Positions 1 through 64,000 of a stretch of DNA of 64,000 nt are shown here, in pieces. Origin of the DNA: Anaeramoeba ignava BMAN (lineage: Eukaryota > Protista > Anaeramoebae); contig JAPDFW010000136.1 of the NCBI GenBank assembly GCA_028826165.1, positions 496,001 through 560,000 of the forward strand, given 5' to 3'. Within the stretch, counting starts at the first letter, position 1. Every line of letters starts with the position of its first letter. The position numbers and the translations under genes are program-made. Below the pieces are notes generated by a model that saw only the letters and a program-made list of their open reading frames with translations, searched no databases and was not told the DNA's origin.

Positions 1-1153
1 TGTTTTTTGGAAATCATCAATTCCAAATTCCTGGAAATCACTATCCGAAATTGTTTCCATATCCTCATCTGGTGCAAAGGGAGGGATATCGTTCATCAAT
101 TCCTGGAAAGAAATAATTGTGCTAAAAGAGTCGCTGCGCTTGAGTTTTTCTGGCTGTCTTGATAGTTTAGGTGATTTGATCAAAGTGAGTCCATCCAAGG
201 CTGAAAAAAGCATTTGGTTCGATCCAAAATATGAATCTTTTCTATTTCGAGCTGAAATGAGCATTTCTCCAATTTGTTTCAGTTTTCTTTCTTCCGTTTT
301 TGAGTTTTGCATCGGTTTTTTGGTTTCGGTTGAAATTAATTTTTCTGATCTTAACGTTGAATTTGGAATTTCATTTTTATGTTGTTTTCCAAGAAGTCGA
401 GAAAAAAATCCTGGTTTTTTAGCAATTTTGTCTATTTTACTAATTACAAATTCTCCTGTATGAACCCATATGTACAATTCAGAAACGAATTTAATAATAT
501 ATTTTTCTTTTCCCTTGAAAATTATTTTATTATTATTTTTTTTTATTTAAGATCTTGTTTATTGAAAAATTTTTTTTGTCATTTCAAAGATCTTTCTTAT
601 TGAATTAAAAAACAATTTTTTTGGAAATTCAATTTTAATTTCAATTTCAATTTAATTCAATTTGAAATTTAATGATTTTTTTATCGAATTGAATTGAGAA
701 TTTTTTTTTTTATTTATTATTGAAAAAATTTTTTTTTACTTGAGAGAATTGTTTAATAGAACAAATATAACCTTTATATTGATGTTTTAATTCCTCAATA
801 ATTTTTTTGATTCTTGTTGTATTACTTTGAAATTTATTTAAATCTTCAATATTAATTCCTGGAAAAATTCTGTTTATAAGATGATATAAAACAAATCCAT
901 CCTAATCAAATAAATAAAAAAGCAATTTAAAATTGATAAAAGAATAAACTTAAAATCAAAAGAAAGTTTTTTTTACTTTGAAATCTTCATCGAAATTTGA
1001 TATTAATACTTGCTGTTTGCTATTAACCCAATCTATAAGAATTTCAAATGGAGAAGATTTTACTCTTTCTTGGTCTATATTTAATTTGAAATTAACTTTA
1101 TTAACCTCAGCTAATAAAATCATTAATTCTTGTGCATTTTTATTTCCTTTCAT
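1..1153 (-). CDS. Calponin-homology (CH) domain protein, 3' end beyond the window; exons 1153-977, 901-740, 513-<1
   Basis: GT-AG splicing joins ...LISNFDEDFK|DGFVLYHLINRIFPG...KQFSQ|GKEKYIIKFVSELYIW in frame, which has the CH-domain pattern (DFxDGxxLxxLI). The frame stays open to position 1. Confidence 0.7.
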
Positions 1154-1277
1154 TTTAATTTATTAATTTTTTAATTTATTTTCCAAACAAAGAAAAGCAA
1201 AAAAAAAAAGCAAAAAGAAAATAAAAAAAATAAAATTAAAAAAATCATTTTTTTTCCATTTTTTTTTTTAATCTTTT

Positions 1278-4075
<2,798 letters not shown>

Positions 4076-4256
4076 TTTTTTTTTAATAAAAAACAAAGAA
4101 GAAAAATGAAAAATGAAAAAATAATTTTTGGAAAGAAATCAATTCAATTTGATTTAATTGGAATTGATTAAAAAAATTGAATTGGAAATTGAAAAAAAAA
4201 AAGAAAAAAGGAAATTGAGAAAAGAGAAAAAGGAAATTAGAAATGAATTTTAGAAA

Positions 4257-7200
4257 TTATCTTGCAAACATTTCTTCAGTCCAAGTATGAAAATCATATC
4301 CATCTTCAACTTGTGGTGCTGTTTTCAAAACATATTCAATATCTTGATCATCCATAACTAATTCCATTAAATCTTTCTTAGCAACTTTAAATCCTCTGTT
4401 AATTAAAATGAATGAATTGATAATTTCATCTTTAGTATCTGTATCTCCAAAAAGAACAATCATGAAATCTTTAAATCTTTCATAAGAAATATCTTTTCCA
4501 TCTCCATATTCTTCCATAATTTTACTGATCTCTTTAGGTGTTCTTTCTTCTCCAAGTGAATATAAACATGCAGTAAGTTCTTTTCTATCAATAGTTCCTG
4601 AATTATCAAAATCAAATTGTTTGAAATTTTCTTCAATTTCTTGCATTTGTTCTGCAGTAATTCCTCGAAGTTTTTGATGTTCAATTTCTTCTTCAAGCAT
4701 TTTCTTTTTACGTTTCAAAAAGTTTTCATATTGCTTCCATTGAACTTCAAGATCTTTAAGAGTTAAAGTTGTGTGTCTGTTGTTTTGAATTCCTGCTTTA
4801 TCCATTTTATCTTGAAGATCTTTTAAAGGATTAAGTCTTTTACCTTCAGAACTTAATCCTGAAATAAGTTTATCAACGAATCCAAGTTGGGTTTCAAGTG
4901 TTTCCTTTGAAGCTGTGATTTTATCTTTTTGTTCTGTAATCCATTTTGAGAAAGGATCAGCTGTTTCTGCAAATTTCTTACATAATGCATCATTATCTCT
5001 TTGTCTTTTAAGTTCAACTTCATATGCTTGTGTTCTTTCTGAAAGAGCTGTTTTTAATGAGTCAAATGATTTCTCCAAATCATCAAGTGTTAAAGATGTA
5101 TAAGGATTATTAACTACTTTGTATTGATCAAGTTCTTTTTTGATATTATCATATCCGTTTTTCTTATTGTTTGCATTTTCCAAAACTTGTTTATCGGTAT
5201 CATCAATAACTTTTCTGTAAGCTTCAACTTCTTCCAAAGTGAATCCAAATTCTCTTAAACTTGCATTTTCAACTTCCAATTTGATAAACTCAATAAATTC
5301 AGAAGCAGCATTAGCAAAAGCAAGTCTAAGTTGTTCTTTCTTTGTTTCTACTCTCAAAGATTCATCAAGATATTCTTTTTTGGATTTTGAAAACTGTGCT
5401 AATTGATTGAATTTATTACCCATATCATCATGTCTGTTTGTGATATCTTCTGATTGAATTTGCCCAAATGTTTTGTCTTGATATTGAGTTTCATGATAAA
5501 CATATTCTGAAAATTCTGTTTGATATTTTTGATTCAATGTGTCTTCTCCAAGTTTCTTGAATTCAACAAGATCATTTGCTTTATAAGTGTTGTAATCATT
5601 GGAATATATTGCATATAAATTCAACTGAGTGTTTGCTTCACTAACTGAATTGATTTTCTCTCTCTTGTTGAAATATGTTTTCTGATCCTCAAACCAAACC
5701 TTTAATTTTTGGAATCTATCTTCATGTTCAGTATTCATTCTCAAAACAGAAAGAATAAACTCTTCTCGTTTCAAATGATCATCAAGAACAGCTTTCTTTT
5801 GTTTAGCAAATTCTTCTAATTCTTTGAATTTATTATCCATATCATCATGTCTGTTTGTGATATCAGAGAATTGGTTTTTTCCAAATGTTTTGCCTTGATA
5901 TTTAGTTTGGTTGTAAATGTATTCGGAAAATTTTGTTTGATATTTTTGTTTCAATGTTTCTTCTCCAAGTTTCTTAAATTCAACAAGATTTTTTGCTTGA
6001 TATTTCTTGTATTCTTTAATATATGAATTGAAAATATCTAAATTCTTTGAAGCTTCTGGAACTGAATTGATTTCTTCCATTGTTTCCAAATAGGCTTTTT
6101 TGATTTCAAACCATTTCGCAAGTTGTTCGTGTTTGTTTTTATGTTCATCATTCATTTGTCTTACTTTTTCAATAAATTCTTCTCGTTTTAAATGATCATC
6201 AAGAATAGGTCTTTTGATTTTATCTAATTCATCAAGTTCTTTGAATTTATTATCGATATCTTTATCATGTTCTTCAATTTTAGTTTGATATTCATATTTC
6301 TCTTTCTTTAATTCAGCTGATAATTTCTTTAAATTAGCAACTCCAGTATTGATCATTGTTTGATTTTCTTTTTCATATCGATCTAAAAGACTTAATTGGA
6401 AATAAGCTGCAGAAACTGAATCAATTTCTTCTCTAAATTCAAGATATGCTTTCTTTTGTTTGTAATATTCAACTAATTTGTTGTATCTTGATTCATGTTG
6501 TTTGGAAATGTTAACAAGTTTGATTTGTCGATTTAATTCTGCATGAAGTGCTACTTTTCTTTCTTGTTCACATTCTTCTAAATGTAACATATCTTGGGCA
6601 ACTTCTTTTAATGAACATCCTTTTTCAGGTTTAAATTCTGGTCTTTTGTGATGTGATAATCTCATTGCTAAATTGTTATAATTTGATTCAAGATCTAATT
6701 GATCTGCAATTAATGAATTTTTATCTTTAGCTTTATATTCATAAAATTGTTCTAATCTTCTTTTAGCTCCAGCCATTGTATTATCTATTGTTCGATCTTC
6801 AAGAATCTTTTCAACTTTCTTAACAGTTGCTTTGAAATTGTTTGCTGTTTTGTTATATTCTGCTTTGAGTCTATCGTTTTCTTTGGTTAAAACGATCAAT
6901 TTCTTGATTCTTCTTGCTGCTAAATCAAGTTTTCTTTGTTCTGCAATTCCATAATAATATTCACTAACATAAATAACCATTGAATTTTCATCTAATTTTC
7001 TAATTTCATCAGGTGTAATATATTTTTCCAATCCAAAATATTTCTCAGCTGCATCTTGTGCAATTTCTAAATTCTTGATAGGATCATTTGAATTTAAACT
7101 ATTCCAATCAATTAATTTTGGTCTGTGCTTGTGAATAATTGCACATAAAGCTAATCCATCTGCAAAACTCTTTTTAAAATCAGTAACTTCAACATTTTTA

Positions 7201-7661
7201 TAACTTGCAGTTTTGTTTTTACACCACATTAATAATGCATCTTTGGCATTTAGTGATTCACCTCCACTTTCATCATCAATTTTAATAAATTTCATCATAA
7301 TTCCCCAAGTTAAAGCTAATGCTGCTTTTTGATCACCTGCTTCTATTTGTTCTGCTGATGGTTTTACTTTCATATCAACTCCTTTACTCCATGCAAATTT
7401 CAAAGCATTGTTTAAATTATCAATTCTGTGAACTGACATTTTAGGTCTTAAATTGTATTTTCCTTCAAATTTTGATTCACTTAAAACTTCAATTAAATTC
7501 ATTAAAACCAATCCATCTTTATAATCATCTACAATATCATTTATTCGCATTTCTGGTCTTGTTCTTAATAATTTCTGTTTAACCCATCTTGAAAAAATTT
7601 TTCTTTGTAATCTTACCCATTCTTGATTTCTTGGTCCAGTAGTTCTTCCAGTTCTTGACAT
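4257..7661 (-). CDS. Alpha-actinin-like actin cross-linker, paralog 1 (1134 aa, intronless): CH-CH actin-binding domain, extended rod with two 139-aa repeats, C-terminal EF hands
   Basis: CH pair: QRKIFSRWV, DGLVLMNLIEVLS, KDALLMWCKNKT, FADGLALCAIIHKHRP. EF hand: FKQFDFDNSGTIDRKELTACLYSLG. The C-terminus is actinin-like (GYDFHTWTEEMF). Confidence 0.9.
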   Translation of the reverse strand: MSRTGRTTGPRNQEWVRLQRKIFSRWVKQKLLRTRPEMRINDIVDDYKDGLVLMNLIEVLSESKFEGKYNLRPKMSVHRIDNLNNALKFAWSKGVDMKVKPSAEQIEAGDQKAALALTWGIMMKFIKIDDESGGESLNAKDALLMWCKNKTASYKNVEVTDFKKSFADGLALCAIIHKHRPKLIDWNSLNSNDPIKNLEIAQDAAEKYFGLEKYITPDEIRKLDENSMVIYVSEYYYGIAEQRKLDLAARRIKKLIVLTKENDRLKAEYNKTANNFKATVKKVEKILEDRTIDNTMAGAKRRLEQFYEYKAKDKNSLIADQLDLESNYNNLAMRLSHHKRPEFKPEKGCSLKEVAQDMLHLEECEQERKVALHAELNRQIKLVNISKQHESRYNKLVEYYKQKKAYLEFREEIDSVSAAYFQLSLLDRYEKENQTMINTGVANLKKLSAELKKEKYEYQTKIEEHDKDIDNKFKELDELDKIKRPILDDHLKREEFIEKVRQMNDEHKNKHEQLAKWFEIKKAYLETMEEINSVPEASKNLDIFNSYIKEYKKYQAKNLVEFKKLGEETLKQKYQTKFSEYIYNQTKYQGKTFGKNQFSDITNRHDDMDNKFKELEEFAKQKKAVLDDHLKREEFILSVLRMNTEHEDRFQKLKVWFEDQKTYFNKREKINSVSEANTQLNLYAIYSNDYNTYKANDLVEFKKLGEDTLNQKYQTEFSEYVYHETQYQDKTFGQIQSEDITNRHDDMGNKFNQLAQFSKSKKEYLDESLRVETKKEQLRLAFANAASEFIEFIKLEVENASLREFGFTLEEVEAYRKVIDDTDKQVLENANNKKNGYDNIKKELDQYKVVNNPYTSLTLDDLEKSFDSLKTALSERTQAYEVELKRQRDNDALCKKFAETADPFSKWITEQKDKITASKETLETQLGFVDKLISGLSSEGKRLNPLKDLQDKMDKAGIQNNRHTTLTLKDLEVQWKQYENFLKRKKKMLEEEIEHQKLRGITAEQMQEIEENFKQFDFDNSGTIDRKELTACLYSLGEERTPKEISKIMEEYGDGKDISYERFKDFMIVLFGDTDTKDEIINSFILINRGFKVAKKDLMELVMDDQDIEYVLKTAPQVEDGYDFHTWTEEMFAR

Positions 7662-7984
7662 TTTTTCTTATTATTAAATTAATTTAAATTTTAAATTAAA
7701 AATGAAAAAAATGAAAAAATAAAAAAAAAATTTATTTTAAATAAAAAATTTTTGCCTTCCTTTATTAATTTTTTATTTATTTAAAATTTTTTTTTTTTTG
7801 CTTTTTTTTTCTTTTTTTTGTTTTTTTAATTTAAAATTAAATAAAAATTGATTAAAAAATTTGAATTGGAAAAAATTTTTTTAATTGGAATTGATTAAAA
7901 AAATTGAATTGGAAATTGAAAAAAAAAAAGAAAAAAAGGAAATTGAGAAAAGAAAAAAAGGAAATTAGAAATGAATTTTAGAAA

Positions 7985-10900
7985 TTATCTTGCAAACATT
8001 TCTTCAGTCCAAGTATGGAAATCATATCCATCTTCAACTTGTGGTGCTGTTTTCAAAACATATTCAATATCTTGATCATCCATAACTAATTCCATTAAAT
8101 CTTTCTTAGCAACTTTAAATCCTCTGTTAATTAAAATGAATGAATTGATAATTTCATCTTTAGTATCTGTATCTCCAAAAAGAACAATCATAAAATCTTT
8201 AAATCTTTCATAAGAAATATCTTTTCCATCTCCATATTCTTCCATGATTTTACTGATTTCTTTAGGTGTTCTTTCTTCTCCAAGTGAATATAAACATGCA
8301 GTAAGTTCTTTTCTATCAATAGTTCCTGAATTATCAAAATCAAATTGTTTGAAATTTTCTTCAATTTCTTGCATTTGTTCTGCAGTGATTCCTCGAAGTT
8401 TTTGATGTTCAATTTCTTCTTCAAGCATTTTCTTTTTACGTTTCAAAAAGTTTTCATATTGTTGCCATTGAACTTCAAGATCTTTAAGAGTTAAAGTTGT
8501 GTGTCTATTGTTTTGAATTCCTGCTTTATCCATTTTATCTTGAAGATCTTTTAAAGGATTAAGTCTTTTACCTTCAGAACTTAATCCTGAAATAAGTTTA
8601 TCAACGAATCCAAGTTGAGTTTCAAGTGTTTCCTTTGAAGCTGTGATTTTATCTTTTTGTTCTGTAATCCATTTTGAGAAAGGATCAGCTGTTTCTGCAA
8701 ATTTCTTACATAATGCATCATTATCTCTTTGTCTTTTAAGTTCAACTTCATATGCTTGTGTTCTTTCTGAAAGAGCTGTTTTTAATGAGTTAAGTGATTT
8801 CTCCAAATCATCAAGTGTTAAAGATGTATAAGGATTATTAACTACTTTGTATTGATCAAGTTCTTTTTTGATATTTTCACATCCTTTTTTCTTATTGTTT
8901 GCATTTTCCAAAACTTGTTTATCGGTATCATCAATAACTTTTCTGTAAGCTTCAACTTCTTCCAAAGTGAATCCAAATTCTCTTAAACTTGCATTTTCAA
9001 CTTCCAATTTGATAAACTCAATAAATTCAGAAACAGCATTAGCAAAAGCAAGTCGAAGTTCTTCTTTCTTTGTTTCCAATTTCAAGCACTCATCAAGATA
9101 TTCTTTTTTGGATTTTGAAAACTCAGTTAGTTGATTGAATTTATTATCCATATCATCATGTCTGCTTGTGATATCTTCTGTTTGAATTTTTCCAAATGTT
9201 TTGCCTTGATATTTAGTTTCGTTGTAAACATATTCTGAAAATTTGGTTTGATATTGCTGATTCAAAGTTTCCTCGCCGAATTTCTTTAATTCCTCAAATT
9301 CATTTTGATGATAATTTGAGTATTCCTTCAAATAAACATCGAATAAATTCAATCTTGTTTTGGCTTCAGAAACTGAGTTTATTTCTTCTCTTGCTTCCAA
9401 ATAAGCCTTTTTGACTTCAAACCATTCAATAAGTTTTTTGTGTTTGTCATCATGTTCAGTGTTCATTTGACCAACAGAAACAATAAATTCTTCTCGTTTC
9501 AAATGATCATCAAGAATTTCCTTCTTTTTTTAGCAAATTCTTTTAATGCTTTGAATTTACTATCCATATCATCATGTCTGTTTGTGATATCTTCTGATTG
9601 AATTTTTCCAAATGTTTTGCCTTGATATTTAGTTTCGTGATAAACATATTCTGAAAATTTGGTTTGATATTTTTGTTTCAATGTGTCTTCTCCAAGTTTC
9701 TTGAATTCAGCAAGCTCATTTGCTTCATGACTATCGTAATCATTGGAATATATTGCATATAAATTCAACTGAGTGTTTGCTTCACTAACTGAATTGATTT
9801 CTTCCTTGATGCTGAAATATGCTTTCTGATCCTCAAACCAAACCTTTAATTTTTGGAATCTATCTTCATGTTCAGTATTCATTCTCAAAACAGAAACAAT
9901 AAACTCTTCTCGTTTCAAATGATCATCAAGAATTTCCTTCTTTTTTTTAGCAAATTCTTCTAATTCTTTGAATTTATTATCCATATCATCGTGTCTGTTT
10001 GTGATATCCTTTGATCGAATTTCTCGGAATGTTTTCCCTTGATATTTAGTTTGATCATAAACATATTCGGAAAATTCTGTTTGATATTTTTGTTTCAATG
10101 TGTCTTCTCCAAGTTTCTTGAATTCAACAAGATTTTTTGCTTGATATTTCTTGTATTCGTTAACATATGAATTGAAAATATCTAATTGTTTTGAAGCTTC
10201 TGGAACTGAATTGATTTCTTCCATTGTTTCCAAATATTTCTTCTTTGAATCAAACCATTTGATCAATTTCTTATGTTTATCATCATGCTCATGGTTCATT
10301 CTTCTGACTTTTTCAATAAATTCTTCTCGTTTCAAATGATCATCAAGAACAGCTTTCTTTTTTTTAGCAAATTCTTCTAATTCTTTGAATTTATTATCCA
10401 TATCATCGTGTCTATCAGTAATATCAGAGAATTGATTTTTTCCAAATGTTTTGCCTTGATATTTAGTTTCATTGTAAATGTATTCGGAATATTTTGTTTG
10501 ATATTTTTGTTTCATTGTTTCTTCTCCGAAATTCTTAAATTCAACAAGATTTTTTGCTTGATATTTCTTGTATTCTTTAATATATGAATTGAAAATATCT
10601 AAATTCTTTGAAGCTTCTGGAACTGAATTGATAACTTCCATTGTTTCCAAATAGGCTTTTTTGATTTCAAACCATTTCAAAAGTTGTTCGTGTTTGTTTT
10701 TATGTTCATCATTCATTTGTCTTACTTTTTCAATAAATTCTTCTCGTTTTAAATGATCATCAAGAATAGGTCTTTTGATTTTATCTAATTCATCAAGTTC
10801 TTTGAATTTATTATCAATATCTTTATCATGTTCTTCAATTTTAGTTTGATATTCATATTTCTCTTTCTTTAATTCAGCTGATAATTTCTTTAAATTAGCA

Positions 10901-12219
10901 ACTCCAGTATTGATCATTGTTTGATTTTCTTTTTCATATCGATCTAAAAGACTTAATTGGAAATAAGCTGCAGAAACTGAATCAATTTCTTCTCTAAATT
11001 CAAGATATGCTTTCTTTTGTTTGTAATATTCAACTAATTTGTTGTATCTTGATTCATGTTGTTTGGAAATGTTAACAAGTTTGATTTGTCGATTTAATTC
11101 TGCATGAAGTGCTACTTTTCTTTCTTGTTCACATTCTTCTAAATGTAACATATCTTGAGCAACTTCTTTTAATGAGCATCCTTTTTCAGGTTTAAATTCT
11201 GGTCTTTTGTGATGTGATAATCTCATTGCTAAATTGTTATAATTTGATTCAAGATCTAATTGATCTGCAATTAATGAATTTTTATCTTTAGCTTTGTATT
11301 CGTAAAATTGTTCTAATCTTCTTTTAGCTCCAGCCATTGTATTATCTATTGTTCGATCTTCAAGAATCTTTTCAACTTTCTTAACAGTTGCTTTGAAATT
11401 GTTTGCTGTTTTGTTATATTCTGCTTTGAGTCTATCGTTTTCTTTGGTTAAAATGATTAATTTCTTGATTCTTCTTGCTGCTAAATCAAGTTTCCTTTGT
11501 TCTGCAATTCCATAATAATATTCACTAACGTAAACAACCATTGAATTTTCATCTAATTTTCTAATTTCATCAGGTGTAATATATTTTTCCAATCCAAAAT
11601 ATTTCTCAGCTGCATCTTGTGCAATTTCTAAATTCTTGATAGGATCATTTGAATTTAAACTATTCCAATCAATTAATTTTGGTCTGTGCTTGTGAATAAT
11701 TGCACATAAAGCTAATCCATCTGCAAAACTCTTTTTAAAATCAGTAACTTCAACACCTTTATAACTTGCAGTTTTGTTTTTACACCACATTAATAATGCA
11801 TCTTTGGCATTTAATGATTCACCTCCACTTTCATCATCAATTTTAATATATTTCATCATAATTCCCCAAGTTAAAGCTAATGCTGCTCTTGCATCACCTT
11901 TTTCTAATTGTTCTGCTGATGGTTTTACTTTCATATTAACTCCTTTACTCCATGCAAATTTCAAAGCATTGTTTAAGTTATCAATTCTGTGAACTGGCAT
12001 TCTAGGTTTTGGATTGATTTTTCCTTCATATTTTGATTCACTTAAAACTTCAATTAAATTCATTAAAACCAATCCATCTCTATAATCATCTACAACATCA
12101 TTTATTTGAATTTCTGGTCTTGTTATTAATAATTTCTGTTTAACCCATCTTGAGAAAATTTTTCTTTGTAACATAATCCATTCTTGACTTTTTGGTACAG
12201 TTATTCCAGTTCTTCTCAT
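7985..12219 (-). CDS. Alpha-actinin-like paralog 2 (about 1411 aa, intronless, four 139-aa rod repeats), split in the ORF track by a 1-bp homopolymer frameshift at 9525-9531
   Basis: ORFs 9499-12219 and 7985-9502 are colinear with paralog 1. The T run at 9525-9531 has 7 T, whereas the equivalent run in the next repeat (9941-9948) has 8 T. Adding one base restores a single ORF. Confidence 0.85.
9075..10750 (-). repeat. 417-bp (139-aa) coding tandem repeat, about 4 copies in actinin paralog 2 and 2 copies in paralog 1 (about 5350-6190)
   Basis: The LDDHLKREEFI anchor (plus strand TTCTCGTTT) recurs at 9491, 9907, 10324 and 10741, and at 5763 and 6180. Confidence 0.9.
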
Positions 12220-12350
12220 TTTTATTTAAATAAAAATAAAAAGGAAAAAAATGGAATTTCATTTTTTAAATTTTTTTTATTTAATTTTTTCTTTTTTTTT
12301 AATAAAAAAATAAAATTTTTCAATTCAGTTCAAATTAACTGAAATTTATT

Positions 12351-15300
12351 TTAATTATTTTTTGGTCTAATTCCAAGTTCTGCAAGTCTTTTAATTTGTT
12401 CTTTAATTTTATTTTCCCAATCTTGTTTTTGTTCTTCATTATTACAATAAATAGTATAACCTTTTTTACTTCCAAAAGGAAAAATTTGGAAAGCGAATTC
12501 TAAAAGAATTTTTTTTAAATAAATAATTTAAATATTTTAATTTAAATAATTGGATTTAAATATTTGATTTTAATATTTAATTTAAATATTTTAATATTTG
12601 ATTTAAATATTTTATTTATATATTTGATTTAAATATTTTTGATTTAAATATTTGATTTTAATATATTGATTTAAATATTGATTTAAATAATTGATTTAAA
12701 TAATGAATTTAAATATATATTTGATTTAAATATTTTAATATTTTGATTTAAATATTTTATTTAATATTTGATTTAAATATGAAATATTTGATTTAAATAT
12801 TGGTGATTTAAATATTTTGGATTTAAATATATTGATTTAAAATATATTGATTTTAAATATTTGATTTAAATATTTGATTTAAATATTTGGTTTAAATATT
12901 TGATTTAAATATTTGATTTTAAATTTAAAAAAATAAAAATTTAAATATTGATTTTAAATATTTGATTTTAAAATTGATTTTAAATATTTTTTAAAATATT
13001 TAATTATTTTATTTATTTTAAAATTTAAATAATTTAAAATTTGATTTAAATATATTTGATTTAAATCTTATTTTTTAAATAAATTGATTTAATTTAAATA
13101 TTTTTTAAATATATTTGAAATATTTTAAAAATTTTAAATTTAAATATTTTATTTGATTTAAAATATTTTAATTTAAAATATTTTGATTTGAAAAATTTGA
13201 TTTAAATTTAAATATTTGATTTTAATTTAAATATTTGATTTTAAAAAATATTTGATTAAAAATATTTGATTTAAATATTTGATTTAAATATTTGATTTAA
13301 ATATTTGATTTTTTTGATTTAAATATTTGATTTAAAATATTTGATTTTAAATATTTGATTTAAAATTTGATTATTTGATTTAAATATTTGATTTAAATAT
13401 TTGATTTAAATATTTGATTTAAATATATTTGATTTAAATATTTGATTTAAAACGTATTTGATTTAAATATTTGATTTTAAATATTTGATTTAAATATTTT
13501 AAATTTAAAATATTTAAATATTGGATTTAAATATTTGATTTAAATATTTGATTTTAAATATTTGATTTAAATATTTTTTAAATATATTTGATTTAAAATA
13601 TTTTTTGATTTAAAAATATTATTTAAAGATTTAAATATTTTTAAATATTTTGATTTAAATATTTGATTTAAATATTTGATTTAAAAATATTTGATTTAAA
13701 TATTTTTGATTTAAATTTAAATATTTGATTTAAATATTTGATTTTAAATATTTGATTTTAAATAAATTTAAATTTAAATATTTGATTTAAATATTTGATT
13801 TAAAAATATTTGATTTAAAAATATTTAAATATTTTTAAATATATTGATTTAAATATTTGATTTAAATATTTAAAAATATTTGATTTTAAAATATTTGATT
13901 TAAGATTTAAATATTTTGATTTAGCATTGATTTAAATATATTTGATTTAAATATTTGATTTAAATATTTGATTTATTTGATTTTGAATATTTTATTTAAA
14001 ATATGAATATTTGAATATAAAAGATTTAAATATTTTGATTTAAATATTTGATTTAAAATATTTGATTTAAATATATTTAAATATTTTTTTAATTTTAAAT
14101 ATTGATTTAAAAATTTATTTGATTTAAAATATTTGATTTAAAATATTTGATTTAAATATTTTTGATTTAAATATATTTAATTTTAAATATTTGATTTAAA
14201 ATATTTTTGATTTAAATATTTGATTTAAATATTTGATTTAAATATTTGATTTAAAATATTTTTGATTTAAATATTTTAAATATTTGATTAAAATATTTGA
14301 TTTTAAATATTTGATTTAAGATTTTAAATATTTGATTTAAAATATTTGATTTAAAATATTTGATTTAAATATTTGATTTTAAAATATTTGATTTAAATAT
14401 TTGATTTAAATATTTGATTTAAATATTTGATTTAAATATTTGATTTAAGATTTAAATATTTGATTTAAATATTTGATTTTAATATTAGATTTAAATATTT
14501 AATTTAAATATTTGATTTAAATATTTGATTTAAGATTTAAATATTTGATTTAAGATTTAAATATTTGATTTAAATATTTGATTTAAATATTTGAATATGA
14601 ATATTTGAATATGAATATTTGAATATGAATATTTGAATATGAATATTTGAATATGAATATTTGATTTAAATATTTGAATATGAATATTTGATTTAAGATT
14701 TAAATATTTTAATTTAAATATAAGATTTAAATATTTTAATTTAAATATTTGATTTAAATATTTTAATATGAATATTTGATTTAAGATTTAAAGATTTAAA
14801 GATTTAAATATTTGATTTGAATTTTAATTGTACCCTCAGAAGTAATTTCCCTCACATAAGATTCAGCAAGATACAAATGACCTTTATATTGATATTTCTT
14901 TTTTTTAGAAGTCCAAGAAAGCTTCCCATAAACAATAACATCAGTAAACAACCAGAACTGCCTTTCTTGGATTCTTCTGACTGATTTCTTTTTGAGTGTC
15001 GCTTCCTGAATAAATTGTCTTGTTGGCTGAACGAGCTCAAATGATTTTGGAATACCAGCAAGTCTTGTCAAAATTTCAACAACAATCATAGATTGCTCAG
15101 CAGATCGCTGTCTCTCATTGACGTATTCAGCAACGTGATAGAGAGCCTGGTAAGCCTTAAACAAGTCCTGGAAATCAGGATAAGTAGGGTCTGTTCCTTT
15201 GAGCAATTCCTTGAAAATCAATGGATATTTGCAAATGCGCTGAATGGGCTTAATCAACAAATCAAGAATGCCTAATCCTCCGCATTCAGCCACATTCTCC

Positions 15301-17853
15301 TTTTGGTGGTGGATAAAATTCTCAAAAGCATCCTTTTTACTGTACTTCACGACGGTGCTGATCGACTGCGGATGGTTCGAGCAATACTGTGTGTAGATCT
15401 TCAGGAAATCAACATATTTTTGGAACACTGTTCCAACGTTCATTTCTGCGACTTTTTCGGGATCTTTTTGGTAAAGCATTTGCAGTTCCTGTAGAATATT
15501 TGAGTTGACGCCGAAAATGGTTTCTATGGAGGAAAACATTGCGGAGATGTCCTTTTTGTGAACGATTGATTTTTCTCTGAGTGGTTTGAGATAGTACTCA
15601 ATAATCACATGCAGATCCTTGACATATTTCTCCTCTGTTTGAACCAGTTCTTGAATCACGTTTGCGCGCATGTTCATGTCAGTAGTTTTCCCCTGAAAAT
15701 CCTCTATTTGGAAGGACGTTTTTGACTGCTGAATCGGGTTGTTCATGACTGACAGCTCCTTTCTTTTCTTAATGATTTCTTCAGTTGATTGAGCCGTTTT
15801 ACTTGTTTCTTCAATTGAAATTCCCAATTTTGACGTGATGATTTCCCAGAACTGATTCTTGAGCTCCTCGGACTCAAAGCAGCATATAAACCGCTCCGGA
15901 TTATCTTCCACAAGAAATTCCACTGCGTGCTGGATTTGTCCCTTTTTGTCGTCTGACAAATCACGGATTTTTGATTTGGAATAGAAAATACAAATGTCAT
16001 AAGACAGTTGCTGGCTTTTTCTTTTCTGCTTCGCCAACAAAATCATATCGTTGAACATGAAGTACTGTCCTTGGTAGTTTTTAGTCCGTGAAACGCGCTT
16101 GAATCCCCCGTGCATATTCAGGATTCGCGAGCTTTCCATGATGTGTGTTGGTGAGTTCCCCATTTGCTTCTGGATATTGAGCAGTTGCGATCTTTTTTGG
16201 AAAATCCAAAAGTTCGAATTTGTGTCCCGAATTATGTTTCCACTTGTTTCGAGAATCTTCGAGATCTTAGATCCGACAGAAGTGTTTGGCGGGATAAGAC
16301 TGGATAATCTCTTCAGATTCTCCTCAAATTTTCGGATGTAAAATAACGGAAAAAGGAGAACGTGAAAAAAATCCTGTCCTATTCGCTCGTGTGAGCATTT
16401 AGCCACAACAGAGCGATACGGCTCGTTGTGCTTCTCGAGATCCTGTATTATTTGGTGCACAACCGTGTTTTGCTGATCCCACTGGCTGTAAAGTTCGAAA
16501 TTGATTCCCTTCAACGTGTCAATTATTGTTTCTGTTGATTTTGATTGTTTTTGGATATTTAAATATAAATTGATTTTTTCCGAAAGCTGTTTTGATTGGA
16601 TGATAAATCTTGTCGCGATTGAAAAAGTTGATTCGAATTCTTCTTTGTGCTGAGAAAGAGAGAGCAACGGGTTTTTCCAGATCTTGAAACAAAACGAAAT
16701 TATATAAATAAAAAAAGAGGAATATTTTTTGGAATGAAAAAATATTTGTGATTTTTACATTAATAATTTCGTCGAATTCCTTCTCGAATTTTTGCTCTTC
16801 TTCGAGAATTATTTTCAGAATGGGTTGCATTTGCGAATCGTCCTGAATAACGTTTTTTGGGCTTTTATCGCCTTCTGGTTTTAATGAAAAAGATTTTTGG
16901 AGAGGATACAAAGAGGCCCTCAAATTTGGTTGAGCAACGGAGACATTTCTTTGCAAATTGGACTTTGGTTTCTTAAAGATATTTGTATTTTGATGGGCTC
17001 TTGGCGAGGTTGGTTTAGCTGGGCTATTTTCTTGATTTGTTTTTGGAAAGTTGATTTGGCGAGTGAAACGATTGATGCTCTGGCGCTCGCTTTTCATTTG
17101 ATCTCCAGAAAAGGGTTTATTGGAGATATTTTGTTTGGACGTTGTTTCATTGCCGAAATTACTATTCGGACTCGGGCTATTTGCGTTGGAAATTCTTGTT
17201 TCCTTGGAAACCTGATTTTCACTGTTTTCTTGATAATATTGATTTGAGTATTGGATGTTTTTGTTCGGTTGTGGAAATTTAATTCTCGACATTTGCGTTT
17301 TTGTTTGTTGTTTATTTAGAGCATCATTTGGAATATTATTTTCAGGAAAATCATCGAACATTTTTTTCTTGGGTTTCGGAAACCTAATTTGATTTGTTTG
17401 CTTTGGATTATTCAAAGAATCCTCGTTTTTATTTGGAGAAATATTCTTGATTTTTTGGAATTTCATTGCTTGATTTTGCTGGTTTGAAAAAGCATCTTGC
17501 TTCTGGTTTTGATTGCCTTTTTCCACTGCAAATTTTTTGGGGGAAACGCTTTTGAATACTTGGTTTGAGTTTTGATTTTGCGCGATAGAAAATGTTGGTC
17601 GATTGAATTTCTCATTGATTTTGTTTTTCAAGTTATCCTTTGTTGATTTCTCGTTTTTGGACTTGTCAAGAACAATTCTCCCCTTTGAAACTGAGAATTT
17701 TCTTCTTGGAAACGATGATTTCTGTTGGTTTTCATTTGTGTTTTTTACAGAAAATGAATTTTTGATATTTTGGTTTTGAATTGGAGATTTTTTTATAAAA
17801 GAAGATTTCTGTGAATTTTGAAAAGCATTTCTATTTTGTTTAAATTGGCTCAT
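12351..17853 (-). CDS. Dbl-family RhoGEF: disordered N-terminus, degenerate DH-PH, then DH-PH; exons 17853-16759, 16682-14834, 12499-12351
   Basis: DH motifs RANVIQELVQTEEKYVKDL and LLIKPIQRICKYPLIFKELLKGT. PH motifs ERQFWLFTDVIVYGK and, in exon 3, FAFQIF...KQDWENKIKEQI. Junctions are GT-AG and in phase. Confidence 0.88.
12520..14815. repeat. 13-bp minisatellite (plus strand AAATATTTGATTT) filling the 2334-nt RhoGEF intron (12500-14833)
   Basis: Visible tandem array, irregular in the middle, with a GAATATGAATATTT sub-array near 14593-14660. Confidence 0.95.
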
Positions 17854-17967
17854 ATTTTATTTCAAGAAAAGAAGAAAGAAAGAAAAAAAAAGAAAAAAGA
17901 AAAAAAGAAAAAAAGAAAAATGAAATTTTTTTAAATTCATTTTTTCATTTTCGAAATTAAATTTTGA

Positions 17968-18597
17968 ATGGAATTTAAAGGAAAAATATTTTTTCTTGAT
18001 ATTCACGATTCAACATTAAGAGAAAAATTGATTTGGAACATCTCACTAATCGGGGGAACTGTTGTATTTGACGAACTGACACCAAAAGTGCTATTTTTAA
18101 TAACAGATTCAGCAACACATCAATCAGAGAAATCAAGTTCACTTATCCAAACAGCAAAAGGACTGAATATTAAGATTTATGCAGGCGAACAATTCAATCA
18201 ACTTCTTGAAAATAAAATAATTTATTCAAAAAGAAAAACACCAAATATAATCGTTGTTGAAGACTCAACTAAAATTCATCGCCCGTCTTTCAGGGAATTC
18301 AAAGAAGACTCCATTCCGCTCTCTTCTCATTTCGTCTCTGCTACTTCAAAGCCTAGAAACCCCGTTTTCTCCCTCGAATTTTTGGAGCAAAGAGCTAAAG
18401 AAAATCAAGCACTTCAACAGAAAAAAAGAAGAAAGAAAAAAAAACAAAAATATTGCGAAATTTGTGGCGAATATTACTCAAATCTGCATAGCCATATCGT
18501 CTTGAAAATGCATAGAAATTTCGCAAAGAAAAAAAAGAATTACCAGCAAATTGATCAATTGTTTAAAAATATTCGCAAACAAGAGAAGAAAAAATAA
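17968..18597 (+). CDS. DBF4: DBF4-like Cdc7 kinase regulatory subunit (209 aa)
   Basis: BRCT-like motif N (FKGKIFFLD...ISLIGGTV...FLITD), motif M (IIVVEDSTKIHRPSFREF) and motif C zinc finger (YCEICGEYYSNLHSHIVLKMHRNFA). Confidence 0.85.
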   Translation: MEFKGKIFFLDIHDSTLREKLIWNISLIGGTVVFDELTPKVLFLITDSATHQSEKSSSLIQTAKGLNIKIYAGEQFNQLLENKIIYSKRKTPNIIVVEDSTKIHRPSFREFKEDSIPLSSHFVSATSKPRNPVFSLEFLEQRAKENQALQQKKRRKKKKQKYCEICGEYYSNLHSHIVLKMHRNFAKKKKNYQQIDQLFKNIRKQEKKK

Positions 18598-18703
18598 CGG
18601 AATGAATTTTTATTAATTAATTGATTGATTGATTATTTTTTTTTTTTTTGAAAAATGAAGAAAATTAAAATTAAAATTAAAATTAAAAAAAAATTCTTTC
18701 ATC

Positions 18704-19273
18704 TTATTTCTTTTTTTTCTCAATTAATTGATCGACTTCTGATTTCAAAACGCTATAAAGTTCCCAACCAAGATGGTACATAAAAGTAGGACCAGCAACA
18801 AGAACTCCAAGAGAATGGAATAGTTTTCCTTTTGGCGCGATAATAAAAGCTAACACACAAGTTCCCATTGCAACATATTTTAACCAGATCAACTCTTTCT
18901 TTTTTTCTTCCATTTCTTTCTTGAATTCTCCGTTAAGTGACTCAAAGTAAAATGTTACCAATGAAGTAGAAATAATTAGCCAAGCTGGATCAAACCATGT
19001 CCCGACTAGCACTGAAAGAAAATTTAAAATGAAAAGTGCTAAATAAACTAATGTTAATGGTTTTTGTTTTTTCACGATTTGGATATACTAAGAAAACAAT
19101 AAACAATTTAATAAGAAAACAATAAAACAATTTAATAAGAAAACAATAAACAATTAATAAGAAAACAATAAACAATTTAATAAGAAAACAAAAAAAAATT
19201 TAATTTTTCTGTGTTTTTGATTATTTTTTACAGTATCAGGTTTATGTGAAAAAAATGTTTTGACTGAATCCAT
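18704..19273 (-). CDS. Small multi-pass membrane protein of unknown function (about 141 aa); exons 19273-19232 and 19087-18704
   Basis: MDSVKTFFSHKPDT|YIQIVKKQKPL... is in frame across a GT-AG intron. It has several hydrophobic segments and a C-terminal KKKK (possible ER-retrieval signal). The intron carries about four copies of a ~23-bp repeat. Confidence 0.65.
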
Positions 19274-19320
19274 TTTTAACAAATCAAAAAAGAAAAATGA
19301 AAAATGAAAAATGAAAAAAT

Positions 19321-20868
19321 TTTAATATTAATTTAAATATCAATTTAATTATTAATTTAAATATCAATTTTAATATTAATTTAAATATTAATTTAAATAT
19401 TAATTTAAATATTAATTTAAATATTAATTTAAATATTAATTTAAATATCAATTTAAATATTAATTTAAATATTAATTTAAATATTAATTTAAATATTAAT
19501 TTAAATATTAATTTAAATATTAATTTAAATATTAATTTAAATATTAATTTAAATATTAATTTAAATATTAATATAAATATTAATTTAAATATTAATTTAA
19601 ATATTAATTTAAATATTAATTTAAATATTAATTTAAATATTAATTTAAATATTAATTTAAATATTAATTTAAATATTAATTTTAAATATTGATTTATTTA
19701 AATATTAATTTAAATATTAATTTAAATATTAATTTAAATATTAATTTAAATATTAATTTAAATATTAATTTAAATATTAATTTAAATATTAATTTAAATA
19801 TTAATTTAAATAATTTAAATATTAATTTAAATATTAATTTAAATATTAATTTAAATATTAATTTAAATATTAATTTAAATATTAATTTAAATATTAATTT
19901 AAATATTAATTTAAATATTAATTTAAATATTAATTTAAATATTAATTTTAAATATTAATTTAAATATTAATTTAAATATTAATTTAAATATTAATTTAAA
20001 TATTAATTTAAATATTAATTTAAATATTAATTTAAATATTAATTTAAATATTAATTTAAATATTAATTTAATATCAATTTAAATATTAATTTAAATATTA
20101 ATTTAAATATTAATTTAAATATTAATTTAAATATTAATTTAAATATTAATTTAAATATTAATTTAAATATTAATTTAAATATTAATTTAAATATTAATTT
20201 AAATATTAATTTAAATATTAATTTAAATATTAATTTAAATATTAATTTAAATATTAATTTAAATATTAATTTAAATATTAATTTAAATATTAATTTAAAT
20301 ATTAATTTAAATATTAATTTAAATATTAATTTTAAATATTAATTTAAATATTAATTTAAATATTAATTTAAATATTAATTTAAATATTAATTTAATAATT
20401 TTAATATTAATTTAAATATTAATTTAATTATTAATTTAAATATTAATTTAAATATTAATTTAAATATTAATTTAAATATTAATTTAAATATTAATTTTAA
20501 ATATTAATTTAAATATTAATTTAAATATTAATTTAAATTTAAATATTAATTTAAATATTAATTTAAATATTAATTTTAATATTAATTTAAATATTAATTT
20601 AAATATTAATTTAAATATTAATTTAAATATTAATTTAAATATTAATTTAAATATCAATTCAAATAGTTTAAATAATTTGAATATTAATTTAAATATTAAT
20701 TTAAATATCAATTTAAATATTAATTTAAATATTAATTTAAATATCAATTTAAATATTGATTTAAATATTAATTTAAATATTAATTTAAATATCAATTTAA
20801 ATATTGATTTAAATATTAATTTAAATATTAATTTAAATATCAATTCAAATAGTTTAAATAATTTGAAT
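19321..20868. repeat. Intergenic 12-bp minisatellite (ATTAATTTAAAT)n
   Basis: Highly regular array between the dynein stop codon and the next start codon. I found no flanking splice sites. Confidence 0.95.
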
Positions 20869-20950
20869 TATATTCAAAGTTTCATGTTTTTTTTTCAAAA
20901 GTAACTTTTAATCCTCAAATTCAATCGAAATGTAAAAAAGAAAAAAAAAA

Positions 20951-23900
20951 TCAATCAAGAATGACAGAAACACTGTTCAAAATCCAAAAACTTTCATGAG
21001 TTTTAGACTTGAAATAAGCATCAAAAAGATAGCCAACACCCATGGAATTATTCCTATTTTTTGTAGAATAAACAGGAGCAAGAAAAGTTCCTTGCTTCCA
21101 AATTTGGGATTGCTTTTTAAGACAAGGAATAACATGGAAAACAGGAAGAGATATAGAAAGTTGATGAGGAAGTTGATGAACAAGCGAAAGGGAAGAAAAA
21201 TCGAAGCCTGCACCTTCAAGATTAAGACCGTGGATATAACAACCGATTGAAGGAGAAGAAGAAACATTTTGCGGAGAAAGAAAGTGTGTGGGAACAGTAA
21301 ACATAATTGTTTGGTCAAGAGGCCACTTGTTCTCTCGACTTGCGATTTGAAGCACGGCATTAAGAAAAGTATCCGGAAATTTGAGACCAGGAAGCCACAC
21401 AACAAGAGGTTGCCCGTTTTTCACCCAATCAAGAAATTGAGTGTATCTTTTGCGGAGATGGACAAGCCAGGAAGATAAATTTTTGTCTGTTTGGGAATCA
21501 AGAAAAGCAGATGGAACTTCTCCAACAAACAGAGAAGTTTCGAGTGACTGCAGCTTGGTTGTCATGATTGCTTCTCCTTGCTCAGCTTTGGAAAGATCTT
21601 TCAGCACAGAACGGATATTCTTGATGAGATGGTTGAATTCCTCCAGTTCTTGGAAAAGTGCAATTTGTGTTGGAGATGGTGAATAAGTTTCGTCTTTCTT
21701 CCAACCCTTTTCAATAAATTTCAAATCAAAAGGCTCTTGAGGAAGCCATTTGGTTTCAATTTCTTCCACAATCCCGAGAATTAACGACTCTCGACTTCCT
21801 CCACGACCCAAGGACACACGCGGTTGAAGATCAACTAACCCGCGCAGAATTCCATCTGCTAATGAAGTAAGATGAGAAATCTGTGAGTTGGGATGCAGCC
21901 CAAGAACTTGTGGTGAGTCGTCAAGTCGCAGTCTTGAGATCCAATCCAGATAATCTTTTCTTGTTCCAACCGCCGGAATTTGGATCGAAATATTCTCTTC
22001 TTTATTTGTGTATAAACTAAATGGTTCGCCTGTCTTTTCAAAGATAAATTTGCCAAAATATTCGCTGAAATATGTGGAAAGAACTCGACGATCAAGTTCA
22101 TCAGTCACTCTCCCTCCGTATATTGCTTGTCCGAGAAGATACCGCAAGCTCTCCCAAGGAATTTGCTCTTTGTTTTGCTGCGCACGCGTCAAATATGTGT
22201 CGAGAATCTGCATGGACACTCGGAAATCGGAATCATTGAAATCATATTGCACATTCCAGGCACATTTGCCTAATTTTTTGCGCTCAAGAAGAACAGAGTG
22301 AAGAAAAGCAAGAACGAAGACAAGTGATTTGAATTGTGGATGTTTGCAATGAACAAGTTGAACATCACTGATTTTGTTGTAGATCGTATGCAGATTTAAT
22401 TGTATCGCATTAGGGGGTTCTAAAACAACTTTGAATGAATGCTGAAGAACAGACACAGGAAACAAGGATGTGGGTTCTGTTGTCAAAAACAGGCGGAAAT
22501 CCTCATGTACAGAGAATTTTGATTCGCTTTGTGATGGAGATGCAACAGCGTTGATCTTCTCAATAAAAATCTCAAGATTCTTCAAAAAAGAAGGCATTAA
22601 GTGGCAGTTTTGAAGAAGAACCCATTGCCCTCTTCTCACCGCAGTTTCTAGCATTTTCTGTGCAACTGGTTCTTGCCCTTGTCCCAAAGAAAGAAATTTC
22701 AATCTCGCACTGTATCCGAGTCCTTCAGCAAGCTTGAAAATATCTTCTGTTGGATCTGCTCCTGGAGAAAGCACAAAGATGATAGGAGTGGTTTGTGTGC
22801 TGAATTCGTGGAAAATATCTGCGTAATTCAGTGTCGGCGGATGGATGAACCTCTCTCCAAGATGTGAACTAACATACGAGCTGAGTGATGAAACAAGACG
22901 ATCAGAACGCAAACATCTCAAAAGCATCAACATTTGGAATCCACTCACATCCCCACAAGGCGGAACTATTGCCTCGGGCTTGCTTGAAAAAACCCACAAT
23001 TTCCATTTTTCTTCTTCAGCTTTGATCTGAGAAAGGAGAGATTGGAACATATTTTCTGAGCGATCCGAAAGTGAGGATAATTGTTGCAAATCTCTCCAAT
23101 TTTTCTGCGAAATCCATTCAGGATTTTCTCCTCTTTGTTCATCCTGTAAAGAAGTGTTTCCTCTAAGAAGAAAGTCCAATTCTGGCTGCGAATATCCGTG
23201 AATATTGAGGGCGAGTTGGAAAGAAAAGAGCAGTTTGTGGCGTTCGAAAAGGCCTAAACACATGGAATTATATGCGCGCACCATCAGTTCATCAATGATA
23301 TTCTGCAATCTTGAATCAAGATTGTTTGCAGGCTGGGATTGCGTTACTGAGGATTCAAAAAGCGACAAAAATGAGCTCATTGAGACTTCATACATTGAAT
23401 TGAGTTCAGCCATCGATGCCATGGTGAAGAAAATAGAAGAGCCTCGTTTGGCAACGACCGCATAGCTTTTCCGTGCTCGATCAATCTCAGCAGCAGTTAT
23501 TTCCGACTCTTTCAGTTTCGTGTTGATTTCTGATGCCTTTGTTTTCGTTGTTTCTAGCATCTCAATCAGAGGAGCGTCGTCCAGAATATTTCCCTGACTT
23601 GATGCGAGCTGATGTAGAAGCTGATCCTCAAGTTGCTGAAGCATCAAATGGCTCTGGTTCATTGAATCAATCAATTCGGTTCGACTCTTCTCAAGATCTG
23701 CCCGCTCGATGCCAACAACAACATTCAAAAGCTGACTTTCCAATCCATATTCAGTCACCTTGCAATTTACAACACGAGATTTTCCAAATATTTCAGGCGA
23801 AAGTTCAGGGTTCTGTTGCTTTGTAGATAGATACAACATGAAGTCATCATCCCAATCTACTTCTTTATCCGCAACATTCACTGTTTTTCTCCCACCTGTT

Positions 23901-26900
23901 GATTTGAGGTTTTTGAACAAAATTGGATCAACAACAGGATCAAACCCAGAATCTGCTCCCTCAAAAACAAAGTGCTTCCCGTACTGAATCGCAAGGACAA
24001 GCTGTTGGAGGAAATTATTTGTATCAAAAGTTGATACATCCAAATTTTTTGTATGTCTTTGTTTGATCCACCGAACAAGCTGGTTTTGAGGATCAATAAG
24101 AAGCGGAAAGCGCATGCCTCTCCCAAAAGAGGCCAGAATCCCATTCTCTACTGTTGTTTGATCTATTGGCAACCCCTCAGATTGCCATTTGTTGATTTCG
24201 GCATCTGTTGTTAGTAATTCTTGCACTTGAAGTGTTGATGTGAGTGGTATTTCTTCTTTAGTAAGCTTGTGCTTCACTTCTTCAAGAACTTTGGCGCGAA
24301 ATTCTGCATTCAAAGGTCCGCAATAACCCAGAAAGCTTGCGCACAAAAGACAATCGCCTACAAGTCGCGTTTTTCTCTTTTTCAGTGACTGGGATTGTGC
24401 AGTCCATCTCAATTTCTCTGCTCCCAATCCCGTGATAAGTTGGCTCGCGCGAAACAACCGTTCTTGCATAAGTTGAGCTTGTTTCTTCAATAGTTCCAAT
24501 TCTTGTGTCGCCTTTTCATATTCCATTTCAAACTGGCGAAGCATTTGAGAGAGAGATTCTACTTCTTTTTGGATTTTGTCGAGTTCCTTTTGCGAAATTT
24601 CCAAGCTGGCTTGTGCAGTTGCAACTTTCTCTCTTTTGGGAGCAACTTCCAATGCTGTTGAATAATAATTGACTACCGCTAGCACCCAACTGATAAGTCC
24701 TGTTCCTGCAGAGGATATTTTCTTCATCGAAACGACATTGAATTTTGGATGCTTCATATATTCTTGCACCGCATTGATTTTCTGTTGTGTTAAAGTGTCA
24801 AGATCAAATTCAATCAATTCACGAAGAAAACTTGTAGAGGCCATCATCGCCTTTGCACCGCTCCAGGAAACATCCGAAAACCCACGGAGAATCACAACAC
24901 ATTCACATACACTCCGCACAAGTTCAGGCGGATTTGCAAAAGCTCGAATCTCAACAAGATCACCCCTATTTAGGTTCGACAATGCTGAACGAGCCTTTTC
25001 AAGCACAGGCAATGCTTTTTCAAGAACGGCTTCTGCTTCTCTTTTCTCTTGAGAGATCTGCTCAAATTTTTCCGCAACTTCCCGTTCCTTTTCTGAAGAC
25101 ACTTTTTTTTTCTTCTCGACTTCGCTTTTTCTCGCTGCAATTTGATCTAATAAGTCCTCGCTTGCCTGCGTTTTTTCTTCAACAACCTTTTTCTGTACTG
25201 CTAAGTTTTTTCTCAATTGCTTCACTCCCTCTTCGGCTTCTGTAAGTTTCTCCAGTCCACCTTCAATACGTTCCAGTGTTTTTTGGTTTTCAGTGATTTT
25301 TTCTTTAAGGAGAATCAGATACTCTTTTAAAAAATCCAGATAAATTTTGGGTGTAACAAAAATTTTTCTTCGGTACTTATGCTCGAAAATTACAGTGTTT
25401 TGAATGGCGTTCTGATGGGTTTCTACAAAAACTTCGATTAATCCCTTGATTAAACCCTTTCCCTTGCCATTCTGGGCAAATTCGCTAACAAAGTTCTGCA
25501 TTACCAAATTTTCCGAAAGAAGTTTTTGTCCGACCAAACGAAGCGCATCCTCGGGCCAAGTCTCGCTCATCCAATCAATTATCGTGTTGTTAAGAAGTCC
25601 CGGATATTTCGGGAAAAGCTGTCGCAATTGTTCTCCTGGCGGGAAACACAAGCACAGCCGTAAATTTTCACGACATTTTGTGATGAAATAATTCCAACAA
25701 TCTTCACGAGAAGCAAAAACTCCCGTCTCGCTGACTTCCTCTTTCAAGGAGTTTATAATCGGCTCTTTTTCTTCTTCAGAATATAAAGTGCCCACAAACG
25801 AAGTGAGCATAGAATTGATTTCCTCCATGAAACTTTCGTGAACTAGCTCCGCGCTAGTAAAAAGGAAAACAACCTTTTTCTTCTCCACTCCTGTTTTTAG
25901 ATACAATTTTTTCAACGCATCCAAAAAATCAGCTTTCCCGAATGTGCGGGTTAATTTGATCTGGAACAATTCGTATCCTGCAATAAATGCGGCCAATTTG
26001 CTGATGCTTTTTTTGCCAATCCCGTCATTTCCTATCATCAGGGCATTTCCATATCTTTGGCGTAAGATTCGATGAATTCGAACAACTTCGCAGATAAAAT
26101 TATCAAAAAGAACAAGATCCATTGGCTCATCTGGATATTTTTCATTATATTCTTCCAGCTTTTGATCAATGAAAAAACGGACATTCTCGTAATCCCCAAG
26201 ATCTTCATAAATTCTTAGCAATTCATGCCTTCTTCTTCTTTCTTCTTCTTCTTCTTGTGTTTGATCAATGAAATTCTCTTTTTCATTGTCCTGAAAAGGT
26301 TGGTCTGGTACCACTTCTGCTTTCTGCTTCGCTTTTCTCGCAATCTCACCAAAATCACCAAATAAAATGGGATTTCGGACTATATCTTCAATTTCAGTTC
26401 CGTTCAAGAAATCTGCAAAATACTTGCGCAAAGTGCCCTCAAGTTTTTGATCAACAAGAATGCGATCTTCTTCCAGAATTAGTCGAGAAGAAAAATTCAG
26501 CAAAACCTCGTTTCTCCATAGTCGAAGGAAGGAGGTAATTGATTTAAACTTCTGGGATGTACTCAGTACAACCAATCCATCATAAACGCGTGAAATATCA
26601 CGAAGACTGAATGAGTAATGGAATTTTGTTTGGGAAGGTCGCAAAGAAAGCGTAATTTGTTTAAATAGATCAAGAGTCATATCGGTCAAGCGAGAAGAAA
26701 TCGCATTTTGAATTTCAGAATTAAAAAGCGAAAGATGCGAATTCAGAAGGGAATCAAATATCATCTTGATAATGTGGGGTTGTGGAGAAGGGATATGCAT
26801 CACGTTGAATAGGGAAATGAATCGCGGATCAACTTTCCCAGGCCTCATTGCCGCTATTATCTGGACATCTCGAATTTCAATCCAGCTTAGATCTTTGTCT

Positions 26901-29900
26901 CTTCCATAAAATCCGTTATATTCAATCAAGTGCTTGAGAAAGGCTGTTGTTTGTTGAGTTTCATACTCGTCTGGTTGGGGCATGTTCAGATCATCAATGA
27001 ATATGATCAATTTTTTTCCCAGAGTAGGCCCATAAACTCCTCGTGTTCGCTTTTCTATGTGATCTAAAATGGTATTTTGGATGAACCGACTTGTTGTGGT
27101 GTTTGTGAGATTCAATTTCAAAATTGTATGACTTTCTCTCGCCAACGATCTCAAATAATTTTCAATAATTACTGTTTTGGCAGTGCCTGTGTGCCCAATA
27201 AACAAAACTGGCTTGGAAATTTTCACAAACAAATCAAGCAGAAAACCGTATCGAACTGTATCTGAAGTACTTACAAGCATCCCGTCAATAGAAGGATCAT
27301 ATGGGTGCGAGAGCTCTTCCCACAGTCTCCATTTGCCTTGGATCTCATCAAAGAAACAATCAAATAGTGTGTGCTCTTTTGGGAAAGTGCCAAAGCTTTC
27401 GTTTTCATTTCTCAAATAAATCTTCTTGATTACCTCATCCAATTCCTTTCGGGAATCAGCAACTAGAGATGAGCCTATTGACCAAATAATTGCAAAAATG
27501 AATATTGATTCAACTGTCCAAGGATCATCAAGCACTAGCTTTCCATTTTGTGTATTTTTGGAGAGGAAAGAATCCAAAATAGTCGTCAACTGAAATATCA
27601 TATTGTTTTTTGTTTGTGGGATGATTTTTGGTAAATCTTCGCACACAGCAAAACATTCAGGAAGATATTTTTGATAAAGCATATGAAAAAGATGCTCCCT
27701 TTCTTTACACAGAGATTGAACCTCATCGTTTGATTTTTGGAGTTCTACCGAAATTACAGGAATTTCTTCCCTCATTCCAAAATCAGCTTGCATTGATTCT
27801 TTGGCAGAAAAGCGTTGCTTACTCCACTTCATAAATAAAGAAAGAGGAGTCACGCTTGAGCTATCCACGTAAATCATGCCGCATCTTGATATGGTTGCTG
27901 GTGATGCAAACCGGAGATCTGAAACTTCGAATAGAAGTGAGCAGTGCGGTTGTAATCTTATTCTCTCCCCATTGGGAAGTACAAGCAACTTATTATCATC
28001 CATCAAGGAATTCATATCCTCCACGTATCGCGCATCAAGATCTCCATCAAGAAGGATTCTACGGAATTCATTTGCATCTTCTCCTAACGGCTTGTTGATT
28101 TCTCGGAAAATGCTACTGAAAATGCCGTCATTCCAATTTCTTGTCACAGTATCCAATTTACCATACAGCTCACTTAAATCAATTGCCTTTGGGTTCAACG
28201 CATAAATTTTGGTTTTATTGCCAAGGATTGTCATCGCCTTCGATAATGTTTGGATGATAGTGCTGTTGTGCGTGACTGTTCCGTCTGAAAGAAGAAATCT
28301 CTCCTCTTTGTTTTTAGGCTCTAGTTGAAATCCATAGAATTCGTTCTTTGCCTTTGCATAAATTTTCAATGGATAATAAATTAGAAATGTTTCTCCACTA
28401 AAAAAAATTCCAAAATGATTTTTTGGGGATTTTTCTATCAGATCAATCTCGTCCCAAATGTTTGAATTTGCAAATTGAATAAGAACAACACCTTCTTGCT
28501 GATTTACTCTCCAGAATTCCATTTTCTTTTCTTTGGCGAAACAACAGATCATTTTTCTGAACATTTGAAAAAAGATGAGCTCTTCTTCTGTTCGAATTGG
28601 GAAAGATAAATCAAAATGATCTTCTTTTTTACTGAATGAAATCCCCATAAAGGAATATATTATTCCTGCAAGAAAAGTCAAGAGATTTTTTCGAGCTTGA
28701 TCATCTCGATCCAAATTGATTTTATCAAATTGTGCCATTTTTTCACATCCTAATTTCACAATTTTATGTTTTTCTTTTTGCTGTTCGCATTTTGAGAATG
28801 CGCTCCCTATGATAAATCCAAGAAGAAAAGGCTCTTCATATATCGTTTCAAGTTTCAGATATTCAATTCGAAACCTCCGAAAGCCATAATGTTTTCGTTT
28901 CCATTGGGGTGATTTTCTGAGATAGCTCCTTATGGAAATATCAACTACTCGCATCTCTTCAATATTGAAGAGAGACAGAATATGGAATTCATTGATTTGA
29001 TAACTGATGCCAAGATACTGTTCAATTTCAAACATCTTCCCAAATCCGCGAGTTGTTTTCAGAACTTTTCGAGGCTGGAAATCATCTCCCATTACAAATT
29101 CACCTTGTTTAATTTTATCTACAAATTTAGCTGTATTGTTGGACATGAGAATTGGGGTATTTTTGCCTAAGCACTTTCCCGATCTGGTTCCACCCACAAG
29201 CATTACTGTGTGTCTTGTTTGCATGGTTTCATATAATTGAATCATCTTCCCAATTTGGTGCGGAATTTCTTGCAACGCCTCCATTTCCAGCGCTTGCTTG
29301 ATCGCAGAAACTAAATCTCCATTTAATTGAGGATCATTGATTGCGACATCAGGGAACATATCTTGAACTAATCCTTTAAACAGCGGGAGATCAAATTCCA
29401 CCATCTTGGGTTTGTTCGAATCTAAAATGGCTTTCATCAAAACATCCTCTTCTTTTTCTTCGGATTTCCTTTTCAAAGAGCCTGCCCTCACAAGAACACT
29501 TTTGACGGCTCTTAATCCAAAATCATAATGCAATTGTTTGGAGAGCTGAATCTTCGCTAATTTATAAATGAGAGCCATTTTCTTAGCGAGTATTTTGGCT
29601 TGGGAAAATCCTTCCGAAAAAAGCATGATTTCGCATATTAGCGATGTATCTGGCACTGTCATTACCTTTTTAGATGAATTGTGATAGTTTTTTTTTTTGA
29701 AAAAGATTTGGAAAGAATTGTTATTTTTTGTTTTTCTGAATTATTTCACTGTTTGAACTTGCTTACCACGGGGCGAAAGAGAGCCTTTAAAGAATCTGGG
29801 AGTTCAGAACGACCTAAATATCCAGGATTCATGGTAATGTGAAACCCACATTTGGGATCAAGCGTTATTTCGCGATTTTCGAAACTGAACTTTTGGGTTC

Positions 29901-32900
29901 CAATCTGTAATGCGTTTTGGATCGTTTTTAATTGACTGGAAACAACTGATAATGTTGCTGGTTCAAGTCGATTGAATTCATCAAAGCATCCCCATGCTCC
30001 GCATTGAACAAGACCAGCAAAAAAAGAGCTCATTACTCGATAATCCATTCCTTCTCCGCAATTTATCACAACGCATTTCAACGCTAAAGCTTTTGAGAGA
30101 TCCCGAACAGATTCTAGAAGAGAAAAAGAAAAATGTTTGTTTTCCTTTCCCAAATAAAAAAAGAGAAGCAATATCACTTACCCGTTTTCCCTGTTCCAGC
30201 TTGTAGAATCGAAAATAAGAAGAAAAAAAAAAAAGATAAAATGAGAGATCTAAAAAAATCATTCCCATTTTGAAAGTTTGAGAAATTAAAATGATTTACC
30301 TGGACCTGCAGGAGCGGAACCCAAATTTAGCGACAAAGCTTGTGTGACAGTGAGATTCATTCGGTCAGTTAAAGGAGTAATCACTAATCTTCCGTTCAAT
30401 CCCATATATTCATATCCATATTCGAATTTTCCTGTTCCTTGTCTCACTACAACGGTGTCTTCTTCTCTGTCCCAATAAAATCTTAATTGAGATTGCCACT
30501 CAAATTGTGTTTCGTCAGGAACTGAATCTCTCACTAATTTGCTGACAACTTCTCTTGCATGAACATCAATAATAATCATTGTATTTAATTTCTTTCGATC
30601 TTGCTTTGTGAGATCGGTTTGGATCACTTGTGTAAGATCTGAAATTTGATCGGACAATCGCTCGAGTAATTTTTTCATTGAATGCAATTCGCCTTGTTTC
30701 ATCATTTCAAACGCATATTCTACTTGGAAGGTCCAAAAGATCTGACTTCCAACAAGTGAAACCATTCCTATTTGTAATTTGGGAATTTTTGGGGATGAAT
30801 TGATTTTCATTTGTTTTGTATTTTTCCAAACAATTACATACCTGGATATTTTCGGATCCATTCGATTCGTGGAATCTTGGGATAGTAGAATAAAGCTTCC
30901 TTGGTTAAAAGTCGCAAACTTTTCCTCATTTCTGCTTCAACATTTGTCATCCATGTCTCGACATTTCCCTCCACAGGAACGGAATCATGAAAATTGAGAT
31001 GTTCTCCTTCTGGGGAAATCATTCCATCCACAATGTAGGAGGATTCTTGGTTCTCAGAAAAGGAGCCAATTTTGCGAAATTTGAGAGAAAGGGTGTTATC
31101 AAATAACTTAATGATATGCTCTTGGATGCTAGTTTGGTCGCTTGTTCCAAGAATGCTGAGAAGATCGTCATCGGAAATGAAATAGAAACGCGGAAACAAA
31201 GCCCGTTTGTAATCTAAATAGTTCTTCAGACTTTTTTGGCATGATTCTAATTGGTTCAACAACGATTTGAGGAACTCTAATCTCCCTTCCTGGAGACAAG
31301 CTTCCAGTACATTGGGATTTTGTGCGGTTTGGCTCATGATCTTACTGAAATGTTTATCGGCACCAGAAAACTTTTTTGCTTCTTGAGGTAACTGAGCAAC
31401 GATATCTTCTGAATTAAAAATGTTCTCTAAATAAATCCATTTCTTCTGCATTGATATCCACACCTCGATCACTTCCGAAATCAAAGAAAGTCTCTTTTCC
31501 CACAATCGAATTGAATCAGTGAAGGGTTCTGCAAAAGGAGATGAGCTCATTGACTGCACATTCAAATTCTGTTCGTCAACAAGAGTGATGATCTCATCCA
31601 CAGAGCTCAAGACAAGTCCTCGCTCCTCATTCCCCCGTGAGTACTTTCTGACTTCAAAATTCATTGAGTGCGTCCATTTTTCTTCGATCGAAAAAATCTC
31701 TTTTTCGATTACATCTTCTTTCATGGCTCTTATAGTTATTTGTCCAATTATATCAGCGAATCTGGTTAATTCCATTTGCAAAACACTTCCAAGAGTGAAG
31801 TTTTTTGAACCAAGCGCGAAATTTGTGTTTGTGCTGGATTGAAGTTGTTGCCAATGTCTTGGTTGAAGAGATGGGTTTTTCAAATCTTGTATTAAAGGCA
31901 TATTGTGCTTGAACTCCAGAATTTCCTTCTCGATCCCTGTCAAGAGTGCAGATTTCTTATATTGAGGAATTTTGTCAAGCTTTCGTATTTTGGTTTCGAA
32001 ATCTCCAATTATCTGGTTCATTTCTTCAAGTGCTAAATCCTGCCAAAGTGTATCGCACCAAGATTGGATTTGTTCTTTTTGTTGTTTCCACAGCTCGAAA
32101 AGTGGCTTCAAAATATTGAGCTGCTTTTCAATTATTGTCAGTGATTCGATAGAATCAATTTCAAGATGAAAAAGTTTATACTCCTCATCTGTCTTTTGCA
32201 CTTTCTGGAGATTCTCCTCGAACAATTTGAGGAATTTCTGGTATATGGAAAAAGAGTCATTTATTGATATACTGTTGTTTGTGAGTAAGTTTTGATTTTC
32301 GAAATCTTTTGCGAATGCATCAATCTCTTGGGAGATGGTTTTCCTTTGTTTTTTAGTTTTTTCTGCAAAATGGGCTTTTGTTTGCTCCAATCCTTTTTCT
32401 GTTTCAGAGGCTGTCATTTGCAAATTTTCTTTTTTTTCTTGAACGGAAACTAAAATTTCTGGAAGATTTGCCTTTTGTTCTTCTTTTTCATTTTGTTTCG
32501 GTTCAATGTCGAATTTCTCCAAGATTTGGATTTGTTGAGAAATTTCCTGAATTTCTTCGTTCATTGAAACAGCACACTCTCTAATTTGGGAAATTAAATT
32601 TAGAATTTTTTTCAAATCTGGAAGATCGCGAATTTTCTGGTTTTTTGTATGGAGAAGATCCTGTAAGAGGCTATCTATTTTGGAATCTAATTTGATTAAA
32701 TGTTGTTTCACGTTCTGGATGAGAATGTTTCCATATCGTTCGTTTTTCCATTTGCGAGCTTCATATCTTGCGATGCTTACCAAAGATTTTATATTAACAG
32801 CAATAAATTGATTTTCCAGATTTTTTTCTTTTGAACTGGTGGATTCCATTTCTTCAATTTGCGAAATGATATTGATCCATTCTTCGAATTTCAGTTCGAA

Positions 32901-35900
32901 ATGATTCAGTGTCAATTTTTTGGATTGAAATTGCTGAATCTGTTCAATCGGATCTACAAATAGAATGAGGATAAATGTATCCCAATCCTGTTGTATTTTT
33001 TGCGCAAGGAATTGTGTTCTTTCTTGGGTATATTGGTCAATTTCTTTCATGAGCTGCATTAAGTTTCCATTTTTCAAGACTTCATCCCGAAAAGATGGAA
33101 CAGATAATTTATCTCTTCCCGGTATTTTTTTCGGTATTTCTTTGATACATGTCCCTGAAATCCAACGAATAAAAAATTTACTTGAATCAACAATTTCTTG
33201 TATTGTTTGGCCGATTTTTTCTTCCAGTTCTTTCATTTTTGGGGAAAAAGAAATACCAGAAGAATCCATGAAAGCTTGAATTTCGATCATCTCTTTTTTG
33301 TTTTGAAATTTACTAAAGAGCAATTTCAAATTATTCTCAAGCATCTAATTTATGAAGAAAAAAAAACGAGAATAGAAAATTGCATAAATAAGGTAAATTA
33401 CGAGAGGTGTTTTATATGTGTATTAATTTTACATGCGTAATAGCTTTTTGGATTTCGGTTTCTATCAAGGAATAATACTTTTTGAGTTTTGGAGACGAGT
33501 TCGTTTTGGTTCCAAAAATAATTTGCTCAATTTGCTCAATGTATTTCGGTATTTGTGAATATTTTTGGATCATTTCCTCAACTTTTTGTTTTTTCCTGGA
33601 AGATAAAAATTGAAAGAAATGCTCAAATTCCATGACTTGATCAGGGAAAGAAAGTAAAATGGATTCTCGTATTTGTGCCAAGGTTGTGTCAATTTTCTGA
33701 GTCCAAGAATCCACTTTTTCAACTAATCCTTTAAGTTCGTTTACAGACTAATTCAAAAAAAAAACCGATGGTTAGTAAAAGAAAAAAAAAGAACAAATTA
33801 GAGAAATACCTTTTGTCCTTTTTCAATGAATTCATTTAATGATAAAGTAGTCAAATTAATCACAGAGAAACAAGGCTTGAGTAAATTCAAAACATTTTGA
33901 ATATGTGGGTGCATAATATGACTTTCACGAGAATGTATTTTGGGGATGATTTGATTATAATTGTTTACGAGGCATTCAAGTTGACTGCTCAATGATTCAA
34001 ATCTGGGCATTTGAAGTGCAATTTCATTGGCAAATTGAGGAATTTTTTGCTGAAAACCAAGATTATTAATCTGATGAATTTGCGTAATCATTTCAAATAA
34101 TGAAGGAGCAATATTAACTCGCAGGAAAAGTCCATCTCTCTTTAAAACTGCGTTTCTGGCAGAGGGAACCAAAGTAGAATTGATATTTTCGTTGAATTGC
34201 GCTATTACTTGTTTATTAAATGACAAAATCTTTCTGCCCACCTGAGAGTATTTTTTGATAATTAGAGCACCTTTTTGAGACTTGAAGTTAAAATAAGAAG
34301 AACTTCGAAATGTAAGCATGGGGCTTTTGATTTTCAGAAAAAGATCCAAGCTCCATTCAAGAATTTGCGATGTTTTCCATTTTGTTTTTGTTGACTTTTC
34401 ATTTTCGAATTGGTGGTCAACTGCGTCAATTTCAGCCGAAAGCATATCCAGAACAAGAGAAAATTTCTCACTCTCAGTAATTTCAAACATTTTCAATAGT
34501 TCATAGCAACTTTGTGAAGAGTTTAGAGTATGGAAAGTTTTTTCGAGCAAAAGATTTGTTTTGGATTGTGTGTTTTGGGACATTTTGTTGAATGTTTTTT
34601 TGAATATAATCCATTTGGATTTTTCTTCTTTGTCATTACCAAAAGGCTCAAAATCAATTTCTTGAGCAAGATGGAAAATCTTCTCCCGATCGTGGAAAAT
34701 GGAGCGTTTCGTTTCCAAATCCTCTTTTGATCCAAGCTTTTCAATCACAATTAAAAATTTGTCGATTGTTGCCAATTTTTGTTTCATTTCAATCAAATCA
34801 TCACAAACTTGGTTTATGTAATCAAGATGATTAAAAAGGATTGTTCGGTCGAATTCCCATCGATTCGCTCCTTTTGTTTTTTCAATTTTCGCACGGGTTT
34901 CTAAATATCCCTTTTTCACTTTCATCGTGATTTGTTTTGCTTGATCGATTTCTTCCTCTATATCAAAAGAATCAGGATTATTATTTATTTCTGCTTTATG
35001 ATCTGGATGCGTGTTGCTTATTCCACATAAATCCCTTTCATCGATATCTTTTTCTTGAACAAAAGATTTCATTTGGTGTTCTTCTCTTCCAAAAACTTTT
35101 TCAGCAGTCACTTTGAATTGGATTGCCTGCTCAATATCCAAAATAATCAATTGGAGCAATTCGAACATCAATTGATCTGTATTGTAAAACTTGCTGAGAA
35201 TCCAAATCAATCGGAGTGAATCAAAAAGATTGGGCATATTTTCTGCAATTTCCCTGAGACTGTGACTGGAAACAATTATATCAATGTGATTCTCCAAACT
35301 GTCAAGAAATTTTGTATTTTCGCGTGCTTGATTGGCGAGATTTGATAACTCTGTAAAATATTGGTGAAATTTCCGAACTAGTGCTGTGTCTCGTTCACCG
35401 GAAAGTATTGTTTTGATTGTGGTTTCATTTTGCTGAAATTGCGAAACCATACTTGAGAAAATGGAGTATCGGTCTCTCCAGTAATGAATTTCAGACATTG
35501 CTCCTTTTCCATATTTTTGTGAGTCTTTTTCGATTTGAATAACAGAAGTGATTGATTTGATCCATTTTCGGATGATTTTTTGATAATTATTTTGCGTGAT
35601 CTTTTCAGATGGCTTTTGCATTTGATGCTGATCTCTATTTGTTCCAGAGGAATTGATGGAATCAAAAATGGAACCATTTTGTTTCCAATTAAACGAAGGT
35701 TTTGCTCGAGAATTTGATTTTGTGAAAAGATGTTGATTTGGAGGATTGCTTTGGGTTTTTGTTTGAGAATTAAGAGAAGTATGCGGCATTTTGATATGGA
35801 TTTTCTGGAATGTTTCCATTCGGTGTATCGCAGCGGAAAGTGCTTTTGAGAATTGCTTGATCATAATTCCAGATTTCTGGTTTTGGAAAAGTGGATAATA

Positions 35901-36287
35901 CACATTCTGAAGAGTACTATTGAATATTTTGAGAGAATTTGCACTGTTTAAAGTCGCAAACGAAAATTCTTGTTTTTGATCTCTGTTTTCTTGGTTTATG
36001 AAGTAAATGGAATCGTTGTTTGTGGTTATTTCTTCAATTAACGATGATTGAGGAGTTGATTTTGAATCTTCAATAACATCAACTCGAATATTTTCTTTTT
36101 TTTTCGATTTTTTTTTTGGAAGAGAAAAAATGATCGCTTTTGGTTGATTTGCAATTTTTTGGATTGCTTCTTCTAGTTCCTTTTGATCATGATCATCAAA
36201 AGAATTCGAATCTTTTGAAAAATGAACAAAAACTAAATTTTTCATCCAATCAATGAATGAAAGTTCTGTATTCTTTTCTTGATCCAT
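20951..36287 (-). CDS. DNAH10: Axonemal dynein heavy chain, DNAH10/I1-alpha-like, intein-containing (about 4947-aa precursor, about 4644 aa after protein splicing); exons 36287-33810, 33747-33433, 33344-30842, 30767-30300, 30199-30182, 30113-29767, 29665-20951
   Basis: Six GT-AG introns of 62-101 nt join all ORF pieces in frame. Motifs include FPRFYFISDDDLLSILG, GYEYMGLNGRLVITPLTDR, GPAGTGKTE, WGCFDEFNR, ITMNPGYLGRSELPDSLKALFRPVV, ICEIMLFSEGF and QLSKQLHYDFGLRA. The AAA3 P-loop GHTGTAKT and the C-terminal MGVGYLFDA...FWIL resemble DNAH10. The start codon and subfamily are inferred. Confidence 0.9.
28265..29173 (-). mobile_element. Intein (303 aa, class 1, degenerate LAGLIDADG homing endonuclease) in the dynein AAA2 Walker A motif
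   Basis: In-frame insertion GGTRSGK|CLGKNTPILMSNNTAKFVDKIKQGEFVMGDD...SYQINEFHILSL...EFYGFQLE...RFLLSDGTVTHN|STIIQTL. It has Cys1, a block B NxxH, block F, a terminal His-Asn and a +1 Ser. Removing it restores GxxxxGKS. Confidence 0.96.
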
Positions 36288-36616
36288 AAAGAGATACAAA
36301 AAATTTGAAAAGAAAAAATAAAAAAATTTTTTTTGTGGATTTTGATTTTTAAATGTGACATTTCTATTTCCACATTTTTTTTTTGGAAAATTGACATTGA
36401 TATTTTTTTTTTCTTTTTGAAATTGTATTCAAAAATAATTAAAAATCTAATTATTATTTCCAATTTTGAAAATTTATAAAATGGAGAGAAAATTGAATTT
36501 TTTTTTTGATTTTCAAAATTATTGATTTTTTTACATTAGAAATCAAAAAAGAAAAATGAAAAAAACTTTTTCATTTTTTTCTTTTTTCTAAATTTTTTTA
36601 TAAATTGAATTAAATT

Positions 36617-37259
36617 ATGATAAGTGGCTTGCTAGTTATTTTGTGTGTTTCCTTAATTATTTCTATTAATTTTTATTAAATTTTTATTAAATTTTTATTA
36701 AATTTCTATTAAATTATATTAAAATTTTATTGAATTTATATTTAATTTATATTTAATTTTTATTAAATTTTTATTTAATTTAAATTAAATTTCTATTAAA
36801 TTTATATTAAATTTTTATTTAATTTTTATTAAAATTTATATTAATTTTTATTAATTTTTATTAAATTTATATTAAATTTTATTAAATTTTTATTAAATTT
36901 ATATTAAAATTTTATTAAATTTTTATTAAATTTTTATTAAATTTTTATTAAATTTATATTAAATTTCTATTAAATTTTTATTAAATTTATATTAAATTTA
37001 TATTAAATTTTTATTAAATTTTATTAAATTTATATTAAATTTATATTAAATTTATATTTAATTTTCTTTTAGTACTTTAATTCTGAATGGATTCGCAATT
37101 ATTAGAATTAAAAAACCTCAAATTATTCCAAATGAAACTGAAGAAAATGAAATTAAAAAAAGAATTTATTCAATAATTTCCAAAATTAGAAAATTTAAAA
37201 TTTTAATTTTAATTTGGAATTTAATCCTTATTTTTTGCATGTTTATTTTATTTAATTAA
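36617..37259 (+). CDS. SMIM7: SMIM7/UPF0608-like small integral membrane protein (70 aa); exons 36617-36642 and 37073-37259
   Basis: The spliced product is MISGLLVIFTLILNGFAIIRIKKPQIIPNETEENEIKKRIYSIISKIRKFKILILIWNLILIFCMFILFN. It matches the SMIM7 pattern as I recall it (TLLxN...IxxWNxxxxFCMxxLF). It is absent from the ORF track. Confidence 0.8.
36660..37060. repeat. 11-bp minisatellite (ATTAAATTTTT/ATTAAATTTAT) filling the SMIM7 intron (36643-37072)
   Basis: Visible tandem array between a GT donor and a TTTTAG acceptor. Confidence 0.9.
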
Positions 37260-37524
37260 TTAATAAATAAATAAATTACAAAAAAAAAAAAATCAACCGT
37301 TAAAACTTAAAAAAAAATTTTATAATTCTTCTTTCAAAAAGAAATCAAAAACCGTTAAAAAAAATATAATTTCAAAAAATTTTTTTTTTTTGATTAAAGA
37401 AGAAAAAGTATTAACGGTTATTGTGCTAAATTTTAATTTTTTTTTTTTTACAAGTTTGGAAAATCTTTATATTTATTTTTCTTTCTTCAAATTTTTTATT
37501 CTTTTTTTTAAAATCAATTTTAAA

Positions 37525-40500
37525 ATGAGCAATTCACAACAAATAACAAAAGAAACAGAAGAAATGAATTTAGAACAAGAAGTAATTTATTCTTTATTTT
37601 TAATTCTTTATTCTTAATTCTTTATTCCTTTTTTTTTTTAGATCCCAAACCCAAATGAGAATTCAGATGATTTGAAATCAATAATTTTGGCTTTAAAACA
37701 AACACTCACAGAAACAACAACTCAACTTAACCAAAAAATCTACGAACTCAAACAAACAAAAACAGAACTGGACAAAACAAAAGAAATGAACGAATTTCTG
37801 AATATCGAAATATCCACAATCAATGAATTGGAAGCGGAAAAAGAAAAAGAGGCAAACTCAAGAAAACAAAGACAATCTTTTCTTGATGAAAACGATACAC
37901 TCAATTTCAAGAATAATGAATTTACTGAACCTAACGACAAAGACAAAGCTTTAAAAGATCTTTACCACAGCTTGCAAGAAAGCGTAAGTTTAGCGGAGTT
38001 CTGGGAAAGTTCTCATAAGGCAGTTACTCAAAAAATGGAAAAGCTTGAAGAAGAATACAACCGACTAATTTCTGAAAAAACAAGCAAGGAAGGGAATTTT
38101 GTTGAATATCAACAACAAATCGAAATACTAAGAGCCGAGCTCACGGAATGCCAAGTTCAGAACCAAGAACTCACGTACTCACTCGATGATCAGCTCGAAT
38201 CACAAAGACTTGAGGTTATCAAGCTACAAGAAGAAAACAACAAACTCCGCCAAAACGTGATAAATTTCCAACGCCAACTCCAGCAAGAAAGTGACAAGAG
38301 TTCTCAACAGCAAACAAGCGCGATAATGGATGAAAACCGAAAACTAAAATCGGATTTAACGGAACTCTCGCAAAAAAACAGAGAGCTTCAACAAGAACTT
38401 GAAGAAAACTCCAATTTCAACAGCAACAAGAACTTCCAGCAAGTGATCCAAAATTACGAGTCCAGATTGCGCACTCTGACTGAAGAAACCAAATTTTATG
38501 AAGACATCATTAGTCAATCTTTCCCTGAAAAGGACAACAGAATCCAAAAATTGGAAATCCTAAACCAATCCAAAAGCACTGAATTCGAGCAACTCAAAAA
38601 GGAGCTTGAAAACGAAAAAGCTGCTAAGGCTGAGCTTGTCTCGAAGATTAAAACTCTTGAAGCTTCAAACAAAAAAATCACGCAACTCAACACAGATTTA
38701 ACGTTCCAAAACGAGTTTCTGGAAGTAAAAGTCTCTGAATCGAAAAACAAACTTGATAGATTGACTGCAATGAACCAAGAAGTCACTGAGGCTAACGGCA
38801 AATTCCAATCCCAAATTGGAGAATACGAAGATCAATTAGAAATTGCAAACCAAAAAATTACCGAACAAAATGAGCAAAATGAAAGCGATAAAAGACTTTA
38901 TTCTGAGCAGTTGGATCAGTTTGTGCTCAAAAACAATCAACTTGAAAATGAAATTTCGAGTTTGATCTCCCAGACCAAAAATGATAAAATCCTTTTCCAA
39001 AAACTTGAAGAGAAGTTTTCGTTCTCTCAATTCATTATTGAGAACAACTTCCAAGATCTCAAAAAGTTACAAAATGAAATTTTCGAAATTGAAGCAGAAC
39101 TCGAAGATTCACAACAACAGATTCAGGATTATCAAAATCAATTTGTAAATTCGCAAAACCAAATTGAAAATTCCCAAAAGCAGATTGAATTTTCACAAAA
39201 GCAGATTGAAGACTCACAAAAACAAATTGAAGACTCACAAAAACAAATTGAGGATTCGCAAAAGCAAATTGGAGACTATCAAAAGCAAATTGAGGGTTTA
39301 AAAGAACAAAATGAAAATTCAGAAAAAGAAAATGGAAATTTACAAAAGCAAATTGAAGATTTAAAAGAAAAAATTGAAGAATTTAATTTACAAAAACAAA
39401 CCATGAAACCCATTTCTGAAATTGAGGAAATCAGAACCAACTTTGAAGACAAATATCAAAAATTAGAAAATGAAAGAAATTTGTTAATGGAACATATTTC
39501 ACTTAAAGAAAAAGAAAATGAAACATTAATCAGCTCAAATGAAGAATTGAAATATTCGCTCAATTCATTAACAAATCAAAACAATGAAATCAAAGAAGAA
39601 AAAGAATTAATGAACCAACAAATCGAAAAGAGTAAAATTGAAATTGAAGAATTATTCCAAGAAAAACAAATAATTGAGGATGAATTGCAAACAACACAAG
39701 ATTTGATTTCTAAATTAAAAAAAGAATATGAATTAATAGAATATCTTTATGAAGAAGCTAATCAAAAAAATGAAAATGAAATAACAATTATTGAACAACA
39801 AAAACAATATCTAATTGAATCAAAAAACCAAGAAATTCAAAATTTAAAAGAACAAATTATGAAACCCATTTCTGAAATTGAGGAAATCAGAACCAACTTT
39901 GAAGAGAAATATCAAAAATTAGAAAATGAAAGAAATTTGTTAATGGAACATATTTCACTTAAAGAAAAAGAAAATGAAACATTAATCAGCTCAAATGAAG
40001 AACTGAAATATTCACTCAATTCATTAACAAATCAAAACAATGAAATCAAAGAAGAAAAAGAATTAATGAACCAACAAATCGAAAAGAATAAAATTGAAAT
40101 TGAAGAACTATTCCAAGAAAAACAAATAATTGAGGATGAATTGCAAACAACACAAGATTTGATTTCTAAATTAAAAAAAGAATATGAATTAATAGAATAT
40201 CTTTATGAAGAAGCTAATCAAAAAAATGAAAATGAAATAACAATTATTGAACAACAAAAACAAGATCTAATTGAATCAAAAAATCAAGAAATTCAAAATT
40301 TAAAAGAACAAATTATGAAACCCATTTCTGAAATTGAGGAAATCAGAACCAACTTTGAAGAGAAATATCAAAAATTAGAAAATGAAAGAAATTTGTTAAT
40401 GGAGCATATTTCACTTAAAGAAAAAGAAAATGAAACATTAATCAGCTCAAATGAAGAACTGAAATATTCACTCAATTCATTAACAAATCAAAACAATGAA

Positions 40501-43366
40501 ATCAAAGAAGAAAAAGAATTAATGAACCAACAAATCGAAAAGAATAAAATTGAAATTGAAGAACTAAAATCACAAGTTCAAATTACAGATGAAATTGAGA
40601 AACTTCAAATCCAAATTTCTCAAATCACAAAAGAAAAAGAAGATGTGATCGAGGCAAATCAAGCAATCCAAAAAGAAACAGAAATGTTAACAAAGCAAAT
40701 TGAAGATTCACAAGAAATTATTAAAGAACTTACGCTAGACAAAACCGAAAAATCTGATTTACAAATTCTTTACAATCAAAAATTAACGGAAAATGAAAAT
40801 CTTCAAAAAAAAGTTGATCAATTAATCCAATCAAAAAAAGAAACTGAAGATCATTTATCAGATATTGAGAAACAAAACAATCAACTTAATACAGCAATTA
40901 TTCAAATCCAAAACGAAAGAGAAGAGTTCCTTGAAAACCTCCAGAAAAAGCAAGAATCTGAAAAACAAAAAAATGAACTTATGCAAAAAAACAAGCAATT
41001 AGAAATTCAAAACGAAGAAATTGATGATAAATATCAAAATTTGAAGGAAGAACTTTCTTCCAAAAATGAAGAATTGAATACTAGCACTGAAAAAATAAAT
41101 GAATTGGAATCAAAACTCAACAATTTAGAAAAACAAAAACAAGAAGAATATCAGAATCAAATTGAAGAATTAAGCTCTTCAAAGCAAAAAATCATTTCAA
41201 TAATAACCCAAATTGTTGATTTACAAGATGAACCTGAAGTTGAAGAAGATGAAATACTTTATAATTTAAGTGAGTTATTCACTAATACTCAAAATCAAAA
41301 TGCACGTTTATATCAAGAAAAACAAGAAATTGAACAAAAAATTGAAGAATATCAGAATCAAATTGAAGAATTAAGCTCTTCAAAACAAAAGATCATTTCA
41401 ATAATAACTCAAATTGTTGATTTACAAGATGAATCTGAAGTTGAAGAAGATGAAATACTTGATAGTTTAAGTGAGTTATTCACTAATACTCAAAATCAAA
41501 ATGCACGTTTATATCAAGAAAAACAGGAAATTGAACAAAAACTTGAAGAATACTCAAAATCAAATTGAACAATCCAGTAATATATTAATCGATTTGAATT
41601 CTAAAGAAGAAGAAATAAACGGATTGAAAAAACAATTATCTGAGTTAACTCAAAACAACGAAATGACTGAAACAAAGTTGATTGATGCTCAAGTCAAATC
41701 AGAAAATTACCGAAATCAAAATGAACAACTCCGAGAACAATTATCACAATTATCAAACTCAAACACTTCAAATGAGAATCAAAAAGACAATGGACAAACT
41801 GTAATTTTAAGATCAAAAGTTACAGAACTTGAAAATTCAATCAAGTCGTTACAAAATCAGAATTCGTTATTAGAAACCAACATCAAAGAAATGGACCAAC
41901 AAATTAACAAAAAGGATTTGGATTTGAAAGAACAAAAAAAAGTTGAGAACAAATTGAATGAACAATTAAAAATCTTTTCAGATTTGAACAATCAAGTGAA
42001 AGTGCAAGTGCAAGAAATTGAAGATACAATGACACAAAAAACGCAAGAAATGAGCTCAAGAATAAATGAAAAAGAGGATGAGATGCAAAGTCTGGAATCA
42101 AAAGTCCAAAAATTGCAATCAATGATCTCGCAAAAAGATTCCGAAATTGAGAAATACATTTCACAAATCAAAAACAGCAATGAAGAGATTCAAGAAAAAT
42201 CGAAACAAATCGATGACTTGAATGAATCGAGATTACAAACTGAAAAAGAACAACACAATTCATGGAAATCATTTGTTGAAAAAATCCAACAAATTTTCTC
42301 CAAGTCAACAATTCCTTGTGAAATTGATTTCAGTTACTTATCAGTTGGAAATGAAGATGAATCAAATGAAAAACAAAAGACGAGCAAATTATCACAGTTA
42401 TTGAAGGATATTTATGCATTCCTTGAAACAAAAATATTCCCCAAATTAGAAGAACTGAATGAAATTTTATTAGAATTAGAAGATTCAAAAGAAACCAAAC
42501 TTGAAGAAAGCCAGCAAGCCACAAAAATAGATCAAGAAGTTCAAGTTGCACCTTTTGAAATTGATATCGATCTAATTAAGAAATTTTCTTTGAGTAAGGA
42601 TGAAGATGAACAACAAGAGATTCTTTGTGATCACATCAAAGAATTGGAACAATCACTCCAATTCAAAAGCGAAGAGTTTGAAAGTTTGAAAAAGGAGCAT
42701 CATGAACTTTGCAATACTTTGGTAGATCAAATGGATGATGAAACTCATCAACTTATCAAAGATGTTCTTTATCATTTCAAAGATCAAGAAATTTGCGAAC
42801 TTAATGACACCCTTCACGAAAAAGATGAAGAAATTAACGATCTAACAGAACAATACTCAAAAGTTCTTTCGAGAAATCGAGAATTAGCAGTAAGAGTCAA
42901 AAAACTTGAACAACGTTTGGAAAATCAAAAAGTTACAAAAAATCAACCGAATAATTCACAAAGAGAAATGTCATCAATTATCCCTTTTAAAAATATTAAA
43001 AATGTTCAAAATATTCAAAATATTCAAAATGTTCAAAATGAAATTCCTAAAAAGAAAAATCCTCAAAACCAAATTTTCAAACCAAAAACTTTACGTTTTA
43101 CTAAGTTTGGTTCAATAGGATTAGGATTAAAAAGAACAACAAATTTAGGTCAACCAATGAGAATTAAGAGAACAATTTCAGAATCAGAAAATGAACGTGA
43201 TAATAAAAAAGAACAAAAACCCCAAAAAGAAGATGATGATGAAAATATTTCTTTCTCAGAAAATATTCCAAAAAGAAGTCATTCAGATAATAATGATAAA
43301 TTATTTAAAGAAGAGTCAAATGATTTGAGTTTATTTGATTCAAAAAGAACTAAAATTATTAATTAA
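37525..43366 (+). CDS. Large coiled-coil protein (about 1930 aa) with internal repeats; exons 37525-37581 and 37642-43366, with an apparent +1 frameshift near 41553
   Basis: E/Q/K-rich heptads throughout. ORFs 37672-41568 and 41471-43366 overlap. At the third repeat junction GAATACTCAAAATCAA has one extra base compared with GAATATCAGAATCAA in the preceding repeats. Confidence 0.75.
39403..40566 (+). repeat. 456-bp (152-aa) near-identical coding repeat, about 2.5 copies; also a 201-bp repeat (41143-41550) and 21-bp SQKQIED heptads (about 39150-39300)
   Basis: ATGAAACCCATTTCTGAA occurs at 39403, 39859 and 40315. GAAGAATA occurs at 41143, 41344 and 41545. Confidence 0.9.
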
Positions 43367-43581
43367 TTAATTAATTCTTAATTGTGTATTTTGCAAACAT
43401 TTTAATAATTTTTAAAATTAAAAATCAATTTTAATTTTTCTTTTCTTTTTTTAAAAAAATTTCTCAAAAACAAAATGAAAAAATTAAAAAAAAAAACATT
43501 AAATTGTTTTGTTTTGTTTTGATTTGTTTGAAAAAGAAAAAAAAAAAAGTGGAATTCAAAAATGAAAAAAAATGAAAAAAA

Positions 43582-46500
43582 TTATTTTTGATCTTTTTCA
43601 ATTTGGATGTCTTCAATATCATTATCATCATTATCATCATTCTGATTTAAAACTGGTTGAGAAAGAAAAGGAATTTCTTCCAAAGTATCAAGTTCCGAAG
43701 AAATGGAATTAAAATCTTGAAGGAAAGCCAAAAAGAGACGATATAAGTAAAGAAGATCCAAAACACCAGTTGTTTCTCTTATACTATTTTTTATATTAAA
43801 ATTATTATAAAGATTAAATTGAATTAAATTAAATTAAATTAAATTAAATTAAATTAAATTAAATTAAATCAAATTAAATTAAATTAAATTAAATTACCTA
43901 TGCATTGCGAATTGAGGAATTCCAATATCAAGAGCTCTTAATCCAACTTTTGAAACTGTAATTGGTCCAATAGTTGTTCCACAAGGACTATCATTTCTAA
44001 CTACAAAATCTTGAAGTGGAATTTGATTTCTTTCTGCTAATTGTCTGATTAAAAATCTTGAAATGAGATTTGTTGTGTATTTTCCTCCTACATGAGTTTT
44101 TAAAACAGGTCCTCCATTGATTTGGCATTGATGATTTGATTCATGAGCATTACTATTTTGGAATTTATTAAATTTTAATATTTTTTTTTTTATTAAAGTT
44201 TTTTTTTGGATTATTTATTTACGAATAATTAGGATGAACTCCATGTGCATTATCAGAAGAAATAAGGAAACTATCACGAAGAGCAACATCGAAATCATGC
44301 TAATTCAATTTAAAATTAAAATTCAAAATTCATTTATAAAATTTAAAATTAAAATTCAAAATTTACATTTTCAAAAGATTTTGTAATTCTTTTCATAATA
44401 TTAGCTAAATAAGTTGAGTTTGCACCTTGGTCAGTCATTGAACCAATCTCTTCATTATCAAAGCAAGCAACCATTCTTATTCTTGATTCGTTTTTGAGGG
44501 ATTTATCATCAAGAGAATCAATTAAAGATTTAACACTAATAAAACAAGAAGCAAGATTATCTTGTCTTGGAGCAAAAACAAAGTCTTCCAAAGCTCCTCC
44601 AATAACAGATTTCTGTGTATCAACAACAGACAAATCAAAATCCATGATATTTCCAACATCAACCTTAAGCGCTTCAGAAATTCCCATAAGAATCAAAGGA
44701 TGATGATCTGAATTTGGGATTTTTGGTTCAAATTCTTTAGAAATAAATGAGGACAAAATCGGAACCAAATGATTTTCTTTGTTGAGCTTTAAATTCTCTC
44801 CAGATTCTCGACTTAAATGAACTGCAAGACTTGGTATGTTTAATATTGGCTTTTGGATATTGACTAATGTCTCACGGAATAATGTTCTTTCTTTGACAAT
44901 AACTCTTCCTGCAAGTGTTAGATCTCGATCAAGCCATGAATACCAAAGTCCTCCTCCATATGTACTTACTCCAACTTGAAGCATCCCATTTTTCTTGATT
45001 TTAGAAATTGGTTTGACTCTTAAGCATGGCGAATCTATGTTTAATTAATATTTTTTCAATTTTTAAATAATATTTAAATAATATTTAATTAATATTTAAT
45101 CAATATTTAATTAATATTTAATCAATATTTAAATAATATTTAATTTATATTTAATCAATATTTAATTAATATTTAATTAATATTTAATTAATATTTAATC
45201 AATATTTAATTAATATTTAATTAATATTTAATTAATATTTAATCAATATTTAATCAATATTTAATTAATATTTAATTAATATTTAATTTATATTTAATTA
45301 ATATTTAATTAATATTTAATTAATATTTAATTAATATTTAATTAATATTTAATTTAATATTTAATTTAATTTATATTTAATTAATATTTAATTAATATTT
45401 TTAATCAATATTTAATTTATATTTAATCAATATTTAATTTATTTATTTATATTTACCAATATTTTTCAATATTTAATTAATATTTAATTAATATTTACCA
45501 ATTAATATTTAATATTTAATTAATATTTAATCAATATTTAATTTAATCAATATTTAATTAATATTTAATCAATATTTAATTTTACCAATATTTAATTAAT
45601 ATTTAATTAATATTTAATCAATATTTAATCAATATTTTAATCAATATTTTAATTTATATTTAATTTAATATTTAATTCAATATTTAATTAATATTTAATC
45701 AATATTTAATTAATATTTAATCAATATTTAATCAATTTTAATCAATATTTAATCAATATTTTATTAATATTTAATTAATATTTTTAATTAATATTTATTC
45801 AATATTTAATTAATATTTAATTCAAATATTTAATCAATATTTAATCAATATTTAATTAATATTTAATCAATATTTAATTAATATTTAATCAATATTTAAT
45901 TAATATTTAATCAATATTTAATTAATATTTAATTAATATTTTAATTAATATTTATCAATATTTAATTAATATTTAATCAATATTTAATTAATATTTTTCA
46001 ATTTTTAATCAATATTTAATCAATATTTAATCAATATTTAATCAATATTTAATATTTATATTTATTTTAATATTTATCAATATTTAATCAATATTTAATT
46101 AATATTTAATTAATATTTAATCAATATTTAATTAATATTTAATTAATATTTAATTAATATTACTTCAATATTTTTAATTTAATATTTTTCAATTTTAATT
46201 AATATTTAATTAATATTTTTAATCAATATTTATTGAATTAATATTTAACCAATATTTTTAATTAATATTTATTTATTAATAATTTAATCAATATTTAATC
46301 AATATTTAATTCAATATTTAATCAATATTTAATCAATATTTAATTCAATATTTTAATCAATATTTAATTAATATTTACCAATATTTAATCCCAATATTTA
46401 ATTAATATTTAATTAATATTTAATTAATCAATATTTAATTAATATTTAATTTATATTTAATTTAATTAATATTTAATTTATTTAATATTTAATTAATATT

Positions 46501-47349
46501 TAATTAATATTTAATTAATATTTAATTAATATTTAAATAATATTTAATTAATATTTAATTAATATTTAATTAATATTTAATCAATATTTAATCAATATTT
46601 AATCAATATTTAATTAATATTTAATATAATCAATATTTAATTAATATTTATTTAATCAATTAATATTTAATCAATTTTTATATTTAATTAATATTTAATC
46701 TATATTTAATCAATATTTAATCAATATTTATTTTTATTTAATTAATATTTAATCAATATTTAATTAATATTTAATTAATATTTAATTAATATTTAATCAA
46801 TATTTAATTAATATTTAATTAATATTTAATTAATATTTAATTAATATTTAATTAATATTTAATCAATATTTAATTAATATTTAATCAATATTTAATTAAT
46901 ATTTAATCAATATTTAATCAATATTTAATTAATATTTAATTAATATTTAATTAATATTTAATTAATATTTAATTAATATTTAATTAATATTTAATTAATA
47001 TTTAATTAATATTTATTTAATATTTAATTAATAATTGATTAATATTTAATATTTAATCAATAATTAATTTGTATTTTTTACCTGTGTGACCTGCTAAAAT
47101 ATTAAAACCATTACAAGAAGGATCATAGTCATCTCCAATCACAAAAGCAATAATCGAAGTACCATTACGAATAACAAAATATCTTCCACCTTTCTTCAAT
47201 TTACCTTTCCAGGATTTCTTTTCTGAAAGTGGTTGAAATTCATATAATTTAAGAAGTTTTTGCATTTCATCCACTGCATGAGCAGGAGTAACAGCTTTAT
47301 CAATAAAATAACAATAATTTTTTGCAAGAACTTGAGCTTTTTGATTCAT
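43582..47349 (-). CDS. DNPEP: Aspartyl aminopeptidase (peptidase M18); exons 47349-47082, 45034-44367, 44299-44223, 44152-43898, 43783-43582
   Basis: Spliced motifs GHT|DSPCLRVKP, YGGGLWYSWLDRDL, RQDN, FDNEEIGS, SSDNAHGVHPNY, RNDSPCGTTIGP and QFAMHSIRE. Confidence 0.93.
45060..47060. repeat. 11-bp minisatellite (plus strand TTAATTAATAT/TTAATCAATAT) filling the 2047-nt DNPEP intron 1 (45035-47081)
   Basis: Visible tandem array. Confidence 0.95.
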
Positions 47350-47441
47350 TTTTTAAGAAAAGAGAAAAATGAAAAAAAAAAAAAAAGCAAAAAAAAATAA
47401 TTATTTGAAAAAAAAAAAAATAACTTGCTTTCATTTCAAAA

Positions 47442-47473
<32 letters not shown>

Positions 47474-47555
47474 GAAAAAAGAAAAAAGAAAAAGTGGAAC
47501 GTGAAAAAAAAAAAAAAGAAAGAAAAAAAAAAGGGTAAAAATGAGATCTGAGGAA

Positions 47556-49893
47556 CTAATATTTGTAGTCACGAACGAATAAAGAATCATCAGCGCCTTG
47601 AACTTCATCTTCGCCAGTATATTTACCGAGCTGAGCAAGGGAATTAGCACGAGCGCGATGAAAAAAAATATCTTGAGCCTTTTTGAAGTTTTCATCTAAA
47701 CCCTTCCAAGTCTTTATACAAGTAGCCTGGAGTGCTCTACCGAAAGAGAAGGACAAGGACCAAGGGATCTTCTGGTTTTGAATGGAGTTCATAGCGTTTA
47801 AATTTTTAGTAGCTTCGACTTCACTCATTCCACCTGACAAAAACATGATTCCGGGAACAGCACAAGGAACTGATCTTTGGAGGGCTTTGACTGTGAGTTG
47901 GGCAATAATATCGGGCGTGGTTTCTTGCTTGGAGTCGATCCCCTTGCAGACCATATTTGGCTTAAGAAGCGATCCCTCAAGTAGTACGTTGTGATCGCTT
48001 AAAGCCTTGTAACAAGTCGCCACGATTTTTTCTGTCCAGTATTGGCAATCCTCAATAGGGTGATCGCCATCCATCAGGATCTCAGGCTCCACAATCGGTA
48101 CCAATCCGTTGGCTTGACAAATGGCTGCATATCGAGCCAATCTGTTCGCGTTTTCGTTGATTGAAAGTTGTGACGGGCAGTTTGTTTCTTTGGATATCTT
48201 CAATGCTGCTCGCCATTTTGCAAAACGCGCTCCTTGCTTGTAGTATTTCTGACATCTCTCTGCTAATCCTGTGATCCCTTGTGTAACTGTCTCATCGTCA
48301 GTTCCGTATAGTGGTTGTAATCCCATGTCAACTTTGATTCCTGGAATGATTCCTTTTTTTTGTAAAATTTCGCTGAAATCTATTCCTTCTTTTGTCTTTT
48401 GAAATAATGTTTCTTCGTACATTATTACTCCTGATATATATTTTTCGATCCCTTCTGTTGTGAAAAGAAGTTCTCTATATTTTCTTCTGTTTTCTTCTTT
48501 GTTTTCCAAATTAATAGAATTGAATCTCTTTCCGATAGTTCCTTTAAATTTTGATTTTAAATTTAATTTTAATTTTAATTTTTAATTTTAAATTTAATTT
48601 TAATTTTAATTTTAATTTTAATTTTAATTTTAATTTTAATTTTAATTTTAATTTTAATTTTAATTTTAATTTTAATTTTAATTTTAATTTTAATTTTAAT
48701 TTTAATATTAAATTTAATTTTAATTTTAATTTTATAAATGAATTTTAATTTTAATTTTGATTTTAATTTTAATTTTAATTTTAATTTTAATTTTAATTTT
48801 AATTTTAATTTTAATTTTAATTTTAATTTTAATTTTAATTTTAATTTTAATTTTAATTTTAATTTTGATTTTAATTTTAATTTTAATAATTAATTTTAAT
48901 TTTAATATTAATTTTAATTTTAATTTTAATTTTAATTTAATTAATTTTAATTTTAATTTTAATTTTATAAATGAATTTAAATTTAATTTTAATTTTAATT
49001 TTAATTTTAATTTGAATTTTAATTTTAATTTAAATTTAATTTTAATTTTAATTTTTAATTTTAATTTTAATTTAAATTTTATTTTAATTTTAATTTTAAT
49101 TTTAATTTTAATTTTGATTTGTTGAAAATAAATTTGAAAATAGATTTGTTATTTGAAAAAATATTTTCCAGTTGGATTTTACAAATGGATTTTTGAACTT
49201 GAATTGTGAATTTGAATTTGAATTTGAATTTGAATTTGGATTTGGATTTGGATTTGGATTTGAATTTGAATTTGAATTTGAATTTGAATTTGAATTTGAA
49301 ATTGGATTTGGATTTGGATTTGGATTTGGATTTGGATTTGGATTTGGATTTGAATTTGAATTTGAATTGTAAATTTGATTTGGATTTGGATTAAAAATTT
49401 GAATTGTAAATTTGATTTGGATTTGAATTGTAAATTTGGATTAAAAATTTTAATTAAAAATTTTAATTGTAAATTTGGATTGTAAATTTGGATTGTGTTT
49501 TCTTCATTGGTTGATTTTATAAACCTGTAGATTCATCTGCAGCAAGAATGCCTTTTCCTCTCACAGATATTTTATTAGCATTTCCGATTAATTCTTTCTA
49601 GATAATTATTTTTTAATTATTTCACATTTTAATAATCAGAAAGAAAATGATATATTAATACGTTATTTTTTAATTATTTATTATTTATAATACGTTATTT
49701 TTTTAATTTATTTTTTATTTTTTTTTTTGAATGGTAAATAATTAAATTAAATTAAATTAAATTTGAGAAAATTTTTTAATTTAAAATTTTAAAAAAATAA
49801 AAGGAAATGGAAAAAATTATTTCATCAATAAATTATTTTAAAAAAATTTTTTTTTTTCTTTTTTACTTCGAAGGGGTTAATAAAATGAAGCAT
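47556..49893 (-). CDS. ALDO: Fructose-bisphosphate aldolase class I; exons 49893-49867 (tentative), 49597-49525, 48541-47556
   Basis: [11 protein letters not shown]|[40 protein letters not shown] (Schiff-base Lys) and FSFGRALQ. The first exon (MLHFINPFE) was chosen by phase and is less certain. Confidence 0.93.
48545..49490. repeat. Compound hexamer arrays (TTTTAA)n followed by (TTTGAA/TTTGGA)n in aldolase intron 2 (48542-49524)
   Basis: Directly visible. Confidence 0.9.
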
Positions 49894-50420
49894 TTGATGA
49901 GAGAGAAAAAAAATGAAAAAAAAAATGAAAAAAAAAAAAAAAATTTATTTAAAAAAAAGAAAAGGAGAAGAAAAAAAGAAAAAAGAAAAGGAGAAAAATA
50001 AATTTAAATAAAAAAATAAAAAAATTACAACAGAGATCTTTGTTTCCTTCTCAAAGTTAATTTCATTCCAATTTATCAAAATTAACCAAAAAAAAAATTT
50101 AAAATTGAGTTGGAAATAATAAAATAAAAACAATAAATAACAAAGTAATTAAGAAATTAAAACGAAAGTGAATTCAAATAGATTCAACAAATTTTTGTTT
50201 CAATTCAATTCAGTTTTTATTTCAATTTCAATTTATTTCAATTTTTATTTCAATTTTTATTTCAATTTTCATTTCAATTTTAATTTTTATTTTTATTTCA
50301 ATTCATTTTTTAATTCAATTTCATTTTTTAATTCAATTTTTTTTAATTCAATTTCATTTTTATTTTAATTTCATTTTTATTTTTTTTCTCTTTTTATTTT
50401 TCATTTTATTTTTTTTTTAA

Positions 50421-53400
50421 ATGTCTAAGATGTTTGGTCGTCGCTCAAAAAAAGAATACCCGAAGGAAATTTCACCATTAGCGTTGGGCAAAATGGCCGA
50501 ATTTCTACGCGATAATGGTAAATTTTAAATTAAATAATTTTATTATTTTTTTTTTATTGTGAAATTTTTTTATAAATAATTGTAAATTTTGGTTTATTGT
50601 TTAAAACTAAAATTTTGATAAAAAAAGCAAATTTCGAAACAATTTTAAAAAGAAATTCAATTCTTACTTTGAATTAATTAATGAATAAATTAAAAAAAAA
50701 AAACAAAATTATTAATTATAAATTATTAATAAGCATAAATCACTTCTTTTAATTGAGATCTTTATTAAATTTTATATTTTTTTAATTTTATTTTGTTTAA
50801 ATTTTTTTATATAATAATTTTATTTTGTTTTATTTAAAATTTATCACCTTTTTTTTTCTAGCAATTACAAAACAAAATATTTTTAGAATTCCTGGTCAAA
50901 TTGAAGAGACAAAAGAACTTGAAAAAAAATTAATACAAAACGAGACAGTCGATTTTGCAAATTATAGTCCTCATATTGTTGCTTCTGTTTTTAAAGGATA
51001 TTTTAGATCTCTTAAACCTCCTTTATTTCCTTACAAATTTTATAAGCCTTTAATTCGGATAGAAAGTACTATAAATTATAAATAAAATTATAAATTAAAT
51101 TATAAATTAAATTATAAATAAAATTATAAATTAAATTATAAATAAAATTATAAATAAAAAATTAAAAAATAAAATTATAAATTAAATTATAAATAAATTA
51201 AATTATAAATAAAATTATAAATTAAATTATAAATTAAAATTATAAATAAAATTATAAATTAAATTATAAATTAAATTATAAATAAAATTATAAATAAAAT
51301 TATAAATTAAAATTATAAATAAAATTATAAATAAAATTATAAATAAAATTATAAATAAAATTATAAATTAAATAAATTATAAATTAAATTATAAAATAAA
51401 ATTATAAAAATTAAATTATAAATAAAATTATAAATAAAATTATAAATAAAATTATAAATAAAAAATTATAAATAAATTAAAATAAAATTATAAATTAAAT
51501 TATAAATAAAATTTAAATAAATTAAATTATAAATAAAATTATAAATTAAAATATAAAAATATAAATTAAATTATAAATAAAAATTATAAATTAAATTATA
51601 AATTAAAATAAATAAAAATAAAAAATTATAAATAAAATTATAAATTAAAAATATATAAAAAAATATAAATTAAATTATAAATTAAATTATAAATAAAATT
51701 ATAAATAAATTATAAATTAAAAATTATAAATTAAAATTATAAAAAATAAATTATAAATTAAATTATAAATAAAAATATATAAATAAAATTAAATTAAAAA
51801 TAAATTAAAATTATAAATTAAATTATAAATTAAATTATAAAATTAAATTATAAATTAAAAAAATATAAATTAAATTATAAATTAAATTATAAATAAAATT
51901 ATAAAAAAATTATAAATAAAATTATAAATTAAAATATAAATAAAATTATAAAAAATAAATTAAATAATAAATTATAAAATTATAAATAAAAAATAAATAA
52001 AATTATAAATTAAATTATAAATAAAATTATAAATAAAAAAATACATCAACTTATATAAAAAAAAAAATTAAAATTATAAATAAAATTATAAAATAAAATT
52101 ATAAATAAAATTATAAATTAAAATTATAAATAAAATTATAAATAAAAATATAAATAAAATTATAAAAAAAAAAAATATAAATAAAAAATATAAATAAAAA
52201 TTATAAATAAATTATAAATAAAATTATAAATAAAATTATAAATAAAATTATAAATTAAATTATAAAATTAAAATTATAAATAAAATTATAAATTAAAATT
52301 ATAAATAAAAATATAAAATATAAAAATAAAATAAAATAAATAAAATTATAAATAAAATTATAAATAAATAAAATTAAATTATAAATATAAATTATAAAAA
52401 TTATATTATAAATAAAAATATAAATAAAATTATAAATTAAATTATAAAATAAAATTATAAATAAAAAAATATAAATAAAAATATAAATAAAATTATAAAT
52501 TAAATTATAAATAAAATTATAAAATAAATTATAAATAAAATTATAAAATAAAAATATAAATAAAAATTATAAAATAAAAATTATAAATAAAAATTATAAA
52601 TTTCTAAATAAATAAAATTATAAATTAAATTATAAATAAAATTATAAATAAAAATTATAAATTAAATTATAAATAAAATTATAAATAAAATTATAAAAAT
52701 AAAATTATAAATTAAATTATAAATAAAATTATAAATAAAATTATAAATAAAAAATTATAAATTAAATTATAAATAAAATTATAAATAAAATTATAAATAA
52801 ATTTCTAAATAAATTTATAAATTAAATTATAAATTAAATTATAAATTAAATTATAAATTAAATTATAAATAAAATTATAAATAAAATTATAAATAAAATT
52901 ATAAATAAAATTATAAATTAAATTATAAATTTCTAAATAAATTTAATTAGAAAAAAATAACCCGTCTAAATACGATGAGCTCATTTTAATTCTCACAACA
53001 CTTCCTTCTTGCAATGAAGTTCTTCTCAGATTTCTTATGAAATTTCTTAGTGATTTCGCAAAAGAATCAGAAACAAATAAAATGACTGCATCAAATTTAG
53101 CTATTATATTTGGACCAAATATACTTCGTAAAAAAAGCACAACACCAAACACAGAATTCCGTGATTTTCAACAAATCAAAACATTAACAGAATATTTGAT
53201 TGAAAACCACGTTAAAATTTACCAAAAAATTGATGCTAATCGTTCAGAAATTAGAAAATCACGAATATTCAATATCAAACCTGAACATCAAGAAATAGAC
53301 CCAAAATCAAATGAAAATGCAAATGAAAATGAAAATGCAAATGAAAATGCAAATGCAAATGCAAATGCAAACTCAAATAAAAACGGAAAGAAAGTCAAAA

Positions 53401-54161
53401 TAGCAGAACATCCAAATGAAATTGGTCATGAAAATCTTTACCCATTAACAAAAAAACCATCACTTCCTTCAAGAATTCCTGCACTTATTCAATCACCTAC
53501 ACAATTTGTTCAAGATTCAAAATTACCAGCTAAAAAAACAATGTCATCTTCACCAACTTTATCACGTTCAACTAAAATTAATTTTAATGAAGCCAATAGT
53601 TTTGAACCGATTGAAAACTTGACAGCATATCAAAATATTCGAGGTGTTCAAAGTGCCGATATTTCTCCCAAACAAAATTTAAATCATTCACAAAATTCAC
53701 AAAATTCACAAAATTTAGAAAATTCACAAAATTCACAAAATTTAGAAAATTCACAAAATTTACAAAATTCAACTCATTTACAAAAATCACAAAGTCAAAA
53801 AATTTCACAAAGTCAAGAAGTTACAAATAAAAAAATCAAAATTTCCGATCTTACACCAAATCAAAGACGAAGTGAAATAACTTTAGATGAAGCTCTTCGT
53901 ATCCATGATGTAGATTATTTTGGTTATAATATTGAAAATATTGATACTGTTACTGATGATTCTAATTCAAGTTATTCTGATCATGAAGAAAAAACTGGAC
54001 CAAGTCCATTTTTAAGTATGAGAATGCTTAGCGTTTCGGATCTTGCTACTGCTCTTAGTGTTAATGGTGAATTTGACTCAGATGGTGAACCAAATCGAAT
54101 TATAATTGAATCTTCTTCTGATTTTTCTGATTTGGAATCTTTTGAGAAAAGCAATCTTTAA
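50421..54161 (+). CDS. RhoGAP with a disordered C-terminal tail; exons 50421-50517, 50862-51065, 52951-54161
   Basis: Arginine finger IFRIPG, plus PHIVASVFKGYFRSLKPPLFP and NKMTASNLAIIFGPNIL. Junctions are GT-AG and in phase. Confidence 0.9.
51070..52945. repeat. 12-bp A/T-only minisatellite (AAATTATAAATA/AAATTATAAATT) filling the 1885-nt RhoGAP intron 2 (51066-52950)
   Basis: Visible tandem array. Confidence 0.95.
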
Positions 54162-54555
54162 AATCAAAAAATCAAAAAAAAAAAAAAAAAAAGAAAACAA
54201 AAACTTTTTTCTTTTTTGATTTTTTGAATAGGAAATCATTTAATTCTGTACAGATTCATTCATTTCTCAAATAATTTTCTTTTTCTTCTTCAAATTAATT
54301 CCAATTTTCCAAAATATTCCAAAAATATTTCCAAAAAAAAATTTTTTTTATCATCAATTTTCTTTTTTTCTCTTCTTTTTCTTTCTTTTTCTTTTCTTCT
54401 TTTTTTGTGTTTTTTCTTTTAATTTTTTTTTAAGAGAGTTCAAACAAATTTTTCTTTTTCTTTTTTTGAAACAAAACTAATTTTTGAGTTTTTTTATAAA
54501 ACGATGGTCAAAAAATAAAATCAAAAAAATGAAAAACAATAATTTTAAATTTTTT

Positions 54556-56952
54556 TCAGAAATCCAACATTTTTGAAATATAAGGACAATTTTCAGGAGA
54601 AATTACTCCTTGATGATAACAACGACTTGATTCTGGGCATAAACCACATGGAATTTTTGTTATTTCTGGTTCATAATTTCTTGAATCATCAATACTATAA
54701 ACATCCTAATTTTAATTTTAATTTTATAAATGAATTTTAATTTTAATTTTAATTTTAATTTTATAAAACAAACTTCATCAACAATATCAAAAACTTTTCG
54801 AATAATTTTTGAATCTACAAGAGATCCAATAACTTGTTGAATATCTTCTAAAGCTAAGTTTTCTTTAATATATTTTTTTTCTTTAATAATTGCCATTAAT
54901 TGATTTATTGAGACATTTCCCTAATATTTATTTTGAATATTTATTTTAAATATTTATTTTAAATATTTATTTTAAATATTTATATTGAATATTTATTTTG
55001 AATATTTATATTAAATATTTATTTTGAATATTTATATTAAACTATTTATTTTAAATATTTTGTTATTTTGAATATTTATTTTAAATATTTATATTTAAAT
55101 ATTTATTTTGAATATTTATTTTGAATATTTATATTAAATATTTATTTTGAATATTTATTTTATTGAATATTTATTTATATTGAATATTTTATATTGAATA
55201 TTTTGAATATTTATTTTAAATATTTTGAAATATTTATTTTGGATATTTATATTTGAATATTTATTTTAAATATTTTGAATATTTATTTTAAATATTTTGA
55301 ATATTTATTTTAAAAATATTTATATTGAATATTTATATTGGATATTTTGAATATTTATTTTAAATATTTTTTAAATATTTATTTTAAATATTTTTGAATA
55401 TTTGAATATTTTTAAATATTTATTTTAAATATTTATATTAAATATTTTTGGTTTTTATTGAATATTTTAAATATTTATATTGAATATTTTAAATATTTTT
55501 ATTGAATATTTTAAATATTTATATTGAATATTTTAAATATTTATATTGAATATTTATTTTTGAATATTTATTTTGGTTATATTAAATATTTTATTAAATA
55601 TTTATATTAAAATTTATTTTGGATATTTTAAATATTTATTTTGAATATTTTGAAATATATTTTGAATATTTTAAATATTTATTTTAAATATTTATTTTGA
55701 ATATTTATTTTAAATATTTATATTAAATATTTAAATATTTTAAATAATATTTTAAATATTTATATTAAATATTTATATTGAATATTTTAAATATTTATTT
55801 TAAATATTTATATTAAATATTTATATTGAATATTTTAAATATTTATATTGAATATTTTATATTAAATATTGAATATTTATATTAAATATATTGAATATTT
55901 ATATTAAATATATTGAATATTTATATTAAATATTTTAAATATTTATATTGAATATTTATTTTGAATATTTTTGAATATTTATTTTGAATATTTATTTTAA
56001 ATATTTATTTTGAATATTTATTTTGAATATTTATTTTAAATATTTATATTAAATATATTAAATATTTATTTTGAATATTTATTTTGGATATTTTAAATAT
56101 TTATTTGAATATTTATTTTAAATATTTTATATTGAATATTTATATTAAATATTTATTTTTTGAATATTTATTTTAAATATTTATATATCCAAAAAATTTA
56201 TATTGAATATTTTTTGAATATTTATTTTGAATATTTTGAATATTTATTTTGAATATTTATATTGAATATTTATTTTGAATATTTTGAATATTTATTTTGA
56301 ATATTTATATTGAATATTTATATTAAATATTTATTTTAAATATTTATATTGAATATTTATATTAAATATTTATTTTGAATATTTATTTTGAATATTTTGA
56401 ATATTTATTTTGGATAATAGATACATTTTCTCTAATAATCCCAACAACATGCCGTGATACTTCTTCAACAAATTGAGAATCCCATTCATTATTATCATAC
56501 CAAACACCACCAGTCAAATCTTTAGAAGGAGTTAAATCTTGCAACATATATAACATTTGATTTTTATACTTAATTGATCTGACAGTTTTGATAAGTTTTT
56601 TTGAAATTAATTTTCTCAAAGAACGTAAAACAATAGGTTGTTGCATTCCTGAAAAAGTCCTAACAGATTTAGCTAGAACACCTTGATTTGCTGAACGCTC
56701 AACAATTTGATAAACAAACATGTCTTGTTGAGTTAAACCTTGGAATTTTTCTGCTTCAGAATCAGGAATTCTCCTTAATAATAATGCGTTATTTTCTACT
56801 TTTTTCATTAATCTTAATCTTCCTTCTTTGAGTAACTGATTAATTGCTGCTCCTAATCCTTGTCTTGTTTTCAATTCTTGTTCTATTTCTTTTGGTTCAA
56901 GTATTTCTTTATCCTCAAAAAGTTTTAGTAATTTCTCAACTAAATCGGACAT
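54556..56952 (-). CDS. POLR3F: RNA polymerase III subunit RPC34/RPC6; exons 56952-56425, 54920-54774, 54705-54556
   Basis: Winged-helix region (VYQIVERSANQGVLAKSV...KKLIKTVRSIK...YMLQDLTPSKDLTGGVWY) and a C-terminal Fe-S Cys motif (PCGLCP...C...ISPENCPY). One missing G near 54568 would give the expected ending KWLDF*. Confidence 0.9.
54923..56410. repeat. 13-bp minisatellite (plus strand AATATTTATTTTG/AATATTTATATTG) filling the 1504-nt RPC34 intron 1 (54921-56424)
   Basis: Visible tandem array. Confidence 0.95.
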
Positions 56953-57076
56953 TTAAAAGATTTTATTTAAGAAAATGAAAAAAAATGAAAAAAAAATAAA
57001 AAATGAAAAAAAAAAAGAGAAAAAAATTTTTTTTCATTTTTTTCATTTTCCTTTTTTTGTATTTTGTTTTTTTGGA

Positions 57077-60000
57077 ATGAAGATTCATTTTTTGGTCATT
57101 TTGTTCAGTTTTTTCATTTTTTCAATTCCATGTCAAAATGAAAACGAAAATCAAAATTCAAACAAGGGAATTAATAACCAATTTACAAATGTTCAAGTTA
57201 TGAGAGAAATCAATCTTGGTTCGTTATTTGTTATAGTCACTGCATCATTAGATGCGCGAAATAGTGGGAAATCGACATCAGAATATTATATTGCACTTCC
57301 AACTTCAACTGCTGAACATCTTTCTATGATTACATCTTTTGAAAAGGATTCTAAAGAAGATATAAAAGTTTTGTTAGAAAAGGATGAGGAACTAAGCACA
57401 AAGTAAATTTATTTTAAAATTCAATTCAAAATTCAATTCAAAATTCAATTCAAAATAAATTCAATTCAAAATCAATTCAATTCAAAATCAATTCAAAATA
57501 AATTTAAAATAAATTCAATTCAAAATTCAATTCAATTCAAAATAAATTCAATTCAAAATAAATTTAATTCAAAATCAATTCAAAATAAATTAAATTTAAA
57601 ATAAATTCAAAATAAATTTAAAATAAATTCAAAATTTAAAATAAATTTAAAATAAATTTAAAATAAATTCAATTCAAAATTCAATTCAATTCAAAATAAA
57701 TTTAAAATAAAATCAATTCAAAATAAATTTAAAATAAATTCAATTTAAAATAAATTCAATTCAAAATAAATTCAAAATAAATTCAATTCAATTCAAAATA
57801 AATTCAATTCAAAATAAATTCAAAATAAATTCAATTCAAAATAAATTCAAAATAAATTTAATTCAATTCAAAATAAATTCAAAATCAATTCAAAATAAAT
57901 TCAATTCAAAATAAATTCAAAATAAATTTAAAATTCAATTCAAAATAAATTCAATTCAAAATCAATTCAAAATAAATTTAATTCAAAATAAATTCAAAAT
58001 AAATTCAATTCAAAATTTATTTTAAAATTCAATTCAAAATTTAAAATGAATTCAAAATAAATTTAAAATCAATTCAAAATAAATTCAATTCAATTCAATT
58101 CAAAATAAATTTAAAATAAATTCAATTCAAAATAAATTCAAAATAAATTCAATTCAAAATAAATTCAATTCAAAATAAATTCAAAATAAATTTAAAATAA
58201 ATTCAAAATTCAAAATAAATTTAAAATAAATTCAATTCAAAATCAATTTAAAATAAATTCAATTCAAAATAAATTCAAAATAAATTTAAAATTCAATTCA
58301 AAATAAATTCAATTCAAAATCAATTCAAAATAAATTCAATTCAAAATCAATTCAAAATAAATTCAATTCAAAATCAATTCAAAATAAATTCAAAATTTAT
58401 TTTAAAATTCAATTCAAAATTCAATTCAAAATAAATTCAATTCAAAATAAATTCAATTCAATTCAAAATTTAAAATGAATTCAAAATAAATTTAAAATCA
58501 ATTCAAAATAAATTCAATTCAATTCAATTCAAAATAATTTAAAATAAATTCAATTCAAAATAAATTCAAAATAAATTCAATTCAAAATAAATTCAATTCA
58601 AAATAAATTTAAAATCAATTCAAAATTCAAAATAAATTCAAAATAAATTCAAAATAAATTTAAAATAAATTCAATTCAATTCAAAATAAATTCAATTCAA
58701 AATAAATTCAAAATAAATTTAAAATAAATTCAAAATTTAAAATAAATTTAAAATAAATTCAATTCAAAATAAATTTAATTTAAAATGAATTCAAAATAAA
58801 TTTAAAATCAATTCAAAACAAATTCAATTCAAAATAAATTCAATTCAAAATCAATTCAAAATAAATTCAAAATAAATTCAATTTAAAATAAATTTAATTC
58901 AAAATAAATTCAATTCAAAATAAATTCAATTCAAAATAAATTCAAAATAAAATCAATTCAAAATAAATTTAAAATAAATTCAATTCAAAATTCAATTTAA
59001 AATAAATTCAATTCAAAATAAATTTAATTCAAAATAAATTTAAAATAAATTCAAAATAAATTCAAAATAAATTCAAAATAAATTTAAAATAAATTTAAAA
59101 TCAATTCAAAATAAATTCAATTCAAAATAAATTCAATTCAAAATCAATTCAAAATCAATTCAAAATAAATTCAATTCAAAATCAATTCAAAATAAATTCA
59201 ATTCAAAATCAATTCAAAATAAATTCAATTCAAAATCAATTCAAAATAAATTCAAAATTTATTTTAAAATTCAATTCAAAATAAATTCAAAATAAATTTA
59301 AAATAAATTCAAAATTCAAAATAAATTTAAAATAAATTCAAAATAAATTCAATTCAAAATAAATTCAATTCAAAATAAATTCAATTCAAAATAAATTCAA
59401 TTCAAAATAAATTCAAAATAAATTCAATTCAAAATAAATTTAAAATAAATTCAAAATAAATTCATTTTAAAATAAATTCAATTTAAAATAAATTCAATTC
59501 AAAATAAATTTAATTCAAAATAAATTTAAAATAAATTTAAAATAAATTTAAAATTCAATTCAAAATTCAAAATAAATTTAAAATAAATACAAAAGAGATA
59601 CAGCAATATATCCCTACCACTTTCAAAAACCAATCAAACCCGAAGAAACTATACATCTTGATATAATCATGTATTTCACGAACATGGAATATCCAGATCC
59701 CGCAGAAGTACAACAAACAGAAGCACCTGAGATGATATTTGAAGACAACATTCTATTCTATTCACCATACAAAACACAATTACAAGGATTATCAGTAGCT
59801 CTACCATCACCAACAGCAGAATACACGAAACTAAAACCGACGAGCCTTCAAGGAAATAAAATTATGTATGGACCTTATTCAACAGAATATGAACCTTTTT
59901 CAGTTAAAGATCTAAAGGTTCATTATCAACGAACTCAACCACTTCCTTATATCACTAAACTCGTCAGACATTATATTATCTCCCATTGGAGCGATCTTGA

Positions 60001-61504
60001 AATCAGAGATTATTACTATGTTACTAATAAACAAGCAAAACTTACTGGTCCTTTTTCAAGACTTGATTTTGTTCGAAATCCTAGTTATTTCGGTATTGGA
60101 TCTTACCAGGAAATCGTTGCTATTCTCCCAAAATTTGCAAAGAATATTGATTACAGAGATGAAATTGGTAACATCTCTACAAGTACAATTACAGAAGAAG
60201 ATGAAATTACAAAACTTACTTTCAAAACTAGATTCCCTCTTTTTGGAGGTTGGAAAACTGATTTCATGATTAAATATAACGTTCCAATGGAATATTTCTT
60301 GAGATTTGATCCTGAAAATGATAGATATGTTTTTCAAGCTCCTTTTGGTGCTCCTTTCCCATTTCCTGTTGATAATGTTGAAGTTCATGTTGTTTTTCCT
60401 GAAGGAGCAAAGTATTTATTTCAAATTTTTAAATTAAATTTTAAATTAAATCAAAATCAAATTTTAAATTAAATCAAAATTAAATTTTAAATCAAATCAA
60501 AATCAAAATCAAAATCAAATTTTAAATCAAATTTTAAATCAAAATTAAAATCAAATTCAAATCAAATCAAATTTTAAATTAAATTTTGAATTAAAATCAA
60601 ATTAAAATTTAAATCAAATTAAATCAAATCAAAATCAAAATCAAATCAAAATTAAATTTTAAATCAAATTAAATCAAATTTTAAATTAAATTTTAAATTA
60701 AATCAAATCAAATCAAAATTAAAATCAAATCAAAATTAAATTTTAAATTAAGATCAAAATCAAATTTTAAATCAAAATCAAAATTAAATCAAATTTTAAA
60801 TCAAATTTTAAAATTAAAATCAAAATTAAATTTTAAATCAAATCAAAATCAAATTTTAAATTAAATTTTGAATTAAATCAAATCAAATCAAAATTAAAAT
60901 CAAAATCAAAATTAAAATCAAAATCAAATTAAATCAAATTTTAAATTAAATCAAAATCAAAATTAAATTTTAAATTAAATTTTAAATTAAAATCAAATTA
61001 AATTAAATCAAATTTTAAAATCAAATTAAATCAAATTAAATTTTAAATCAAATCAAATTAAATCAAATTTTAAATTAAATCAAAATTAAAATCAAAATTA
61101 AATCAAATTTTAAATTAAATCAAATTAAATTAAATTAAATTTTAAATCAAATTCAAATTTTAAATTAAAATCAAATTAAATCAAATCAAATTTTAAATTA
61201 AAATCAAATTAAATTAAATCAAATTTTAAATTAATTAGAAATATCGAAAAAGTTCTCCCCTTTAAATTTGATGAAGAATACGAAGAAAACTTTATCGAAT
61301 TCTTGGATTTAGCAGGAAGAACTTCTCTTGTGCTCAAAAAATCAAATCTTATCCCTCAACACAATATACCAGTTCAAATTTCTTATCAACTTAATTTCAT
61401 TCAAAATTTCCATAAACTATTTTTACTCATAATTGGATTTTTCATTTTCTTCACATTTCTATTTCTTCTCCTTCAATTTAGAAAAAGCAGAGTATTTTCC
61501 AATT

Positions 61505-61506
<2 letters not shown>
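57077..61506 (+). CDS. RPN1: Ribophorin I (oligosaccharyltransferase subunit OST1/RPN1); exons 57077-57402, 59596-60411, 61239-61506
   Basis: Signal peptide; motifs FYSPYKT, YGPY, ISHWSDL, GPFSRLDF, YRDEIGNISTS, RFPLFGGWKT, FPEGAK and FLDLAGR; C-terminal transmembrane helix. Confidence 0.92.
57410..59585. repeat. AAAATAAATTC/AATTC mosaic minisatellite filling the 2193-nt RPN1 intron 1 (57403-59595)
   Basis: Visible array. Rare variants (AAAATGAATTC near 58043, 58472 and 58782) suggest higher-order duplications. Confidence 0.93.
60420..61232. repeat. AAATC/AAATT/AAATTTT mosaic array filling the 827-nt RPN1 intron 2 (60412-61238)
   Basis: Visible array. Confidence 0.9.
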
Positions 61507-61535
<29 letters not shown>

Positions 61536-61902
61536 GCTTTTCTTCCTTTTTAAATTTTTAACTTTCAAAAATTAATTCCACAAAAAAATTTTTTTTCTCT
61601 TTTCACTTTTTTTTTTTTCTTCTTTTTTTTTCTTTTCAAATAAGCATTTTTAAACAAAGAAAAGCAAAAATAATAAAAAGATTTTAAAAATAAATTGATT
61701 TTTATTTTTATTTATTAATTTATTAATTTTTTTTTTTAATTGAAAAAAAATTTTTTAATTTAATTTTTCATTTTTTTTTCCAAATCCAAAAAAAAAAATA
61801 TATAATTTTTTTAAATCTTTTTTAAACAACAAAAACAAAAATACAAAACGTTAAAAAAATCAAAATAAAAAATAAAAATCAAAATAATCGAACAAAAAAA
61901 AA

Positions 61903-63782
61903 ATGGCATATAATTTACAGAAAAAACCGATAAAATCATCATTAAGAATGCGAAGTAAATCAATATTTAAAAAACCACCAAAAATCGAATTACCAAGAGT
62001 AGAACTAACGCAACCGCAAACAGCGAAGACAGTAAAGAAATATTCGCGTTCTATATCAATGTTAGATGTGAAAAAAGTGAATGAAAAAACGAGCAGCGTC
62101 CGGCAACAAATCAAAGGGTATTTAAACACGGGAAAATCACATTTAGAAGAAATTCAAGGTGAAAAAATTGAAGAAGTTGAAATGAGTCCCAGACAACTCA
62201 CAATGGATCCAAAACGGCTTTATGGAAATCTCGCAAACAAAGTACAATCGCCGCGATTCTCATCCAAACAAGTGAGATTTGCGGCCGAAAACACCAGCAA
62301 TGATTCAAACGAGAAGAACTCAGTTGACAAACAAAGTCCGCAATCAATGCAAATGCAGATCAATCAACTTAAGGCTGAACTTGAAGAAAAGGAAAATGAA
62401 TTGCGGACTGTTGCCGAGCTTGGATTGCTTGTTTCCAAAGAAAACAAGGGGTTGATTGCCGAAATTGAGGATCTTCAGAATCAACTTTTGGATCATGAAG
62501 AAGATGATAATATGCGTTTTGAATGGCAAAATATGATTGATGAACTTGAATCTGAAAAAGCTGAACTAGTCAAGAAAAACCAATATTTGGGCAAGCAAAT
62601 CGAAGAGGCTACTACCACTAATTATAGTTATCTAGACCAAATTACAATTCAAGAGGAAGAAATTGAATCTTTGAAAAAAAATGAGAAGTTAGTATCCAAA
62701 TTGAAGTTTGAAAACATTGAGTTAAAAAATGAAATTGATAGTTTACAGTTTTTAAAAAGTGAAATCCAGAAATTTTCTGAAGAGAAACAAGAACTTAAGC
62801 ATCAGATTTCTAAGTTAGAATTAGATAAAAGTAGAATATTTAAAATATTAAAAATATTAAAAATAAATATTCAAAATATTCAAATAAATATTAAAAATAT
62901 TACAAATAAATATTAAAAATATTAAAAATAAATATTAAAAATATTAAAATAAATATTAAAAATATTCAAAATAAATATTCAAAATATTAAAAATAAATAT
63001 TCAAAATATTAAAAATAAATATTCAAAATATTAATAAAAATATTTCAAAATATTAATAAAAATATTAAAAATATTAAAAATAAATATTAAAAATATTAAA
63101 AATAGATATCAAAAATATTAAAAATAAATATTAAAAATATTAAAAATAGATATTAAAAATATTAAAAATATTTAAAATAAATATTCAAAATAAATATTCA
63201 AAATATTAAAAATAAATATTCAAAATATTAAAAATAAATATTCAAAATATTAAAAATATTAAAAATATTTCAATATAAATATTTCAATATAAATATTTAA
63301 AATATTTCAAAATAAATATTCAAAATATAGGATCCCTATTAAAATCAAACGAGGAAAAAGGTGACCAATTAGATATACTTAATGTAGACTACAACTCTTT
63401 AAAATTAGAAATGGATAAATTACAATCTCAAGATAGAAAACTAAATCAATCACAATCAGAAATCAAACAACTCAAAACTCAACTTGATTGGATGGAAAAA
63501 TTCACAGTTTCATCAACAAAACTCGCAGAAACAGCCCAAAATATTATTGAACTTCGTCTTTCAGAAATGGAAAACTTAGATCAAGAAGAAAAAATAATGA
63601 ATGAAGAAGCCAAAAAAACAATATCTTTTCTGGTTCATAAACTCCCGCTTCATTTGAAAAGTAAAAACGAAACAGATGTTAGTGATGAAAATGATGAATT
63701 CGAATGGATGGATTTAGATCTCGACGATGCAAGGCAAGAAAGTGAATTCATCGCTCTTTATCAAGATTCAAAACGGAAACTT
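61903..63782 (+). CDS. Coiled-coil protein with a CC1-box-like motif, partial; exons 61903-62830 and 63331-about 63782, continuing beyond the window
   Basis: GT-AG junction 62830/63331 is in phase. The protein is heptad-rich and contains ELRTVAELGLLVSKEN. The donor of the next intron is at 63783 or 63792. Confidence 0.7.
62835..63325. repeat. AAAATATT(A/C)/AAAATAAATATT array filling a 500-nt intron (62831-63330)
   Basis: Visible array. Confidence 0.9.
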
Positions 63783-63794
63783 GTTTATCTTGTA

Positions 63795-64000
63795 TTTATA
63801 AAATTTAATTTATAAAATCTAATTTATAAAATTTAATTTATAAAATTTAATTTATAAAATTTAATTTATAAAATTTAATTTATAAAATTTAATTTATAAA
63901 ATTTAATTTATAAAATTTAATTTATAAAATTTAATTTATAAAATTTAATTCATAAAATTTGATTTATAAAATTTAATTTATAAAATTTAATTTATAAAAT
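63795..64000. repeat. 14-bp minisatellite (TAAAATTTAATTTA)n, probably intronic, running off the window
   Basis: Near-perfect tandem array immediately after GT donor candidates. Confidence 0.9.

Follow-up and report, generated by a model that had tools for sequence, protein, structure and literature searches.

The dynein axonemal heavy chain 10 (DNAH10) gene of Anaeramoeba ignava contains an exact in-frame insertion of 303 codons at its AAA2 GK|S site, which stays in the spliced mRNA and is in all likelihood a class 1 intein with an inactivated endonuclease, splicing constitutively and persisting as a parasite. The window is the whole stretch of DNA that was analysed (64,000 nucleotides), and the host gene lies on its minus strand. 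The protein specified there is NCBI KAJ5066878.1 (UniRef100_A0A9Q0L893) of A. ignava, 4947 aa, with 100% identity from residue 2044 to the end (2904 residues). Its NCBI name is "intein-containing dynein axonemal heavy chain 10 precursor"; the host is listed among intein carriers by Gallot-Lavallee et al. (PNAS 2023; PMC10710043). The intein is, in consequence, already known: the initial annotation, made from the sequence alone, was right to suggest an Anaeramoeba source and a comparison with published intein lists, and its claim to novelty falls. The main text of PMC10710043 gives neither the AAA2 site nor the state of the endonuclease for this intein.

Position of the insert and its retention in mRNA

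The insert occupies nucleotides 28265–29173 of the window (minus strand), without a stop codon, and corresponds to residues 164–466 of ORF 20951–29662 and to residues 2208–2510 of KAJ5066878.1. Translation, Pfam, ortholog alignment and the NCBI protein all bear on this placement. It begins CLGKNTPILM and finishes SDGTVTHN, and is flanked by the host sequences GGTRSGK and STIIQTL. The former (29174–29194, minus strand) is the end of the N-extein and represents the AAA2 Walker A motif of DNAH10, where the orthologs mostly have G-P-T-G-G-G-K. The first residue of the C-extein, the +1 Ser (28262–28264, minus strand), is the Walker A Ser/Thr, present as one or the other in every ortholog motif printed, and would act as the step-2 splicing nucleophile. 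In an alignment with DNAH10 orthologs the 303 insert columns hold no residue in 10 of 10 sequences. Human DNAH10 (PDB 8j07_k8) aligns as far as the Walker A Lys, and query residue 467 resumes at chain residue 2238. The 909-nt insertion that separates Lys from Ser in the AAA2 Walker A, and the clean gap of 303 residues against orthologs, had both been put forward in the initial annotation and are borne out.

An in-frame intron, or an artefact of assembly, might be suspected from base composition, the insert being slightly more AT-rich (GC 0.33) than its flanks (0.38–0.40). Against this, in three runs (two samples) the insert lies within single contigs. The X3 and X4 contigs cover it without a break (28265–29173) and leave out four introns of the same gene, two of these listed as joints and two seen as gaps on either side of an 18-nt piece. 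Neither run is registered as RNA; both are read as RNA-derived because their contigs carry spliced joints. Among the sequences removed from contigs that retain the intein is a 101-nt GT-AG intron (29666–29766, minus strand). Run X1 covers the whole stretch, introns included, and may have been what the assembly was built from. A transcriptome protein of EukProt (P0171, 4974 aa) also retains the insert, at residues 2235–2537, with a single Ala/Val difference; this is a variant also seen in the runs, and two further variants within the intein are silent. With the Hint sequence and predicted Hint fold described below, the probability left to an intron or artefact is negligible, and this reading was rejected since the spliced contigs retain the insert. 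The retention in RNA that the initial annotation had proposed to look for is found in the X3 and X4 contigs as well as in the EukProt protein.

Splicing and endonuclease domains

The insert matches Pfam PF05203 (Hom_end_hint) with 49.4 bits (cut-off 32.1; E-value 7.5e-13), the match covering aa 1–75, while the NCBIfam intein models gave no match on it at E 1. The N-terminal Hint region (approximately aa 1–102; 28868–29173, minus strand) includes Cys1 (block A) and N61-x-x-H64 (block B). The C-terminal Hint region (aa 269–303; 28265–28369, minus strand) includes block F, here of the form Y-G-F (G281, F282) with no Cys, and block G, which ends in His302-Asn303. Cys1 and His64 are invariant among 91 relatives (alignment rows), and Asn61, Gly281, Phe282, His302 and Asn303 are nearly invariant in comparison with 90 related inteins. 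The residue set C1, H64, H302, N303 and +1 Ser is that of class 1, and neither the WCT nor the block F Cys of class 3 is present.

An AlphaFold model made from the single sequence was unusable (pLDDT 48.6) and was replaced by one based on the 91-row alignment, which reached a mean pLDDT of 82.3, with an all-beta Hint domain at 91–98. The top Foldseek matches of this model were PI-SceI/VMA1 (E-value 2e-12), followed by Cryptococcus Prp8 inteins. From sequence and model, the Hint fold and all splicing residues are intact, splicing itself being predicted as probable, and the insert is highly likely to be a class 1 cis-splicing intein of the VMA1-like Hint family. Splicing has been confirmed for only three Anaeramoeba inteins, all of them other than the DNAH10 one (PMC10710043). 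The assignment agrees with the initial annotation, which had recognised Cys1, a block B His, a YG-type block F, the terminal His-Asn and the +1 Ser, had called the element a class 1 intein with VMA1-like blocks, and had advised a search with Hint profiles, which PF05203 has now answered.

The middle of the intein is occupied by a decayed LAGLIDADG endonuclease. In motif 1 (block C, aa 114–126; 28796–28834, minus strand) the consensus W-L-G-D-G is replaced by I-I-G-S-A, so that Ser124 stands where 58 of 90 relatives have Asp. Motif 2 (block E, aa 166–177; 28643–28678, minus strand) has changed from L-A-G-L-I-D-S-D-G to L-A-G-I-I-Y-S-F-M, with Tyr173, Phe175 and Met176 at positions where the relatives have Asp (84/90), Asp (58/90) and Gly (79/90). 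Pfam detected no endonuclease in this region at E 0.01, whereas several relatives do match. The alpha/beta scaffold of the domain persists in the predicted model. Homing competence depends on two LAGLIDADG motifs with catalytic acidic residues; here both motifs are without them, and the intein is therefore very probably no longer able to home. The initial annotation made no mention of this domain.

The Sce VMA1 intein (PI-SceI, PF05203), the top structural match, shares with the DNAH10 intein Cys1, the N-x-x-H of block B, the block F Gly and the His-Asn end, as well as a Walker A-adjacent site in an ATPase. It differs in length (about 450 aa versus 303 aa), and the two show 13–16% identity in the structural alignment. 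The DNAH10 intein is further set apart by its decayed endonuclease motifs, by a +1 Ser rather than Cys, and by a host and site other than those of the VMA-a allele.

Relatives and origin of the intein

A search of the same genome with the DNAH10 intein yielded 48 matches. Thirty loci were read, and most of these inteins lie directly after a P-loop GK. The hosts, named from flanking motifs except for the SRP receptor, are SMC, RecQ, Lon, RFC-like, MCM, eRF3/HBS1-like, eIF5B, ABC, XPB-like, SRP receptor and cytoplasmic dynein proteins; a few relatives sit in Prp8, a P-type ATPase and a phosphatase. The A. ignava genome has about a hundred parasitic inteins, and the DNAH10 intein looks like one of them. 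In a library of 1.84 billion proteins, 4958 match it at E 0.001. GK precedes 138 of the 169 related inteins cut from the top library matches, a set in which a few C-terminal boundaries were mis-called by the pattern used. Insertion directly after the P-loop GK, to which the initial annotation had drawn attention, is the position of most relatives read in the genome and in the library. The closest 40 relatives show 43–47% identity over the Hint regions and share the GK|S/T site; no close sister of the DNAH10 intein was found among the library relatives compared.

The metagenomic helicase and ATPase inteins at this GK|S/T site share the 43–47% Hint identity, and that of P0002, a superfamily II helicase, starts CLGKDTPILM after the P-loop GK, much as in DNAH10. 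Most of them retain both LAGLIDADG Asp residues, in contrast to the DNAH10 intein, which has neither, and their hosts are not dyneins. These sequences probably derive largely from giant viruses and phages. A viral ancestry of the family would follow from the argument made for cluster 15 of PMC10710043, to which these GK|S/T inteins probably belong. Some of the metagenomic ATPases (P0003, P0006, P0009, P0012, P0020, P0021, P0026, P0028 and P0080) have two inteins in or beside one Walker A motif, either back to back (His-Asn then Cys1) or separated by three residues (G-x-x-G | intein | S/T-G-K | intein), and such tandem inteins at one P-loop looked unusual.

A tree of the Hint regions (173 rows, 143 columns; quick search, SH-aLRT 81–82, no bootstrap, poorly resolved) places the DNAH10 intein in a weak group that also includes a Prp8 intein and 14 others from the genome. 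Since the group is made up mostly of inteins from the same genome, it fits spread within that genome; it names no donor. A sister intein elsewhere in the assembly has Hint regions identical to those of NCBI KAJ5073537.1. The Prp8 gene (C98:194201-205816; loci L035 and L036) holds at least four inteins that were read directly and a probable fifth. One of these is at the AKWK/TAEE site, described as new in strain BMAN (PMC10710043).

The cytoplasmic dynein 1 inteins of A. ignava share with the DNAH10 intein the genome, the protein superfamily and a location at P-loops, but their sites are in AAA modules other than AAA2. The AAA4 intein belongs to the same Cys-start family, whereas the AAA1 intein starts with Ser and does not resemble this family. 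A direct transfer from the AAA4 intein was considered and rejected: this intein takes another place in the tree and is outside the 40 closest by identity. It groups apart from the DNAH10 intein, and a simple dynein-to-dynein jump is therefore not supported. Cytoplasmic dynein is recorded as carrying three inteins (PMC10710043); in the assembly it is represented by three near-identical copies (C35:450071-465906, C92:273313-285486 and C113:171902-184993) with three P-loop inteins each. Two of the copies are at contig ends, and the ORF of the AAA1 intein on C113 is shorter or split. Neither a second dynein with a DNAH10-type intein nor an A. flamelloides ortholog was found among the best 120 of 861 database matches (names partly shortened).

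Host gene, splicing and persistence

The host gene, located with tblastn of the NCBI protein, extends over 20951–36287 (minus strand), contains spliceosomal introns and specifies the 4947-aa precursor; the full-length protein is that of the public NCBI record, by reference to which the exons were matched. Pfam reveals the dynein heavy chain domains in order across the rest of the ORF and three upstream ORFs. The best PDB and database matches, in tail and motor, are to DNAH10/I1-alpha, and in the tail the I1-alpha matches (E-values 1e-106 to 1e-64) are followed by the next class at 9e-44. On this full domain set and these matches the host is assigned to DNAH10, inner-arm I1(f) alpha type, an axonemal chain as had been proposed. 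An 18-nt microexon (30182–30199, minus strand), which appears as a separate piece in the X3 and X4 contigs, supplies the residues G-T-G-K-T of the AAA1 Walker A and lies between introns 30114–30181 and 30200–30299. This Walker A is cut by two introns (30114–30299); the cytoplasmic dyneins have an intein at the AAA1 Walker A site and an intron just upstream. The arrangement resembles an intron/intein pattern described in PMC10710043.

The usual partner of DNAH10 (I1-alpha) in an axonemal heterodimer is I1-beta (DNAH2). Three Pfam searches, with every first-look candidate scored, and a protein search were run over the entire assembly and place dynein heavy chains at only four loci: the DNAH10 gene and the cytoplasmic-type genes on C35, C92 and C113. 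These searches found no DNAH2, outer-arm, single-headed inner-arm or IFT dynein in the assembly, and DNAH10 is probably the sole axonemal heavy chain of this strain. No description of a lone axonemal heavy chain was found in the literature searched, and the case is of interest for research on flagellar reduction. RSP3, SAS-6, IFT57 and IFT38 were likewise not found in the assembly; with no positive control and an intron-rich genome, these blanks do not show absence. PACRG (C58) and a gene with three DM10 domains, Rib72/EFHC-like (C1), are present.

The Walker B Glu required for catalysis is missing from AAA2, a non-hydrolytic site with constitutively bound ATP (10.1101/2020.09.22.308700); the block imposed by the insert would therefore be structural, not catalytic. 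The AAA2 Walker B region of the host reads like those of the orthologs. In an unspliced precursor the ring itself would be obstructed structurally; the motor would not simply be short of one hydrolytic site. Splicing would be needed for the DNAH10 ring, which says nothing on its regulation.

We consider it highly likely that splicing is constitutive and that the intein persists as a parasite. To judge from intein chemistry, the 4947-aa precursor would be translated with the intein inside. An N-S acyl shift at Cys1, assisted by His64 of block B, would be followed by attack of the +1 Ser, by cyclisation of Asn303 with the assistance of His302, and by an O-N shift, with constitutive release of a 4644-aa dynein in which the AAA2 P-loop is restored. 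As to its history, the intein, one of a large family favouring the P-loop GK|S/T sites of unrelated NTPases, may have reached AAA2 through non-allelic homing; a donor locus elsewhere in the same genome is more likely than direct entry from outside. The endonuclease would then have been lost, and the intein would persist as a selfish passenger in a conserved site because imprecise loss would destroy the P-loop. The case would be a clear instance of an intein spreading non-allelically from one P-loop to another, here into a non-hydrolytic AAA2 site.

Two other readings concern the fate of the intein. The initial annotation had proposed that splicing could gate flagellar motor maturation, in which case the intein would be a domesticated switch, its conditional splicing (for example, through redox state or metals at Cys1) tied to the change from amoeba to flagellate. 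The insert must presumably block the AAA2 P-loop until it is removed, conditional splicing is known for some inteins (PMC10710043), and PMC9323006 counts A. ignava among the flagellates that have a tapering flagellum. The splicing residues have also been kept although the endonuclease has decayed, but the same would be expected of passenger inteins wherever the host gene is under selection. Nothing indicates conditional splicing: dozens of relatives reside in unrelated housekeeping genes, PF05203 is absent from the other 119 DNAH10-type proteins listed (best 120 of 861), and the host gene is present in transcript data, with no sign there of stage specificity. The searches of the assembly, which gave no match to another axonemal dynein heavy chain or to RSP3, IFT38, IFT57 or SAS-6, also tell against the proposal, and a lone, divergent DNAH10 without its partners weakens the gating of a conventional flagellar motor. 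A domesticated switch is very unlikely, and the gating proposal is not upheld; should splicing prove conditional, it would amount to post-translational control of a motor.

The same lone chain, found without its usual partner DNAH2, could instead point to a splicing-impaired intein in a relic of a flagellar apparatus that is being lost, where efficient splicing is no longer selected. In the motor region the host shows 44–49% identity to its orthologs, which have 51–75% among themselves, and in the ortholog alignment its AAA2 and AAA4 motifs drift. The proteins of Anaeramoeba are generally divergent, however (37.3% mean identity between the two species), and the AAA1 Walker A/B and AAA3 motifs are intact. 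The gene encodes a full-length product of 4947 aa free of stops and frameshifts, and is spliced and represented in transcript data; all splicing residues of the intein are in place, and PACRG and the Rib72/EFHC-like gene remain in the assembly. Such a relic is very unlikely. A combination of the two ideas, in which a sole axonemal dynein (no DNAH2, outer arms or IFT dynein) serves a reduced flagellum or a non-flagellar job and conditional splicing times its motor activity, is most unlikely.

Elsewhere in the window, a pair of long A-rich ORFs (1298 and 631 aa; 37672–43366, plus strand) without a Pfam match lie head to head with the dynein gene and probably represent one large coiled-coil protein. 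Two tandem alpha-actinin-like genes with CH domains, spectrin repeats and EF hands are found at 4257–12219, the second of which appears to be split (ORFs 9499–12219 and 7985–9502). A RhoGEF/PH gene (14796–17853), a class I fructose-bisphosphate aldolase (47556–48509) and a RhoGAP fragment (53037–54161) are also present.
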